Part shown: positions 1 through 64,000 of the stretch, one piece after another | Layout: the number at the start of each line of letters is the position of its first letter | Position numbering within the stretch: the stretch's first letter is position 1 | DNA from: Somniosus microcephalus | Taxonomy: Eukaryota | Direction: 5' to 3' | Length of the DNA stretch: 64,000 bases | NCBI GenBank assembly: GCA_052327205.1 | Contig: CM126206.1 | Coordinates: forward strand, 284,580,001 to 284,644,000 | Program-made: the position numbers and the translations under genes | The notes under the pieces: generated by a model | Seen by the model: only the letters and a program-made list of their open reading frames with translations | Databases searched by the model: none | Told to the model about the DNA's origin: nothing

Positions 1-1532
1 GTGGTGGAGGACATTTTGATGACCTCAAGCCATTTCGAGTGCGCATCCACGGCTATTAAAAACATTGAGTCCATGAATGGACCAACAAAATCAATATGCA
101 CCCGTTGCCATGGAGATGAGGGCCACTCCCATGGGTGTAGAGGGACATGTGGTGGTGCACTTTGGATTTTCTGGCATCCTGAGCAGCTCTTGGTCAGGTC
201 CTCGATTTGTTTATCGATTCCCGGCCACCACACATAAGCCCTGGCTAGGCTTTTCATTTTTACCCCTCCCAGATGACCCTCATGAAGCTCATTGAGCACT
301 CTATCCCTTAACTTGGGTGGAATTACCACTCGGGATCCACACATCAAGGTCCCCCGGCACACTGACAGCTGTTCTCTCCTTGTCGAGAATGCTGGCAACA
401 GTGAGTCGCCATGTGCTGGCCATCCCTTCACCGTCAAATCATATACCCAAGACAGTGTCAGGTCATTTCGGGTTTCCTTTTCGATACAAGCGTTAGTTAC
501 CGGTAGGTATTCAACTATAGTCGAATGGAATATTTCGACAGGATCCACTGCTGGTGCTTCGTCCGCAGTAGGCAGTGGCAGGCGTGATAGCCCATCAGCA
601 TTTCCATGCTGTTTTGTGCCCTTATATTCAATCTCATAGTGGTGCGCCCCTAGAAAAAGTGACCATCTTTGTAGTCGTTGCGCAGTCATCACTGGAACGC
701 CCTTCTTCGGATTAAAAATGGAGACAAGAGGCTGGTGATCAGTCAGCAAGGTGAATTTCTGCCCGTGCAGATAGTGATTGAACTTTTTCACTCCCCACAC
801 TAGGCTGAGGGCCTCCCTGTCAATCTGGGCGTAGTTACGCTCGGCTGAGGTTAGTGATCGTGACGCAAAGGCTATTGGCCTCTCTGAGCCGTCCGAGAAT
901 TTGTGCGACAGCACCGCTCCAATGCCGTAAGGTGACGCATCACATGCCAACCGAATTGGTAATGCTGGGTTGTAATGGGCCAATACCTTTCGATGTGATT
1001 AGTGTTTTGCTCTTCTGGAAAGCTCATCTACATTCGTCACTCTACTTCCATGGCACCCCAATTTGCAGTAGGGTGTTCAGTGGGTGTAGTATTGTAGACA
1101 AATTTGGCAAGAACTTATGGTAGTAGTTTACCAGCCCGAGGATCGACCTCAGTTGTGACACATTTTCCGGTGCTGGAGCCTTGACTACTGCCTCAATCTT
1201 CTCTGGGGACTTATGTAACCCCTCTTTATCGATAACGTGGCCAAAATACAAGATCTGTTTTCTCAAAAACTCGCATTTGGGGCGGATAGCTCGGAGCCCA
1301 TATTCCTGCAATCTAGTGAGCACCTGCTCCAGGTTGGCAAGCTGATCACTGTCATTTTCGCCCGTGACCAGGATGTCGTCCAAATAACACTGGTTCCCTG
1401 GGATCCCTTGCAGGACTTGTTCCATTGCCCTCTGCCAAATAGCCGGAGCTGATGCTACCCCGAATACCAGCCGGTTGTATTGGTAGAGACCTTTGTGGGT
1501 GTTGATTGTGAAGTATTTTTTTGATGCTTCTT

Positions 1533-3164
1533 CTACCTCCATTTGCAGATACGCCTGGCCAGATCAATCTTAGTGAAGCGTTTCCCTCCAGATAGCGAGG
1601 CGAAAATATCTTCAATCCGCAGAAGTGGATATTGTACGGTGTGAAGGACCGGGTTCACTGTTACCTTAAAGTCCCCACAGATGTGAACCTTCCTTGGTTC
1701 CCCAGGCGTGCTGCTCAACGACTTTTTCATCACAGGGACGACGAGTGTAGCCCACTCACTCCAGTCTACCTTGAACAGTACACCTGAACGTTCCAGACTC
1801 TCCAGCTCTGCTTCGACGGCTGGGCGGATCGCATAAGGTACCGGTCTGGCCTTAAAAAATTTTGGGCTTGCGTTTTCTTCAATTTTAATCGTCGCTGTCA
1901 TGCCTTTTAGTGTTCCGAGTCCTTGCTGGAACACTTCTTTCGCGTCAGTTAGGAACTTTGACAGTCGCCCAGGTGTGACGTCGTCATCCTTTTTGTCAGC
2001 CACAGTCAGTGCCTGTATGGAATGCCAATCCAGTTGTATTTTCCGGATCCATTCACGTCCCAGTAATGGTGGTCCTCCATCTTGCAATACATACAGGTCT
2101 AGTTTTGGTGTTTCCTTACCGTTATATATAACGGTCACCCTTATTTTTCCTTTGGGGTAGACTTTTTGCCCCGTGTACGTCTTCAAAATAATTTTTGTGT
2201 CTCTCAAGGGTATGTGTGAGAATAGCCGCTCGTAGTCCCGTCGGTTTATGACTGTTAGGGCTGATCCTGTGTCCAATTCCATCTTTACCTGGACTCCTGC
2301 TATCTTGAGAGTGACCCAAATGGTTCGGTGATCCTCCGTTGTGATCACATTATGTAGTTTCAGACAACTCAGTTCCCTGCTTTCGGAGTCGTTATTACTC
2401 TTTTGTCCGTCTGAACTATTCTCCGTCATCTTATGTACCTTCTTGTACTTTCCTTTGGTAGGTTTCTTATTGCTGGTTTTCTTTCCCGACCTGCAGACTC
2501 GTGCTATGTGTGCTACTTTTACACACTGTCTGCACACTTTGTCTTTGAACCAGCAATCATTCTGGTCGTGTGTTGTTGTGCCGCAGCGATAGCACTTCTC
2601 TGTTCCATATGACATTTCATTTGTGCCATATTCTTGCGGTCTCTGTTGTATCTCTGCAGCGCCCCGTGCTGCTGCTTCATATGATACCGCAATGCTGAAA
2701 GCCTTTTCCAGCGTAAGGTCCTTTTCAGATAAAAGCCGTTTCTGGGTTCCTTCACTTTGAAGCCCACACACAAACTTGTCCCTTAAGGTATCTGCCAGTC
2801 CCGCTCCAAACTGGCAGTGTTTCGATAGTTTGCGCAGTTCTGTTAAATAATCAGCATTGCTTTCATCCTTACGCTGGTTCCGTTTGTGAAACTTGAATCT
2901 TTCTGCTATCAGCAGCGGTGTGGGGTTTAAATGTTCCTTTAGTATCGTTACTATGTCTTCAAAACTCTTTTCCATTGGCTTCGTTGGGGTTACTAGATTT
3001 CGTAATAACCCATACGTCTTTGCACCCATTAAATTTAACAATACCGACGCTTTCTTGTCATCTGACACCTCATTTGCATTGCAGTACACCTCTATTCGCT
3101 CGACATATGTAGTCCAATCTTCGACTTCATTGTCAAATGCGGTGATACTGCCACTCTTCGGCAT
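1533..3164 (-). pseudogene. Gypsy gag-protease-RT (N-terminal) ORF ending in a frameshift
   Basis: MPKSGSITAFD... gag, CYRCG..H..C knuckles, ELDTGS protease, ICGDFK RT motif; close paralog of 8404-10905. Confidence 0.93.
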
Positions 3165-3683
3165 TTTGGGTGTGGTTTAAAATGGCGTCTCCTAATGGCT
3201 TAAAATGGCGTCTCCCGCGCTTTCCTTCCTCCCCCGCTGCTGCCAACGCTGCACTCGGCGGTCCTCGTGGCAATGGCGGCGCCTCGCGGGTTTCTGCGCG
3301 TCTCTCTCTCCCTCTCTCTGACGCTGCTCGGCCCCTGAACACCGGCTGCGCCCTGTGCGCTCTGCCCTCTCTCTCTCTCCCCCGTCGACGCTGCTCGGCC
3401 CTTTGCTGTGCCGCTCGGTCGGGCTCTAGCCCGCCACTGTCCGGGAAGGGTCTGCGCACTACCTGTTGCCAGCCCATTTCGCTGGACCACCTCGACTGGA
3501 AAGCCAAGCCTGGCTCTCGACAGCCTCCCCCGCAATTCTCGAGTCTCTGCTGAATGACTGGGCGGTTGCCCGTGGTCGACGCCCGAGTCTCTGGCCTTGA
3601 CCTCCAATCCACTGATCTCCAGGAACGAATCCCCGGGAGGTGATGCAGAGATGCAGGTAGGTTCGAACTTGCCTCGTCTTCAA

Positions 3684-3876
3684 TGTTGTGTCTGGGTATA
3701 ATAAGATACAGACTGCAGCAGAAACGGTACAACAGGTGTTTACTCAACGTGGCTCACAGTTGAACTGACTGTACAGATTACAACTCAGTGCTATATACAG
3801 GTGTGGTCACTGCCGGTACTACAGTATACATGAGCTGTAAAAAGTAGTTCCCCCCCTTAAAGGTACATACATTACA
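3684..3876 (-). repeat. 5' LTR of the left Gypsy element (193 bp)
   Basis: TG..CA termini, adjacent PBS, sequence related to the LTRs at 7458 and 12461. Confidence 0.85.
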
Positions 3877-5032
3877 ACCCCCCCCTCACCCCTTCCTCAC
3901 CCCCTCCTCACCCCCCTCACCCTCTCCTCACCCCTCCTCACCCCCCCTCACCACCTCCTCACCCCCTCCTCACCCCTTCCTCACCCTCCTCACCCTCTCC
4001 TCACACCCTCCTCACCCCCTCCTCACCCTCCTCACCCCCCCTCACCCTCTCCCCACCCTCTCCTCACCCCCTCCTCACCCGCCTCCTCACCCTCTCCTCA
4101 CCCTCTCCTCACCCCCCATCCTCACCCTCCTCACCCCCTCCTCACCCCCCTCACCCCCCCTCACCCTCTCCCCACCCTCTCCTCACCCCTTCCTCACCCC
4201 TTCCTCACCCCCCTCACCCTCTCCTCACCCTCTCCTCACCCCCTCCTCACCCCCTCCTCACCCCCCTCACCCCCCCTCACCCTCTCCCCACCCTCTCCTC
4301 ACCCCCCCACCCCCTCCTCACCCCTTCCTCACCCTCCTCACCCCCTCCTCACCCCCTCCTCACCCCTTCTCACCCTCTCCTCACCCCCTCCTCACCCCCT
4401 CCTCACCCTCCTCACCCCCCTCCTCACCCCCCTTCTCACCCTCTCCTCACCCTCCTCACCCCCTCCTCACCCCCCTCCTCACCCTCCTCACCCCCTCCTC
4501 ACCCCCCCTCACCCTCTCCCCACCCTCTCCTCACCCTCTCCTCACCTCCCCCTCACCCTCTCCTCACCCCCCTCACCCCTTCCTCACCCTCTCCTCACCC
4601 CCCTTCTCACCCTCTCCTCACCCTCCTCACCCCCCTCCTCCCCCCTCACCCTCTCCCCACCCTCTCCTCACCCTCTCCTCACCTCCCCCTCACCCTCTCC
4701 TCACCCTCTCCCCACCCTCTCCCCACCCCCTCCTCACCCCCTCCTCACCTCCCCCTCACCCTCTCCTCACCCTCTCCCCACCCTCTCCTCACCCTCTCCT
4801 CACCCTCTCCTCACCTCCCCCTCACCCTCTCCTCACCCTCTCCCCACCCTCTCCTCACCCTCTCCTCACCCTCTCCTCACCTCCCCCTCACCCTCTCCTC
4901 ACCCTCTCCCCACCCTCTCCCCACCCCCTCCTCACCCCCCTCACCCCCCCTCACCCTCTCCCCACCCTCTCCTCACCCTCTCCTCACCTCCCCCTCACCC
5001 TCTCCTCACCCCCTCCTCATCGCCCTCCCCCA
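3877..5032. repeat. Pyrimidine-rich tandem repeat with a variable (CCTCACCC(C/T)CT)-type unit of ~10-13 bp
   Basis: About 1.15 kb of cctcaccc variants; almost no G on the + strand. Confidence 0.97.
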
Positions 5033-5596
5033 CACTGAACAATCGGAGCTAGTTCAGGAACTGGTTGAGGACACAGAGGGCTCATATCAGCTGAGCAGCT
5101 GGGTTGGGGGGAGGGGTGCGGTGGGAAAGGCTGAAGACCTGATTTGAAATTTTCAGGACGGAGATCGATAGATTGTTGTTAGGTGAGGGTATCAAGGGAT
5201 ATGGAGCAAAGGCAGTTAAATGGAGTTGAAGTGCAGATCAGCCATCGAATGCAATGTGGTAAAGCCTCTGCTGGGCAGCAAACTTGATACCATTTTGATG
5301 AAGGTAAAGTAAGAATAAAAGTGTACTTTTTTTTCTCCAAATTTCAATGGAGGAGAAAGTATTTGACGGTGTTGTAAAAATAAAAATGGGTTTTCTCTGC
5401 TGCCTATTGAACAAGCTGGGCCCTGACTTCGTAAGGATTCCTTTTTTTTCTAGCTTCTCCTGCTCACGTTTACCTCAGAGTAAATCAGATGCGATTATTT
5501 GGCTGACTGATCACTGAAGACAGAATTTCCGTTTGTTAATAAGGACAGGCAAAACCAAATTCACCACTCAGTTTTGGCGAAAGCTCCATACACATA

Positions 5597-6965
5597 GGCC
5601 TAGAAATTCAGTTGCTTGCGCCAGCCGGTAGCGCCTTAGGAGGAGGAGATGTTGGGCGCTAGGCGGCTAGCGGCCGGGCGCAGCGCGATCTGCGCCTCTC
5701 CCCAACTTCACTAGAGATTTAGCGTCGGCGCAAAGTCTTTGCGCGCGCTCAGCTGCGCGCGCAGATCCTGACGTCATTTCATCGTGCAACGCCCTTTGTG
5801 CGCCCCAAACCGGAACTTCAGTGGCGCCGCCCTTCTTTGCGCCTGGCGCCCCCAGCGACTGGTAGAGGGGAACGGTTCCCAGTCGCTGCGGGGTGCGGGG
5901 GGCGCTATTTAAAGGGGACTCCTCCTGCATTATAAGTGACAGCCATTTTGTGCCAATCCTTCTGTGTGAGAGACAAAGGCAGAGAGCTTTCTGCTTTCAC
6001 TCAGCGCTCGCACAGGTACTTCTGGCTTCAGACCAGCGCTTTGCACTTGGATTTCACTTTCAGTGCCATAGCCTTGAGTCGCCACATATACTGTAATGGG
6101 GGCTACAATGGGTGGAAACGTTGGCTTTCTGCATTGCATTCAAAGGGATCAGAGACGCCGTGAGAGAGTGCCAGTCATGGCCAGACGGAGAAAGGCCAAC
6201 AGGTGTCGGCACAGGAGGCCTTACCCACCCAGGGTATACCGCCAGCAGTTCTCATATCTGAACATGTCTGAGGAGCAGTGTGTTCGGAGGCTGCGATTCA
6301 GAAGGGAGGTGGTCACTGAGATCTGCCACCTGCTTCGCAGAGATCTGCAGCCACAGCTGAGGAGCAGGACGTCTCTGTCGGTGGCAGTGAAGGTGACGGT
6401 GGCTCTCAACTTCTATGCCACCGGCTCCTTCCAATCCGCTACTGGGGACATTGCCAACATCTCCCAGTTTGCGGTACATTGCTGCATCCGACAGGTGAAC
6501 AATGCCCTTTTCAGAAGGAGACGTCAGTACATCTCCTTCCCCATGACCCTGGACAAGCAGCAAGAGCGTACAATGGGATTTGGAAGAATAGCGGGCTTCC
6601 CCGTGGTCCAGGGCGTAGAACTGATGAACCAGCATTGGTCAGGCCTTGCTTCAGGGCTGCAGTGCGCAGGGCATGGCAGCCAGACAAGTCCACCCTCCCC
6701 CTTTAGGAGCTGACCGGCGCCAGAGTGTCTGCCATCAATCAGCAACTCGCCGCACCTGCGCTGCGCCCGCCCTCGGGGGTATCGCCCCGGACCGCCGGCT
6801 TAGCGCCTAATGATAGTCGTGCATCGCCTGTTTTAGCGCAGCAGCAACCTCTTGGGGCGATGCGACTGAATATCGGCGAAGGTGGCGCGAACTTGCGCCG
6901 GGCGCAAACTTTAGCGGCCGCCCGACTTTAGCGCCCCGAACGTGGCTATACTGAATTTCTAGGCC
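5597..6965 (+). mobile_element. Non-autonomous PIF/Harbinger DNA transposon with a truncated HARBI1-like transposase
   Basis: Perfect 16-bp TIRs GGCCTAGAAATTCAGT (5597-5612) / ACTGAATTTCTAGGCC (6950-6965) and a 3-bp TSD ATA. ORF 6096-6713 (RRLRFRREVV...LSVAVKVTVALNFYATGSFQ...GFPVVQG) is the Harbinger transposase N-terminus, cut just before the first catalytic Asp. Confidence 0.93.
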
Positions 6966-7123
6966 ATAATATCAACTTGTCTGTTCCCTCAACAGAGGAT
7001 GCCGAAGTGAGTGTTTCCAGCATTCTCTGTTTTTGTTCCAAGTTCACTCAGTGCCCAGTCTCTATCCCCTCCATCAAAATATTTGCACTGAACTATTCAC
7101 CAAGCAATTTACATAGTCCAACA

Positions 7124-7155
7124 TCACCATCTGCTGGTAGATAGCTGGAACTACA
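7124..7155 (-). promoter_or_regulatory. Candidate CTCF site with upstream motif
   Basis: Minus strand reads TGTAGTTCC-n9-CCAGCAGATGGTGA, close to the CCASYAGRKGGCRS core plus the TGCAG-type upstream motif. Confidence 0.5.
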
Positions 7156-7341
7156 CACACATATAAATCTCTTTTATTTGTCCCATAAATAAATGGAAAG
7201 CAGCAAAGCCCAACAACCACTCTACTTGGAGATTTGTTATTGTGTTGGAAAAAGCATTGTAAGTTTAAGTAAAGTGAAATCTGCTCTGTTTCTACTCACT
7301 TTCATTCTTGGTAAACCTGATTCATCGTTTAGACCAAACCA

Positions 7342-7452
7342 AAGCAAAAGCAAAATACTGCGGATGTTGGAAATCTGAAATAAAAACAGAAATTGCTGGA
7401 AATACTCAGCAGGTCAGGCAGCATCTGTGGAGAGAGAAACATGTTTATCATC
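7342..7452. repeat. Penelope-type terminal repeat fragment next to the Gypsy insertion site
   Basis: AGCAAAATACTGCGGATGTTGGAAATCTGAAATAAAAACAG...; same family as 15296, 20145, 53350 and 56105. Confidence 0.6.
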
Positions 7453-7457
7453 GTTTT

Positions 7458-10400
7458 TGTAGTGTATGTAACCTGAAGAAGGAACTATATTCTGCAGCCC
7501 CTGTATACTGCAGTACCAGTAGTGACCACCCCTGTATATAAGCCTGTGTAGTAACCTTGCATAGTAGTTCCAGTTTTGTCTCTGTTCAGTAAACACCTGT
7601 TATCACCAACTCCTGCAGTCCGTGTCTCAATTACACACGGACGTTACACTGGCGACAAACAGATCTGAACTTACCTACAGTTCTGCACCACCTCACGGGG
7701 ATCCATCCCTGAAGCGAAGTTATTGGAGGTCGAGGCCAGAAGGAAGAAATCCAAAAAGAAAAAAAAACAAACAGCAGAAACGGGCGTCGACCGTGGGCAA
7801 CCGCCCTCTGATTCATCGAATTAGAAGATTTGCAGGAGAGGCTGTCGAGAGTGGGGCTTGGTTATCCAGTCTATGGTGTTCCAGCTAATCGGGCTGGTGG
7901 CAGGTAGTACACTGATCCTTCCTGGGCTGCGGCGGGCTAGAGCTCGATCGGGTGGCTTTTCAACGGGGCCGAGCAGCATTGTCGGGAAGAGGAGAGAGAG
8001 AGAGAGGGTGGAGCACACAGGACGCGGCCGGTGCTACGAAGCCGGGCAGCGTACAGACCCGAGAAGAGGGAGGGAAGTGTCCCATAGGGTCTGCTCTGAC
8101 GACGGGATCAGTAATTAAAATAAAAGAAATTACAAGCGCAGAAAGCCGCGAGCAGCTGCAGTTTGCCACGGGGACCGCGGAGAGCGGCGTTGGCAGCAGC
8201 GCGGGGGGAAGCGCGCGAAGACCATAGGGCGTCGCCATCAAGGCATAAAAACGTCAGCAACAGCACTAGCAGCAGCGGGAAGGCAGAAAGCGCGGGAGGC
8301 GCCATCTTAATCCAGCGGGGAAGAAGGCAAAGCGCAGGAGGCGCCATTTTGTTCAATCGGGGAAGAAGGCAAAGCGCGGGAGGCACCATCTTAGATCTCC
8401 AAGATGCCGAAGACTGGCAATATCACTGCCTTCGATAATGCAATAGAAGACTGGACCACGTATGTGGAAAGAGTCGAAGTATATTGCGAGGCAAATGAAG
8501 TAGCCGATGAGAAAAAGGCATTGGTACTACTAAACTTAATGGGCGCAAGAACGTACGGCCTATTGCGGAACCTGATCACTCCAGTCAAACCGATGGCGAA
8601 GAGTTTTAACGAAATTGTTGATACCCTACAGGAACACCTAAATCCTACACCGCTGCTGATAGCAGAAAGATTTAAATTCCACAAGAGAAATCAGCATAAA
8701 GATGAGAGCAATGCTGATTACCTTACGGAACTACGCGGGCTATCGAAGCACTGCCAGTTCGGAGCAGGACTGGCAGATACCCTACGGGACAAATTTGTCT
8801 GTGGACTCCTGAGTGAAGGAACCCAGAAGAGGTTACTCTCAGAGAAAGAGCTGATGCTAGATAAGGCTTTCAGCGTGGCAGTATCGTACGAAGCAGCAGC
8901 AAGGGGAGCTGCGGAAATACAGCAAAAGCCACAGGAATACGGCACCCATGAAATGACATGGGGATTTGAAAAACGTTATCGCTGTGGCAGAACAACCCAT
9001 GACCAGAAGGACTGCTGGTCCAAGGACAAAACATGCAGGCAATGCAGAAAGATGGGACACATTGCACGAGTTTGCAGGTCCGGGAAGAAGACTAACGACA
9101 ACAAAAAGGCTACTAAGGAACAGTACAGGAAAGTACAAAAGATGACGGACAGTAGTTCCGAAGACCAGAAGAGCGATAGTGAATCCGGGAACAAGAGATT
9201 AACCTGTCTCAAACTACACAACGTAATCGCAAAAGAGGATCACCGAACCATTTGGGTCACCCTCACGATAGCAGGGTCCCAAGTCAAAATGGAATTGGAT
9301 ACAGGATCAGCCCTGACCGTCATGAATCGACGAGACTACGAGCAGCTATTCTCACACATACCCTTGAAAGACACATCCATTGTCTTGAAGACGTATACGG
9401 GGCAGAAAGTATACCCCAGAGGGAAAATAAGGGTGCCTGTCGAATACAATGGCAAGGAAATACAGAAATTGTATCTGTACATACTGCAAGATGGTGGACC
9501 ACCGTTATTGGGATGTGAATGGATCAGAAAGATAAGTTTAGACTGGCACTCCATTCAGGCACTGACTGTGGCTGGTAAAAAGGATGACGACGTCACACCT
9601 GGACGATTGTCAAAAATCTTAGCTAACGCTAAAGAGGTATTTCAACAAGGACTGGGAACTCTTAAAGGCGTAACCGCCTCGATAAAAATAGAAGAGAATG
9701 CAATTCCCAAGTTTGTCAAAGCAAGACTGGTACCGTATGCAATTCGCCCAGCCGCCGAGGCAGAGCTGGAGAATCTGGAGAATGCAGGCATGTTATCTAA
9801 GGTAGACTGGAGCGAGTCGGCGACACCCATCGTTCCTGTCATGAAGAAAACGTTAAACAATAAGTCTGAGGAGCCAAGGAAGGTTCGCATCTGTGGGGAC
9901 TTCAAGGTGACTGTGAACCCAGTCCTTCACACAGTACAGTATCCTCTTCCGAGGATAGAAGATATTTTCGCCTCACTATCTGGAGGGAAGCGTTTTACAA
10001 AAATTGACCTAGCACAAGCATATTTGCAGATGGAGGTTGAAGAATCCTCTAGGAAATATCTCACGATAAACACTCACAAAGGTCTTTATCATTATAATCG
10101 ACTGGTATTCGGAGTAGCATCAGCTCCGGCGATATGGCAAAGAGCGATGGAACAAGTCCTGCAAGGGATTCCGGGGACTCAGTGTTACTTGGACGACATC
10201 CTAGTGACAGGTGAAAATGACAGTGAACACCTTGCCAACCTAGAGCAGGTGCTCACTAGACTAAGAGAACATGGGCTACGAGCCAATCACCCCAAGTGCG
10301 AGTTTTTTAAGAAACAGATATCGTATTGTGGCCACGTGATTGATGAAGAGGGGTTACATAAGTCCCCTGACAAAATTGAAGTGGTAGTTAAGGCTCCAGC

Positions 10401-12651
10401 GCCTGAAAACGTGTTGCAACTGAGGTCATGCCTCGGATTGGTGAATTACTACCATAAGTTTTTGCCGAATTTGGCCACAATTCTGCACCCACTGAACGCC
10501 CTACTACAAACTGGAGTAGCATGGAAATGGAGCGATGAATGTAAGCGGGCCTTTCAGAAGTGTAAAGACCTGATCACTTCAAGAGAAGTATTGGCTCACT
10601 ACAACCCATCACTACCGATAAGACTGGCGTGTGATGCGTCTCCCTGCGGCATTGGAGCGGTACTGTCACATAAATTCCTTGATGGTTCAGAGAGGCCGAT
10701 AGCTTTTGCGTCACGCTCATTAACTTCAGCCGAGCGTAACTACGCCCAGATTGACAGAGAGGCCCTCAGCCTGGTGTGGGGGGTGAAGAAGTTCAATCAC
10801 TACCTGCACGGACAGAAATTTACTCTACTAACTGATCATCAACCTCTTGTCTCCATTTTCAACCTTCAGAAGGGCGTCCCGATAATGACAGCACAACGGC
10901 TATAGAGGTGGTCCCTTTTCCTAGGGGCACACCAATATGACATCGAGTACAAAGGAACTAAACAGCATGGGAATGCTGATGGATTGTCGCGCCTACCGTT
11001 GCCGATGGTGGAAGAAGCACCTGCAGTAGATCCTGTGGAGATATTCCACTCGACCATAATCGAATGTCTACCTGTGACGAATGCAAACATAGAAAAGGAA
11101 ACACGAAATGACCCGACACTCTCCAGGGTCTATGATTTAACGGTGAAGGGATGGCCAGCACATGGCGAACCACTGTTGCCAGCATTCTCGGCAAGAAGAG
11201 AACAGCTGTCAGTGTGCCGAGGAACCTTGATGTGTGGATCCAGAGTAGTAATTCCACCCAAATTGAAGGATAGAGTGCTCAATGAGCTTCATGAGGGTCA
11301 TCTGGGTGGGGTAAAAATGAAGAACTTAGCCAGAGCGTTTGTGTGGTGGCCGGGAATCGATAGAGAAATCGAAGAGATGACCAAGAGCTGTACAGGATGC
11401 CAGAAGGTCCAAAACGCCCCACCACAAGCCCCTCTACATCCATGGGAGTGGCCCTCATCTCCATGGCAAAGGGTGCACATTGATTTTGCTGGTCCATTTA
11501 TGGACTCGATGTTTTTAATTGCAGTGGATGCACATTCAAAGTGGCCAGAGGTAATAAAAATGTCCTCAACCACCACATAAAAAACTATCACAGTCTTACG
11601 AACCATATTCGCCAGAAATGGGCTGCCTGAACAGATTTGCTCCGACAATGGGCCACAGTTTGTGTCTGAAGAGTTCCGGAGGTTCTTAAAGAACAATGGT
11701 GTTAAGCATTACACATCCGCCCCATATCATCCAGCCACCAATGGATTGGCTGAGAGGTTCGTTCAAACATTCAAGAAGGCTATCAAGGCAATGTGTAATG
11801 AAGACATAGCCCTACAACACAAGGTGGATAACTTCTTGTTTGCCTACCGGAATGCGACACATGCGGTTACCAACCAAACTCCAGCCATGATGTTCTTCAA
11901 TCGAAGACTAAGATGCCGCTTGGATTTGGTTAAGCCAAACGTCAGAAGAGATGTGGAGAACAGGCAGTTTCAGAATATGAATGAAAGGCCAACCAGGAGT
12001 TTCAAGATAGGTCAACCAGTTTTGGCCCGGGACTACCGCACAGAGAAATGGCAGCCAGGAACGATCTGCACACGGCAAGGACCTCTAATGTATACCATGG
12101 ACGTTGGAGAGAGCATTGTAAGACGCCATGCTGACCAGATTCTAGAGTCACTGGAAAACATCAAATCTACACCGCGATCCTATACACCTGGTGATGAAAC
12201 CGAAGTACCAATTGCATCTACCTCAGAATCGGTGATATTGGAAGCAGACGAACCAAACAACGACGTTGATCCCGAATCAACTTTGCCAGAAGAACCTGAT
12301 ACCCCAAAGAGGCGTTATCCGGACAGAATCAGGAAGCCTCCTCAAAGACTGAATTTATAATTGATTACTTTCAGCTAATGTATATGGCAACTGTAATTGT
12401 AAATATGTTATTTAATTATTAACCGAATGTTATGTACTGTTTAGCTAAAAGGGGAGGAATTGTAGTGTATGTAACCTGAAGAAGGAACTATATTCTGCAG
12501 CCCCTGTATACTGCAGTACCAGTAGTGACCACCCCTGTATATAAGCCTGTGTAGTAACCTTGCATAGTAGTTCCAGTCTTTTCTCCGTTCAGTAAACACC
12601 TGTTATCACCAACTCCTGCAGTCCGTGTCTCAATTACACACGGACGTTACA
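7458..12651 (+). mobile_element. Full-length Ty3/Gypsy (Mag-like) LTR retrotransposon
   Basis: 191-bp LTRs at 7458-7648 and 12461-12651 (3 mismatches), TSD GTTTT on both sides, PBS TGGCGAC at 7650, PPT AAAAGGGGAGGAA at 12447-12459, single gag-pol frame. Confidence 0.98.
8404..12360 (+). pseudogene. Gag-PR-RT-RNaseH-IN polyprotein in one frame with two premature stops (10903-10905 TAG, 11578-11580 TAA)
   Basis: ORFs 8404-10905, 10984-11580 and 11662-12360 share a frame. Motifs: LDTGS, YLDD, CDAS (RNaseH), HEGH...CxxC, DFAGP, SDNG, NGLAER. Ends RKPPQRLNL. Confidence 0.95.
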
Positions 12652-12659
12652 GTTTTTAC

Positions 12660-12955
12660 CTCCAAGATCTCTCCGCTCCTCCAAATCTGGCCTTTTGCAC
12701 ATCCCTGATTTCATTGCTCCACCATTGGCGGCCGTGTTTCAGCTGCCTGGGCCCTAAGCTCTGGAATTCCCTCCCTAAACATCGCCGCCTTTCTATCTCT
12801 CTCCCCCTTTAAGAAGCTCCTTAAAACCTAACTCTTTGACCTGTCTTAATATCTCCTTCTTTGACTCGGCGTCAAGTTTTGTCTAATAACACTACTGTGA
12901 AGTGCCTTGGGACGTTTTTACTAAGTTAAAAGTGCTATATAAATGCAGGTTGTTG
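12660..12955 (+). mobile_element. L2-type LINE 3' end
   Basis: ...ctctggaattccctccctaaac...gtgaagtgccttgggacgttttt...gctatataaatgcaggttgttg tail; same family at 14200, 17536 and 63520. Confidence 0.75.
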
Positions 12956-13504
12956 AGATCTGTCAGTTTTATCTCGCGAGGCAGCTTGCGGTATATCCAG
13001 AGAATTATTAGCAGCAGAGGTTCATTGTTCGTCCTGGGCGCACAACCTCCCAGAGTACTTTGCACATGAAGTCACACTTTGGCTCCTAGGATGCGTGGCG
13101 GGGCCCGTGGAAGCAGCTGTTTGTGCTGTGCACAAGAGAAGATTAGGTGGCGAGTGCCTGAATCGTAACAGAGCTGGCGTGAGTCTCACAGAGGCCCCAG
13201 CGCTAAAGGGGATCGATCCCTTACTGTACCAGAGCTGGGGATCCCTTACAGATGGCTTTTCTTTGTCCCTACAAAGGCCAACGGGCACTCTTAGTGGAAC
13301 AGCTGTCACTGTTTCCCTTTCCCAGCGGCCTAATCAGGCCCGGCACCCTTGTGCTAATGACCCCCACCTTGGGAGGTCCGAGTCCATGGCTGCAGTCAGA
13401 CAGGAGTCAGGATTTCCCACTTTTCACGCGGTGCAAGGGTCCCAGAAATCCAGCCCCAGTGTGGTTGGTTTTCCAGACAGTACAAATTCCATTCAGTTTT
13501 ATGG

Positions 13505-14050
13505 AACATTGGAACAGGAGTAGGCCATTCAGCCCCTCGGGCCTGTTCTACCATTCAGTTAGATCATGGCTGATCTTTATCTTAACTGCATCTACCCGCC
13601 TTGGTTCTGTAGCCCTTAATGCCCTTACCTAACAAAAGGCTACTAACCTGAGCTTTGAAATTTCCTATTGACCCCCAGCCTCAACAGCTTTTTGCAGGAG
13701 AGAGTTCCAGATTTCCACTACCCTTTGTGTGAAGAAGTGCATCCTGACATCACCCTTGAATGGCCTGGCTCTAACTTTAAGGTTATGCCCCCTTGTTCTG
13801 AACTTCCCGCCTCCCCCAATCCTCGAGGAAATAGTTTCTCTCTATCTACCCTATTGAATCCATTAATCATCTTAAACACCTCAATTAGATCAGCTCTAAA
13901 TCTTCTGTATTCAAGGAAATACAAGCCTAGTCTATGCAACCTGTCCTCATAATGTAACCCTTTTAGCTCCGGAGGTGCAGTGCCCAGAACTGAACGCAGT
14001 ATTCCAGATGTGGTCCAGAGCTTTATATAACTGTAACATAACTTCTACCC
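13505..14050 (-). mobile_element. CR1 LINE 3' fragment
   Basis: Translates to LGLY.LE.RR.R.DLIEVFK; carries the CR1 3' tail gtaggccattcagcccctcg. Confidence 0.85.
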
Positions 14051-14086
14051 CTTTGTGACGCAATGACTCCATTTTGTTGCATCCAG

Positions 14087-14193
14087 GGGCAAAGCAGCTG
14101 CAGGATGGTCAGACGCAGAGCTACGGGCAAGGTCGGGTTGCCACTACCTCCACTTCACGGACATGCTGTACTGCGCGGAGAACCAAATACGAA
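14087..14193 (+). CDS. AHRR: AHRR internal coding exon (PAS-B-homologous; equivalent to AHR exon 8)
   Basis: CAG|g...a|GTAAGT, 107 bp. Translates GKAAAGWSDAELRARSGCHYLHFTDMLYCAENQIR, resembling AHR [36 protein letters not shown]. Phase joins the next exon. Confidence 0.88.
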
Positions 14194-14199
14194 GTAAGT

Positions 14200-14406
14200 C
14201 CCTCCCTGAACCTCTCTGCCTCACTACCTCTCTCTCCTCCTTTAAGACGCTCCTTTAAACCTACCTCTTTGGCCAAGCTTTTGGTCTCCAGTTCTAATAT
14301 CTTCTTATGTGGCTCGGTGCCAAATTTTGTTTGATAATCGCTCCTGTGAAGTGCCTTGGGATATTTTATGACGTTAAAAGCGCTATATAAATGCAAGTTG
14401 TTGTTG
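14200..14406 (+). mobile_element. L2-type LINE 3' end
   Basis: Same tail as 12660-12955. Confidence 0.75.
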
Positions 14407-14462
14407 CCGTAAGTTGGGATCTCTGCTCTGCACTCCATGGTGTGAAATTTCCCAATATGAAT

Positions 14463-14691
14463 TGACATGAATCTTGTCATTCATGTGGAAATGACTTATG
14501 AAATGATACTGGGCGGCCTGCTGGTGGCGCTGTCCAGGGAGAGTATAAATACTCGGGCATGGGCCCAGCTTGCTCAGGACATTCTTTAACAGGAACTAGT
14601 GAAGGACACAACTAGATCTCCATGTTGAAAAACAGTTGATTAAAGCCTTGTTTAATACTCAGACCAGGTGTCTAGTAGTTTTCTTACGTCA
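14463..14691. repeat. Left arm of an inverted repeat (partner 15740-15967)
   Basis: Reverse-complement match to 15740-15967 over ~229 bp, with scattered mismatches and small indels. Confidence 0.92.
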
Positions 14692-14778
14692 TGATTATGT
14701 ACAGGAACGCTGAACGGAGTAAAGCAGATCATATTTGTGTCAAAAACTGAGCTCCATGTTTCATGTTCCCACAAGCAG

Positions 14779-14920
14779 TGATGAACACTGGAGAAAACGG
14801 CCTCACAGTCTTCAGAGTCCTCACAAAGGAAGGCCAATGGGTTTGGCTCCAAACTAATGGCCATCTGCCCTGCAGAAACAAGTCCCCAGAATATGCCACA
14901 GTGCCTCAAGAGGAACTCAA
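14779..14920 (+). CDS. AHRR: AHRR internal coding exon (PAS-B C-terminal part; equivalent to AHR exon 9)
   Basis: CAG|...|GTAAGT, 142 bp. (M)MNTGENGLTVFRVLTKEGQWVWLQTNGHLPCRNKSPEYATVPQEEL resembles AHR [47 protein letters not shown]. Confidence 0.9.
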
Positions 14921-15295
14921 GTAAGTTACCTCTTCTTTTTAATAACATTTTTCTTGGAATTGTTCTTCAGTTACGTGTTGTCATACACTTCTACATTATA
15001 ACTAGTAAACACAACTGTTCAAAGAATATGAAAGAAGCGCACAATTTTTTTAATGCCCCGATGATACTTCTCCTGGGTTGCTCGCCGCAGTGTCCTGGAG
15101 ATCAATCTTTCATTCCTGGGGACTCCAGGATAACCCAGGACTTTTGCCCAGCTTCACTCTAACCTGCAGCTTTATTTAAACTGCCGTCAGTACAAATTGC
15201 AACCCTACACTGCTTAGAGGGGATTCGCCGGGTTCAAGTATACAAAAAGTAATTGAACATTAACAAGATGCGATTTACTTATTTATTTACAAAAA

Positions 15296-15512
15296 GAAAA
15301 TACTGCAGATGCTGGAAATCTGAAATAAAAACAGAAAATGTTGGAGATACTCAGCAGGTCAGGCAGCATCTGTGAAGAGAGAAACAGAGTTAACGTTTCA
15401 GGTCGATGACCTTTCTGACGAAAGGGCATCGACCTGAAACGTTAACTCTGTTTCTCTCTTCACAGATGCTGCCTGACCTGCTGAGTATCGCCAGCATTTT
15501 CTGTTTTTATTT
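15296..15512. repeat. Head-to-head palindrome of the Penelope-type terminal repeat with a minimal hammerhead core
   Basis: Arms of ~95 bp are near-perfect reverse complements around ~15416. CTGACGA-AAGGGCATCGACCT-GAAACGTTAACT at 15415-15447. Confidence 0.75.
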
Positions 15513-15739
15513 TATACTTATTTATTTACTTCTGTTTGTTCTTGCACTCACTGCGCCTTAACGAGGTGAGAACTAGTGACTAAGCCCAGCTGTTTCTTCC
15601 CGAAATAAACAGAGCACTTAAGACGCTATAACCGGCAACTTCAAAATTGACGTTAGTGCAAATGGCTAATGGTTATTGCTTTTTTGGCCAATATAAGCGA
15701 CTGCCCTTTTTAAATATGGACATTTTAAGTGATGGGGAT

Positions 15740-15967
15740 TGACGTAAGAAACTACTAGGCACTTGGTCTGACTATTAAACAAGGCTTTAATCAACTGTTT
15801 CACCACATGGAGATCTAGTTGTCCTTCACTAGTTCCTGTTTACAAAATGTCCTGAGCAAGCTGGGCCCGTGCCCGAGTATTTATACTCTTCCCTGGACAG
15901 CGCCACCAGCAGGCCGCCCAGTATTATTCCATAAGTCATTTCTACATGAATGGCAAGATTCATGTCA
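15740..15967. repeat. Right arm of the inverted repeat (partner 14463-14691)
   Basis: Reverse complement of 14463-14691. Confidence 0.92.
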
Positions 15968-16044
15968 GGGATGTACTTCAAAGCCCATGGCCGCACAGCA
16001 GCATGTTCTGTGCATGTTATAGTAATGTTTCTCATTTTCCACAG

Positions 16045-17275
16045 GGATGCAGAGGGATCCAAGGAGGGGCATCTGAGGAACCAATCCAATCTTGATCAAT
16101 CAGACAGCGGCGACAGACTAGTGTACAGCAACTGCAACAATACATCCCTACAGTTGAAACATCTGTATGAGGAGCATCTGACAAAAGAAGGAAGAGAGGA
16201 GAAATATGAGCCTGCTAGAAACGATGGTGGCGATAACCAAAATGAGCCACTTAATTTTTGCACCTCATTTCCCAGGGCTCCAAAGGTTTCCATCGCAGAT
16301 GATTTATGGGCATCGGAATACTCCAGGGGTCCGTCGAATTCGCAGCCCCCGAGACCTGCGGAGAGGATAAGCAATGTACCTGTACAGGTGGCTAAACCCT
16401 TCTGCGGCAAAGGTAGACTGCTCTCCGAGCCCCAGCTCAGGGGTAACGTGCAGGCCTCTAGCTTTCAAAATGTAGCCCAGAGCTTCAGGGGCGTCAGAGA
16501 GGAGGTGCAGCAGAGCCAGCCCTACTGCGCCTTGCACTACACCGACCTGGAGGGCTACCCATCTGAAAGCTGCAAATCAGAAGATGTCGCGTCAGTCGCC
16601 GATCTCGTTGCTCAAAGGCCGAAGGAGCCTCCCGCAGGGTACTGCAACAGCGCGGAAATGTTCCTCGGGGTGCATGTCAAGAGCGAATACAATCCCGACC
16701 CGCACAATGGAATGGACGGGGCCTTGGGATCTCCAAGTCGTCTGTGGACCGACAGTGGAGAAATGGGGAAAAAGATGGCGGCGAGCTTCCCGGGGCAGTT
16801 GAAGTGTGATTCCAACACGCTGGAGCAGTTGCCACCCTGTGAAAAACTGAAGGCCCTCTTCCCAGCTCCATTCTGCGGGGCCAGTGCAGCCAAGGGCAGC
16901 AGCCTGTGGACGGCGGGCAGTGCCTGTAGCCACAACAGGCCATCGAAACACGATATAGACATGGCTCACTTCAGTCCACAGAGAGCCACCCATTCCCACT
17001 GCACTCGCAGTGACCAACCTGCGGACTGTTTGCAGGCACATGCCTTCTCACGCCATCCTATCCAGGACAAGGGCCCAAGTCAAGAGGCCTATAAAGTGCC
17101 ACTGCAGTTCAAAGGTCGTGACCTAATCCACACAGTCATCAAACGAGAGCCCTCGCCCTCTCCTCCTTGGTCCTGCGACAATCCACACGACATACAGACA
17201 GCCTTGCAAAGAAATATGCCCAGCTGTTTGATAAATGCATTGACTCACAAAATTACACAGAACGCCTATTTGTAA
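16045..17275 (+). CDS. AHRR: Aryl hydrocarbon receptor repressor, last coding exon (repression domain)
   Basis: Acceptor ttttccacAG, in phase with the previous exon (K|DAEGSKEGHLRN). Long open frame with three psi-K-x-E/D SUMO motifs (VKSE, LKCD, IKREPSPSPPW) typical of the AHRR C-terminus. No AHR Q-rich region. Upstream of EXOC3 as in human. Confidence 0.88.
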
Positions 17276-17535
17276 TCCTTGTTTTAAAAAGAAACCATCG
17301 CACTTTTTTTTTTCAAATCTACTTGGCTCCGAGAATGTTGTCTGAAAGTATTTACTTTGCTGTAATTCCTGATGTATCGCTCATCGCCGTTTATTTTGCA
17401 ATTTTGTATGAAGATTTTTTATTATAATTTGCTTATGACGATACTGCATGTGAATGTTAACAGTCTTGGAGCACATGAAAAACATTGAAATACTCCATTT
17501 TAAAAAGTCAGTTGTGTCTGAGGAACCCACAGTTA

Positions 17536-17790
17536 GAACAACTTGTATTTATATAGCGCCTTTAACATAGTAAAAGGTCTCAAGCTGCTTCACAGGAGTG
17601 TTATCGGTGAAATTTGACACCGAGCCACATAAGGAGATATTAGGGCAAGTGACCAAAAGCTTGGTCAAAGACGTAGGCTTTAAGGAGCGTCTTAAAGGAG
17701 AAGAGAGAGGTGGAGAGGCGGAGAGGTTTAGGGAGGGAATTCCAGAGCTTAGGGTCTAAACTTCTGAAGACACGGCCACCAGTGGAATGG
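17536..17790 (-). mobile_element. L2-type LINE 3' end
   Basis: Reverse complement of the tail at 12660 and 14200. Confidence 0.75.
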
Positions 17791-18607
17791 AATAGAACCC
17801 CGATGTTAACCCTGCTCCCCACCCCCAGGAAATTGGGTGGGTGGGCAGTTAAAACTGGGGCAGCAGTCTGGTTGAAAGATGCACTGTCTGGTACATAAAG
17901 AGATTTAAACTCTTTCTTTTTATTCTCCTCCATTGAGTTCCTGCTCTTGTCCTTAAGACAGCGGTTCACCATTCTGCAGTTGCTACCTTGCCCAAAGATC
18001 TATACTTCATGGCGTGAGTCTGTGAGTGTTAACACGGCTGATCCACCTTTAAAGTTACTACAGCCAAGCTTGATTTAGCCTTAACCTGATCTCCACAAAC
18101 TTAGGCTTCCAGCGCCGTGTCACTGGACAGCAACCAGGAGAGATGGGATGCATTTCATCCTAGAATGACAACGCTGAGGCTAATTGTAATGCTCCCTGTG
18201 ATACACAACTAACTCAGCACAGATCGGGGATTGAACCTAGGACCTTCCTGGCTCGGTATCACACCTGGTGCTTGGGTTATTCCTCTTTAATTATCTAATA
18301 ATGTGACTGTTTGCAATGTTCTAATGTGCACATGGTCCAGACAGCATAATGTGGATAGTTTGCCTGTTCTTTTGCAATGGAAACAAGGAAATGAGCTATC
18401 TTGCTTTGGAACATTTTTCTGCATTAAATGCGCTATATAAATGCAAGTTGTTGTTGTATCCAATGCATAGACTAACAGAGTTTGAGCGTGAGTTGCAGGC
18501 ATGTATTGGATTTCTGTTGCCTTTGGGCTTGAATTTGTACTGTCATGGATGTTCAACTCATGCTCCAACCAGCCAACAAACCCTCTTTGTAACAGAGTCA
18601 CAGGTAC

Positions 18608-18915
18608 AATAGTATAGTGATTATGTTACTGGACTAGCAATCCAGAAAGTACGAGTTCAAATCCCAGTTCAGTTGACCACAAAATTGTCAGATTGTCATA
18701 AAAAACCAACTGGCTCGCTAATGTCCTGTAGGGAATGAATCCTGCCGTCCTTACCTGGTCTGGTCTATATGTGATTCCAGTCTCACACCAATGTGGTTGA
18801 CTCTTAATTGCACTCTGAAAGTGGCCTAGCAAACCACTCAGTTGCATCACTACCTACTCGAGGCAACTAGGGATGGGCAATAAATGCCGGCCCTATCAGT
18901 GACGCCAACATCCCG
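18608..18915 (+). mobile_element. HE1-like V-SINE
   Basis: tRNA-like head (GAGTTCAAATCCC), V-domain-like centre (ctgccgtccttacctggtctgg...gtggttgactcttaa...ccactcagtt), tail gggcaataaatgccggcc. Confidence 0.75.
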
Positions 18916-18917
18916 GA

Positions 18918-20082
18918 AACATAGAAGATAGGAGCAGGAGTAGGCCATTCGGCCCCTCGAGCCTGCTCCGCCATTCAATGTGATCATGGCTGATCATCCA
19001 AATTCAGTACCCGGTCCCTGCTTTCTCCCCATATCCCTTGATCCCTTTAGCCTTAAATATATCCAACTCCTTCTTGAATATATTTAATGAATTGGCCTCT
19101 ACTGCCTTCTGTGGAAGAGAATTCCACAGGTTCACCACTCTCTGGGTGAAGAAATTCTTCCTCATCTCTGTCCTAAATGGCTTACCCCTTATCCTTAGAC
19201 TGTGACCCCTGGTTCTGGACTGTCCAACCATCGGGAACATCCTTCCTGCATCTAGTCTGTCTAGTCCTGTTAAAATTTTATAAGTTTCAATGAGATCCCC
19301 TCTCATTCTTCTAAACTCCAGCGAGTATAAGCCCAATCGACCCAATCTCTCCTCATACGTCATTCCTGCCATCCCAGGTATCAGCCTGGTGAATCTTCGC
19401 TGCGCTCCTTCCATGGCAAGAACATCCTTCCTCAGATAAGGCAACCAAAACTGCATACAATACTCAAGATGTGGTCTCACCAAGGCCCTGTACAACTGCA
19501 GCAAGACATCCTTGTTCCTGTACTCAAACCCTCTCGCTACGAAGGCCAACATACCATTTGCCTTCTTAACCGCCTGCTGCACCTGCATGCTTACCTTCAG
19601 CGACTGGTGCACAAGGACGCCCAGGTCTCGTTGCACTTCCCCTTCTCCCAATCTATTGCCATTCAGATAATAGTCTGCCTTCTTGTTTTTGACACCAAAG
19701 TGGATAACCTCGCATTTATCCACGTTATATTGCATCTGCCATGCTTCTGCCCAATTACCCAACCTATCCAAATCATACTGGAGTTTCTCGGCATCTTCCT
19801 CACAGCACACACGCCCACCCAGCTTTGTGTCATCTGCAAACTTGGAGATATTACATCTAGTTCCCTCGTCCAGATCATTAATATATATTGTGAATAGCTG
19901 GGGTCCAAGGACCGATCCCTGCGGTACCCCACTAGTCACTGCCTGCCACTCGAAAAAAGAGCCCTTTATTCCAACTCTTTGCTTTCTGTCTGCCAACCAG
20001 TTCTCTATCCAAGTCAATACCTTGCCCCCAATCCCATGTGCCTTAACTTTACACGCTAATCTCTTATGTGGGACCTTATCGG
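18918..20082 (-). mobile_element. CR1 LINE, 5'-truncated (RT C-terminal half and 3' UTR)
   Basis: ORF 19004-20017: GVPQGSVLGP, FADDTK, RPHLEYC. Confidence 0.95.
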
Positions 20083-20142
20083 AAACAATTTTTTTTTAAT
20101 GCCTTATGTGCCTGCCACACACCCCTCTCTTATATGTAATAG

Positions 20143-20250
20143 CCAGTTCTAACGAAGGGTCTTTGACCTGAAACGTTAACTCCGTTTCTCCCTCCACGGA
20201 TGCTGCCCTGGCCTGCTGAGTTTTTCCAGCGTTTTCTGTTGTTATTTCCT
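20143..20250. repeat. Penelope-type terminal repeat with a degenerate hammerhead core
   Basis: ccagttCTAACGAagggtctttgacctGAAACGTTAACT, followed by the family sequence. Confidence 0.6.
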
Positions 20251-21245
20251 CTCTTCCGTGTAATGGTTACAACAACTACAATTTGCATTTATATGGCACT
20301 TTTAACGATAATGTAAGAATTGTTTTCAAAGTGTCATAATCAGAAATATGAAGAAAAACAGGGGCTGATCACAAGAAAACAATCACATCAAATTGTTCAG
20401 ATGCCATCATAAAATAAGAGGACCATGCTCTACCAGTTTATAAGTATTTTAACCTTAACGTGAGATGATTATCATACTCAGAATACATCATTTTGATAGC
20501 ACATATATAAGAATGTCAGTGTTACTTTTAGCAATAAATATTGAGCCAATGTCGAAATTAAGGTTTTATTTCGAAGTGATTTTTTTTTCCATTTCGTTAA
20601 TGAAAGATTAAATCTGTGATCTAATCACTGCAAGATTGACAGGATTTCATTGACAGTAAGTTACCGGGAGACATGTAACACTGCTCGGTACATCACATAC
20701 TCATTGTGATGATCCCTACATGAAGTTTCAATCCTGACAGTTTCCTGTAAAGATAAATATAATCTTCCTCATTTAGTGTCTCAATACCCTGTTTTTTCTT
20801 GTGTGCTGCCTCTTTCGCTGATTTTCCAACACAATACAAGAAAGGAAGCTGATTATGTCTCGTCTATTAAATCAAGTATTAAAGAGATAAAATGTTGAGA
20901 ATAAGTTTTGCTCCATGACTGTTTACTGATTGCTAAAGCCTGCTGTCAATGTTGCTGCTCATTTCTTGTAACTAAATGTAAAAACAGCAATAATGTACAG
21001 AAAGCAACGTGTATTTATGAAATGACTTTATTCAGTTTCAACATATATGCGATATCCTTAATACTTCGCTTTTTTTTCTCTATCAAACTTTTTTTTTGGG
21101 GGTGGGGTGGGGTGGAGGGTCAGCAAACAAGCACTTGCAGGTCAAGTACAGATTGATACGCACACTAAACTACCCAGTACTCTGCTGCAACAATGTGCCT
21201 TAAAGTCAGCTTCACAAAAATACCCACTGCTATGGCAACGAGATA

Positions 21246-21579
21246 CAGGAAGCTCTTTTTTTATCCGGCACTGATGGGACCGGCGTGGTGCCGGTTTATC
21301 AAAAAGTTCGGATTACAGAGAGGTACAGTTAAAAGGTACGAGAGCTCCATACACAGCAACAAATCCAGGCTTCCGTTGCTTAGCAACAGCTGCAGGAACC
21401 CCAGCCACAGACCAAGCGTCCCTGTTGCTTAGCAACAAGTGCAGGAACCCCGATTATACAGCCACAGATCCAGGAACGGCCACTAATATGAAGTAAAACT
21501 TACCTGAACCTACTCCTGAATTTTGACGGTTAACAGAGATTTCTGGTTATTTAGGTGCCGGTAAATCGAGAGTTTCCTG
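21246..21579. mobile_element. pogo/Tigger-like MITE carrying X-box-like palindromes
   Basis: TA|CAGGAA...TTCCTG|TA termini; related copy in opposite orientation at 55697-56038; contains GTTGCTTAGCAAC twice. Confidence 0.7.
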
Positions 21580-21954
21580 TATTTGCCAGCTCGTATCTAT
21601 GACTCTTGAATCCCTGCTCCCTGCCAGCTCCCCTCTTCCCTCTAGGAGAGCAGCAGGATTTTTGCACCAAGTTGTTCCACAGTTCCTATTGCTCGCTTTA
21701 GTGGTTATTGAAATAGCAGATGTATCTGAGGCCCTTTGCAAGCTTTTTTTAACTATATTTTATATTCAGCACTAGTCAATCTCAAGTGGCGTTGCACACG
21801 CAGTCAAGTCCTAGTGTAGCTTTCAGGTGACGCGGGGTTAGAGGGTGGGGGGAGAGCACAATGATGTAATTCAGTACACATTTTAAAGTCATACATTCTG
21901 TCCTTTTACATTTCCATTATAAATTCCTTTGTCTACTCTTCTAACGGGAATGGC

Positions 21955-22275
21955 CTGTGAGGCGTTAAACAGAGGCCCCGGGCGTCTGCCCTGTCAGGTG
22001 GATGTAAAAGATCCCACGGCATTATTTCAAAGAAGAGCAGGGGAGGTCTCCCCTGGTGTCCTGGGGCCAACATTTTTTCCTCAACCAACATCACAGAAAC
22101 AGATGGTCTGGTCATTATCACATTGCTGCTTGTGGGAGCTTGCTGTGCAGAAATTGGCTGCCGTGCTTCCTACATTACAACAGTGATTGCAGTTCAAAAG
22201 TACTTTATTGGCTGTGAGGCGCTTTGTGATGTCCTGAGGTCGTGAAAGGCGCTATATAAATGCAAGTTCTTTCTT
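21955..22275 (+). mobile_element. Deu-domain SINE (SacSINE1/AmnSINE-like), 5' truncated
   Basis: caggtggatgtaaaagatccca...aagagcagggga...ctcaaccaacatca...aaattggctgccg core plus ggcgctatataaatgcaagt tail. Confidence 0.8.
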
Positions 22276-22864
22276 TTCTTTCCCTATGTAAACTTGTCAT
22301 GTGGTATACCCTGTGATGGCGCTACAGTTCCCATTATAAATGTGGACAAAATCATTTATAATGGCAAAAAAATGACAAGTTTGGGCAAACGTGAGATTTT
22401 TAATATAGATTTTTAAAGATATATGCAACAACTGTGTTTTTCACAAGCTTGAGAAAACAGTTTCTGCTCAAAAACAAAATTTCAGAACTTCTTCAATGCA
22501 ATGCAGTTTACATTATTTGTTGCAATATTCCCTTACTCAGAATCAATGGAAGAAAATTCTCCTCATAGTCTTGCAGACAGTGTGGATCTGTCCGGGAAAA
22601 CATGTAAAACAGTTCGTTTTTCCAATCAACAAATATGCTTTAGAATCTTCTAGAATGAAGGAATCATTCCTGTTCTACCATTTTGGAGTGTGCACTAATT
22701 ATTGTTTTATAATTCCAAAACATTAAAAAATCCAGTTTAAAAAATTATCTACAATAAAATATTTGTACATATTTTATCAAAACCTCTTCTAATTGCTCCT
22801 GACTATCATTGTCTATGCAACTAACACACACCCACATACCTTGACAAGACAGTTGAGGCCTACA

Positions 22865-23410
22865 AGAAAGGAGGGAGAGAGAAAACAGGGAACTACAGGC
22901 CAGTTAGCCTGACATCAGTCGTCGGAAAATGCTGGAATCCATTATTAAGGAAGTGGTAACAGGGCACTTAGAAAAATTATAATATGGTTAGGCAGAGTCA
23001 ACATGGTTTTATGAAAGGGAAATCGGGTTTGACAATTTATTAGAGCTTTTGGAGGATGTTACTAGCAGGGTAGATAAAGGGGAACCAGTGGATGTAGTAT
23101 ATTTCGATTTCCAAAAGGCCTTCGATAAGGTGTCACATAAAAGGTTATTATACAAGATTAGGGCTCATGGGGTTGGGGGTAATATAGTAGCATGGATAGA
23201 GGATTGGTTAACGGACAGAAAACAGAGAGTAGGGATAAACGGATCTTTTTCAGGTTGACAGGCTGCAACTAGTGGGGTGCCGCAAGGATCAGTGTTGGGG
23301 CCTTAGCTATTTACAATCTATATTAATGACCTAGATGAAGGGACATCTGTGTAATGTATCCAAGTTAGCTGACGATACAAAGCTCGGTGGGACAGTAAGC
23401 TATGAGAACA
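22865..23410 (+). mobile_element. CR1 LINE RT fragment
   Basis: [18 protein letters not shown] and GVPQGS motifs, with frameshifts. Confidence 0.9.
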
Positions 23411-23414
23411 CAAA

Positions 23415-26283
23415 GGGCTGGATTTTGATACTGGGGCGGGCTGGGGTCGTGTAATCCGCATTTCGTGTTAGCCACCCGATTCTAAATTGATGTGGGAGAT
23501 TGATGCGATTTTAACTTAATTGGCCAATTGAGTTCCAACGTGTGGGAACCCATGGCAAATGAGTTTTTCCAGTCTGAAAGTCGCCTCCGATGACGTCATC
23601 ATTGCTGCTGCATTTAAGGTCTGCAACAAGCCTTGCTTCTTCTGCAAACTGCCAACCTTTTGGCCTTTCATGTTAGAGGGACCTGGAGGCAGAATGACCA
23701 GCGAGAGACCTAGGTCTGCTCCCAGATTTGATGATGCTGCCCTGCAAGCTTTAGTAGAGGGAGCAAGAGTACATAAAGAGGTGCTCTTCCCTTCTTCAGG
23801 GAGGAAGAAGCCTCCCCAGCAGACCAAGGCTGTGTGGATCCAGGTGGCAGAGGAGGTCAACTCATTATCAGTAACCCGCAGAACCTGGATTCAGTGCAGG
23901 AAGAGATTTCATGACTTTCTGCGCACTGGAAAAGTGAGTATGAATTTCCCATCACCCACAATCTGATCTCCATGGCCTCTCCTCACCAGCACTCAGCTTT
24001 AGCAATCTCTTCCTCCACATCCCACTTGACATTGACACCCATGCGCCCTTACCCATTCCCTCTCTCTCTGTGGTCACATTCACCTAACTATTTGACTATG
24101 CAGCCCTCACACTCCCTATCACTGTGATGCTATGAAAACAACTGACAACACACAGGGAGGGCCCTTGGTCTTGCCACTTCACTCCATCTTTGTCTCCTTC
24201 TAAGCATCTATGCTATGGATTCTCTACACTCACTCCTTCATTCTCACTCAAACTCCACTTGTCTCCCTCATTGCAGGAAAAGAGAGCTCATAATAAGAGA
24301 GAAAGAGTGAGGACAGGAGGAGGGCCACCCTCAGTAGCCCACCTCACCCCCTGGGAGGATGCAGTCCTGGAGATCGTGGGAGTGGAGGACGATGCGCAAG
24401 TGGGGGACCGGCAGACGGGTGCATCACAGCAAGCTGGTGACAGAATTGTTTTCCATCTTTCTCAATGACATTGTATGAGTCGTTGATAATGATTCTGAAG
24501 CTCTAACAGATGGACTTATGATCATCTGCAATATGCAATGTGCATGTAACCTTGGCATCACATCTCTGACTCTTTCCTTTACTCCCCCACAGGACCATCG
24601 CAAGCACCCGTCCCCACTAGCCAGGAGGAACAGCATGAGCCTCAAGGCTCCTCAGAGGAAGCTGCAACCTCTGAGGGCGCAGCGTCAGCAGAATTCAGCA
24701 CACCCAGCACCAGCGCAGACACTCACACCTCGGTGGGACCATCGCAAGATAGAGTAGAGTTGTCACCTGGTGTATCACAGCTCACAAGTGAGAATCAGCA
24801 GATTGTGGAGACAGGGACAGCAGTGGAGAGTGCTAGTCGGAGGGCGCAGGACTCTGCCAGCTCGGCTCAGCTGCATGTCGACCCTCTGCCTCTGGGTCCA
24901 TCCATAAGATCAGCGGTGCTGGAACTCCAGGAACAGATGCAGGAGTCTCTTGCAGGTTTTGTTTCCAGGGTCGCTGTAAGTGTGGAGTGAATGGAGGAGT
25001 CCATTGTGAACATGAGCAGAGCCTTTGAGGAGTCATTGGCGCATGAACGCATCACCATGGAAAGGATGGCAACCTCCATGGAGGTGATAAGTCGCCAGAG
25101 TGCTGAAAACAAGGTGAGTGTTCTGAATAGAATGACATCTCTGGAGGAGCGATGGTCTTCTATTGAACAGAGAAACCAGACCTTCATGGAAGTCCTTCTG
25201 AGTAGGACTGCCAGTGCAGATACGGGTCCCCATGGCCCCCCAGATGTGCAGCAAGGTGCTCTCATGCCACTTGCAAATGCTGAGGGGGACCTGACCCATG
25301 AGAGGGAAGTTGGTGGCAGACATCAAGGAAGTGGGGGCTCCTCTCCAAGCGCTCACACGACCATGCCACTGCAAAGCCCTCGGTGAGAGCCCCACCAGAG
25401 TCCACACCCATCTGAGATTGGCGTCTCAACCCCTGCACAGCCGCAGGAGCAGCAGACTGTTGACGAGCCCTCACAGGTTCGCAACCCCAGAGGAAGCCCG
25501 CCAAAGGTGTCGAGACAGGAGCAGCGGGAAAGTGAGCAAGGGGCCTCCACATCAGCTGAAGCCACAGGGGAAGCACCACGTAGGAGCACGCATAAGAGAA
25601 AGATACTGCACAAATAGTCACAAGGGCAGTCACTTGGGTGAAATTTGATGTTTTATGTTATAAAGCCATCAGATGATTACTGTAAATAAAAAATCTGATG
25701 GCTACTGCTGTAGTTGTGGCGTGTGTCATTTCGCTAATGGGACTTCCACATTGAGGGCTTAGGATTACTTGGTATATGCCTCAGTTGAGGAAGCGCTCAG
25801 TAAAGGTAGCGAGAGGGGTTTCCCAGGAGGTCACACTGGAGATGGGTGTCAGGCTCCAACCTTCCACAGCTGTGGTTATGCCTTCTAAAAGTTCCCCCAG
25901 ACCTGAGACAACAAAGTCCTGCCACCTGCAAATAATGGCTGATCAAATATCCTATTTAATGGTGGAGCTGCAGCTAATAGTCAGCAATCCAATTGTGCTC
26001 CCGTCAGGTTTCACCGTTGTGTTTCAGAGCAGGCGTGCTTCATGTCGGAAAAGGGTTAAAATCACCAAGGCCTATCAAAATGGCATTATAGAGGCAATTT
26101 AGTGCTTGTTAAGTGCCTTAACGGCCTATCCCACCTCTTGGAGGCGGGACGGAGATGGGACCAGTAGACACGATTTAATGAAAATTGCTTGGAGGCGGGG
26201 TTGGGCCCGCCCGCCAGTTTTTGCAATTTTATACCCCTACACGCCTCCAATCCCGCCTCAATGGCCCGATGACAATCAAGCAC
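23415..26283 (+). mobile_element. PIF/Harbinger derivative carrying only the Myb/SANT-like gene
   Basis: Left end GGGCTGGATTTT. The right subterminal region 26090-26283 matches the reverse complement of the left end of the Harbinger MITE at 47569. Right TIR is degraded. Confidence 0.75.
23694..25617 (+). pseudogene. Three-exon Myb/SANT-like DNA-binding protein gene (exons 23694-23933, 24277-24436, 24593-25617) with two TGA stops
   Basis: APRFDDAALQALVE...W..VAEEVN...RTWIQCRKRFHD...RTGGGPP is the trihelix/MSANTD signature. GT-AG introns in phase. In-frame TGA at 24988 and 25384. AATAAA at 25685. Confidence 0.85.
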
Positions 26284-28202
26284 GGTGTAGCAGAGAGACA
26301 TAGCTCTTACAAGCTGGAGGCAAGGCACACAATTCTTACTGCACGAGCCAAGATGGAGGATGAACCTCTGAGTCATACCCATAATGCAATGCCACACTAC
26401 CGTATAAACTGGTGTACCAGGACATTGAATACATGACCCATTACCTTAAATACTGGTGAATGTGAACCCTTAATATTTGGCTCCATCTGGTGGATAACTT
26501 AAACATTACATCCCAGATTACTATATCCCTCCCCTCTTAAGTTGAACATTAATTTCTTAACAACATTCTTAAAAAGTCCCATAAGGAAACTCCTTTAACG
26601 ATCGTCCATACTGAACGAATCTAGCAGGTCGTTATCAATTTCTCTGGTGGCTCGTGAGACCTTGGTGAATGTCTTACAGTCAAGTCCCTGCTTGGTTGTG
26701 GTAGAGCCACCTGCTGCTCCTGAGCAGTACTCAGAGTATCTGATTCTGCTACGATGGTTTCCTCTTGACGAAGGGGTCCAGGTGGAACTGGCTCTGTTCG
26801 TGGTGGTGGTACCACCGATGCATTTGGATAACTGGGGGCCAACTTGTCCTCCAACATCTCCTCTGGAACCTCCATTTCGATTTCCCCTTGTCTGGTCAGT
26901 TTCTGATCTACATGTCTGCGTACTACCTGACCAGTTCCCACCATGACCGTATATGATACTGGACTGGTCATTGAGTCTATGACGCCAGGAATCCATTTTG
27001 GACCATAACTGAAATTCCTGGTAAGGACCGCATCTCCTTCTCCAAAACTGCAGCTCTTTGTCCTTCTGTCATGGTTCTCCTTTTGTTTGATTTGTCGATG
27101 TTCCACCTTCCTTTTTAGGTCTGGGTGAACCAGGTCAAGAGTGGAGCGTAGTCGACGTCCTAACAACAGCTCAGCAGGAGAGAGTCCTGTGGTGGATTGA
27201 GGTGTTATTCTGTAGCTGAACAGAACTCGTGACACCTTGGCCAAACTCCCTTCTGCACTTTTTTTCATCATCTCCTTAAATGTTTGTACGGCTCTCTCTG
27301 CAAGGCCATTTGAAGATGGATGATATGGAGCTGAGGTCACGTGCACTATGCCATTGTTTCTCATGAACTCTTTTGTTTCTGTACTCACAAAACACGTGGC
27401 ATTGTCACTTACTACGATCTCCGGTAGCCCTTGATTACTAAAACTCCGATGCAGGCAGTCTATAGTAACAGTAAATAAAGCAGAATTTACAGGATAAACA
27501 TCCATCCATTTGGAATGGGCATCAATGATTATGAGGAACATCTTTCCCATGAATGGACCCGCATAATCTACATGTAATCTTCTCCATGGTTTATCCGGCC
27601 ACTCCCAGGGGTGGAGAGGAGCCGCTGCTGGTGCCTTCCTGTGTACTTGACAAGTGCTGCATGTCTTGACTAGATTTTCTATCTCCTCATCTAGTTTTGG
27701 CCACCACAAGTAACTCCTTGCCAAGGCTTTCATACGTGAAACTCCAGGATGACACTGATGTAGTTGCCCTAGGATAGACTGTCGTGCTGGCTGTGGAATA
27801 ATCACTCGTGCTCCCCACAACACGCAACCATCCTGCACACCCAGCTCTGTCTTCCTGACACTGTAAGGTGTGAAATCAGTCCCTTCCGGATGCTGTGGCC
27901 AACCCCTCATCACATATTCTCAGACTCTAGACAGTACTAGATCTTTACCGGTCCATGTCCTTACTTGTTCTGCGGTCACAATTGCCGTGTCCGTGTCCTC
28001 CAACATCAAAACTCTGTCCTCTGGAGCTGCATGGATAGGTGTACCTGGCAGTGGAAGACGGCTCAAGGCATCTGCGTTCCCATGGTACTTGCCCACCTTG
28101 TAAATGATGACATACTCATATGCCCTCAACGACACTGCCCACCTCTGGATCTGCGGTGACACCATCTGTGGTACTGCTTTCATTTCATTAAAAAGAGATA
28201 GA

Positions 28203-31200
28203 TGTTAAGTACGTGTATTGTATTGAACAATTAACACAAAGACTTAAACGTATAACTCAAACAGGTCTTTACTGGTTGGAGGTAGGGACTGCACGTAGGT
28301 CTTTACTTCATGCCCACAGGCGGGAACTGAGGGGAGATCAGTACCCACAATACTATTTATACCCCTATGGCCAGGAGTGGTACTGCGTATCACTACGCCC
28401 TACAAGTAGTGCAGTCCCGTCCATAGGTTCAAAGTAGCACACATATTACATACACAACATTCCTCCCTTCTTAGCTTTACAGTCATCTCCCCATTTAACA
28501 TAACGTAATAACATATATACATATATAACTTCAGGTTTACATAACAGAATAACATAGATACATAGATAACTTCATGTCAAAACAGATCACAGATTCAGTC
28601 TCTGCAGAAAACAGTTCACAGATTCAATCTCTGTGGTGTAGTCGGTTCACGTTGCTGGAGTGACTCATTCAATAGTCCTTCCATGGATTTAACAGTTTGA
28701 ACTTCCGAAATGAATTGGCTCTGTTCGGAGGGACCACGTGTGTGATCTGGTAGAGGTAATAATGGTTCAGATGGGTCATCTTCTGTTTCGACTTTTCCTT
28801 TTCTGCTTCTTGGAGACTCTCTGGGCTCCACTGTCAGCTGCCAGCTGCATGCGCAGTTCCTCCTTCTCTTCCTCCTTTTTCCGTAGTAGAGCCACCTTCT
28901 CCCGATGTTCCGTAGACTTTCGGTGCTCCTCCATGATTTCTGTATGGTGGGAGTCGAAGTTACAAGTTGGGCAGGGCAGGACATAGTAATATTCGGTGTC
29001 GTCCTGATCTAGGCCAGCGAGAGGGTCTTCTATTTCCTCCATACCCAGCTGGGCGTTAGCCAGCTTTTGTTCCAAGTCCAGACATCTTTCCTGAAGAGAC
29101 TTCTTCATGCGTACCTCTTCATCCAGCTTTTTCTGGGCTTTCAGCAAGTCGTTTACTAATGACCTCATTTGAGATTTTACTACTTCAACTTCTTTTGGAG
29201 ATTGATTGATCGGACTATTCAATCCCTCTACCGGAGCAGCTGTTTCAGCGGTCTGTTGTTCTACGTTGACGTGAGTCAGCGTACTTTTGGCATCCAAGGG
29301 CTGCTCTGTTGCAGTCATCTCAGTCTGTGTTGCCACCTCAGCTCTTCCAATAACCTTTGAGAGCTCCGAACCCCTTTCGTTTGAATATTGAAGTTCGTGT
29401 TCAAGTTTTTCCCATTTCAGAGTCCTGTCCTTCAGCATATGCAGGAGTTGGCTGACCGTTAACTCCTCTGACATCAGACGTTTTGTGTGCTCCTGCTCCA
29501 TTTGCTCCAGCAGCTGCTTCTGTTGTCTTTCCAGATGTTCTCACTCTATATCAAAGAACTCTTTCGTCGCATTCATCTCTTGCTCAAAACGGCGAATCAT
29601 TTGTTCTAATTGCTGTTGCAGTTTGAAATGGAGTTGAGTTCGAGCCCGGTGTCCCTCAGAAATGTGCATGTCAGTAGACTGGACAGACTCAGAATTCTCT
29701 ATCTCAGTGGAATTCTGTGCTGAAACTTTGTCTTTTGCACACGGGTTGGTCTTACCATCATCAGTTCCAGAGTCTGGGTTGATTATGTTCACCGAGTTCT
29801 CACTCGTTATTGTTTGTAGGAAATGCCAGTCCATATTCATTTTCCTAATCCACTCCCGTCCTAGTAGTGGAGGACCTCCTTCAGATATCACATATAAGTC
29901 CATTATTTGACTGTCTTCGCCCTTGTGGACCACTGCAACCTCTATTTTCCTGATGGGGTACACTCTTTGCCCCGTGTATGTTTTCAATATAATCCCCGTA
30001 TCCTGTAGGGGAATATGTTGGAATAACTTTCCGTAATCTTTCTTATTTATGACCGTCAATGCCGATCCAGTGTCCAATTCCAGTTTTACTTGGACTCCTT
30101 CTATCTGAAGAGTGACCCAAATTGTCTGGAGGTCTGCACCCTTACCAGCGTTGAGTACTCTTAAGCTAGCCAGTTCATTACAGCTTAAGCTAGCCAGTTC
30201 ATTACTGCTAGCGTCTGAATCGGACTCCTGTTCGGTCACCTTGTGTACCTTTGCGTATTTTCCTTGCGGTGACTTCTTGTTGCTGGTCTTCTTCCCTGAC
30301 CTGCATACTCTAGCTATATGTCCAAGCCTACCACAAGTTCTACATTCTTGGTTTTTAAACCAACACTGGTTCTGATCATGCGTTGTCTTTCCACAACGAT
30401 AACATTTGCCAGAACTCACACCCAATTTGTGTGCACTGAGCTCCGGTGACCGTAGCTGCATTACTGCCGTGCCTCTCGCTGCGGCTTCGTGTGCTGCTGC
30501 CATAGTGACCGCCTTCTCAAGCGTCAGCTCATTCTCCTCGAGGAGTCGCTTTTGTGTATCCTGTTTAAATAAACCACACACAAATTTGTCTCGTAGTGCA
30601 TCTGTCAGTCCCGTTCCAAACTGGCAATATTTCGCTAATTTACGCAATTCCAGCAAATATTCAGCATTGCTTTCATGCTGTAGCTGCCTTCTGTCATAAA
30701 ATTTAAATCGTTCCGCTAGCATCAGCGGCGTGGGGTTTAGATGATCTTTCAGGACAGTAACAATCTCATCGAACGTCTTATCCGTCGGTTCATCTGGTGA
30801 TAACAGGTGTTTCAATTGCCCGTATGTCTTCGCACCCATTAAATTTAATAATGTTAGAGCTTTATCTTGGTCACGAATTTTATTGGCCTTACAATAATTT
30901 TTTACTCTTTCAACATATATGGCCCAATCTTCGAGGTCACTATCAAAGGTGCTAATATTCCCGTGTTTAGGCATCTTCTTCTCTTCTCGAGAACAACACA
31001 AGTATTGCTTCACTTATTTCTTGTTTCTGAAAATTCTTATTAATTTTCTAAGATGGCAGTTTCCCACTTCTGCCTTCTTCCCCAGCGGTTTTCCCGCGAA
31101 AAATGGCGGCTTTCCCGCGCTTCTCGCTCTCCCCGCCCACTTCAATGGCGGTTTTCCCGCGCTTCTCGTCGCTGACTTTCAGCCCGACTGCGGCCCTTAT

Positions 31201-31905
31201 CTCCTGTGCGATCGCTGGTGCGCCGCCCGCCCGAAGCGGTTCTCAGCCCTTATCACCGGTGCGATCGCTGGCCCGCTAAGCGCCTCCCGCTTGAAGCGGC
31301 TCCCGGCCTCTGGCTCACCCGCTCGCGCGGCTCTTGCTCGCTCCCTCCCGGGCTCTGGCTTACCCGCTCGCGCATTTCACCGCGGCTCTTATCAGGGATT
31401 GCGATCGCCCTTATCTCCCGATCGGTGACCCTGTCTTTGCAGCCAACGCTGCTCGGCTTACCCACGAGGTTATGGAGGCTTCAGGGTCCTAATGCCTGTC
31501 GCTTCCAGTCGCTGGAAGCTGTCAGGATTTCTGCTGCCCTTCAGTTTTCAGTGGGGTGTTGAGGATTGAAACCTCTCTTCAACGTCCTGTCTTTGGACGA
31601 AGCCGCCGTGGAATAACTGCCGCAGGGTTCGAACCGACTCGTCGCCAATGTTAAGTATGTGTATTGTATTGAACAATTAACACAAAGACTTAAACGTATA
31701 ACTCAAACAGGTCTTTACTGGTTGGAGGTAGGGACTGCACGTAGGTCTTTACTTCATGCCCACAGGCGGGAACTGAGGGGAGATCAGTACCCACAGTACT
31801 ATTTATACCCCTATGGCCAGGAGTGGTACTGCGTATCACTACGCCCTACAAGTAGTGCAGTCCTGTCCATAGGTTCAAAGTAGCACACATATTACATACA
31901 CAACA
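28203..31905 (-). mobile_element. Nested non-autonomous Gypsy-derived LTR element: gag-protease fused to captured host-gene fragments, no RT/RH/IN
   Basis: 257-bp LTRs at 28203-28459 and 31649-31905 (3 mismatches), TSD ATAGA (28198-28202, 31906-31910), PBS TGGCGACGAG, PPT AAGAAGGGAGGAA; interrupts the host RNaseH. Confidence 0.97.
28776..30974 (-). CDS. Chimeric ORF gag-PR-(STK10/SLK coil)-(OPTN coil)-(DNAJC21 zinc finger), with one in-frame TGA at 29541-29543
   Basis: MPKHGNISTFD gag, two CCHC knuckles, LDTGS. ORFs 29541-31013 and 28776-29501 are in the same frame. Downstream segments resemble host proteins (see findings). Confidence 0.8.
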
Positions 31906-34900
31906 ATAGAAGAGGTTTATGATCAGTGCATATGGTGAATTTCCTGCCATATATGTACTTGTGAAACCTCTGTAACCCAAACATTACTGCTAACCCCTCT
32001 TTATCTAACTGGGAATAGTTTTTTTCCGCTGGTGTCAGAGTTCGAGACATAAACCCTATTGGTCTTTCTGTTCCATCTTCCAAGCTGTGTGAAAGAACCG
32101 CCCCCACCCCGTAAGGTGAAGCATCACAAGAGAGAATGATGTCTTTCTCTGCATTGTAGTGAACCAGCACATCCGAGGACAGCATCAGTTTCTTGGACTG
32201 TTCAAATGAAACCCTCTGTTCCTCTTCCCACTGTCACTGTGTCTCCTTACGCAGAAGTTTGTGAAGAAGTGCTAACACTGTTGCCAAGTTTGGTAAAAAT
32301 CTGTTATAATAGTTTAGCAGTCCCAGGTAAGCTTTTAACTCAGTCACATTGGTAGGAGCTGGGGCCTCCTGCAGTGCTTGTACCTTCTCCTTGATTGGAT
32401 GGAGCCCGGTGGCATCCACTCTGTGTCCCAGGAACATGGCCTCATTCCCCAGGAAAGTGCACTTACTCCTCTTGAGCCGTAACCCAGCCTTATCCAATCT
32501 TTGTAGTACCTCTCTCAGAGTGCTCAGATGCTCCTGGCCGGTTCTTTCTGTCACCAGAATGTCATCCAGATAGATTGAAACATGTGGGATCCCTTGCAGT
32601 ACACCCTCGATAGTCCTCTGGAAAATAGCTGGACTAGATGAGACACCGAATGGTAAGCGGTTATAGGTAAACAAACCCTTGTGTGTATTTATGGTTACAT
32701 ACTTCTTGGATTCCTCATCTAGTGTAATCTGCAAGTATGCATGACTCATATCCAGCTTCGTGAATTTCTTCCCTCCAGCCAGGTTCGCAAAGAGATCCTC
32801 TGTTTTGGGAATAGGATACTGTTCTAGTTTAGACACCCTATTTACTGTCAATTCATAATCTCCACAGAGTCTTACCGAATTGTCCGGTTTTAAAACAGGT
32901 ACAATGGGAGCTGCCCATTCTGAACATTTCACGGGTTCCAGTATGTTCTCGCTCAAAAGACGGTCAAGCTCAGCCTCTACCTTCGGTTTCATGGCATACG
33001 GCACAGGTTGTTGTTTAAAAAACCTTGGCAGTGCCTCCTTGTCTACATAAATCTTAGCTGGGGGGCCATTAAATGTGCCAAGTTCTTCCTTGAACACGTT
33101 CTCATGTTCAATCAACACTTCTTGCAAAGACAACTGTTTGCCTCCCTCTATTTGATTTATTGCTCCCCAATCTAATTTAAGTTCTTGTATCCAGCCCCGA
33201 CCTAACAGGTTTGGTCTGGAACCCGATACTACAACTACAGGTAGCTGTTCCACGGTGTCCCTGTGTTGCACAGTTACAGTAGCTGTACCCAATGTCACCA
33301 CTCGTTCACCGGTATATGTTTTAAGCTGCATAGAACAAGACTTTAACTCTGGAACTTTTGCACGGTTCCACAATTTTGAGTACTCCTCCCTGTTCATTAT
33401 GGTCACACCGCATCCTGTATCCACTTCAAAGTTGACCTTAGAGTCATTTACTGTCAGTTGCAAAGTGATAGGATCCACTTTTGGAATGTTCTCTACCATA
33501 CTATGCATTATGCACATGTCGTCTTCTTTCTCAGCTTCTCCGCTGATGTAATGTGCTCCCTGTTTTTTCACTTCTCTTCCTAGGTTTTGCTTTTCTCCCC
33601 CTTTTGGTTTGTATTCCTCCATGGTTGCTTTTGCCCTGCATGCACATTTTATATGTCCTTTTTTCCCACACTTGTGGCACTTTTCCTCCAGAAACCTGCA
33701 TTCCCTCGCCAGGTGATCACCATTGCATCTATAACACACCTTCACATGCTCATGTTGTGGTTTCTGATGCATGTTTAACATGTGCACAATAACCTGACCT
33801 GCAACTTGCTTTGTAGTAGCCCAGTCTGAACCTTATATTTCTTTTACATCTTGGTTCGCTGTCTCTATGGCTTGAGCAAGTTCCAACGCTTTTTCATATG
33901 TAAGCCCAGTCTCGGACAATAATCTCCGCTGCATTCGATCATCCATTATCCCGCAAACTAGCCTATCTCGCAGCATGTCTTTCAGGTTGTTGCCGTAATT
34001 GCAATCGTGTGCCAATTTCCTCAACACCGCTACATAATCCAATGCAGTCTCTCCCGGTTTCCTGTTCCCTGAATTAAATTTGAAACGCTGTACAATCTCA
34101 CTCAGTCTGGGATTGAAATGGTCCTTCAGCAAGGCCAGTAAGTTAGCAAATGATCTGTCTCCAGGCTTTTCAGGACTGCATAAGTTTCTCATCAAACTAT
34201 ACGTCTGACTTCCCACGGAAGTGAGCAAAATCGCTCTCCTTTTTCCGACGTCATTTATATCATTTGCTTCAAAGAAATGCATCAACACCTCGCAGTATTC
34301 ATCCCAGGTCTGCGTCTGAACATCAAAAGCAGAGATCTTTCCTACCGTAGCAGCCATGATCCGTTATTCAGTGCTCCTTTTCTTTTTTTTTCTTCGTCAA
34401 GATGTGATCTGTTGGTCCTCGTCGCCAATATGTGATATCCGAGTGGTAAGGTCAGAAACTGAGATAAGCGAGATATTAGGAACAAAACCCAACTGTTTAT
34501 TTACACGGTGAAGCAGAGAGACATAGCTCTTACAAGCTGGAGGCAAGCACACAATTCTTACTGCACGAGCCAAGATGGAGGATGAACCTCTGCGTCATAC
34601 CCATAATGCAATGCCACATTACCGTATAAACTGGTGTACCAGGACATTGAATACATGACCCATTACCTTAAATACTGGTGAATGTGAACCCTTAATATTT
34701 GGCTCCATCTGGTGGATAACTTAAACATTACATCCCAGATTACTATACAAAATTAATCCAATTGAGTAGCAAAGTGTCTGTTTGCTTTCCAATTGGTTTG
34801 GGAAGGCAGTGCACCCGGAAGATGGAGCAATGGCGGGAGGGTGGGGGCGGAATGGTTCAAGGTGGAAGGTCATGTGATGAAACCTTCAGGAATACGCTCA

Positions 34901-36829
34901 AACTAGAGTTGTCAACCCTTGGCTGATCGTCGTTCTTAAGGGGATGGTAAGTCTACCGATACCATTTTGAGGCTGTTACCACCCCAATTGTGGCATGTTA
35001 AAATGGAGCTGCATATAGTGGCTCCACAAGCCCCAGCCAGACTGGAGATGATTGGGTAATTTCCCCATCAATCGCATCTGGACACCGCACTGCTGTAAGT
35101 GACTGGGATTGATTTTTTCACACATAATTTGCATGTAACTATCCTCCACTCACGGCATTTACTGGGAGACTTTGCTATAGTTTTGGTCATGAAGCCTGTT
35201 CATAGGGATTCTGTTTGCTGTTTGCTGAGCAAATAGACTCTGTTTGCTGTAAAATAGACTCTGTTTGCTTTAAGTCCTGCCATAAATCCTGCCCCGCCTT
35301 CATCTGACACAATGATATCAATACTCAAGTCTTTAAAATGGAGTCCCTTCAGTCAGCTAGGGAGCTCTTGAAAGAAATTCAAGAGAATTTTTAAATCATA
35401 AATCCTATTCAATTATTAGTAATTATAGGTTCACTTGTTGCTAGGAAATATTTTATTATTTGAGCTCTTAGTTTGGTACATGAGGGAGTTATTATTTAAC
35501 TCTCTACACATGAGTTGGTGATTTAGTTTGATTTATTAGATTTTCCTTTGACCTATTTAGCCTCTCTCTTCTCATTCTCTCTGCACCCCCTCCCATATGT
35601 TATATGGATTAAAACTGCTGCATTCTCCGTCCAAATCAAACACAGAGTTCCAAGTAGATCATAAGATCTAATTGTCCAAGAAACATCTGTCTTTTAAACG
35701 TTGATTAACCTTTGCAAAACAAACCTACAAAATAATGTTGAATTAATTTCCATTACCATCCCGTTGATGGTGCAGGATTATTTTGTTCCCTTTGACGTAT
35801 CTTTGGTTACAACATAGCAAACATTTACTTATACAACATATGGGTGGAAAAATAAAAGGTCTCTCGGCATGAGCAGATTGAATGTTATTTTAGTGAGGTA
35901 ATCGTAAAAATTCATAAGTATTTTTAAATGAATAGCTTCAAATACCATGCAGGAACCTGTGCTAGAATAGCCTGCTGATGTTCACTTGTCAAGGCCCAGA
36001 TGTGTGTAATTGTCACTTGTGGAAAGGTACCTCAGGGCAAAAGACGTCTGTGAAAGTGTGCCAACATCTTGAAACTCAACTGTGAGAGAAGCAGAAGCAA
36101 TCACTGGTTTAAACTAATAAAGGGCAAATTTAGGATCCGATGCCACAAGAACTTCATTTATATAGCACCTTTCATGACCTCAGGCTGTCAGCTGGCAAAC
36201 GTTCCTTTAAGGTCTTATGAGGGCGTACCGGACGGGATTCCAAGGATAGCCTGGGATCTCCCACCCACCCCCCCCCCCCGCACCACCTCAGGGGTGAGGA
36301 GAGTGGTTGGACCCGTGGAGGACTTGCCCTCTTCCCCCCACATTGGAATTTACCCTGCATTTTACATGAGGTGGAATCCTGGCCGAACTTGTTTCCATCC
36401 CAAGTTCTGGCCTCATTTGGCCAATTGATCAGCTCACTCTCTGCCTTGGTCCCAGATCGGAATCCTGGGGCCCTGTTCATTTTTTCCAGCACTGCTTCAC
36501 TCTCTTTCTCTTTCATGTTGTATCTGCAGTATGTATTTTTATTTCTCCTTTCTCCTCAGGTGTCCTTGGCTCACGCTATATTCCCCGGCTTAGATGAAGT
36601 GTTGACAAAATGTTCACAGACCTCAATGAATACTGTTCTTGGTGTGATTGCAGACATATGTAGGAAAGTGCCTATTTGTCGCGTGCTTTCCAATGCTCCC
36701 TTCCTGTGAAGAGGAGGCCTGGCTTCCATCAAGCACTGTAACCCAACAATGTGACTGAGATCACAATGTATGGAATGCTCAGCACAAACCCACAAACTTA
36801 ACACTAACATTCCTAACAGCATGTTTTTT

Positions 36830-37110
36830 AAATTCATTCTTGGGATGTAGGCATTGCTGGCATGGCCGGCATTTATTGCCCATCCATAGTTGCCCTGGGA
36901 AGGTGGTGATACAACTGAGTGGCTTGCTAGGCCACTTTAGAGGGCAGTTGAGAGACAACCATGTTAGTGTGGGACTGGAGTCACATATAGGCCAGACCGG
37001 GTAAGCACGACAGGTTTTCTTCTCTAAAAGACATTAGTGAATCAGTTGGGTTTTTATGACAATCCGACAGTTTCACGGTCACTTTTACTGATACCAGATT
37101 TTTTATTTCT
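36830..37110 (-). mobile_element. HE1-like V-SINE
   Basis: Reverse complement of the 18608-18915 family. Confidence 0.7.
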
Positions 37111-37188
37111 AGATTCTTACGACCTCAGGATATCCCAAAGTGCTTTGCAACCAATGTAGTACTTTTGAAGTATAGTCACTATTGTAAT

Positions 37189-37528
37189 GAGTGGGCCTTT
37201 GGCGTAGCGGTAGCATCCCCGCCGCTGGGCCAGAAGGCGTAGGGTTTCGAACCCCGCTCCAGACAGTCCCAGCAAGTGGAGTCGGAGCTCCGGCTCTAAA
37301 TTCTGGGTTGACATCCAGTGGGATACTTGCGTCTGTGGGTGTGGGTGGCCCCCCCCCTCATATGGGTTGTGGGAGCCTGTAAAACCCTCCCGCCATAGGA
37401 CTAACCACCCTAATGGCTGGTACGAAGATGGTTACGGTCACGGAAGGAGCGTTAATCGCGGCCAGAAATCCTTCCACCACTTCATACAGTTCCCCAAAGG
37501 GAACAGTATGAAGACACGTTAAACGACA
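37189..37528 (+). mobile_element. tRNA-derived SINE with an 11-bp TSD
   Basis: A box TGGCGTAGCGG, B box GGTTTCGAACCC, TSD ACTATTGTAAT (37178-37188, 37529-37539), 3' hairpin. Confidence 0.8.
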
Positions 37529-37734
37529 ACTATTGTAATCACAGAATCACAGAAACCCCACAGTGCAGATAGAGGCCATTTCGGCCCATCGAGCCTGCAC
37601 CGACACATATCCCACCCGATCCCCGTAACCCCTACACATATCCCACCCTATCCCCGTAACCCCACATATTTAATCCCTCTAACACTAAGGGTCAATTTAT
37701 CATAGCCAATCATCCTAACCCGCACATCTTTGGA

Positions 37735-38068
37735 AACGTGGCAGCCACTTTGTCCACAGCAAGCTCCCATGAACAGCAATGAGATTAATCTTTTTTTTTA
37801 GTGATGTTGGTTGAGGGTTTAAATATTGGCCAGGACACTGGGGAGCGCTCCCCTGCTCTTCTTTGGATAGTGCCGCGGGATCTTTTATGTCCACCGGAGA
37901 GGTTTAACATCTCATCCAAAAGATGGCACCTCTGACAGTGCAGTACTCCCTCAGTACTGCGTTGGGAATGTCAGCCTGGATTTTGTGCTCAAGCCTCTGG
38001 AGTGGGACTTGAACTCACAGCCTTCTGACTCCGAGGAAAGATGCAACCACTGAGCCACGGCTGACACC
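37735..38068 (-). mobile_element. Deu-domain SINE with tRNA head; its tail lies at ~37115-37188, split off by younger insertions
   Basis: Reverse complement of the 21955 family plus the head gggacttgaactcacagccttctgactc...accactgagccacggctgacacc. Confidence 0.75.
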
Positions 38069-38447
38069 GTCATTTTGTATCTAGCAGCACAATCCCAACT
38101 CTACAGACTTCAACTAGATGTTCAGGCTTTTACATTTGTGGGTAGCATTTCACACAGAGCCATCGTCAGCCGTTTAAGACAACAGAGATGTCACAATATG
38201 GTAGTTATTATGTGTTGCAGTATCTAGCCATGATAATTACAGTTAATCTTTGAACAAGTACTGCCAATGTGAGAGATTCAGACTATAATATGCAACATTT
38301 TCTGACTCATTGCCAAATTGCATCATTTTAAGTGCTGAAAATTGTTACTGTAAGTTTATACACTTTTCCAACGTGGTTCTTCCTCTCCCTCGAACAAGAA
38401 TTCAAGGCTCCAGCTGTTATAATAGCACAGCCTGTGTAATGGGGGGA

Positions 38448-38634
38448 GGGGGGAATTTTAACCTAACCCGCCCAGCCCGAAGCTGACAGGATCATATCAG
38501 TCGCCCTTTTTAACCCCGTCCATTTTACTTTCCGTGGACTTCAATGTAGAGTAAAATTGGATGGGGCTGTAAAACAGACAGTCGATCCGATTCCGTTAGC
38601 ATCCTGCCGGCCAGGTTAGGTTAAAATGACCCCC
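38448..38634. mobile_element. Short MITE (Harbinger-like ends)
   Basis: Imperfect ~21-bp TIRs GGGGGGAATTTTAACCTAACC / GGTTAGGTTAAAATGACCCCC. Confidence 0.6.
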
Positions 38635-39879
38635 TAGGAGTTCTATGCCAACTGAGGGTTAGGAGGTGTGTTTGTACCCACAATTAGCCACACTGTGAGT
38701 TCCCAATCTTACCTGTGCGCACTGAGTGGAAAACCAGTGCTTTCCACCAAAGAAGGATTGGTGAGGAAGTCAGACCAGCCTTCTCTTGTTCCTCCTCCTC
38801 AATAACCAGCTATAGCTTGACATTGTCAGAAGCCTGGGAGCAGGTTGGTAGGTGTTGTGAGATAGCGCAGGAGGTTAGTTATGCTTTCATCTCTGAGTCA
38901 GAAGGTTGTGGGATGAAGCCCCACTCCAGCGGTGGCCAGGATTGGGAGAGAGGTTGGCAGGCAGGGATCGGGGGGGGGGGGTTGGGGAGGAGGTTGAGGC
39001 CATGATGGTGGGAAGCAGTGGCTGGCAGTGGCCCACTTGGTTTTAATCTGGAGCCAGGAGGAGCACTCCTGCTCCTCCCATCTCCACAATCAGATATGTA
39101 TATTTTTAAATCTTACCTTCTGGCCTGCAGTGGTCCTTTTAAGGACTGCCTGTTTGGCCGTATGTAGACCATATTTTCCTGAACGGTGCTGGAAACTCAA
39201 TATTGAGGAGCATGTCTCAAGCAGGCATTAGTCTCCATATTTGCATAGGCTAAGGGCCTAATGCCTGTTATAGACACCGGTCCGGCACTCCAGTTTTTTT
39301 GCCTATACCAATATGGCGGGCAGCGCACCTCCAGCTCATAATGAACATATGCTTCCTACCCACCACATTGGAGGCTTAGGCGGCTGATTAACGCCTGCAA
39401 AACAGATACTGTGCGGTCGAATTCCTAGGCCAGTTTCTCAGTGAAAGGGTGGGATGTTGGATCGGGTGCTGCATCTCTGCAAGTGGGACTTGAAGGGGTA
39501 GAGCGCCTTTTGAGAACTGGAGCATTTGAAGGTTTGAGATAACTTTGGAGAAATGACAGTCTGTTAAAAAGGGATAAAGGAATAGAAAGATATGATGATA
39601 GGATGAGATGAAGTCAGGTGGAAGGAGCAAAAACACCTGCACAGACCGAATGACCTGGTTCTGAGCTGTAAATTCTGAGTAAGCATAACAATGCTTAGAA
39701 TGAACCAGAATGCATGATTTTTAATGTATTTTAATCTCCTAGGGCAGCTAGCTTCAGACTCTCCTAGAAATACACCAATTTTGTGTTTTTGACATCTGTA
39801 ATTTCCCCCCATCACATTTTCATGCGATGATGTGTTCTATTGCTCCAATATGTGAGGGAATGCTGACTGCTGCCACTCC

Positions 39880-40000
39880 CAGCCCATGGCCGGAAGTAGC
39901 GGGGAGGGGAAGGTGGCGCCGCCGCTGCGCGTGCTGGGATATGTAGTTTTCTATCAAATGACCAGCGAACTACGTCTCCCATCGAGCGCCGCGGTTTCCG
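39880..40000 (+). promoter_or_regulatory. EXOC3 CpG-island promoter with an ETS site and two oppositely oriented ZNF143/THAP11-type motifs
   Basis: CCGGAAGT at 39890-39897; TGCTGGGATATGTAGT at 39932-39947; ACTACGTCTCCCA at 39969-39981; CpG-rich; donor CAG|GTAAGA at 40097/40098. Confidence 0.8.
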
Positions 40001-40097
40001 GGCTGGCAGGGGCCGTGCCGTGCGCTGGCCTGGTTTGAATGTGAATTCCGTTTCATTCCTTTATTGGTTCCCCCTCTCGCGCTGCAGCTCCTGACAG
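40000..40097 (+). other. EXOC3: Probable non-coding exon 1 of EXOC3 (5' end approximate)
   Basis: Lies in the CpG island, ends at a strong donor GTAAGA; the ATG is in a downstream exon. Confidence 0.65.
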
Positions 40098-40169
40098 GTA
40101 AGAGGCCGTGTGAGGCGGCGGCCGGACCGAGCCGAGCCTGGGGCCTGTGGTGCGGCTCGGAGAGTCATT

Positions 40170-40815
40170 GTCATCACAGCCCCAGGGTCGGGCAGGCGGT
40201 GTCATCACAGCCCCAGGGTCGGGCAGGCGGTGTCATCACAGCCCCAGGGTCGGGCAGGCGGTGTCACTCCAGCCCCAGGGTTGGGCAGGCGGTGTCGCCC
40301 CAGCCCCAGGGTCGGGCAGGCGGTGTCACCACAGCCCCAGGGTCGGGCAGGCGGTGTCACCACAGCCCCAGGGTCGGGCAGGCGGTGCCACCCCAGCCCC
40401 AGGGTCGGGCAGGCGGTGCCACCCCAGCCCCAGGGTCGGGCAGGCGGTGCCACCCCAGCCCCAGGGTCGGGCAGGCGGTGCCACCCCAGCCCCAGGGTCG
40501 GGCAGGCGGTGCCACCCCAGCCCCAGGGTCGGGCAGGCGGTGCCACCCCAGCCCCAGGGTCGGGCAGGCGGTGCCACCCCAGCCCCAGGGTCGGGCAGGC
40601 GGTGCCACCCCAGCCCCAGGGTCGGGCAGGCGGTGCCACCCCAGCCCCAGGGTCGGGCAGGCGGTGCCACCCCAGCCCCAGGGTCGGGCAGGCGGTGCCA
40701 CCCCAGCCCCAGGGTCGGGCAGGCGGTGCCACCCCAGCCCCAGGGTCGGGCAGGCGGTGCCACCCCAGCCCCAGGGTCGGGCAGGCGGTGCCACCCCAGC
40801 CCCAGGGTCGGGCAG
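40170..40815. repeat. GC-rich 31-bp minisatellite, ~21 copies
   Basis: Unit GCCACCCCAGCCCCAGGGTCGGGCAGGCGGT. Confidence 0.98.
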
Positions 40816-41154
40816 TTCCACTGCTCCAGGACTTGGTATTTTTGCAGTCTCATAGCCTTGCAATCTGTTCTATTCCCCAAATCCAGCAATGTATATCATT
40901 GCAGTCTCAGGGCCTGGCACTGGGGATCATTACATTTCCAAGACCCGGCACTGGGTCCCATCAGTTCTAGTGTCGGGCACTCTGTGTCGTTGCTGCCCAA
41001 CATTATCGTGTTATTACTCACCCATGTGTTGTTAGTTGTTACTGTGCCAGGGTTAGTGGAGTGCGTTGTTAGTGTCCAACAATCCAGTGTCGTGTCAGAA
41101 TCTGAGTCCAGCACTGCCTATCCCTTTGGTCCCAGTGTGTTATGGCTAATGTAC

Positions 41155-41833
41155 CATAGAAACATAGAAGATAGGAGCAGGAGTAGGCCATTCGGCCCCT
41201 TGAGCCTGCTCCGCCATTCAATGAGATCATGGCTGATCATCCAAATTCAGTACCCTGTCCCTGCTTTCTCCCCATATCCCTTGATCCCTTTAGCCTTAAG
41301 AAATATATCCAACTCCTTCTTGAATATATTTAATGAATTGGCCTCAACGGCCTTCTGTGATAGAGAATTCCACAGGTTCACCTGGGTGAAGAAATTCCTC
41401 CTCATCTCAGTCCTAAATGGATTACCCCTTATCCTTAGACTGTGATCCCTGGTTCTGGACTTCCCCGCCATCGGGAACATCCTTCCTGCACCTAGTCTGT
41501 CCAGTCCTGTTAGAATTTTATAAGTTTCAATGAGATCCCCTCTCATTTTTCTAAACTCCAGCGAGTATAAGCCCAATCGACCCAATCTCTCCTCATACGT
41601 CATTCCTGCCATCCCAGGTATCAGCCTGGTGAATCTTCGCTGAACTCTCTCCATGGCAAGAACATCCTTCCTCAGATAAGGCGACCAAAACTGCACACAA
41701 TACTCAAGATGTGGTCTCACCAAGGCCCTGTACAACTGCAGCAAGACATCCTTGTTCCTGTACTCGAACCCTCTCGCTACGAAGGCCAACATACCATTTA
41801 CCACCTTAACCGCCTGCTGCACCTGCATGCTTA
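41155..41833 (-). mobile_element. CR1 LINE 3' fragment
   Basis: ORF 41247-41828, near-identical to the 18918 and 58098 copies; (catagaaa) tail. Confidence 0.95.
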
Positions 41834-42009
41834 GTGTACTGTATTCTAGTGTTGCAGTACCACGAGAAATACTGTACTATTAGAATGGAGATGGAATTCT
41901 GGGACGATACATTGGGAGCTTTTATGCGGCATGAACAGGTGGACAGTGCCTTGGTTTAATGTCTCAGCAGAAAGACGGCACCTCCCGACAAGTCACTCCT
42001 TCAGTACTC

Positions 42010-42412
42010 AGAATTTAGAAGAATGAGAGGTGATCTCATTGAAACTTACAAAATTCTTACAGGGCTTGACAGGGTAGATGCAGGGAGAATGTTTCCCCTG
42101 GCTGGGGAGTCTAGAACCAGGGGTCACAATCTCAGAATAAGGGGTCGGCCATTTAGGGCCGAGATGAGGAGAAATTTCTTCACTCAAGAGGCTGGTGAAT
42201 CTTGGTAATTCTCTACCCCCGAGGGCTGTGGAGGCTCAGTCGTTGAGTATATTCCAGACAGAGATCGATAGAATTTTGAATATTAAGGGAATCAAGGGAT
42301 ATGAGAATAGTGCAGGAAAGTGGAGATGAGGTAGAAGATCAGCCATGATCTTATTGAATGGCGGAGCAGGCTCGAAGGGCCAAATGGCCAATTCCTGCTC
42401 CTATTTCTTATG
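42010..42412 (+). mobile_element. CR1 LINE 3' fragment inserted in a SINE
   Basis: MRGDLIETYKIL... plus the CR1 tail. Confidence 0.9.
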
Positions 42413-45400
42413 TACTGCATTGAAGTGGCAGGTTCGTTTATGTACTCAAGTCCTGCAGTGGGGATTGAACCCACAACCTTCTGACCTTCGGAGGTGCAAA
42501 TGCTACCACTGAGCTGAGCAGGCATTTAGTAATGGTATCCTGTGCCATGCTGGTACTTAGTAATGGTACTTAGCAGAATTCCATCTCCATTTTCCCATTC
42601 TGATTGCCTGTCTATGATTTATATTACTAGTGGAGAATAACCACTGTTTAGCGACAGTTACTAACAAAATGAAACAACTTTTATTGTTTATAATTTATAT
42701 ATTTTGATTGGACAGGTTGGTAGGATGACGCTTTGTAATACCGTACCTGCTACCGATGTCAGTGTACACGTTTAATTTATTACATTATCTTTTAGTTTAA
42801 GAAATGGCTAATTACCATTTGTGATTTTTTTTTTTAAACTGATGAATGCTTTTGTAGCTTCAGTTGAAACCTCTTCTCATTACAAAATCAACTTCCTTTA
42901 CTTAGACCCATTCGAGGGGATTTTTCCAGTTTGAAGTGCCAACTATTTCCATGTATCAAAATTGTAAATGCAGTTTTGCTGTGGAATGTATTTGCAATCA
43001 GAAACTGCGTTCTCAATCAGCAGTGCAGGTAGTTGACGTAGGCAGCTGAAGTATTTCATGTCCCACAGTTCCAAGTTGATTCCTGCTGCAGATAAATTTT
43101 TGCCTGTCTTGGAAGAAGCACTTTTCTTTAAAAAGCGCGACTTATTTTTGCCCAATATCCCTTTCTGTCACAAGTGCGATCCTCACTCCCTGTGGCTCCG
43201 CACTTCAACTCATCCCCTGCCTGTCGTTCTGCCTTTTGCCTCCTATACTGTTCCAACCACATTCAACACAAACTTTAGGACAGCATCTTCTCTTTCTCAC
43301 TCTGCAACCCTCTCGTCTGAACACTCCCTTTAGCAACTTCAGGCTTAAGAAAATCCTAGCGTAAGAGATGGAGGAAAGTCGGGTGCGTGTGTGTGTTTAT
43401 ACATGTAATTACGTTATGTTGGAAATTCCTTGCTCTTTTCTGACGGTCTGTCACTCCTTGCGACCAAACACATTTCGGCTTATTATAATGGCTCTGCCCC
43501 CAGCTAACGAGTACGCGCAAATTTCTTGCAATTACGCTGGTTCAAAACAGGTGTAAAGTTAATTCCGAATTTTCGGCAGTTATTTTTCTGGTATTTTATT
43601 GTGATTTTTTTATTTGCAATTTTTAAAAAAATGTCGTCTCAGAGATCTCTGTATTTTCTGTTTCTTTGAATGCATTTTTATAGCATATAAAAATGCAATA
43701 TATGTCACATTAAAAATTGAAAAGTTTCCCCGATTGTATGTTCTTAAACATGCTGTGCCTAACGTGCATCAATGATGGTTCGATGGCTTAAAACTTTAAT
43801 TTTCATACTTAAAAAAGGAATATTACAAATGGCATCAGGGTAAAGTAGTTTGTAACATGCTTCTGCAACTGCCTAAGCTGGCAGCTCCTTTCTTCCCAGT
43901 GTACAAAGCCCCCACAAATAACAGAAGCATCCATCGGCCATACAGTATTCTCTCATTAGGATCCTATTCAATTGTAGCCTTCAAAAAGGAACTGGATAAA
44001 TACTTGAAGGAGAAAAAATGGCAGGGCTCTAGGGAGCGAGCAGGGGAGTGGGACTAACTGGATGGCTCCTTGACTGAGCCGGTGCAGACTCGATGGGCCG
44101 AATGGCCTCCTGTGCTGTACTAAGCTATGATTCTATGATTACGTGCTTCAGCGTGTTACTTGATGAGAAACCTAGGTGATGGGCCAAAGTCCGTGGTGCA
44201 GTACAACACAAAGATTAAAAAGTTAGGAGAGAAAATGGTAAATGGTAAACCAGCGATTCGTGGCTTTTGGGCTTGGGTTTTAAAAGCAGGAAGACTGGAG
44301 GTGGGAAGGAAGGTAATGAGTTACACCGTTTTGAGGTTTTGGTAAAGAATGAGTTTGAGGAGGAGATGGTATGATGTGCCTTGATTTAGACACCGGGAGG
44401 ATGCAGGGAGGTGGAAGAGTGTGCAGCACAGCACATTCAGAGCTTGGAGGAGCAAGAGAAGGAAGTTCAGAGGAGCACTGATCTTAGTAATGACACGTAT
44501 TTCAAACTGCAGCTATAATAGAGACACCTGAATTCTACATTAAACATTTTCAGTTTCTGTTTTTTCTAATGCAGGTTGTGTATCTCTGCCATCAGAATTC
44601 ACCCTTCAATTAACAGAAAGGTGAAGTAAGTACAACATATCAAACATCTTTCACTGTCTGATCTCGTCCCAAGCAGGGTTCTTTATAAAAAAAAAATATC
44701 ATATTGATTACCTTGAATTAGTCTCCAGGAGGTACTTAGATTTACTAAAGCAAACAGCACCTTAAAATGGTACCTTTTTAAAATGATTGCCTACTATTGT
44801 CACAATGATTTCCAGACTGAGTCATGGTGTGAATTTTTTGTCGTGAGCCATGAAAATGATCTAATAGCACAAACAAAGGTGTTTGAGAGAGCATTTTAAG
44901 TTGTATGATACCTGGATAAAGTATTGATTGTGGTAGTGGTGTGAGCAATTTAAGGTTAGGAGCAGAGAATCACATGAGAAGCGTATTGTAAATTAAATGT
45001 ACTGGTTTAAGTGAATTTTCCTATCTCATTGGAACCATTACACAAAATAATTTTAGTGATGATTCAGCACGGGGTTAGATATTGATTGTTGCACTGGATT
45101 ATAGAAGGCAAAAAAGTAAAACATTTCACCCACAAGGCATTGAATATAGCTACTTATGGTGTGCACATCCCTTTTAAGAATGGTCCCTAAGTGCTATTGT
45201 ACTTTATAATGCTACCTTCTGGATTTGAAAACAAGACCTTTTTTCTTTCCATAGTCTATTATTCTGTTCAGCAGATGCCCTTCCTCAACTGGAGGGTGGC
45301 GAGATTACAGTTAGCCTTATGTGAAAGTGGTGTGAGGTGACTGGACCATTTAATAAAAATATATATATAATTCCCTTGCTCTTTGTGAAGACGTTCTCTG

Positions 45401-46130
45401 CTTATGAACTTGCTGTGTAGGCAAGTGTTGTCTTGATGCCTGTATTTTACTCGTGTTGGAGGGGGTGAGAAATTTGGAGGGTTCTCTCCAACCACTATTG
45501 TGGCTGGCTACAAACTGCCATTGGCATAGAGTAGGAGAAGGTTGCCTGTCTGCACCTTTTGGCTAGTGAGTAGTGTGTATATTTTCTCAGCCAGGTATCT
45601 GATACACGCAGAAACCATCACCATGAGTCTCCCAATTCAAGTTGAGGTACCACCCCCTGTGGGTTCCAATATGGAATGCAAACTCTCCTCCCCATAAGGA
45701 CACATCCCACTTACCTGAGTCTAGACAGCTTAGGTGTAGGTTGGCAGAGCCAAGGCCGACGGTGTACAGGATTACTGCTGGACCGAGCTAAAGCCACCCA
45801 GTTTACCAGATTGCTTGTCCAGCTAGGACTACCCTACCCATTCAGGCTTGGCTTGTCAGGGTATCTGGATCCAACCTCGGGCTGGCTGGTCAATCATCAA
45901 CATTGATTAGAGATTAAAGGGAGCAGAATAAAATAACTGAAAATGGCGGGGTGGGCTAAATATAAATTAAAACAAAACATTTAAAGTCTGTCCCAATGTC
46001 AGGTTTTGTGATTTTTTTTTTTCTTATTAAATTGGGAGGGGAGGGAGGAAGGATTTAAGTGTTATCTTACACAAATATCTTGCATGTTAATCCAAACGAC
46101 TTCAACACTCTTACAGTAAACATTGTGAAC

Positions 46131-46274
46131 ATGGAAGAAACTGACCGGGAAGCTGTGTCGACGGCCGTACAGCGGGTGGCTGGGATGCTGCAGCGACCTG
46201 ATCAGCTGGACAAAGTGGAGCAGTATCGCAGACGGGAGGCTCGGAAGAAGGCCTCCGTGGAAGCCAGGCTAAAG
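46131..46274 (+). CDS. EXOC3: Exocyst complex component 3 (Sec6), first coding exon (acceptor at 46117)
   Basis: [48 protein letters not shown]|GT; 144 nt. Confidence 0.98.
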
Positions 46275-46354
46275 GTCAGTATGCCAAAAGAGGAGGAAAC
46301 CACTCTCATGTTGCATCTGCACATTGCAAAGAAGGTGTCTCCCAACATGTTTTG

Positions 46355-46700
46355 TAAACATACAAATTTCTTACAGGGCTTGACAGGGTAGATGTAGGGA
46401 GGATGTTTCCCCTGGCTGGGGAGTCTAGAACCAGGGGTCACAGTCTCAGAATAAGGGGTCGGCCATTTAGGACTGAGATGAGTAATTTCTTCACTCAAGA
46501 GGGTGGTGAATCTTTGGAATTCTCTACCCCAGAGTCGTTGAGTATATTCAAGACAGAGATCGATAGAATTTTGAATATTAAGGGAATCAAGGGATATGGG
46601 CATAAAGTGGAGATGAGGTAGAAGATCAGCCATGATATTATTGGATGGCGGAGCAGGCTCGAAGGGCCAAATGGCCTACTCCTGCTCCTATTTCTTATGT
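46355..46700 (+). mobile_element. CR1 LINE 3' fragment
   Basis: Similar to 42010-42412. Confidence 0.9.
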
Positions 46701-47568
46701 TGCAATGCCACATACGCAATAACTTCACTAATAATTAGTCAATCTCCTGTGTCATTGCACACGGAGAGACAAGACTTCAAGTGAAGGGTGGGTGATAGTT
46801 GGACCAGGGTGCACAGAAATAATTCGGCGCACATTTTCAAGTCATTCATTCTGTCTTTATTTTTATATTTCCACATTTGCAATGGAAACTGCCTATGTAA
46901 ACTTGTCACACTGCAAATACACTGTCCTGATAGTGGGAGCACTGCAGTGCCTCCACTGGAGGTGGTGTAATTGCAGTGTGAGAAGTTTGCCTAACAGTAT
47001 CCATTATAAATGTGGACCTAGTCATTTATAATGGATAACATTGACAGAAAATAACTACAAGTGCAAGACTTTTAATATAGATATTTCTTAAAGCTACTCT
47101 TAAGTAAAATGTCAATTGTAACAGGCTGGGTTCTCTTTGTTAGATTTCAGTCGTGTTTTCTAATATCTATTACTAAATCTAAATCTATTTCCTAACTTAA
47201 CTAATATTATATATGGCACCAAACTTCTTTCCCATTTAAAATATATTTTGAGTGGAAAGATAATGTTCAAAATAATATTTCAAAGTAAACATTGAGAGTA
47301 ATTTAATTCAATTGTTGTACTGAAGGATTTGATTTTTTTTAGGTACATGCTTTTAGTAATTACATCAAAACCCATTCAGTGACTATTTGCATGCATTAAT
47401 TAGTTTGTGAAAATTGTCATGACGTTACTTCTAACTGCTGCTGGCACAAACTGCTTTAATTATCTTTAGTTTAATTCACAATAAGACCAATTTTTAAATG
47501 CGCTAGGCTGATTTCCATTTTGAGGAGTCTACCATATCTTTGCACCCACTGGATCATTGGTACTTAAT

Positions 47569-48390
47569 GGGCTAGAATTTCCCAGGGCCGTGGAGGCAGG
47601 AATGGAGGCGTGTGGGGTGTTAAAATCGCGAAATCGGGGGGCACGGACCCATCCCACCTCCATGCCTGTTTCCCAGGAGGCGGGTACCCGACCTGTGCTG
47701 GGAGCCGCCTCCCCGAGGCGGGAAGGGGATTAGTGCCAATTAATTGCCTGTTAACAGGTAGTTAACAGGCAGTTTTTAGCCTAATCCCTATTTTTATCCC
47801 TGAAATGTGGGCTGTCCGACGGCTCCAAACCACGCCAAGTTAGCGAGGCGGACCACCGGGCTGAAGGACTTGGAGGGTTCGAGATGTCCGGTGTTCAGGT
47901 GAGTGATGGGTGCATGAGTGCAGAGGTAAGTGTGTTTGGTGTGTGTAAAGTGTTTAAATAAGTTTTACTTACTAATGCAGGCTTCCTTCCTTCAGGTCTC
48001 GGGAGTCCCTCAGCCCACCGGCACAGAAAGCAGAATAGCTGCGAGCTGTCAAAAGTTGCAGCCTCTGCTTTCTGTTCTGGAGAGATCTCTAAATCAGCCT
48101 GAGAGGAAGGAATTAACTTAGAATACAGATTGTCAGTGTGTGACAGCTTCAAAGAGCTGTCAAACGCTGATATTTCATCTGTCAAAAGCTCTTGACAGAT
48201 GGAATGTCAATCTGTGATGTCACCTGTTGCCGGGTGGCCCTTAATTGGCCTGCTGAGCCCGCTGGGCAGGCTCAACAAGGTCAATCAAGGGACAATCGAG
48301 TGGGTTGACCACAACTCGATGGAGGCGGGACTACAACCCCAAAAGTGGGAGTCCCGCCTCCTACTCGCCTCCATTGATAAAATCCAGCCC
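47569..48390. mobile_element. Non-coding PIF/Harbinger MITE
   Basis: Ends GGGCTAGAATTT / AAAATCCAGCCC; 3-bp TSD AAT on both sides. Confidence 0.85.
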
Positions 48391-48811
48391 AATGTGTCTG
48401 TGACCCTGTACCAGCATGCCCACAAACGGTACATAGAAGTTATAACATGGAAACAGACTGTTCGGCCCAACCTGTCTCTGTTGGCATTTACCCTCCACAC
48501 AAACATCACCAATCGCTTCAGAACCGAATGGAATTGTCCTCATTTTTATTCGTCAAACTGGATGCATTCAAGGTTTGACCACAAACTTAGACACAGGAAA
48601 GACACATAATGTGTGTTTGTCTACAATTTTCAAAATGTATTAAATAATGTGCCTTCCATATAAGTAGTGGTAAAACCTCATTGGTCAGCAGCTGAGCTAA
48701 TGGCATGTGTAGCACTTTCAAGCTATTGGCATTTCTTCCAGGAGCTTCTGGAATTAGCTGTGTGTTCCTCCCACCCATTCTTACAAATATTGCTTCTTAA
48801 CTGTCTTTCAG

Positions 48812-49031
48812 GCAGCCATCCAGTCCCAGTTGGATGGAGTACGGACAGGGCTCAGCCAGCTTCACAATGCCTTGAATGATGTTAAGGACATCCAGCATTC
48901 CTTGGCAGATGTCAGTAAGGACTGGAGACAGAGCATTAATACTATAGAGAACCTGAAGGATGTCAAAGATGCTGTGGTCCAGCACAGCCAGCTGGCAGCT
49001 GCTGTAGAAAACCTGAAAAATATTTTTTCAG
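48812..49031 (+). CDS. EXOC3: EXOC3 coding exon 2
   Basis: AG|[28 protein letters not shown]...VENLKNIFS|GT; 220 nt. Confidence 0.98.
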
Positions 49032-50064
49032 GTAACTTTCAGTCTTTTTATTTTTGGCAAATGATGGTCCTCATATGAGAATTTAAACTGAAGCAGAAAA
49101 AATGCACCTAGGTTTATAATTGGATTTGAACTGCATTTCCATGACACATGTATGGTTCAGTGGGTAATGTGTGTTAAATGTTTTGGAATAACATTGTAGC
49201 GTCACCACTGGCGGAAAGGTGTAATTACAGTGTAACTAGTTTACATAGACAGTTTCCATTATAAATGCAGATATAGGAATTTTTAATGGCATTATATAAA
49301 ATTAAGGACAGATATACAACTTTAAAACAGGAACTGAATTACATCGGCATATCCCGGCCCAATTATCCCCTGCCATCTAACCCCGCTTCGCCTGAAGGCT
49401 ACACCTGGTCTTGAATTCCTGTGTGTAACGTCACAGAAGATCGACCAGTAATGGTAAAGTGCAATACCGAACAATGTTAAAATACTGCTGTGATGGCCAC
49501 CAGTGAGCGAATGTGATTCATTCTTTAATAAAAGTTACTTGACCCTCAAGATTATGAAAAAAATCATCCCGTGTAGTGCCCACATTAAATTGGGGAAGGC
49601 AATGCCACAGTGGCACAGCATGAATGAAAGAAAAATTGAATCACTCTTAGGATATCAGTTGGCATTCTTGCTACTAATGGTGCAACAATTATTTCCCCAC
49701 AATTTCTTGTACTGTTATTTCAAGGATCTATTTTTAATTCTATTTATCTATCTTGAAATATTACGCAGCAGCTCCATACTGAACAAACACTGAAGTCCAT
49801 CAGACCTTTCTGGTTTTGTTGAACTTTTTGAGCCTGCCCGTCCAAGTACTATCTAGTTGCAGGAAGACAAATTCCCACAAATGTGGGTTTTGTTCTGCAT
49901 GCAATACTACATCATAGAATCATATAGCACAGAAGGAGGCCATTCGGTCCATCATACCCATGCCGGCTCTTTGAAAGAGCTGTCCAATTAGTCCCACCCC
50001 TCTGTGGCATTGAAAATTTTTCATTTTCAAATATATAGCCAATTCCCTTTTGAAAGTTACTGAA

Positions 50065-52787
50065 CCGACCAGGGGGCAAGCAACCTTTAGATTTGGTCCT
50101 GTGTAATGAGACAGGATTAATTAAAAATGTCCTAGTAAAGGATCCCCTTGGAATGAGTGACCATAACATGGTTGAGTTCTATATTCAATTAGAGGGTGAG
50201 AAGGTTGGATCTCAAACAAGCGTGCTGAGCTTGAATAAAGGAGACTATGAAGGTATGAGAGCGGAATTGATTAGAGTGGACTGGGAAAATAGATTAAAGG
50301 GTAAGACGGTACATGATCAGTGGTGTACATTTAAGGAGTTATTTTACAACTTCCAAAAAAAATATATTCCACTGAGGAATAAAGGGTGTAAAAGAAAAGA
50401 TAGCCATCCGTGGCTAAGTAAAGTAATTAAGGATAGTATCCGACTAAAAACAAGGGCATATAAGGTAGCCAAATCTAGTGGGAGGATGGAAGATTGGGAA
50501 GTCTTTAAAAGACAGCAAAAAATAACTAAAAGATTGATTAAGAAAGGGAAGATAGATTATGAAAGTAAATTATCAAAAAGTATAAAAACAGACAGTAAAA
50601 GTTTCTATAGTTATATAAAAAGAAAAAGGGTGGCTAAAGTAAATGTTGGTCCCTTAGAGGATGAGACCGGGAAATTAATTGTGGGAAACATGGAGATGGC
50701 AAAAACACTGAACAATTATTTTGTATCAGTCTTTACAGTAGAGGACACTAAGAATATCCCAACACTGGACAAACAGGGGGCTCTAGGGGGGGAGGAACTA
50801 AATACGATTAAAATCACTAAGGAAGTGGTACTTGGTAAAATAATGGGACTCAAGGCGGATAAATCCCCTGGACCTGATGGCTTGCATCCTAGGGTCTTGA
50901 GGGAAGTAGCGGTAGGGATTGTGGATGCATTGGTAATAATTTTCCAAAACTCACTGGACTCAGCAAAGGTCCTGGCAGATTGGAAAACTGCTAATGTAAC
51001 ACCCTTATTTAAAAAGGGTAGTAGGCAGAAGGCTGGAAACTATAGACCTGTTAGCCTAACATCTGTGGTTGGTAAAATGTTAGAGTCCATTATTAAGGAG
51101 ACAGTAACGGGACATTTGGATAAACATAATTTAATAGGACAAACTCAGCATGGTTTCATGAAGGGGAAGTCATGTTTGACAAATTTGCTGGAGTTTTTTG
51201 AGGAAGTAACATACAGGGTGGATAAAGGGGAACCAGTGGACGTAGTGTATTTAGACTTCCAAAAGGCATTTGACAAGGTGCCACACAAAAGATTATTGCT
51301 CAAGATAAAAAATCACGGGATTGGGGGTAATATTCTGGCGTGGGTGGAGGATTGGCTTTCTAACAGAAAGCAGAGAGTTGGGATAAATGGTTCGTTCTCA
51401 GATTGGCAACCAGTAACTAGTGGTGTTCCGCAGGGGTCAGTGCTGGGTCCCCAACTCTTTACAATCTATATTAACGATTTGGAGGAGGGGATCGAGTGTA
51501 ACATATCAAAGTTTGCAGATGATACAAAGATGGGACGGAAAGTAGTGAGTGAGGAGGACATAAAAAACCTGCAAAGGGACATAGAAAGGCTAAGTAAGTG
51601 GGCAGAGATTTGGCAGATGGAATACAATACTGGAAAGTGTGAGGTTATGCACTTTGGCAGGAAAAATCATAGAGCAAGTTATATCTTAATGGCAAGAAAC
51701 TGGAAAGTACTGTAGTACAAAGGGATCTGGGGGTCCTGGTGCACGAAACTCAAAAAGTTAGTATGCAGGTGCAGCAAGTGATCAAGAAGGCCAGTGGAAT
51801 GTTGCCTTTTATTGCTAGGGGGATGGAATATAAAAACAGGGAGGTATTGCTGCAGTTGTACAAGGTATTGGTGAGACCGCACCTGGAATACTGCGTACAG
51901 TTTTGGTGTCCATACTTAAGAAAAGACATACTTGCTCTCGAGTCAGTACAAAGAAGGTTCACTCGGTTAATCCCGGGGATGAGGGGGTGGTCATATGAGG
52001 AGAGGTTGAGTAGATTGTACTCTACTCATTGGAGTTCAGAAGAATGAGAGGCGATCTTATTGAAACATAGAAGATTGTGAAGGGGCTTGATCGGGTGGAT
52101 GCGGTGAGGATGTTCCCAATGATGGATGAAACTAGAACTAGGGGGCATAATCTTAAAATAAGGGGCTGTTCTTTCAAAACTGAGATGAGGAGAAACTTCT
52201 TCACTCAGAGGGTGGTAGGTTTGTGGAATTTGTTGCCCCAGAAAGCTGTGGAAGCTACAGCATTAAATAAATTTAAAACAGAAATAGATAGTTTCCTAGA
52301 AGTAAAGGGAATTAAGGGTTACGGGGAGCGGGCAGGAAATTGGACATGAGTCTAGGTTCGGAATGGTCATGGCTCTGTGGGTAGTGGAGTGGGCCCAGGG
52401 GCCGTGTAGCCTGGTTCCGCTCCTACTGTGTTCTAATTCTGCGTTAGATTTCAGGAGATGGTTTTATCCCTGTTCCTGGCTGGGGTGGAGATCGCCTTTA
52501 CAGAAGGTAAGTACTGTAGAAAATATAGGGACAGAGTGATCTCCTGGAAGAATTTCGATCGCCTAGATGGGTCGGAGAGGAATTTCCCAGATTTTTTTCT
52601 CCCAAATTGGCCATTGGGTCTTTATCTGGTTTTTCGCCTCTCCCGGGAGATCACATGGGTTCGGGTGGATGCAGAGTGATAGAAGATTTGAGGTTAGGAT
52701 CAGATCAGCCATGATCTTATTGAATGGTGGAGCAGGCTCGAGGGGCCGATTGGCCTACTCCTGCTCCTATTTCTTATGTTCTTATGA
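50065..52787 (+). mobile_element. CR1 LINE (EN C-terminus, RT, long 3' UTR) inserted into an older minus-strand CR1 3' end (49912-50062 and 52788-53150)
   Basis: ORF 50093-51715 with SDH, KSPGPDG, NYRPVSL, FADDTK; ends in the ttcttatgttcttatg tail. Confidence 0.95.
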
Positions 52788-53443
52788 ATCTGCTTCGATC
52801 ACCCTTTCAGGCAGTGCGTTCCAGATCATAGTGTAAAAAAAACCTCTCCTCATCTCCTCTCCGGTTCTTTTGCCAATTATCTTAAATCTGTGTCCTCTGG
52901 TTTCACCCTCCTACCAGTGAAAACAGTTTCTCTTTATTTACTCTATCAAAACCTCTGATAATTTTGAACACCTATACTAAATCTCCCCTTCTCCTTCTCT
53001 AAGGAGAACAATCCAAGCTTCTCTAGTCTCTCCACATAACTGAAGTCCCTCATCCCTGGCATCATAATGGTAAATCTCTGCATCCTTCCTAAAGTGTGGT
53101 GCCCAGAATTGGACACCGCACTCCAGCTGAGGCCTAACCAGTGATTTATAAATGTAATTTATTTATTTGCTACTTTTTATTTATGGATAGGATGGATACT
53201 GTTGGCTTTTTAAAAATTGTTTTGAGGATTTGATTAGTTTTTGGGGATGTGCAACCGTATTGCTCCAGTCCCCACAAAGAATTTGTAGAATAGCCATTAA
53301 AATGCAGCTCTAGTCACGATGTCTCTGGGCCAACTGTGTAGTTTTACTATAGCAAAATACTGCGGATGCTGGAAATCTGAACTAACAACAGAAAATGCTG
53401 GAAATACTCAGCAGGCCAGGCAGCATCCGTGGAGAGAGAAAAA

Positions 53444-53483
53444 GAGTTAACGTTTCAGGTCTGGGGCCCTTCATCAGAACTGG
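53444..53483 (-). ncRNA. Minimal type-I hammerhead ribozyme motif in a Penelope-type repeat (53350-53680)
   Basis: Minus strand: AGTT-CTGATGA-AGG gccccaga CCT-GAAA-CG-TT-AACT; stem I AGTT/AACT; palindromic ACGT stem III. Confidence 0.6.
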
Positions 53484-54817
53484 AAAAAGCTGGAGATGTA
53501 ACAGATATTAAGCAGGTGCAGAGGGTGGGGGGAGGAAGGAATTGAAGGAACAGTCTGTGCTTCTGTAAGAGGCAGGAAAGATAAAATGTTGCAAATGGGA
53601 ATGGCAAAATCATACAGCATGCAAAATGGTGGCAGGGGTTATAGTTTGAAATTATTGAACTCAATGTTGAGTCCAGAAAAATGTGTAGTTTTACTGTTTT
53701 AGTATATGTGTATAGATCCCTTCCACATCACAAGTGCACCACTGATCACCAGGGCAAAAAAAATCAATGAGATGTGTTCATTGCCAGGAGTTAGTCATTG
53801 GCGATGGGAGATACCCCTCTGTTTATATTCCCCACATGACTTTCTCCTCGGGCAGTTTACCAACTGCACAGAGACAGTGAACACACCACTTGCTCCCAAG
53901 CCTCTGAAATGTTACTGTTGAACTGGCAGATAGGAAATGTGCAAGAACAACCCACTAATGCTGTTCTATCTTCCTGCTGAGCACCTGCCCACAATTGGAT
54001 GAATAGCAACTGAGTAGATTGGGGAATCGTGGGCACAAACTCACCTCACCATTCCATGACACCATCTATAGCCAGCTTTCCTCATATACTGGAGGGACAG
54101 TTAGATTTAGGTAGGATTAAATTTTGCAACATTGCAGCAAGATATGTTCAAACACTGTTCAATGCCCATCTTTGCAAACACATTTAGACCTGTGGTTATA
54201 AATTCAGCTACTCTCACAAGCAAGTGTCTGTAGACAGCTTGGAATCGGGCAGGTTTCTATTAAGGAAAAAAATGAAATCCTGTGCATTGAGCGCATCCAA
54301 AAATATAACCCAGTGGGAAAAGAATTACTGTTTTTAAAGCATTGTGAATGCATTCTCTCTACAACCCCTTCCATCCCATATTGTCATAATGAGACACGAA
54401 CCTTGGAAAAAAGCAACAGACTCATGAAATAAATGCAAGTGTGTTGTAAACAGGGAGGTTAACTGCCATTGGGAATAAATAAAATGTGTCTCAGCTTGCA
54501 TTGTTTGAACTTTTTATTTTATTTAGCAGCATATAAATTTACAGCACAGAAGGAGGCTGTTTGGCCCATCGTGTCTTTGCTGGCTTCAAAAATTAACCAA
54601 ATTTTCCTTAAAAGATGTAATGGTCTCTACCTTAATCCTCTAAAGAAATTTATCCTAACCCCTCTCCTCACTGTCTTAGTAAAAGATTTGCAAAACATTA
54701 TTTGAAATTATGATCCTCATTGAAAAGATTTTTCTCTGTTTGTATTCTTGTGGAGCAATATTACTGCCAACCCAGTGACCATACACCAGCTAAAGCTCCT
54801 TCTTGTCTGGCTTTCAG

Positions 54818-55499
54818 TTCCAGAGATTGTGCAAGAGGCCTGTGAACTGATTGAACGAGGAGAGCTGCTTTTAGCCCATCGAAAGCTGATGGACCTGGAG
54901 TGTTCCCGCGATGACCTTATGTATGAGCAGTATCGTATGGATAGCAAGAACACGCATGACATGAAACTCATCCAGGCCTACTTCACTGAGGTGCAGAACC
55001 TCTCGGAGCAAATGGGAAAGCAGATCTGGATGCTGGTGCAAAGGTCTTCGGTAACGGTCCGCAGTGATCCAGCCCAGGTCGTCTCAATGATTCGAATCAT
55101 TGAGAGAGAGGAAAAAATTGATAAGCGGATGCTTGACCGGCAGAAACAGACAGGGTTCATTCCTCCCGGCAGACCAAAAAGATGGAAAGCCAAGTTGTTT
55201 GCGGTGCTAGAACAGACTGTTGCCAATCGGATTGAGGCCAGTCAGTCCGATACGCGGGAGCTAGACAAAATGTGGCTTGTGCGTCACCTGGAGCTCACGC
55301 GCAAGTATGTTCTTGAGGACTTGCTGGTCATGAAGAACTTGATGGCGCAGTGTTTTCCTCCTCACTACAACATCTTCAAAATACTTCAGAATTTGTATCA
55401 CCAGGGACTAGTGGCTCGTGTGGAGGAACTTGCCTCCGAGGATTTGGAGGCCAATGAAATTGTTTCACTTCTGACCTGGGTTCTAAATACATATCACAG
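54818..55499 (+). CDS. EXOC3: EXOC3 coding exon 3
   Basis: VPEIVQE...AHRKLMDLECSRDDLMYEQYRMD...PPGRPKRWK...EANEIVSLLTWVLNTY; 682 nt with AG/GT boundaries. Confidence 0.98.
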
Positions 55500-55696
55500 G
55501 TAAGAGTTTAATTTGACGATGCACGACTGCATGTGGGGTATAAAACTGCAGCTTCCCTCCTGTGATTTCTCCCAGTATGGTGAGTTCCCATTCTGACCCA
55601 CGTCATCAGAGTGTCGGGAGTTGCAGAAATTTCCTGGTTGGTGGGGAAAACCGGAAGAAAATTAGAGGCGCGTCCCTGTGGGACCAAAAATATATA

Positions 55697-56038
55697 CAGG
55701 AAACTTTGGTTTATCCGGAGGTTGTATGTCCGGAAACCTCGATCTAACGGCAGAAATCAGCAGCCGTTTTGTTAGGTTTTTTTACTTTTTTTTTCTTCTA
55801 GCATTTTTTTTAAACAGTCAGTCTCTGGAAAGCCTCTCTGAAGCTGTTGCTAAGCTACAGAGACGCTTCCAAGGTACGGGCCGACTGTTTACAAGCTGTT
55901 GCTAAGCAACAGTGTTTGTTGTCAGATACGGAGATGAAAACCTCCGTATCCTTCAACATTAGCGCTGGTCTGTCCGGAAGTTTTCATAGATCGGCATCAC
56001 GCCGGTCCCGTCGGTGCCGGATATCGCGAAGTTTCCTG
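55697..56038. mobile_element. pogo/Tigger-like MITE (same family as 21246-21579)
   Basis: TA|CAGGAAAC...GTTTCCTG|TA; contains GTTGCTAAGCTAC and GTTGCTAAGCAAC. Confidence 0.7.
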
Positions 56039-56704
56039 TAATGCATTCAAAAAACATTACATTTACAGGCTGATTAGGGCTGTTGCTGAGGTGATTTTTG
56101 ACACAAAAGCAGAAAATGCTGGAAATATTTTCAGGCAGCATCCATGGAGAAAACAGATGACTTATCGTTTTAGGTTAACTGAAGGATCTTACGAGCATTT
56201 AAAAAAGGAATAAAACAAAGGGAAGGGGGAGGGAAAAACACATATGCATGAGAAAATAGAACTAACTTTAAAATGCTTCAGTGGGAAAGAGGAGATGGTT
56301 AAATAGCGAAGTGATATTAGCCTGAGGCAGTAGGAGGCAGAATGAGAGAGAAATCAAAGACATTATAGGTGCAGAATGTGGGGGATGAGGTAGGTAGGGG
56401 CGGAAGCATGAAAAACTGTCAAAGCGGAGCAGGCTTCAGCGGCTCAGGGTTCTGGGAGAAGAAAAATGCCGGTTGATAACAAGGGTGCAGACCGCTCCAC
56501 CAACACCGTGCCTCGAGGTATTTTTGACTCCTGGTGAAGGTATCAAAGCTGTCAGGCTATACTGGGATTCTCAAATTCTGATTAATTCTTGTTGGATTGA
56601 GCTGATTTTCAGCTTCCCCAGTCTTGTTCCATGGATACAGTGAAGAAAACCTGCAGAAGGCTTTACTAAAATTCCAATAAAGAGAAGTACAAGGTCAGAC
56701 ACAA

Positions 56705-57430
56705 CATAGGAACGTAGGAACAGGAGTAGGCCATTCAGCCCCTCGAGCCTGTTCATCCATAGAAACAGGAGTAGGCCATTTAGCCCCTCGAGCCTGTTCA
56801 TCCATAGAAACAGGAATAGGCCATTCAGCTCCTCAAGCCTGTTCTGCCATAGAAACAGGAATAGGCCATTCTGCCCCTTGAGCCTGTTATGCCATAGGAA
56901 CAGGGGTAGGCCATTCAGCCCCTCGAGCCTGTTCCGCCATTCATTTAGATCATTGATGATTTGTACCTCAATTCCATTTACCCACCTTAGTTCCATATCC
57001 CTTAATACCCTTACCTAACAAAAATCTATCAATCTCAGTCTTAATATTTGACCCCTAGCCTCAACATCTTTTCGGGGGGGAGTGATTTCCACTCCCCTTT
57101 GTGTGACGAAGTACTTCCTGACATCAGCCCAGCTCTAATTTTAAGGTTATGCCCCCTTGTCCTGGACTCTCCACCAGAGGAAATAGTTATCTCTACCCTA
57201 TCAAATCTTTTGATCATCTTAAACGCCTCAATTAGATCATCCATACTTAAGGGAAAACAAACCTAGTCTATGCAGCCTGTCCTCATAATTTAGCCCGATT
57301 AGCCTCAGTATCATTCTGGCGAATCTGTGCTGCACCCCGTCCAAGGTCAGTATATGCTTCCTGAGGTGTGTCCAGAACTGAACGCCGTACTCCAGATGCA
57401 GTCTAACCAGAGCTTTATCCAATTGTAGCA
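56705..57430 (-). mobile_element. CR1 3' fragment with five tandem 45-bp copies of the terminal motif
   Basis: catagaaacaggagtaggccatttagcccctcgagcctgttcatc repeated five times at 56713-56940. Confidence 0.88.
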
Positions 57431-57548
57431 TAAAGCTGCCAGACTTTATCAGCTCTGCTTGTTCAATTTAAACTTTCCTGAATTTCTGCTGTTGAAATTT
57501 TGTTTCTAATTGAATTCTGTGTTACATTCCGATGTCTTTGCTGTACAG

Positions 57549-57666
57549 TGGGGATATGATGGGACACCCAGACCTAGCTCCAGAGGTGGATGTGAAGACC
57601 CTGGAACCCTTACTGTCGAGTGATGTGGCCAATATGCTTCTCAGCAAATACATGACGACCCTTACT
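57549..57666 (+). CDS. EXOC3: EXOC3 coding exon 4 (gene continues beyond the window)
   Basis: AG|(S)GDMMGHPDLAPEVDVKTLEPLLSSDVANMLLSKYMTTLT|GTGAGT; 118 nt, in phase. Confidence 0.95.
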
Positions 57667-58097
57667 GTGAGTGCACCGCTACACCCTTTCTGAAAACATA
57701 AAGATTTATGGTGCATTTTCCACAACTTTTTCTTGTTGTATAGTCAGTGTCTGGATGAAGAAACAAAAATACACCTTGGCCTTTTTGCAAATGTAACAGA
57801 TGGTGTAAAACTGATTGTGTGTGTCTGGGCACCACTTGCCACAAAATTTTAACTGACAGCCAAAGTCCAACAATAGAGCACATTTATATTTAAAAAAAAC
57901 CTTCCTCCCTATCATTGCAGAATACTGTGCTGTTACTAGTTAATGAATATCTGGGACGGGGAACGATTATTGACTTGATCTTGGTGTGGAGTTGTATGAA
58001 AATCTCTTTATTCTGTGCACCAAGAGGACGCTAGTATAAAATCGGTGGGTGAGGGTGGATTAGATTTCACACTTTTTGTAACCTGCGCCATTTGACT

Positions 58098-61000
58098 TAG
58101 AAACATAGAAACATAGAAGATAGGAGCAGGCGTAGGCCATTCGGCCCTTCAAGCCTGCTCCGCCATTCAATGAGATCATGGCTGATCATCCCAATTCAGT
58201 ACCCTGGCCCTGCCTTCTCCCCATATCCCTTGATCCCTTTAGCCTTAAGAAATATATCCAACTCCTTCTTGAATATATTTAATGAACTGGCCTCCACCGC
58301 CCTCTGTGGCAGAGAATTCCACAGGTTCACCACTCTTTGGGTAAAGAAATTCCTCCTCATTTCAGTCCTAAATGGCTTACCCCTTATCCTTAGACTATGA
58401 CCCCCTGGTTCTGGACTCCCCGGCCATCGGAAACATCCTTCCTGCATCTAGTCTGTCCAGGCCAGACAGAATTTTATAGGTTTCGATGAGATCCCCTCTC
58501 AATCTTCTAAACTCCAGTGAGTATAAGCCCAATCGACACAATCTCTCCTCATACGTCATTCCTGCCATCCCAGGTATCAGCCTGGTGAATCTTCGCTGCA
58601 CTCCTTCCATGGCAAGAACGTCCTTCCTCAGACAAGGCGACCAAAACTGCACACAATACTCAAGGTGTGGTCTCACCAAGGCCCTGTACAACTGCAGCAA
58701 GACATCCTTGTTCCTGTACTCGAACCCTCTTGCTACGAAGGCCAACATACCATTTGCCTTCTTAACCGCCTGCTGCACCTGCATGCTTACCTTCAGCGAC
58801 TGGTGCACAAGAACACCCAGGTCTCTTTGCACTTCCCCTTCTCCCAATCTATTGCCATTCAAATAATAATCTGCCTTCCTGTTTTTGCCACCAAAGTGGA
58901 TAACCTCACATTTATCCACATTATAGTGCATTTGCCATGTTTCTGCCCAATCACCCAACCTGTCCAAATCGTACTGGAGTTTCACGACATCCTCCTCACA
59001 GCATACCCTCCCACCCAGCTTTGTGTCGTCTGCAAATTTGGAGATATTACATCCAATTCCCTCGTCCAGATCATTAATGTATATTGTGAACAGCTGGGGT
59101 CCTAGGACCGATCCTTGCGGTACCCCACTAGTCACTGCCTGCCACTCGGAAAACGACCCGTTTATTCCAACTCTCTGCTTTCTATCCGCCAACCAGTTCT
59201 CTATCCAAGTCAATACCTTGCCCCCAATCCCATGTGCCTTAATTTTGCACGCTAATCTCTTATGCGGGACCTTATCGAAAGACTTCTGAAAGTCCAATTA
59301 CACCACATCCACCGGTTCTCCCTTATTTATTTTACCAGTTACATCCTCAAAAAATTCCAGTAGATTAGTCAAGCACGATTTACCTTTTGTAAATCCATGT
59401 TGACTTTGTCCGATCCTGTCGCTGCTTTCCAGGTGCTCTGCTATTACATCTTTTATAATGGACTCTTAACATTTTTCCCACTATTGATGTCAGGCTTACC
59501 GGTCTATAATTCCCCGCTTTTTCTCTACCACCTTTTTTGAATAGTGGGGTAACATTAGCTACCCTCCAATCCATGGGTACTGTTCCAGAGTCTATCGAGT
59601 TCTGGAAGATGACCAGCAATGCATCTACTATTTCTAGGGCCACTTCCTTAAGTACCCTAGGATGTAGATTATCAGGCCCTGTGGATTTATCGGCCTTCAG
59701 TCCCATCAATTTTCCTAACACCATTTCCCTACAAATACTGATTTCTTTCAGTTCCACCCTTTCATCAGACCCTATGTTCCCCGGCATCTCTGGGAGGCTG
59801 TTTGTGTCCTCCTTTGTGAATACAGAACCAAAATGTGTATTTAGTTGGTCTGCCATTTCTTTGTTCCCCATTATAAATTCCCCTGATTCTGACTGCAAGG
59901 GACCTACGCTTGACTTCACCAATCTTTTTCTCTTCACATATCTATAAAAGCTTTTACAGTCAGTTTTTATGTTCTCTGCAAGCTTACTCTCATATTCTAT
60001 TTTCCCCTTCTTAATTAATCCCTTTGTCCTCCTTTGTTGAATCCTAAACTGCTCCCAATCCTCAGGATTATTGCTTTTTCTGGCCAATTTATATGTCCTC
60101 TCCTTGGATCTTATGCTATCCCTAATTTCCCTTGTTAGCCACGGTTGAGTCACCTTTTTTTGTTTTATTTTTATGCCAAACTGGAATGAACAAATTCTGT
60201 AGTTCATCCATTCGGTCTTTGAATGTTTGCCATTGCCTATCCACCGTCAACCCTTTGAGTGACATTCTCCAATCAATCCTACCCAACTCGCTCCTCAGAC
60301 CATCGTAGTTTCCTTTATTTAAATTTAGGACCCTAGTCTCTGAGTCAACTACTTCATTCTCCATCTTAATGAAGAATTCGATCATATTATGATCGCTCCG
60401 ACCCAAGGGGCCTCGTACAACAAGATTGCTAATTAATCCTTTCTCGTTACATAATACCCAGTCTAAGATGGCCTGATCTCTGGTTGGTTCCTCGACATGT
60501 TGGTCCAGGAAACCATCCCGTAAACACTCCAGGAATTCCTCCTCCACAGTATTGTTACTGATTTGGTTAGCCCAATCTATATGTAGATTAAAGTCACCCA
60601 TGATGACTGCTGTGCCCTTATTGTACGCTTCTTTAATTTCCCTTTTAATGCCATCCCAACCTCCACGTTACTGTTTGGAGGTCTGTATACCACTCCCACT
60701 AACGCTTTCTGCCCCTTAGTATTTCTCAATTCTATCCATACAGATTCCACATCATCAGAGCTAATATCCTTCCTTACAATTGTGTTAATCCCTTCTTTAA
60801 CCAGTAATGCTACCCCACCTCCCATTCCTTTTTGCCTATCTTTCCTGAATATCGAATACCCCTGGATGTTGAGTTCCCAGCCTTGGCCATCCTTGAGCCA
60901 CGTTTCCGTAATCCCAACCAAATCATATTCGTTTACCTCTATTTGCGCAGCCAATTCATCCACCTTATTACGAATGCTCCTCGCATTAAGACACAAAGCC

Positions 61001-61628
61001 TTCAGGCTTGTTTTTTTAATGCTCTTAGACCTATTAGAATTATTATTTACTGTGGCCACGTTTGATTTAAACCGTTAGTTTCTCTGACTGCCACTTTTGT
61101 TTTTCTCCTTCCTATCTTTTGCTTTTATCCTTGTTTCCCTTTCCTCTGTCTCCCTGCTCAGGTTCCCGTCTCCCTGCTCAGGTTCCCAACCCCCTGCCAT
61201 TTTAGTTTAAACCCTCCCCCAGAGCACTAGCAAACACTCCCCCTAGGACATCAGTTCCAGCCCTGCCCAGGTGCAAACTGTCCGGTTTGAACTGGTCCCA
61301 CCTCCCCCCAGAACCAGTTCCAATGTCCCAGGAACTTGAATCCCCCCCCTTGCACCATTCCTCTAGCCATGTATTCATCTGAAATATCCTTCTATTTCTA
61401 CTCTGACTAGCACGTGGCACTGGTAGCAATCCTGAGATTACTACCTTTTGAGGTCCTATTTTTTAAATTTACCTCCTAACTCCCTATATTCCGCTTTTAG
61501 GACCTCATCCCGCTTTTTACCTATATCGTTGGTGCCTATATGCACCACGACAGCTGGCTGTTCACCCTCCCCTTCCAAGATGTTCTGCAGCCGCTCTGAG
61601 ACATCCTTGACCCTTGCACCAGGGAGGC
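58098..61628 (-). mobile_element. Near full-length CR1 LINE (ORF1 C-terminal remnant, frameshifted EN-RT ORF2)
   Basis: ORF1-like remnant 61202-61628; EN LNARSIRNK/GITETW/YRPP/GDFN at 61059-60122; RT 60207-58196; (catagaaa) tail. Confidence 0.96.
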
Positions 61629-61779
61629 AACTTCTTTGTCTTCTGTTTCTGTGTTTATTTTTAAACAGGCTGCCTCCTTGCTATACTTTTCTTATTTTTA
61701 AGTAAATAAAGCACTGTGATGGCAAGTGGGAATTCACAGTGAAACATTAAGAGTTTGTGCTAGAATCATCTATTCTTAA

Positions 61780-63175
61780 GGGCGTGGTAACAAGGCACTT
61801 GGAAAATCACTACAATTAGGCAGAGTCAACACTGTTTTATGAAAGGGAAATCATGTTTGGCAAATCTATTAGCGTTTTTGGAGGGTGTAACTAGCAGGGT
61901 AGATAAAGGGGAACCAATGGATTTAGTATATTTGGATTTTCAGAAGGCATTCGATAAGGTGCCACGCAAAAGAACGGGCTCAACGGGCCGAATGGCCGCC
62001 TTCCGTGCTGTAACCATTCTGTGAGGTTGTTACACAAGATTAGGGCTCATGGGATTGGGGGTAATATATTAGCATGGATTAAGAGTTGGTTACTCAACAG
62101 AAAACAGAGAGTAGGAATAATCGTGTCATTTTTGGGATGGCAGGGTATAACTAGTGGAGTGCTGCAAGGATCAGTGCTTGGGCCTCAGCTATTTACAATC
62201 TATCGCAATGACTTAGATGAGGGGACCGAGTGTAATATATCCAAGTTTGCTGATGATACAAAGCTAGGAGGGAAAGTAAGCTGTGAGGAAGATGTAAAGA
62301 GGCTGCAAAGGGTTGTAGACCAGTTAAGTGATTGGGCAAGAACGTGGCAGATGGAGTATAATGTGGGGAAGTGTGAAATTATCCGCTTTGGTTGAAAGAA
62401 TGGAAAACCAGAATATTTTTTAAAAGGTGAGAGACTAGTAAATGTTGGTATTCAGAGAAATTTGGATGTCCTTATACACAAATCACAGAAATTTAACCTG
62501 CAGGTACAGCAAGCAATTAGGAAGGCAAATGGTATGTTAGCCTTTATTGCAAGAGGGTTGGAGTATAAGAGTAAGGAAGTCTTGCTGCAATTATCTGGAG
62601 CTTTGATGGGACCACAAATGGAGTATTATATACAGTTTTGGTCTCCGTAACTGAGGATGGATATATCTGCCTTAGAGGGGGTGCAACGAAGGTTCACTAG
62701 ACTGATTCTTGGGATGAGAGGGATGCCCTATGAGGAGAGATTGAGTAGATTGGGCCTATATTCTCTGGAGTTTAGAATAATGAGAGGTGATCTCATTGAA
62801 ATGTATAAAATTCTTAGCGGGCTTGACACGGTAGAAACTGAGAGGCTGTTTCCCCTGTCTGGAGAGTCTAGAACTAGAGGTCATAGTCTCAGGATAAGGG
62901 GCCGGCCATTCAGGACTGAGCTGAGGAGAAATTTCTTCACTCGGGGTTGTGAATCTTTGAAATTCTCTACCCCATAGGGCTGTGGATGCTCAAGTCAATG
63001 AATATATTAAAGACTGAGATCGATAGATTTTTGGGCACTAAGGGAATCCAGGGATATGGGGATAGGGTGGGAAAGTGGAGTTGATGTAGAAGTTCAGCCA
63101 TGATCTTATTGCATGGCTGAGCAGGCTCGAGGGGCTGTCTGGTCCACTCCTGCCCCTAGTTCTTGTGTTCTTGTG
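61780..63175 (+). mobile_element. CR1 LINE 3' half, degenerate
   Basis: DFQKAFDKV and FADDTK with stops; CR1 tail. Confidence 0.92.
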
Positions 63176-63519
63176 TTTCACAATTTTTTAGTACTTTAAA
63201 CTGTAGTGAAAGATATTCCAAAATGCAAAGGGTTTTATATCAATTTAAGACAATTTGTTAATATAAAAAAACAGAAAATGGTGGTTATAATTTGATCAAC
63301 ACAAAAGGATTCATTTAACAGGAGTAAACAGATAAAAGGTTAAGAGAAGTGAATCCAATGACGAGTAAAGAATGGTTTTAGGAGGCCGAGAGACTGCGTG
63401 AGGTGATAGTCAGAGGGTGGGAGGAGGCTGCAGACCTGGTTGGAAGAGTTTATGTGAAGGGTGAGATTGAGTGAGAACAGGAGAGCAGAAAGAGCTTTCA
63501 TTTCTAAAGCAACCTTCTG

Positions 63520-63755
63520 TTGCCTCAGCCCTAAGCTCTGGAATTCCCTGCCTAAACCTCTCCGCCTCGCTTACCTCACTTTCCTCCTTTAAGACGCTCC
63601 CTAAAACTTACCTCTTTGACCAAGCTTTTGGTCACCTGCTCTAATTTATTCTTATGTGGCTCGGTGTCAAATTTTTTGTCTTAAAATACTCCTGTGCAGC
63701 GCCTTGGGATGTTTTACTACGTTAAAGGCGCTATATAAATACAAGTTGTTGTTGT
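63520..63755 (+). mobile_element. L2-type LINE 3' end, followed by a minus-strand Deu-SINE fragment to ~63945
   Basis: ggcgctatataaatacaagttgttgttg tail. Confidence 0.75.
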
Positions 63756-64000
63756 TTACATCATCAGGCCATCCGAAAGTACTTTAAAGCCAATTAATTA
63801 CTTTTGAAGTATAGTCATTGTCATATTAGGTGATCACTGCAGCCGATTTGTGCACGGCAAGGTGCAAAAACAGCAAATGAAATGATGAATCAGGTAATCT
63901 GTTTTTGGTAGTATTGGTTGAAGGATGAATTTTGGCCAGGACACCTGCCTTACCGTTCCAGTAATAATCTAGGTTTACCATATCACAGAAACCCCACAGT

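Follow-up and report, generated by a model that had tools for sequence, protein, structure and literature searches.

The locus studied here lies in a 64,000-nucleotide stretch of the Somniosus microcephalus genome (the window) and raises the question of how an LTR element without pol came to carry pieces of three host genes, and whether that cargo is selected.

Structure of the window element

The 3.7-kb element is a non-autonomous Ty3/Gypsy derivative in which Gag and protease are followed by intronless pieces of STK10, OPTN and DNAJC21. The cis signals described in the initial annotation (257-bp LTRs differing at three sites, a 5-bp target site duplication (TSD), a primer-binding site and a polypurine tract) are all present. 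Its description of the coding part, namely gag bearing two CCHC knuckles followed by a protease of DTG type, agrees with the profile scan, which detected no RT, RNase H or integrase domain in the element. The features are as follows.

31906..31910, no strand: TSD, 5′ side, 5 bp; 12 of 12 examined family-D copies each have their own 5-bp TSD
31649..31905, minus: 5′ LTR, 257 bp, 3 mismatches to the 3′ LTR
31638..31647, minus: primer-binding site, 10 nt, a motif common to the sister families
30975..31637, minus: 5′ untranslated leader with short internal repeats
30300..30974, minus: gag, capsid region and two CCHC knuckles (Retrotrans_gag and zf-CCHC matches, both weak and under the curated cut-off)
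29832..30116, minus: aspartic protease with DTG motif (profile scan)
29653..29805, minus: STK10 cargo, 3′ remnant of E8, the large exon of the putative circle, internally deleted (92% and 77% to the host exon)
29476..29657, minus: STK10 cargo, partial E10 and partial E11, the intron between them missing (PKK coiled coil)
29541..29543, minus: internal stop, private to the window copy
29032..29483, minus: OPTN cargo, amino acids 226-384, intronless and from four host exons; families B and C have six
28785..29031, minus: short STK10 E7 remnant, then DNAJC21 cargo (C2H2 finger at 28905-28973, helix, basic tail)
28776..28778, minus: family stop codon of the 732-codon ORF
28664..28784, minus: out-of-frame STK10 E7 end and 5′ part of E8, the second half of the putative permuted circle, now 3′ UTR
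28616..28663, minus: integrase C-terminal tail remnant, out of frame in the window family
28460..28472, minus: polypurine tract, preceding the 3′ LTR
28203..28459, minus: 3′ LTR, 257 bp, 3 mismatches to the 5′ LTR
28198..28202, no strand: TSD, 3′ side
26325..34747, minus: older Gypsy element (LTRs 26325-26525 and 34547-34747), its RNase H region, the insertion site, interrupted by the cargo element

The primer-binding site is presumably that of tRNA-Ser, and no tRNA genes were found within the 64-kb window. The window gag is related to a gag-pol element at window positions 8395-12357; this relative and the pol-bearing parent clade described below have the protease-RT-RNase H-integrase order. 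Past the protease the frame continues for about 345 codons, close to the roughly 350 first described, with the single internal stop at 29541-29543. This stop is missing from 11 of 11 sister copies examined and is a private lesion of the window copy rather than a family trait. LTR pairs of family-D copies differ at 0-4 of 257 sites. With thousands of copies, separate TSDs and these young LTR pairs, the earlier view of a non-autonomous family moving as a unit is borne out. A domesticated Gag gene, i.e. a single fixed locus with its LTRs lost, was rejected in view of the thousands of young copies and the private stop.

Host origin of the cargo

The window STK10 piece is 77% identical over 64 aa, with a second piece matching as well, and it derives from STK10 rather than SLK, the other gene initially named. 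The proposed OPTN coiled coil was confirmed (72% over 159 aa), as was the DNAJC21 C2H2 finger: the window piece matches DNAJC21 at 43% over 51 aa (pairwise E 3e-7), and a less diverged sister copy, L028, at E 7e-18. The C-terminal 99 aa of the window copy itself retrieved no homologue, DNAJC21 being reached via L028, and a PDB sequence search with the cargo gave no significant match.

Comparison with exons in the same genome revealed that the host STK10 and OPTN introns are exactly missing from the cargo (five and six exons, respectively), as the claim of intronless cargo implied. DNAJC21 cargo spans two exons with a 13-nt deletion near their join; the host exon that precedes the second half of the finger was not found. 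A fourth cargo stretch (28784-28664), past the ORF stop and out of frame, is also STK10 and derives from exons lying upstream of the first STK10 piece. STK10/OPTN switch points show microsimilarity and no poly(A), and junctions other than the back-splice lie inside exons at 4-13 nt microhomologies. The family OPTN piece begins 8 nt inside one exon and its homology block extends to the last base of the sixth; the rough chance of being bounded near exon borders at both ends is 0.4-1.7%, calculated post hoc. This bears on whether the OPTN piece may count as a low-confidence circRNA-derived retrocopy, a class defined by circle-resident exons with no junction.

A nested series of families

The window element stands late in a nested series, and the intermediate stages persist in the genome as families of their own. 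The back-splice junction of the earliest, family A, occurs at 1,110 places, the long STK10-OPTN junction at 2,094, the window-type junction at 4,278, the STK10-DNAJC21 junction at 5,608 and the DNAJC21-derived finger core at 10,515, with 0 control matches in each case. Counting thus places the finger at more than 10,000 sites, and the element is not single-copy. Misassembly or chance likeness is practically negligible as an explanation, with thousands of copies sharing junctions, each with its own TSD, and the junctions recurring in independent RNA reads. Family-D words are present in DNA-like sequencing runs under two organism labels. The RT-start motif of the pol-bearing parent clade was found at 21,843 places (control 0). 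An exact 28-nt parent-like pattern gave only 17 matches, of which four chosen ones were read and all four carry pol; given the RT-start count, this pattern undercounts helpers.

Along the series the in-frame STK10 cargo shrank from 415 to about 110 codons and the OPTN cargo from about 295 to about 150. Element length stayed at 3.7-4.8 kb throughout all exchanges. Between families D and C, nucleotide divergence is 21.9% in gag and 19.2% in protease versus 8-10% in the cargo, indicating a backbone swap.

The first capture

In family A, five STK10 exons, 98-100% identical to those of the host, are circularly permuted, the exact E11 donor being joined to the upstream E7 acceptor. The corresponding circle comprises 135 + 675 + 131 + 124 + 180 = 1,245 nt with 0 stops, and the insert equals this circle plus 11 nt. 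A pol-bearing parent (L040/L043) matches family A as far as both switch points, where it shows homology of 10 nt and 7 of 8 nt to the same circle position. Both borders at the back-splice junction are exact with an overlap of only 2 nt, and a switch would land on both of these exon borders by chance with a probability of roughly 1.5e-4. The permuted order is kept in the window copy, the back-splice junction itself being overwritten by OPTN. Since a one-circle insert lies between two microhomologies that are also present in the pol-bearing parent, the first capture was, judging from these alignments, most likely one turn of a circular RNA and not an mRNA. Of the serial mRNA transduction by template switching first proposed, stepwise capture of spliced host RNA is retained, but the founding donor is circular-RNA-like.

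Other routes to a permuted exon order are a linear RNA with repeated exons produced by trans-splicing, a genomic duplication in the host, or two switches onto an mRNA. A trans-spliced RNA would yield an identical junction, and the available text of PMC4897178 cautions that non-colinear junctions may arise in other ways. The STK10 circle was not seen in two RNA runs, in both of which the family-A-only region had a depth of 0-6 and family-A transcripts would mimic the circle, and the term circSTK10 was absent from the literature searched. The two switch sites of the parent are alike, and a pol-deleted intermediate could therefore also fix the insert at one period. However, the host gene holds a single E7 acceptor pattern (one of three genome matches, the other two being on other contigs), both borders are exact, and the insert length is one period plus 11 nt; we consider these routes quite improbable.

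Proposed assembly history

The best reading is that this non-autonomous Ty3/Gypsy lineage probably arose by serial template switching in particles, starting with a one-turn STK10 circle. RT would have switched from the integrase tail of the parent RNA, through microhomology, to a five-exon STK10 circular RNA packaged in the same particle, gone round it once past the back-splice junction, and switched back at the pol start, giving family A; the insert anatomy is observed, and the capture event is what we infer from it. A limit of one turn would be natural if RNase H destroys the template behind RT. The circle offers 415 stop-free codons, so that it took the place of pol in frame. Family B would then have come from an in-frame deletion together with the uptake of six OPTN exons, which overwrote the back-splice junction, and family C from insertion of the DNAJC21 finger. 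Further in-frame deletions and recombination onto another gag-protease/LTR backbone would have led to family D, that of the window. OPTN (six near-whole exons) was gained via microhomology switches, and DNAJC21 presumably likewise. RT and integrase would be borrowed from the abundant, transcribed pol-bearing clade; shared LTR, primer-binding site and gag, young LTR pairs and helper transcripts point to such mobilisation in trans.

Transcription of the families

The RNA evidence comes from two runs (X7 and X8) of one study, whose organism label may differ from the genome's species, and X8 is not strand-clear. The RNA-seq check proposed initially showed that the family junctions are transcribed: in X7, 148 reads cross the B/C/D deletion, 324 carry the window-type OPTN junction, and 332 and 333 have pol-bearing ends. 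Sense bias in this run is about 5-15-fold over most of the internal region and about 3-fold in the weakest bins, and element transcripts outnumber the reads of host STK10 by two to three orders of magnitude.

Possible selection on the frame, the cargo and the finger

The reading frame is kept and cargo residues are weakly constrained. Indels are multiples of three in seven of seven cases between D and C upstream of the finger and in two of two between B and A, families A, B and C having been drawn from the best protein matches, a choice biased towards open frames. Amino-acid changes numbered 49 in the cargo against 54.3 under a neutral null (P=0.09), and 40 against 45.5 in STK10 plus OPTN under a substitution-spectrum null (P=0.07). 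The dN/dS check gave family-D NG86 ratios of 0.33 for STK10 and 0.46 for OPTN, whereas the STK10 remnant that is out of frame (33 codons) gave 2.47. We rejected ratios below 1 as proof of cargo selection, the deficit not being significant against the spectrum-matched null. Gag plus protease show purifying selection between A and D (P<=0.002), which, the backbone having been swapped, may have built up in helper lineages. In the A-B comparison the capsid region alone is significant (P=0.012), with P=0.81 for protease.

By analogy with mouse IAP 1-delta-1, selection most likely favours a Gag-protease ORF that is translated and serves its own RNA in cis. The coiled-coil cargo would then be mostly open-frame filler, the C-terminal finger and basic tail being a possible real exception. 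A slight deficit of amino-acid changes in STK10/OPTN appears in nearly every comparison (P 0.04-0.23), so 'filler' may understate the cargo. The in-frame captures had been taken as a sign of selection on a Gag-cargo fusion, for instance a coiled-coil adaptor associated with the particle that might serve trafficking, autophagy or immune evasion. One open frame is indeed kept, all cargo is sense and in host frame, and the ratios above fall well below that of the out-of-frame remnant. The OPTN autophagy (LIR) motif region, which we take to lie upstream of residue 226, is retained in families B and C. The window family starts OPTN at residue 226 and has presumably lost it, in 4,278 window-type copies, and together with the weak cargo constraint this leaves the adaptor unsupported. 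Cargo was cut down repeatedly, and the OPTN NEMO, CC2-LZ and finger domains were found in none of four element ORFs scanned with Pfam. In Ty3/Gypsy particles, moreover, sequence behind the protease lies within the capsid and is usually cleaved off. Selection of the coiled coils as such an adaptor is accordingly very improbable.

Selection of the cargo as RNA, through a hypothetical small-RNA tolerance of host sequence or through packaging length, with open frames avoiding nonsense-mediated decay, would suit the constant element length, the strong transcription of cargo-bearing families and the weak amino-acid constraint. Yet pol-bearing relatives reach similar read counts, and hardly any transcripts come from family A, whose cargo is the most host-like; we regard this as improbable.

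For the finger, stepwise remodelling with all four ligands kept is a possible sign of selected function. Relative to the host-like form, the window finger has changed at 15 of 23 residues (34.8% of nucleotides, versus 8-10% in the surroundings), and all four zinc ligands and their spacing are intact (combinatorial P=0.008, post hoc). Host-type fingers occupy 427 places and window-type fingers 3,456, and an intermediate form accounts for 42 among the first 100 finger-core matches listed; this intermediate speaks against a single replacement. As other donors, four weak matches (27-44% identity) were rejected, none beating DNAJC21. The C-terminal module might thus serve as an extra RNA-binding or nuclear-import module favouring its own RNA over the helper's, a reading that we hold tentatively. 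Finger-bearing copies dominate (10,515 versus 1,110 of family A), the host-like form is a zf-C2H2_jaz finger above cut-off, and basic tails were derived independently in B/C and D (8-9 K/R among the last 12 residues, 4 in A). However, the window form no longer reaches the jaz profile, its change is not above the spectrum-matched null (15 vs 14.5), and an AlphaFold model of the C-terminal 87 aa made without alignment gave one long helix with a low-confidence knuckle. Abundance may also reflect the new gag/LTR backbone, and families A and B spread without a finger.

Comparison with known systems

Acutely transforming retroviruses fuse Gag to captured spliced host sequence and depend on helpers. 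The likeness drawn to them holds for template-switch capture, Gag fusion and helper dependence. The shark element differs in having no detected env or infectious stage and no intact signalling domain (the kinase is absent), and in germline amplification instead of tumour selection. Membership in that class was rejected on its Gypsy-type parent and a cargo lacking kinase and ubiquitin-binding domains; maize Bs1 and LTR-mediated retrocopies are closer.

LTR-mediated retroposition in animals was described by Tan et al. (2016, PMC5131818). As far as the available text goes, their retrocopies share with the shark families intronless host pieces, discontinuous LTR-element flanks, microsimilarity at switches and secondary movement as non-autonomous units, and the mouse 'Super' retrocopy likewise combines four genes, at a single locus. 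The shark case differs in its probable circular first donor (the stem 'circ' is absent from the main text of PMC5131818), in-frame fusion to Gag-protease, surviving parent and intermediates, and more than 10,000 copies. Maize Bs1 is also an LTR element without pol bearing three host-gene pieces in a chimeric ORF, but it is a plant element of one to five copies, with no permuted exon order reported in the available text of PMC5131818 and PMC13317346.

Mouse circRFWD2 pseudogenes (Dong et al. 2016, PMC4897178) resemble family A in a genomic non-colinear exon junction, no poly(A) and LTR association. Family A carries the exact non-colinear exon-exon junction by which that study recognises high-confidence circRNA-derived retrocopies. 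The available text counts 33 high-confidence copies, terms them pseudogenes and calls the mechanism 'mysterious', whereas the shark data resolve the pol-bearing parent, its two switch points and an insert of one-turn length, with an open frame and the junction in 1,110 copies. The supplements of Dong et al. may contain flank structures anticipating part of this result. Mouse IAP 1-delta-1, according to the available text of PMC7411935 (citing Saito et al. 2008), is pol-deleted, non-autonomous and in need of a helper in trans, and its translated Gag fusion aids its own retrotransposition in cis. Unlike the shark element, it is an internally deleted endogenous retrovirus that carries no host cargo, and the shark cis effect is putative. 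Searches of openly available literature turned up no account of this shark family, nor of a Gypsy element whose capture of a circRNA had been resolved.

Implications

LTR-mediated retroposition is already known from Bs1 and the mouse circRFWD2 copies, and the shark case is unusual in its mechanistic clarity and scale. The parent, both switch points and the one-circle insert length provide a concrete, testable model for writing circRNA into the genome by microhomology entry, one turn and exit. More speculatively, and with less confidence than we give to the finger alone, Gypsy particles in this shark might preferentially take up circRNAs and copy them for one turn (STK10 in full, OPTN as a near-full six-exon circle), the captured zinc finger, of a dsRNA-binding type, then being reshaped by selection into a new cis module that carried the lineage beyond 10,000 copies; if true, a selfish element would here have invented a protein domain, with all intermediates kept in one genome. 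Thousands of copies per preserved step make selection on a non-autonomous ORF measurable, not guessed. Cargo-bearing places number at least 11,600 (1,110 + 10,515), about 0.7% of the 6.45-Gb genome if full length, in which case gene capture visibly contributes to genome size. The abundant element transcripts will distort annotation and expression estimates of STK10, OPTN and DNAJC21, and these genes may become exposed to element-directed small RNAs.

Structure and cargo of the window element

The observation made in the window is real. The LTR element in the first line below has a single frame starting at 30974 on the minus strand, in which Gag, bearing two CCHC knuckles, and a DTG protease are followed by ~345 further codons with one internal stop. 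RT, RNase H and integrase were not detected in it, confirming the initial annotation in these points and in its description of the LTRs, TSD, PBS and purine tract. It interrupts an older Gypsy element within the RNase H region.

28203-31905, minus strand: LTR element with 257-bp LTRs (3 differing sites), 5-bp TSD, PBS and purine tract
1-3176, minus strand: pol-bearing Gypsy relative with single-frame gag-pol
8395-12357, plus strand: pol-bearing Gypsy relative with single-frame gag-pol (LTRs 7457-7648 and 12460-12651)
15950-17272, plus strand: 441-codon open frame without Pfam match at E 0.01
54724-55500, plus strand: exon-like Sec6/EXOC3 match, E 1e-44

Judging from the last feature, the window may sit inside a host exocyst gene. 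The sole matches of the cargo were shark STK10 and optineurin (OPTN; 26 of 6,280 candidates, alignments made), and the third piece was confirmed as DNAJC21 through a sister copy, bearing out the three identities first proposed.

A nested series of families

A DNA search revealed ~35 loci at 91-99% identity to the window element (34 of 6,687 candidates scored). All 12 fetched copies of this type (family D) possess their own 5-bp TSD, with 0-4 differing sites per LTR pair, as expected of the recently moved, non-autonomous family proposed at the outset. The frame running past the protease was likewise upheld, but the internal stop is no family trait: none of the 11 sister copies examined has it, and in 8 of them the frame is unbroken for at least 745 codons, stop to stop. 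Searching the genome with host proteins yielded longer intronless copies with frames of ~850-1,100 codons; 20 were fetched, picked from the top matches, and with the window type they form a nested series.

Families of the nested series (cargo; fetched longer copies)
Family A: Gag-protease-STK10; 8 loci
Family B: 417-nt STK10 deletion, plus OPTN; 11 loci
Family C: DNAJC21 added; 1 locus
Family D: window type, with additional deletions

Junction patterns occur genome-wide at 1,110 (family A), 2,094 (B and C) and 4,278 (D type) places, the STK10-DNAJC21 junction at 5,608 and the two-allele pattern of the zinc finger core at 10,515 (control 0 throughout), all lower bounds that count pattern matches irrespective of element length. 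Two copies at G000:C13:166779796-166786938 stand in tandem with one LTR in common. In L010, a family D copy, a 7-nt gain typical of the family is absent and the frame, open over 783 codons, extends into the STK10 remnant.

First capture

That these families arose by serial capture is almost certain. The STK10 cargo of family A runs from residue 385 to 704 and then from 290 to 388. Aligned to the host STK10 gene, located on contig C8, this cargo proved to consist of five exons, 98-100% identical and arranged as E8 3′ part, E9, E10, E11, E7, E8 5′ part (numbered here by the exons detected, so that a small one upstream may have escaped), with the E11 donor joined exactly to the E7 acceptor. The five exons total 1,245 nt, or 415 stop-free codons, and the insert measures 1,245 + 11 nt. 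In the pol-bearing element L040/L043 the match to family A ends, on one side, where the RT region starts; on the other it begins at the integrase tail and continues through the LTR. This element shares homologies of 10 nt and 7/8 nt with the single circle position at which the insert begins and ends. The rough chance of a switch falling on both exon borders is 1.5e-4.

Capture of spliced host RNA, as initially proposed, stands, but the permuted exons, exact E11-E7 junction and one-turn insert argue against mRNA as the first donor. On this exon arrangement the donor was very probably a circular RNA: RT would have switched into the STK10 circle at a microhomology, gone round once and been forced to exit where the template was already consumed. 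The host gene contains just one E7 acceptor pattern, which counts against tandem genomic duplication. A trans-spliced linear RNA with repeated exons is a less likely source of the permuted order. The circle was not seen in the RNA reads of two runs, at a depth of 0-6 over the stretch found only in family A and host STK10. The STK10 intron after E9, within the circle, seems to begin with a GC donor (G000:C8:167193683). A single intronless STK10 C-terminal copy (G000:C3:354658271-354658948, 94% aa), with exons downstream of the circle, is a separate retrocopy.

Later captures and backbone exchange

The OPTN piece comprises six host exons from which the introns have been precisely removed, and entered and left the STK10 sequence at homologies of 9 nt and ~13 nt, overwriting the back-splice junction while the permuted STK10 order remained. 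It starts 8 nt inside an exon, and its 3′ homology extends to the last base of the sixth exon; since these ends lie near exon borders (rough chance 0.4-1.7%, post hoc), it may represent another circle captured nearly in full (910 nt).

The DNAJC21 piece is 98% identical to the host exon in family C and 82% in family D, where the 7-nt gain puts the ORF end back in the DNAJC21 frame, with a stop after a basic tail, so that neither the second half of the STK10 circle nor the integrase tail is translated. Because D and C diverge far more in gag (22%) and protease (19%) than in cargo (8-10%), we infer that the family D cargo was transferred to a different gag-protease backbone. The 3′ ends were also exchanged between helper subfamilies, since the integrase tail of families B and C occurs in L044, which represents a second parent type, and L030 retains a longer piece of that tail. 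The 5′ exons of host DNAJC21 (G000:C1:2653208-2675274) and its finger exon (L038, C1:4790500-4792921) are separated by 2.1 Mb, in an order that does not fit the strand and with 500 N close by, suggesting local misassembly or a duplicate.

In the way they work, the shark families resemble the LTR-mediated retrocopies described by Tan et al. (PMC5131818) and maize Bs1 (PMC5131818, PMC13317346), and family A has the junction that marks circRNA-derived pseudogenes, whose mechanism is left open in the source (PMC4897178). In contrast to those systems, the parent, both switch points and the one-turn insert are all visible here, with an open fusion frame, preserved intermediates and larger scale. A literature search found no account of the shark family among the papers that it covered.

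Helpers and transcription

The RT-start motif of the parent clade occurs 21,843 times. Both pol-bearing relatives in the window show 62-64% identity to the family A Gag-protease; that at 8395-12357 contains two stops, and its integrase tail is of the same type. RNA reads came from X7 and X8, runs of one study (organism label B) of which 24% and 31% were read against a family A copy. X7 reads were biased toward the sense direction, 148 spanning the B/C/D deletion, 324 carrying the OPTN junction of the window type, and 332 and 333 having pol-bearing ends; X8 gave 124 across the deletion and 211 with pol-bearing ends. Families B/C/D and helpers are thus transcribed, whereas transcripts of family A and host STK10 are nearly absent from the stretch of depth 0-6. 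RNA-seq, a check named in the initial annotation, detects the deletion and the window-type junction at family level.

Selection on the frame and the cargo

All 7 indels that separate D from C ahead of the finger, and both of those between B and A, are multiples of three, indicating an open reading frame kept in the series, in a sample whose A, B and C copies, as top protein matches, favor kept frames. Substitutions common to D copies give 49 residue changes versus 54.3 expected from a null that matches the substitution spectrum and allows no stops (P=0.09), so cargo residues appear at most weakly constrained, and the NG86 ratios of the captured segments (0.33 and 0.46) exaggerate that constraint. 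Between A and D, the capsid, knuckles and protease are constrained (P<=0.002), although some of this constraint may have acted in helper lineages.

The DNAJC21-derived finger is a possible exception: the window type differs from the host-like form at 15 of 23 residues and keeps all four ligands and their spacing (P=0.008, post hoc), an abundant intermediate form exists, and the basic tails ending the B/C and D ORFs were separately derived. The change would consist of a 6-nt loss balanced by a 6-nt duplication, shifting the core phenylalanine. However, amino-acid change equals the null expectation (15 vs 14.5) and the window type has lost its jaz profile score, and we regard a selected finger as possible but less likely than not.

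Of the selection on a Gag-cargo fusion first proposed, then, the kept frame stands, but a coiled-coil adaptor function is very unlikely. The cargo became smaller at each step, OPTN Pfam domains were found in 0 of 4 element ORFs, and the family D cargo starts beyond what we take to be the position of the OPTN autophagy motif (LIR). These features argue against an adaptor and suggest that what is selected would be the translated Gag-protease ORF acting in cis. Cis action of a translated Gag fusion is reported for mouse IAP 1-delta-1 (PMC7411935), which the shark families would resemble in this respect.

Follow-up and report, generated by a model that had tools for sequence, protein, structure and literature searches.

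A non-autonomous Ty3/gypsy family of the Somniosus microcephalus genome that probably arose by reverse transcription of an STK10 circular RNA

Circular RNA-derived pseudogenes are genomic copies with a non-colinear exon junction; in mouse, 33 such copies of circRFWD2 have LTR-enriched flanks, and the mechanism behind these copies, which number in the tens, was called mysterious (PMC4897178). The shark family described here resembles them in its copies of a non-colinear junction and in its association with LTRs. It differs in that the parent, both switch points, the one-turn length and an in-frame Gag-protease fusion are known, and in its size: the junction occurs in more than 1,100 copies, and the descendants number about 7,700. 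In LTR-mediated retroposition, as laid out by Tan et al. (2016, PMC5131818), partial spliced host RNA replaces internal ORFs with microsimilarity at the switches, and multi-gene chimeras, further non-autonomous rounds and sense transcription are reported. ORF replacement, microsimilarity, chimeras, re-mobilization and sense transcription are shared with the shark family. In contrast, the cases described there occupy one or few insertion sites and the shark family thousands, with serial gain of cargo; as to a circular template, ‘circ’ has no occurrence in that paper. The maize element Bs1, as presented there, is likewise an LTR element that carries pieces of three unlinked host genes and was re-mobilized, but it is a plant element for which these pages describe no circular-RNA origin, and the copy number of the shark family is far higher (PMC5131818).

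The plant elements known as TR-GAG (Chaparro et al. 2015, PMC4350172) are similar in being shorter than 4 kb, with LTRs, one Gag ORF, no RT or integrase and apparent activity. No host cargo is described in the abstract, whereas the shark Gag-protease runs into 340-670 host residues. With a protease and host cargo in its ORF and a length of 3.7 kb, in sisters of the window element up to about 4.5 kb, the shark element is not a TR-GAG. Mouse IAP 1-delta-1 is internally deleted and non-autonomous as well, out-transposes its parent and has a cis-acting fusion ORF; it is a betaretrovirus-like ERV with a Gag-Pol fusion, in contrast to the Gag-host fusion of the shark family (PMC6466679). In the literature searched, mostly openly accessible papers exclusive of the 2016 locus supplements, we found no report of the shark family, of circSTK10 or of the in-frame capture of a circle by a gypsy element. 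LTR capture and circRNA pseudogenes are already known; in published work we came across neither their combination nor such a scale.

The initial annotation of the window (the whole 64,000-nt stretch of DNA analyzed here) had pointed to positions 29475-29657 as a captured piece of the PKK coiled coil of STK10 or SLK. This segment sits in a 3,703-bp non-autonomous Ty3/gypsy element on the minus strand (28203-31905). The element is flanked by identical 5-bp target-site duplications (TSDs; 31906-31910 on the 5′ side, 28198-28202 on the 3′ side). Its 5′ LTR of 257 nt with TG...CA ends (31649-31905) has three mismatches to the 3′ LTR (28203-28459). A putative primer-binding-site (PBS) position, similar in the parents, adjoins the 5′ LTR (31631-31648), and the sequence of 28460-28480 is a polypurine tract (PPT). 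RT, RNase H and integrase are missing. With TG...CA LTRs, PBS, PPT and a TSD within the range of 4-6 bp, the element has the hallmarks of a non-autonomous Ty3/gypsy derivative. A 732-codon frame encodes Gag with CCHC knuckles and an aspartic protease (29823-30974), matched weakly by the Pfam profiles zf-CCHC, RVP and gag-asp_proteas, all under their cut-offs, and then about 340 residues of non-element sequence up to the stop at 28776-28778. From the Gag N-terminus and the single ORF we assume that the element belongs with the Mag clade.

The sequence behind the protease, all on the minus strand, is a mosaic. Remnants of STK10 exon 9 (29653-29805; positions 327-404 and 470-566 of the circle described below, 92% and 77% nucleotide identity to the host exon) are followed by the 3′ part of exon 11 (29571-29657, the first half of the segment, 95%) and the 5′ part of exon 12 (29476-29570, the second half, 84%). 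At the former site of the back-splice junction lies an optineurin (OPTN) piece of four spliced exons (29032-29483), 72% identical at the amino acid level to shark OPTN (E 4e-50) and 81-92% at the nucleotide level to four host exons on C17. It is followed by a degenerate jaz-type C2H2 zinc-finger piece (28785-29031), for which less-derived copies align at 74-80% nucleotide identity and pass the PF12171 cut-off. The end of exon 8 and the start of exon 9 come next, permuted behind exon 12 (28664-28784; 85-87%, circle positions 108-190 and 248-294), and terminate at the family-wide exit point. A remnant of the parent integrase C-terminal tail (28608-28663), with the same start as in the parents, completes the interior. 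A further gypsy element, which carries several stops, surrounds the whole (26621-34363); the insertion falls in its RNase H region. Elsewhere in the window, related gypsy elements in inverted orientation (1-3200 and 8400-11600) are 76-84% complementary, and GC-rich minisatellites with periods of 11 nt and 31 nt occupy 3877-5028 and 40177-40815.

The annotated peptide is the minus-strand translation from 29657 to 29475, with a TGA at 29541-29543; a plus-strand reading of the segment was considered and is meaningless. The gap-free similarity to STK10 given in the initial annotation holds at the DNA level, where 162 of 182 nt (89%) agree without gaps with host STK10 exons 11 and 12. The exon 12 part directly abuts the exon 11 part and the 1,029-nt host intron between them is absent, hence the template was spliced RNA. 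With X put at the stop, PF12474 (PKK) matches at 37.3 bits (E 3.6e-9, cut-off 25) over profile positions 1-49 of 139. The top protein matches over the segment are shark STK10 proteins with 72-77% identity. Using the 348 residues after the protease as query we obtained 27 proteins: 15 optineurins (top 72%), 11 kinases labelled or annotated as STK10-type and one other, unnamed kinase with the same domains; the best STK10-type matches (72-77%) come from sharks and rays. As to the choice between STK10 and SLK, STK10 is the source: the exon 11 part has 93% amino acid identity to it vs 64% to the locus on C30, the one paralogue in this comparison, the matching exons of the third paralogue being outside the 30 kb fetched. 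SLK as source was rejected with this figure of 64%. Generic coils without nucleotide similarity to the host do not account for the segment, since the best matches are STK10 and the DNA is identical to host exons to the extent given. Capture from STK10 is practically certain.

The proposal that the stop post-dates the capture was borne out, as the TGA occurs in none of the 19 other top copies. At the position of 29541-29543, 107 loci were readable: 56 have the host Leu codon, 50 another sense codon and one a stop, the latter in a copy of a different, unrelated subfamily. That the TGA sits at a Leu position is right for the host codon but not for the window's nearest sisters, which had already left Leu. 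The label of a separate first captured segment needs a similar amendment: the capture from STK10 stands, yet other pieces of a 1,245-nt capture flank 29475-29657 on both sides, and the segment is probably a remnant of this one circular-RNA event. A role in localization and RhoA binding had also been attached to the segment. The match ends at profile position 49 in the window copy and at 78 in the fullest copies, so that even these hold part of the first PKK repeat and no complete repeats; with about one third of the first repeat left, it appears unlikely that the window copy retains this function. We found no literature passage confirming RhoA binding by this region of the ERM kinases, and a PDB search of the cargo and the zinc finger gave no significant match.

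Kinase and C-terminal queries located the host STK10 gene on C8 at 167.17-167.28 Mb, with exons 80-98% identical to a shark protein labelled STK10, on which identity the assignment is based; exon numbers follow the exon series. Two further STK10/SLK-family loci lie at C8 2.19-2.42 Mb and C30 27.43-27.51 Mb, making three paralogues in all. A separate intronless copy of the 3′ part of STK10 (C3:354658271-354658948, loci L021 and L036; 97% amino acid identity) stands beside a CR1-like LINE and is an ordinary retrocopy, apart from the element family. Host exons 8-12 have AG/GT borders (one GC donor), sum up to 1,245 nt and close in frame; a circle of them read twice round has no stop. A search with the whole protein returned copies with STK10 residues 376-704 followed by 290-389. 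Ten of the least-derived copies, picked from the best matches of this search, were fetched and aligned to the doubled circle. All ten have the exon order 9-10-11-12-8-9 with 98.5-99.0% identity, ungapped over 1,259 nt. They enter in exon 9, pass an exon 12|exon 8 junction whose two exon borders are exact and share just 2 nt, and exit 14 nt beyond the entry point. Sequence of exon 7 or 13 had no match in these ten copies, and queries with STK10 residues 1-290 and 705-977 revealed no element swarm in the genome. The family thus has what identifies a retrocopied circRNA, a reversed-order junction exact at the splice sites and no exons from outside the circle. In the window copy the back-splice junction was lost under later cargo, the permuted order of exons 8 and 9 behind 12 survives and the circle is left at the same base as in the rest of the family. 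We consider a circular template for the STK10 capture very likely.

The element side of the switch points could be found as well. Apart from sites that continue with the host base, the entry site had 22 exact matches, namely 15 autonomous elements and seven STK10-bearing variants. The 15 autonomous parents are 5.2-5.4 kb long and have one Gag-PR-RT-RH-IN frame, 99% LTR identity and TSDs. Pfam gave the order PR-RT-RH-IN without env on a parent frame of 1,351 aa, and the parents had no further long ORF on the sense strand. Their protease-RT linker shares 11 exact nt (13/14) with the circle. A comparison of the circle with 3.1 kb of parent L107 gave no other exact match as long; in parent L109 there are four sites of 10 nt, the entry match among them. 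The integrase tail has 6 exact nt (7/8) in common with the circle, at the position that the linker also matches. Between these two points, Pol sequence of about 2.65 kb was replaced, so that internal ORFs replaced, microsimilarity at the switch points and lost introns, the marks of an LTR-mediated retrocopy, are all present. The window Gag-protease is nearer to a second parent lineage, with 87% nucleotide identity vs 77% to the other, and the family is thus a recombinant mosaic. A secondary recombination is seen in locus L028, where the circle is left in exon 8 and the tail that follows belongs to a different parent lineage.

The 6.45-Gb genome was searched with the window element; 40 matches were scored of 6,155 candidates and the best 20 compared. 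The 5-bp TSD is exact in 18 of these, has one mismatch in one and is cut in one, and in 14 of the 19 other than the window copy the frame stays open to roughly its usual end. The window copy itself is young and has a stop of its own. A 32-nt back-splice junction had 1,140 matches genome-wide (≤2 mismatches; reversed control 0), the exit junction 7,681 (≤3 mismatches; control 0) with one common exit point, and the window-type junction 4,305 (control 0). The undeleted exon 9 site had 84 matches, which are 83 full-turn copies and the host gene. The copies form a nested series from the full turn through a 414-nt deletion, a long OPTN piece and OPTN plus finger (L169) to the window type, and the identity to the host drops along it from 99% to 81-92%. 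The first 26 junction matches on C1 served as a sample, of which 19 were fetched and seven already seen, six of them of the full-turn type, were left out. Among the 19 loci the Gag-protease is present in all and the 414-nt in-frame deletion in 18; KMT2A was added in four, obscurin Ig domains in three and both in two. Taken unselected, the first 20 loci on C1 that match the exit junction exactly have OPTN in 20/20 cases and an unbroken frame in 15/20. Median LTR-pair identity per class is 98.7-99.2%, and since the cargo is only 81-95% identical to the host, this points to a long chain of replication cycles that would lie behind the family. Copies with identical scores lie in groups on a single contig (C40 and C28), which suggests segmental duplication or uncollapsed haplotypes, and the counts are maybe slightly inflated.

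Descendants gained OPTN, obscurin, KMT2A, a jaz zinc finger and a myosin-tail-like coil in frame, which together with STK10 makes six host sources, and the cargo switch points show 5-10 nt of microhomology. An OPTN query led to 15 loci with spliced OPTN exons in place of the junction, mostly 95-100% identical; one exon is at about 86% due to a 21-nt deletion. The long OPTN cargo (L134-L148) presumably includes the LC3-interacting motif, and the stretch in question is deleted in the dominant window type, whose cargo consists of a PKK stub, OPTN and the finger. At the host OPTN locus (C17:85884656-85885539, L133), two extra bases in A-runs, at one exon end and the next exon start, shift the frame relative to the element copies and the shark OPTN protein; they are either an assembly error or a real lesion. 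The KMT2A cargo of L101 and L026 corresponds to residues 2506-2673 (93%), a stretch which we take to include the first taspase-1 cleavage site. Host exons of the myosin-tail-like coil, found in 15 element copies, are on C27, and we presume the gene to be CGNL1. Locus L153 (C2:48.70 Mb) has another coiled-coil stretch in frame ahead of the OPTN piece, possibly a seventh cargo. For the finger host gene a word-index search found none, HMMER over representatives gave three weak matches, two with jaz/met fingers, and the atlas leads zf-met/jaz were weak and under the recognition threshold; a PF21884 search returned only a locus on C17, and the genome searches were dominated by element copies. DNAJC21 is our assumed lead for this gene.

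As a whole, the family is probably explained by a back-spliced STK10 circle of exons 8-12 (1,245 nt), reverse-transcribed by a Ty3/gypsy element, of which the segment is a remnant. The switch-point anatomy is as observed above; the enzymatic order we infer. The circle would have been co-packaged with the retrotransposon and copied by its reverse transcriptase. During minus-strand synthesis the RT would switch from the element RNA to the circle at a microhomology of 6-8 nt in the integrase tail, copy the circle once round and then meet template already cut by RNase H; the length of one turn would be what the destruction of the template by RNase H imposes. From that same spot of the circle, the RT would jump back to the protease-RT linker of the element RNA by way of the 11-nt match. 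The product kept both LTRs, PBS, PPT and an open Gag-protease-cargo frame in exchange for RT, RNase H and integrase, and would presumably be trans-mobilized by the autonomous parents. Descendants then lost 414 nt, exchanged Gag-protease and LTRs with a sister lineage and added, by later microhomology switches, pieces of at least five more host mRNAs. A long frame in the place of Pol may favor cis packaging of the translated RNA and avoidance of nonsense-mediated decay.

The same product could come from a two-step route via an empty precursor in which the protease is joined directly to the tail, with both crossovers within 14 nt, but no such precursor is among the 22 exact entry-site matches. 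A linear template, in the form of tandem exons or trans-splicing, or two switches on linear STK10 mRNA, would dispense with the circle; other routes to non-colinear junctions were noted by Dong et al. (PMC4897178), and the native exon 12-8 joint is absent among the listed joints of RNA runs X21 and X17, whose library types had not been selected with circles in mind. It is nevertheless very unlikely, given a junction exact at both exon borders and host exons 8-12 that are single-copy in 31 kb of the locus; moreover, independent uniform ends would give one turn plus 14 nt by a coincidence of about 2% (29/1,245). An intronless STK10 3′ retrocopy does exist in the genome, and a generic coil or ordinary LINE-type retrocopy inside an LTR element was therefore weighed too. 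Against it stand the ungapped DNA identity across the exon junction, the replacement of Pol with microhomology at both ends, the absence of poly(A) and of an internal TSD, and thousands of copies with identical breakpoints, and we give it next to no probability. The circular template remains our preferred reading.

With the same origin, the cargo protein might aid the element, its coils (STK10, OPTN, myosin-tail-like), Ig domains and RNA-binding-type finger, either tethered to Gag or released from it, serving as assembly spacers, RNA binders or host-defense decoys. Raw Nei-Gojobori dN/dS is 0.2 for PKK and 0.4 for OPTN (Gag-protease vs parents 0.15-0.27, autonomous history included); clear purifying selection on the cargo, as these values might be read, was weakened under a null matched to the mutation spectrum. 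Under this neutral null the window PKK piece has 8 changed residues relative to the host vs 11.6 expected (P 0.028), and PKK plus OPTN 34 vs 41.7 (P 0.014), while the STK10 tail behind the stop is neutral with 9 vs 8.3. These figures speak for an aiding cargo, as does the fact that the most amplified type bears coil and finger. On the other side, four other copies gave P 0.07 (L156), 0.03 (L162), 0.50 (L169) and 0.29 (L138), values that are not independent due to shared history, and from one subfamily to another the cargo is readily exchanged, trimmed or lost. The cargo residues are under weak selection, at most a mild constraint, and we judge a cargo that aids the element to be rather unlikely, and a functional cargo in general slightly more so. 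The cargo seen is all in sense orientation and 13 of the 13 junctions examined inside continuous frames are in frame, although several subfamilies were found by protein searches biased to such cargo and microhomology between coding sequences by itself favors a kept frame; in the window type the last junction shifts the frame and the ORF ends about 170 nt early. Because of the sense orientation and the in-frame junctions we favor selection for an open translatable frame in the Pol slot, as reported for the cis-acting fusion of mouse IAP 1-delta-1. Such selection is rather more probable than not to be the main force and is likelier than a working kinase PKK domain. The PKK piece is most likely a passenger coil and not a working kinase-targeting domain. 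That the family, founded on a circular RNA, acts as an evolving exon-shuffling platform that samples host coding pieces in the Pol slot, with some of them (PKK coil, OPTN coil, jaz finger) spreading since the fusion protein serves the element, for instance in particle assembly or autophagy evasion, is improbable to us.

Four sequencing runs were mapped on host exons 8-12. For organism B, run X3 reaches depths of 1.5e4-2.7e5 in the exon bins, compared with some 20-30 in unique intron. The run also has the back-splice joint, and contigs of an independent run show the same joint; the family is present in organism B. Organism C, whose introns diverge by about 3%, has the same depth in exon and intron bins of run X4, hence it lacks the family. 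Raw RNA run X21 (one library of organism A, 24% read) had 366 and 352 first mates on exons 12 and 11 vs 18 and 13 on the other strand; by the usual library convention the majority strand is sense. The element-specific deletion joint is crossed by 148 reads with 31 starts, and exon 10, missing from most copies, has a depth of 0.15. The family is transcribed in X21, where the strand bias and the low level of the far more abundant intronic repeats disfavor DNA carry-over.

The family supplies the missing anatomy of a passage from circular RNA to genomic DNA, in which the RT of an LTR element would go once round between two microhomologies; the route to circRNA-derived pseudogenes had been left open in the defining paper (PMC4897178). 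It also documents vertebrate LTR gene capture on a very large scale, by arithmetic about 7,700 copies, roughly 28 Mb and 0.4% of the assembly. The 1,140 genomic back-splice junctions, together with element transcripts far above the level of the host gene, would corrupt circRNA calls in this lineage and likewise distort the gene-family counts and expression values obtained for STK10, OPTN, KMT2A and obscurin. If the reading as an exon-shuffling platform were true, the abundant transcripts may in turn act on STK10 and OPTN through small RNAs or in a dominant-negative way. Finally, the serial in-frame gain of six host genes makes the rules of capture and selection for non-autonomous elements readable from one family.

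Follow-up and report, generated by a model that had tools for sequence, protein, structure and literature searches.

The 64,000-nucleotide stretch of Somniosus microcephalus DNA analysed here (the window) contains a retroelement with a piece of a host gene, optineurin (OPTN), in its coding frame. By what route did this piece enter the element, and what does it do there?

The carrier element

The carrier is a 3.7-kb Gypsy LTR element on the minus strand, nested in an unrelated Gypsy element whose Gag-PR is 33% identical to that of the inner one. The features of the locus are listed below.

26281..34747, minus strand: outer unrelated Gypsy element, Gag-PR-RT ... integrase, with LTRs at about 26281-26525 and 34504-34747
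31906..31910, unstranded: target-site duplication ATAGA, copy 1 (5-bp duplications also occur in 4 of 4 full-length sister copies)
31649..31905, minus strand: 5' LTR, 257 bp, TG...CA, with 3 differences in 257 bp (1.2%) from the 3' LTR
31638..31647, minus strand: primer-binding site TGGCGACGAG, one that the full-length parent family and the outer element share
30129..30974, minus strand: Gag; its two CCHC-type knuckles begin at 30404 and 30344
29826..30128, minus strand: aspartic protease, DTG motif at 30074
29658..29804, minus strand: captured STK10 piece, about STK10 400-479
29484..29657, minus strand: captured STK10 PKK coiled coil, STK10 616-679 (PF12474, E 3.5e-8)
29032..29483, minus strand: captured spliced OPTN piece, OPTN 226-384, four exons
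29322..29330, minus strand: TQT motif, candidate LC8 anchor, inherited from OPTN
28779..29033, minus strand: captured C2H2 zinc-finger-and-coil piece, finger at 28973-28905; the frame stops at 28776-28778
28616..28789, minus strand: out-of-frame remnant, STK10 324-390 plus the parent's integrase C-terminal tail
28460..28472, minus strand: polypurine tract
28203..28459, minus strand: 3' LTR, 257 bp
28198..28202, unstranded: target-site duplication ATAGA, copy 2

The element thus has the Ty3/Gypsy hallmarks of TG...CA LTRs, a target duplication, a primer site and a purine tract. The primer-binding site presumably matches tRNA-Ser, and the 5-bp duplication, single frame and two knuckles would suggest the Mag clade of Gypsy. 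Neither the window element nor its sister copies contain a reverse transcriptase (RT), RNase H or integrase of their own; the element is therefore non-autonomous, and it is young. Gag-protease runs in frame into the STK10, OPTN and zinc-finger pieces, which occupy the place where RT, RNase H and integrase stood. In the window form the final piece of STK10 has fallen out of frame, so the frame may end before the element does. The window copy itself has a stop at 29541-29543, upstream of the OPTN piece and within the STK10 coiled coil; this site was open in all 30 sister copies fetched.

Identity and splicing of the optineurin piece

A sequence-only reading of this DNA had placed an OPTN segment at 29034..29471. 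The peptide quoted there is the exact minus-strand translation of 29034-29471, and OPTN does lie at those positions, with a match that is slightly longer (29483-29032). The plus strand is closed over the piece, having no open frame. A homologue search returned 22 proteins out of 540 candidates (best 71% identity, E 6e-48), 21 of which are named optineurin, and the remaining one is a fused gene model with OPTN's domains. In pairwise alignment with OPTN 226-384 of the sawshark Pristiophorus, 114 of 159 residues (72%) were identical, so the proposed identity was borne out; with sawshark OPTN as the best match, a shark OPTN must have been the donor. The piece lies between OPTN's Pfam domains, and sequence searches of Pfam and PDB put no name on it.

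The same reading supposed that several OPTN exons had been taken from spliced mRNA, as opposed to a single exon or intron-containing DNA. When aligned to the host OPTN gene (contig C17), the piece matched four consecutive exons at 92, 81, 87 and 89% DNA identity, the second of which bears a 21-nt deletion in the window copy; over the four exons together, 407 of 452 aligned bases (90%) were identical. Three exon junctions are crossed, and the joins fall within 29367-29379, 29194-29210 and 29079-29093 of the window. The corresponding host introns, which measure 552, 2017 and 2469 nt and all begin with GT and end with AG, are missing at these joins, and none of the three matched the element when the intron sequences were compared with it. 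Since the exons are joined and the three GT-AG introns are gone, the OPTN piece was captured from spliced mRNA, as had been supposed. A contig of run X10, which comes from another organism and is presumably RNA, has an identical first exon join and extends into the next exon.

Parent family and steps of capture

A full-length parent family was recovered with a single frame of ~1335 aa encoding Gag-PR-RT-RNaseH-IN. The integrase core was present in 30 of 30 loci found via the C-terminal tail common to cargo copies, the PR-RT-RNaseH-IN order was confirmed on one parent copy, and the RT motif was seen in all six copies fetched. Parent Gag-PR is 93-96% identical to that of a long cargo copy, and the primer site is identical. 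Cargo copies depart from the parent right after the protease, at the start of STK10, and return to it in the integrase tail; the STK10 cargo lies in three rearranged pieces. SLK was considered as the first cargo and ruled out, the piece being STK10 (93% to sawshark STK10).

Copies of the family differ in the extent of OPTN. In the long form, six OPTN exon blocks were found in 30 of 30 loci, mostly 95-100% identical to the host, and in the copies whose sequence was inspected they share one frame with Gag-PR. This form spans OPTN 131 up to 428, including the LC3-interacting motif (LIR; DSFVEI), and its OPTN ends are bounded by microhomologies with STK10 of 9 and 7 nt (observed lengths). In the medium form OPTN stops at 384 and is followed by an intact zf-C2H2_jaz finger. 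The short form, found in the window, additionally lacks OPTN 131-225, a loss that occurred at another microhomology. Microhomology is present at both trimming points of the OPTN piece, and all trimming events seen in it preserve the frame. What had been described as a single captured segment is indeed OPTN, and is in fact a trimmed derivative of a six-exon capture in a family of more than 10,000 candidates.

The Gag-PR of the window form is only 72-74% identical to that of the parent family. Third-position difference between the window copy and long copies is 0.26-0.47 in Gag-PR and drops, where the protease ends, to 0.07-0.16 in the cargo, and dS between short and long forms is 0.78 in Gag-PR versus 0.18 in the cargo. 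Given this drop, the cargo is read as having moved behind a second Gag-protease lineage. No full-length helper with the window form's Gag-PR was found among the 107 best Gag-PR matches, and a pattern search was empty.

The host gene and the donor lineage

Family searches gave two candidate host genes, on contigs C17 and C41. The C17 gene aligns with the successive exons of shark OPTN, for the most part at 68-98% protein identity. The C41 gene was rejected as OPTN because its match is weak, and we take it for the NEMO paralogue.

When compared with 27-30 of 30 long copies, the host OPTN gene as assembled contains two additional bases and is altered twice in the TQTE codons, so that it looks frameshifted and without TQT. 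In runs X1 and X2 (organisms A and B), single-copy contigs that include the intron are without the first extra base and show several further indels nearby versus the assembly. These host-specific contigs stop short of the motif, and the host TQT allele was not directly seen in organisms A and B; every contig that covers the two TQT positions reads TQT, as in the element. TPT in place of TQT was also seen in 3 of 30 long copies. As the extra base is missing from the X1 and X2 contigs and all covering contigs read TQT, we treat the frameshift and TQT loss as assembly error and the host OPTN gene as intact.

Contig depth over the host OPTN exons was ~10^5 versus 5-13 over the intron in X1 and X2, and was flat at 12 across exons and intron in run X3 (organism C); contig depth is no measure of copy number, and only the exon-intron contrast was used. 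By this contrast the amplification is common to organisms A and B and absent from C. Two indel states are common to the host gene and the element and missing from the gene of organism C, a relative, which indicates that the donor was the lineage's own gene.

Copy number and interchangeable cargo

Searches of the 6.45-Gb genome returned 16,226 candidates with the OPTN piece and 17,043 with the element tail, all 150 scored in each case being at 99-100%, and 23,840 with whole shark OPTN, 66 of them scored; search candidates are not equal to copy numbers. The copies used for comparison were collected by protein searches, which favour in-frame forms. In four full-length sister copies the LTR pairs were 99.2-99.6% alike, and each had its own 5-bp duplication at a different target site (4 of 4). 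The 150 of 150 scored matches at 99-100% show further copying with shared switch points, as is expected of LTR retrocopies.

In some sister copies OPTN is replaced by obscurin Ig domains (59-62% to coelacanth obscurin), in others by a KMT2A stretch (91-92% to sawshark) or by a myosin-tail-like coil, for which CGNL1 is a candidate donor. The cargo is thus interchangeable. Titin was considered for the Ig piece and set aside for an obscurin-type Ig; the search covered proteins of 1580-4510 aa only, so a full titin could not appear in it. No Gag-fused relative was found among the 22 OPTN homologues, the best 120 of 1445 STK10-search matches or 6 matches of a further search, sources in which repeats are rarely annotated.

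We put the probability of the following origin at roughly 97%. A full-length Gypsy element packaged host mRNAs, and its RT jumped onto them at 7-10-nt microhomologies. STK10 came first and took the place of RT-RNase H-integrase without breaking the frame; next, six spliced OPTN exons were inserted into the STK10 cargo, and the zinc-finger piece joined them. Later jumps deleted the front of the OPTN piece, LIR included, and moved the cargo behind the second Gag-protease, giving the window form. The junctions are seen directly, and established knowledge of template switching suggests it as the process by which cargo was gained, trimmed and swapped. Gag, protease, LTRs, primer site and purine tract are still in place, and the element would amplify by borrowing the RT and integrase of full-length relatives. 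Its predicted product is a Gag-protease with a host-derived tail made where Pol was.

Role of the cargo and the zinc-finger piece

As to what the OPTN piece does, we lean with modest conviction towards a structural answer. The piece would be an in-frame rod-linker-rod filler that keeps a long translatable frame, a tolerated coiled-coil tail on Gag-protease under mild protein-level constraint, and probably does not do optineurin's signalling or autophagy job. A more ambitious alternative, which we consider possible and doubtful, is that the lineage draws on host mRNA for spare parts and has built a working accessory tail from them: the OPTN rod and the LC8 site in it would be kept for Gag-protease pairing or transport, the LIR cut to escape clearance, and the finger reshaped by positive selection. 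If true, a single genome would show an accessory gene in the making, all its intermediates still present.

Older copies have an intact zf-C2H2_jaz finger, from which that of the window form has diverged strongly: ~19 replacement versus ~2 silent changes fall in 23 codons, and none of the four zinc ligands is lost. Replacement changes have accumulated in the finger at a higher rate than silent ones nearby (Fisher p 0.005); a replacement/silent test within the finger was not significant (p 0.2-0.4). Several of the changes are clustered and so may be one event, and intermediate fingers were seen in 3 of 30 short copies. In the search for a finger donor, PF21884 led to another locus and the Atlas and PDB searches gave only generic fingers; a DNAJC21-like gene is a candidate donor.

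The TQT motif and LC8

The window piece reads VATQTE, with TQT at 29330-29322, the motif that had been singled out as fitting the LC8 consensus. TQT occurs at this site in 18 of 27 OPTN homologues (residues 180-330 scanned), and it is inherited from OPTN. In addition to the TQT anchor, the element's site has four of the five flank preferences given in PMC6607443 (H-bonding residue at -4, small at -2, acidic at +2 and no proline, without the basic residue at -3). According to that source, numerous TQT peptides fail to bind LC8. The human OPTN site is row 161 of its LC8Pred predicted list, where it scores highly, and is absent from LC8Hub and Mentha (PMC6607443). A single-sequence structure model of the OPTN piece gave two long helices around a low-confidence linker and placed TQT (71-73) at a frayed, low-confidence helix end just before the disordered linker. 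Binding of LC8 by the element's site is plausible. The genome search yielded no unbroken LC8 frame.

We consider it unlikely that the piece was selected as an LC8-binding or dimerisation module, in which LC8 and the coils would pair Gag-protease chains, replacing the pairing of the lost Pol, or link particles to transport. Such a module would account for TQT being kept in 30 of 30 short, 16 of 17 medium and 25 of 30 long copies, for EVATQTE being unchanged while both flanks changed, and for the linker that holds the motif having the lowest dN/dS of the OPTN piece (0.27-0.35). Against it, the 30 short copies were chosen by identity to the query, and with ~1/6 of residues changed, seven kept residues would be expected by chance about 1 time in 4 (our estimate); retention of TQT is no more than chance allows. 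Moreover, the motif was not found at this site in a third of the homologues scanned, sister forms without OPTN thrive, and a full-text search found no paper joining optineurin, LC8 and TQT.

Reading frames and selection

Knuckle, DTG and OPTN lay in one open frame in 26 of 30 fetched short copies, and frames of at least 741 aa were found in 102 of the 107 best Gag-PR matches. Young copies have open frames anyway.

Values of dN/dS were taken from pairwise counts on natural copies, whose pairs are not independent. For the OPTN piece, dN/dS was 0.45 between 30 short and 30 long copies (Fisher p 0.018) and 0.79 among long copies. A second set comprised 15 of 30 short, 15 of 30 long and 14 of 17 medium copies, compared without weighting and with transition weighting. 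Short versus medium copies gave 0.35 (p 0.005) unweighted and 0.49 (p 0.044) weighted, short versus long copies 0.46 (p 0.027) and 0.64 (p 0.18), and medium versus long copies 1.1 and 1.5, respectively. Gag and protease gave 0.17-0.29. The signal of selection is modest and weakens with the choice of comparison and correction; constraint on the OPTN piece along the branch to the window form is weak at best.

These values bear on whether the piece is a strictly neutral passenger that rides with a successful Gag-protease and LTR, its low dN/dS reflecting small counts and mutational bias. We regard this as distinctly unlikely. The value among long copies, the medium-long ratios above 1 and the non-significant weighted short-long test all suit a passenger, as does a cargo that was repeatedly trimmed and swapped. 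Neutrality fits poorly with short-medium dN/dS below 1 under both weightings, with frame preservation in every trimming event seen, and with an adjacent finger that retains its four zinc ligands despite its many replacement changes. A tolerated, mildly constrained filler is the reading that we prefer.

Autophagy, silencing and other routes of entry

The sequence-only reading had also offered the piece as an OPTN decoy. TBK1 binds OPTN 26-119 (PMC5027247), and the LIR is OPTN's LC3-binding motif (PMC5962687). Shark OPTN has its NEMO-like domain at 44-111, CC2-LZ at 497-590 and zinc finger at 641-666, all outside even the longest capture (131-428). What the element has in common with optineurin is the stretch 226-384 (131-428 in its older copies) and the TQT site; the older copies have the LIR as well. 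Unlike a functional OPTN receptor, the element has no TBK1-binding N-terminal domain, CC2-LZ/UBAN region or C-terminal zinc finger, and the window form differs further in its 21-nt deletion and about 10% DNA drift.

That the piece slows the clearance of particles by pairing with OPTN of the host or with OPTN's partners is accordingly weak as an idea and, in our judgement, very unlikely, since the TBK1- and ubiquitin-binding parts were never captured. The long and medium forms do carry the LIR (in OPTN 131-384/428), and their coiled coils could pair with host OPTN. The most numerous form, however, deleted the LIR, a better fit to escape from LC3 than to mimicry, and has drifted from the host sequence. 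Loss of the LIR in that form may help it to escape autophagy.

The captured sequence could also be an RNA-level shield, an idea from plant gene-capture work. Small-RNA silencing of the element would be costly to the host, as it would also hit OPTN and STK10 mRNA. The identity of long copies to most host exons (95-100%) and the 23,840 OPTN-matching candidates would suit such a shield; we nevertheless hold it to be highly improbable, as the most numerous form is the furthest from host sequence (87-92%) and the synonymous sites of the short form are unprotected (dS 0.18). The chance that the piece was captured at the DNA level, is an ordinary processed pseudogene or came from another species is negligible, with introns removed exactly and no intron sequence in the element, the piece lying between two LTRs with a target duplication, and two indel states common to element and host and not in the relative's gene.

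Comparison with known systems

Acutely transforming retroviruses carry gag-onc fusions in which spliced host sequence replaces pol, and they depend on helpers and on template switching. The shark element likewise has Gag fused in frame to spliced host sequence in place of pol, and probably shares the helper dependence and template switching. Unlike these viruses, it is without env or a retroviral Gag, derives from a Gypsy-type parent and spread in the germ line, and its cargo does not include the donors' catalytic or signalling domains.

The mechanism is already known from LTR-mediated retroposition in animals and from maize Bs1. In the accessible portion of Tan et al. (2016, PMC5131818), animal LTR retrocopies include multi-gene chimeras and further copying; they are few, with 15 polymorphic in fly, 5/7 in zebrafish and a four-gene mouse 'Super' retrocopy at a single locus. 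The shark family resembles the retrocopies of that account in that, between two LTRs, partial spliced mRNAs stand where part of the internal frame was. It also resembles them in the microsimilarity at its switch points (here 9 and 7 nt at the OPTN ends, and also at the trimming points), in the several parent genes per element, and in recopying as a non-autonomous element. It differs from them in its ~17,000 candidates, in cargo in frame with an intact Gag-protease, in surviving intermediates and in cargo that shows signs of selection.

Maize Bs1, in the parts of PMC5131818 and PMC7264820 considered, is an LTR element with pieces of three host genes that was recopied after capture and has one to five copies. 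The shark element also carries several host-gene pieces and was copied again after capture; unlike Bs1, it belongs to a family that runs to thousands of copies, with four or more named donors (STK10, OPTN, obscurin and KMT2A) plus two unnamed, and with cargo that moved between two Gag-protease lineages. Further capture cases in plants and zebrafish elements holding immune genes are described in the accessible portions of PMC7264820 and PMC8672886. Full-text searches, which leave subscription journals, repeat libraries and bioRxiv supplements outside their reach, returned no report of the shark family or of an OPTN-bearing element; this copy number and the Gag-fused mosaic were not found in the literature searched.

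What sets the family apart is its scale, the in-frame fusion to Gag-protease and the preserved intermediates. Host-gene capture at this scale, with a record of the intermediate steps, is rarely seen in animals; the captures described in the papers considered are few and mostly decaying, and here the mosaic is a major repeat family of a ~6.4-Gb shark genome in which parent, capture steps, trimmings and chassis swap can all still be read. Selection on captured pieces is the step behind viral oncogenes and accessory genes, and the thousands of copies make selection on captured host pieces directly testable for a retroelement. On the practical side, errors in the assembled exons of host OPTN make the gene look broken, and element copies swamp genome searches for OPTN, STK10 and the other donors.

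Captured zinc finger and leader of the cargo element

Across the 23 codons of the captured C2H2 finger (window 28905-28973; loci L101-L120), for which we assume a DNAJC21-like gene as donor, about 19 sites carry replacements, despite which all four zinc ligands are retained. Intermediate forms of the finger were found in 3 of 30 short copies, those of the window's own form. Positive selection is possibly acting on this finger. The 5' leader of the cargo element (window 31014-31637) consists of short G+C-rich repeats and is no more than about 70-90% alike between copies, with the likeness in patches, whereas the LTRs of the same copies are 98% alike.

Host OPTN exons and an apparent separate retrocopy

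The assembled host OPTN exons (G000:C17 ~85884655-85885539; L041:4655-5539) contain two extra bases and two substitutions, which give a false appearance of a frameshift and of loss of the TQT motif. Read contigs suggest that these are assembly errors, perhaps because polishing is defeated by element copies. An intronless C-terminal STK10/SLK-like PKK stretch at L049 (G000:C3:354658487-354658909) adjoins a LINE fragment and is apparently a retrocopy of its own, separate from the cargo elements.

Related copies

The full-length parent family (L156-L161) has a single frame of 1335-1409 aa, with LTR pairs mostly 98-100% alike. A genome search with the tail common to this family and the cargo copies gave 108,456 candidates. 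Other host pieces occur in sister copies. KMT2A 2505-2676, within which a Taspase-1 cleavage site presumably falls, lies immediately after the protease in L051, L054 and L058 (91-92% to sawshark). Two to three in-frame obscurin-type Ig domains per copy are present in L050-L055, L057 and L058. In L091-L096, L098-L100 and L103, a myosin-tail-like coiled coil (PF01576 match on L094), which we take to be cingulin-like, precedes the zinc finger.

Surroundings in the window

1-3176 (-), Gypsy element, Gag-PR 61% identical to the cargo element's
3859-5050, C-rich tandem array, 11-bp unit
8395-12360 (+), Gypsy element, Gag-PR 57% identical to the cargo element's
40030-40918, G+C-rich tandem array, 31-bp unit
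54724-55503 (+), open frame, strong Sec6 match (PF06046, E 1e-44)

The Sec6 frame probably represents one exon of an exocyst gene belonging to the host, presumably EXOC3, and the window's elements may be situated in or close to that gene. The two listed Gypsy elements face each other.

Follow-up and report, generated by a model that had tools for sequence, protein, structure and literature searches.

In-frame host-gene mosaic behind gag and protease in a multicopy non-autonomous Ty3/gypsy family of a shark genome, with a remodeled C2H2 finger derived from that of DNAJC21

The window, by which we mean the whole 64,000-nucleotide stretch of DNA that was analyzed, contains a 3,703-bp non-autonomous Ty3/gypsy element (28203–31905, minus strand) inserted in the RNase H region of a broken outer gypsy element (Table 1). 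The two LTRs of the nested element (257 nt each, with TG...CA ends) are 99% alike, and between them lies one ORF only, which starts with the ATG at 30974, passes through gag with its two zinc knuckles and the protease into about 340 residues that are neither RT, RNase H nor integrase, and ends at 28776. The window copy has a stop in this frame at 29541–29543, a region through which many other copies are open. The genome searched for copies comprises 6.4 Gb and its genes are closest to those of sharks. Two other gypsy elements in the window (1–3753 on the minus strand and 8395–12360 on the plus strand, with inverted matches to each other of 76–84%) have 56–61% identity to the gag-protease of the nested element, versus 33% for the outer element, and this relatedness makes them candidates for its helper lineage. 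One neighboring gypsy relative has an integrase end after pol. The ORFs of sister elements end in a stretch that is like the integrase C-terminus of the 8395–12360 element (gag-protease 56–60% identical), which implies that the host-derived mosaic described below replaced most of pol.

Table 1. Coordinates of the nested element, its parts and its immediate setting in the window.
Feature	Position	Strand	Basis
5-bp target-site duplication, left copy	28198..28202		5 bases recur at 31906-31910
5-bp target-site duplication, right copy	31906..31910		same 5 bases as left
3' LTR, 257 nt, TG...CA	28203..28459	-	99% to 31649-31905
5' LTR	31649..31905	-	repeat comparison within window
Polypurine tract	28460..28475	-	read from sequence
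Primer-binding site	31631..31648	-	read from sequence; first 10 nt common to PBS of outer element
gag with two zinc knuckles	30300..30974	-	weak Pfam hits; 56-61% gag-protease identity to neighboring gypsy elements
Aspartyl protease	29823..30125	-	Pfam RVP/gag-asp_proteas: below cut-off here, over cut-off in sister L053
STK10 linker pieces and start of PKK coiled coil, three host exons	29476..29805	-	PF12474 over cut-off in open copy L032
In-frame stop of window copy	29541..29543	-	truncates ORF ahead of optineurin and finger parts
Optineurin coiled-coil piece, four host exons without introns	29032..29483	-	70% protein identity to P0002 226-384; 81-92% DNA identity to host exons on C17
Short STK10 piece preceding finger	29025..29042	-	18/18 nt identical to host exon
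Captured DNAJC21 segment: acidic lead-in, C2H2 finger, helix, basic tail	28785..29024	-	sits inside STK10 exon piece
Remodeled C2H2 finger, C-x2-C-x12-H-x5-H	28905..28973	-	translation, copy comparison, predicted structure
Basic C-terminal tail and stop codon	28776..28820	-	aligns to DNAJC21 P0125 residues 440-445 and sister copies
STK10 pieces resuming beyond finger	28664..28784	-	85% DNA identity to host STK10 exon; out of frame here, in frame in many sisters
Remnant of parental integrase C-terminus, past stop	28616..28660	-	like integrase end of gypsy element at 11581-12360 and C-terminus of sister ORFs
Outer broken Ty3/gypsy element (gag, protease, RT, RNase H, integrase)	26281..34747	-	Pfam RVT_1, RT_RNaseH, rve; terminal repeats 26281-26525 / 34504-34747

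The residues behind the protease are a mosaic in which an STK10 linker and PKK coil are followed by optineurin residues ~226–384, a few STK10 codons, a DNAJC21 piece and then STK10 again. The host STK10 and optineurin genes were located, and the pieces in the element join their exons without introns: the optineurin piece corresponds to four host exons in the window element and to six in the sister L053, and the STK10 pieces span exon junctions. Both donors could be shown side by side for six junctions, and all six have microhomologies of 4–9 nt; the two DNAJC21 junctions are without donor DNA. The frame of the donors is kept at six of the seven junctions of the window element, and the seventh terminates the ORF right after the basic tail. 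Because the DNAJC21 piece splits a single STK10 exon piece and is missing from seven aligned finger-less sisters, the absence from which sets its bounds (28785–29024), we conclude that it was captured later. DNA identity to the host is 96–99% for most exons in the sisters versus 77–95% in the window type. Nearly all of the captured pieces that we saw are coiled coils or the finger, and the tails have been swapped, shortened and reshuffled freely among subfamilies. The frame in many sisters runs on to a basic end that derives from integrase. In the window type, L094, L167 and L179 it stops instead, through indels that differ among them, on the basic stretch of DNAJC21 itself, which hints that a basic terminus is favored. 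The optineurin piece also contains a VATQTE stretch (29279–29299, minus strand), which we take to resemble a dynein light-chain binding motif; the host exon of the assembly differs at that place.

Minus-strand translation of the ORF at 28776–29540, which closes with ...DDTEYYYVLPCPTCNFDSHHTEIMEEHRKSTEHREKVALLRKKEEEKEELRMQLAADSGAQRVSKKQKRKSRNRR-stop, bears out the first-pass annotation of this DNA in its description of four intact zinc ligands spaced C-x2-C-x12-H-x5-H and a basic tail. The ligand codons are Cys 28971–28973, Cys 28962–28964, His 28923–28925 and His 28905–28907 (codon 668 onward from the ATG at 30974). The span that it had given to the segment, 28779–29009, covers the finger and the tail, with the captured piece being slightly wider at the 5' end. 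The basic tail is in the native frame of DNAJC21, from which it derives, and it may give the window element an NLS-like end. According to the available portion of PMC6710477, DNAJC21 is a J protein of 60S maturation with two C2H2 fingers. The window finger is like the first of these (PF12171) in its ligands, spacing, following helix and basic stretch, and descends from it; it differs in that its surface is rewritten, acidic and below the Pfam cut-off, and in that the element has no J or zuotin domain.

The similarity to DNAJC21 that the first-pass annotation had proposed holds by way of sister elements and of a pairwise comparison, whereas direct library searches with the window finger failed. 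In a single BLASTP comparison, the window segment and great white shark DNAJC21 (P0125) had 22 of 51 identities (E 1e-9). Across the finger, the window DNA has a gap-free alignment with sister elements in which the corresponding segment matches DNAJC21 at E 3e-18; for one of these (L074), the segment had 326 matches, and the 120 listed carry DNAJC21 names or the DNAJC21 domain set, the best being that of the great white shark (E 3e-18). The DNAJC21 finger is nearly native in sister subfamilies, which are connected to the window type by intermediates. When the genome was searched with PF12171 (150 scored matches), 29 of the 30 loci examined were sister elements with the near-native finger and one was an ordinary host exon. 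As for the failed searches, DNAJC21 was not recovered by a word-indexed library search with the window segment (0 of 105 candidates at E ≤ 1), none of three matches in a full HMMER search with the window finger was shown to be DNAJC21 (two were generic zf-met/JAZ proteins and one was without a Pfam match), a PDB sequence search with the finger gave one chance match only (E 7), and Pfam gave no zf-C2H2_jaz match in the segment at E ≤ 1. We regard the derivation of the finger segment from the host DNAJC21 gene as settled. Exons 1–4 of that gene were located at C1:2.65–2.68 Mb, ending 6 kb before a run of 500 Ns (G000:C1:2646797-2647296). The later exons, including that of the finger, were found neither in the next 80 kb, where there are two 500-N runs, nor genome-wide with residues 148–284, a result that does not show them to be absent; the donor DNA is consequently represented here by the sister copies. 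A search with PF21884 led to exons at C17:58.36 Mb, which we take to be those of DNAJC2 and did not consider further.

The window-type finger is present in large numbers. A 31-nt pattern for it (≤1 mismatch) had 3,446 genome matches and a donor-like pattern (≤2 mismatches) had 251, with 0 for the control in either case, these numbers being matches to single patterns and not full copy counts. A predicted intermediate pattern had 103 matches, and among 30 that were examined there were 21 true intermediates and nine window-type variants. Twenty copies were picked for long frames; exact 5-bp target-site duplications were present in 15 of the 18 with two LTRs, and 13 LTR pairs of equal length had six differing sites in total. 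In 30 copies taken in genome order, four had a premature stop within the stretch covered (~codons 178–732), and there were 84 private substitutions in 42,478 copy-sites, a divergence of 0.2%. The element is still spreading. All 30 of these copies keep the four ligands, so that the random loss by which the first-pass annotation had proposed to judge its case did not occur, although with only 84 private substitutions this retention reflects the youth of the copies and is uninformative on selection. Finger-less sisters are likewise young and widespread, and the finger is therefore dispensable; the greater abundance of the window subfamily might be due to its LTR or gag and not to the finger. None of the indexed data sets that contain the stretch was on record as RNA, a result to which we attach no weight. 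In two RNA runs from an organism that carries the element and may differ from that of the assembly, 11,419 records out of 16.7 million and 11,072 out of 14.4 million fell on the element, with all 30 bins covered, including the finger. By first-mate strand, the depth over the finger was 365 versus 16 in run X6 and 104 versus 66 in run X7 (short reads, with library strandedness not on record); the bias in X6 is in the direction expected of sense RNA in most stranded libraries, and that in X7 is small.

Comparisons between subfamilies (12 pairs) gave dN/dS values of 0.19–0.23 for gag and 0.26–0.35 for the protease, both of which are under purifying selection. For the optineurin and STK10 pieces against the host, in unpolarized comparisons that include change in the host lineage, dN/dS was 0.30–0.55 in three sisters (p 0.0005–0.05) and 0.58–0.79 in three window-type copies (p 0.05–0.28), the latter being indistinguishable from neutral. 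The finger itself can be followed in a series from the donor-like form of L079 through CPACNFNSQSAEIMEEHQKSTEH (L195, intermediate) to CPTCNFDSHHTEIMEEHRKSTEH (window). A 6-nt loss in the window finger is offset by a 6-nt duplication, with two codons after the second Cys gone and two others duplicated, so that the x12 spacing is kept and one Phe is, as we read the series, retained two places nearer to the Cys. Stable finger variants with an aromatic shifted in this way are known. A literature search on this variant had no match. Across lineages, changes affect 11 of 19 residues in the finger and 43 of 247 in the remainder of the tail (Fisher p 0.0002). With the four indel codons excluded, the 19 finger codons had 14 nonsynonymous and one synonymous substitution, versus 44 and 25 in the rest of the tail (p 0.03), the finger ratio alone being not significant (p 0.14–0.22). 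Neutral simulation with the mutation spectrum of the private changes gave probabilities of 0.054 for all four ligands being kept, 0.041 for at most one synonymous change and 0.0008 for both, in a test that was post hoc, the region having been singled out afterwards. Between the donor-like and the window type, the finger shifts in net charge from +4 to -3, and its zf-C2H2_jaz score drops from 40.1 bits (L079) to 17.3 (L195) to no match (window), relative to a cut-off of 22.6.

In a single copy, L219 (1155–1598, minus strand), the finger module is repeated in tandem as a 69-residue unit. Its second finger is 19 substitutions away, with all ligands kept, a more basic character and changed hydrophobic core residues.

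The early hint that the ligands are constrained at the protein level thus gained support, but only through the comparison between subfamilies, in which ligands and spacing were kept while 11 of 19 residues changed. A finger that was rapidly rewritten and yet kept its zinc ligands suggests that the captured protein parts have been selected for a new job. We favor, with a probability of roughly 0.6, a role of the tail as protein in which the finger has turned from RNA binding to protein binding. Of the other explanations, the one that survives best, although we consider it unlikely, is that the tail matters only as translatable sequence (with a stop near the 3' end and for RNA length), that its amino acids drift and that the divergence of the finger marks a hot spot of mutation or editing in which the ligands were lucky. 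A>G changes make up five of the 15 in the finger and could be from editing, but a hot spot should strike synonymous sites too and only one of the 15 is synonymous. Similarly, the simulated probability of ligand retention alone (0.054) is compatible with luck, whereas the balanced 6-nt indels inside the finger are not readily so, and the second finger of L219 repeats the pattern of kept ligands. The optineurin and STK10 pieces of the window type are not significantly below a dN/dS of 1 and the tails are freely reshuffled, as drift would have it, yet the corresponding values for the sisters against the host are low and the captured pieces are nearly all coiled coils or the finger.

AlphaFold, with an alignment input that included DNAJC21 rows, predicted a two-strand-plus-helix finger with a long helix (pLDDT 83–94). 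Foldseek with this model had no match at E 0.001, and the rows returned were C2H2 fingers. A ubiquitin-binding (NEMO-like) finger appeared only in Foldseek rows at E 2.5–4.7, and we treat it as a lead only. The neighbors of the finger in the ESM Atlas were zf-met/JAZ clusters at 0.94, with a recognition value of 2287, just under the 2300 mark. With respect to JAZ/U1 membership, the window finger has the ligands and the predicted fold, and it has neither a score over the Pfam cut-off of 22.6 bits nor a basic recognition helix. JAZ fingers bind RNA through a basic helix. It would seem improbable, then, that the finger, like its donor, still binds ribosomal RNA or that it helps to package or localize the RNA of the element: zf-C2H2_jaz matches the donor-like sisters at 40 bits, the ligands, predicted fold and Atlas neighbors of the window type point the same way and its basic tail could contribute affinity, but the net charge has been reversed and the JAZ match was lost stepwise. 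The first-pass view of the finger as a JAZ-type RNA binder was not borne out for the window type, for which RNA binding is doubtful and, given the loss of the basic face of the donor, most likely absent. Very improbable in our estimation is an RNA-level decoy, in which the host-derived sequence would protect the element from silencing or give rise to small RNAs that target the donor genes. In spite of a Drosophila precedent (see below), the 96–99% identity of sisters to most host exons and reads on both strands in one RNA run, in-frame fusion would be unnecessary for a decoy, similarity to the host is lowest (77–95%) in the most numerous subfamily, the finger changes are nonsynonymous and none of STK10, optineurin and DNAJC21 is known as a silencing gene.

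The structure of the tail shows that reverse transcription in an ancestor of the element jumped, at short microhomologies, to host mRNAs packaged along with it. In-frame pieces of spliced STK10 and optineurin mRNAs, and later one of DNAJC21, took the place of RT, RNase H and most of integrase in this way. The element, which retained its LTRs, PBS, PPT, gag and protease and is still spreading, presumably depends on an autonomous gypsy relative for RT and integrase and is probably translated as a single Gag-protease-tail polyprotein. Its tail would be a coiled-coil rod with a terminal zinc finger and a basic, NLS-like end, and would be under selection among elements. In the most numerous lineage, the finger would have kept its zinc-bound fold and lost the basic face of its donor, and most likely serves as a small protein-binding or targeting surface that aids the assembly or travel of the element's own particles, or evasion of a host factor. 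Only tentatively do we go as far as the combined proposition that host mRNAs have time and again supplied coiled-coil and zinc-finger modules (those of STK10, optineurin and DNAJC21, besides at least four further inserts) to the interchangeable Gag-protease tail of a selfish non-autonomous LTR family of vertebrates, and that positive selection at the level of the element turned an RNA-binding finger of ribosome biogenesis into a protein-binding domain for conflict with host or helper, with intermediates still in the genome.

Transducing retroviruses are defective elements with gag-onc fusions that need a helper. The shark element is like them in that gag is fused to captured cellular coding sequence, and unlike them in that it is a germline retrotransposon without env, carrying a multi-gene coiled-coil mosaic and no catalytic host domain. 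LTR-mediated retroposition in animals, as presented in the accessible text of Tan et al. (2016, PMC5131818), places partial spliced mRNAs between LTRs with microsimilarity at the junctions, with several parental genes per chimera, in sense and often in frame, and with secondary retroposition. The shark element shares the intron-less host exons (of optineurin and STK10), the junction microsimilarity and the multi-gene chimera. The cases in that text are at single or few loci, two or three of them with protein constraint, and its supplements may hold cases of higher copy number, whereas the shark pieces lie behind a conserved gag-protease, in thousands of copies, reshuffled among subfamilies and with one domain remodeled. 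Maize Bs1, too, is a non-autonomous LTR element, and it unites pieces from three host genes in one transcribed chimeric ORF; it differs in being a plant element of one to five copies with one piece out of frame, and graded remodeling of a domain is not described for it in the portions available of PMC5131818 and PMC13317346. Drosophila telomeric elements with nxf2, piwi or aub fragments are likewise selfish, with captured host fragments and higher copy number, and the available part of PMC13534243 reports a fitness gain from gene capture via piRNAs, which is the precedent for a decoy referred to above. These are non-LTR elements with fragments of 140–235 bp that act via piRNAs, whereas the shark evidence points to protein.

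The mechanism, LTR capture of several mRNAs, is thus known; what would be new is an in-frame Gag-protease fusion at thousands of copies with a remodeled domain. As far as the consulted portions of PMC5131818, PMC13317346 and PMC13534243 go, this scale is far beyond the cases that they describe. Our literature search, with repeat databases and most subscription journals outside its scope, found no report of the shark family or of such a fusion, and the family may already be catalogued as a repeat. It is a vertebrate case in which the transposon, and not the host, appears to employ captured host protein domains. Since donor-like, intermediate and derived fingers coexist in one genome, the stepwise change of the surface is directly testable, and so is the question, left open by the Drosophila and plant work, of whether captured coding fragments raise the fitness of an element as protein. 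On the practical side, searches of the genome for optineurin, STK10 and JAZ fingers are swamped by the element copies, which can also interfere with annotation and the mapping of RNA-seq reads.

Several minor observations concern the sister subfamilies. The finger-less sisters L053–L068 are ~4.2–4.6 kb long and have a longer optineurin piece, which includes a DSFVEI stretch, the LC3-binding motif, that was lost from the window subfamily. In L074 (1765–2430, minus strand), another coiled coil replaces optineurin within the STK10 exon piece (Pfam Myosin_tail_1, 59.7 bits), and we assume it to be cingulin-like. L066 (2228–2698) has an extra insert of 157 residues after the protease with no Pfam or PDB match and no usable Atlas name, one part of which may resemble the region of the taspase site in KMT2A and another a degenerate zinc finger. 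Two further captured coiled-coil stretches, in L137 (478–1071) and L218 (1959–2843, minus strand), are presumably RAI14/UACA-like and EVI5-like, respectively, the L218 insert having received no name from Pfam, PDB or Atlas. Copies of the L137 type pair a different gag with a window-type finger, which indicates that tails recombine between subfamilies. The window-type copies L031–L050 have near-identical ORFs and at least two LTR types (~99% and ~92% to those of the window), with a third type in L045. Elsewhere in the window, a 31-bp minisatellite and an irregular repeat of 11-bp units (40030–40918 and 3859–5100) give rise to spurious long frames, and dispersed repeats at 19004–20095, 41139–41876, 51133–52290, 58104–59326 and 61814–63171 are related to one another (70–95% alike) and are probably LINE 3' ends and SINEs.
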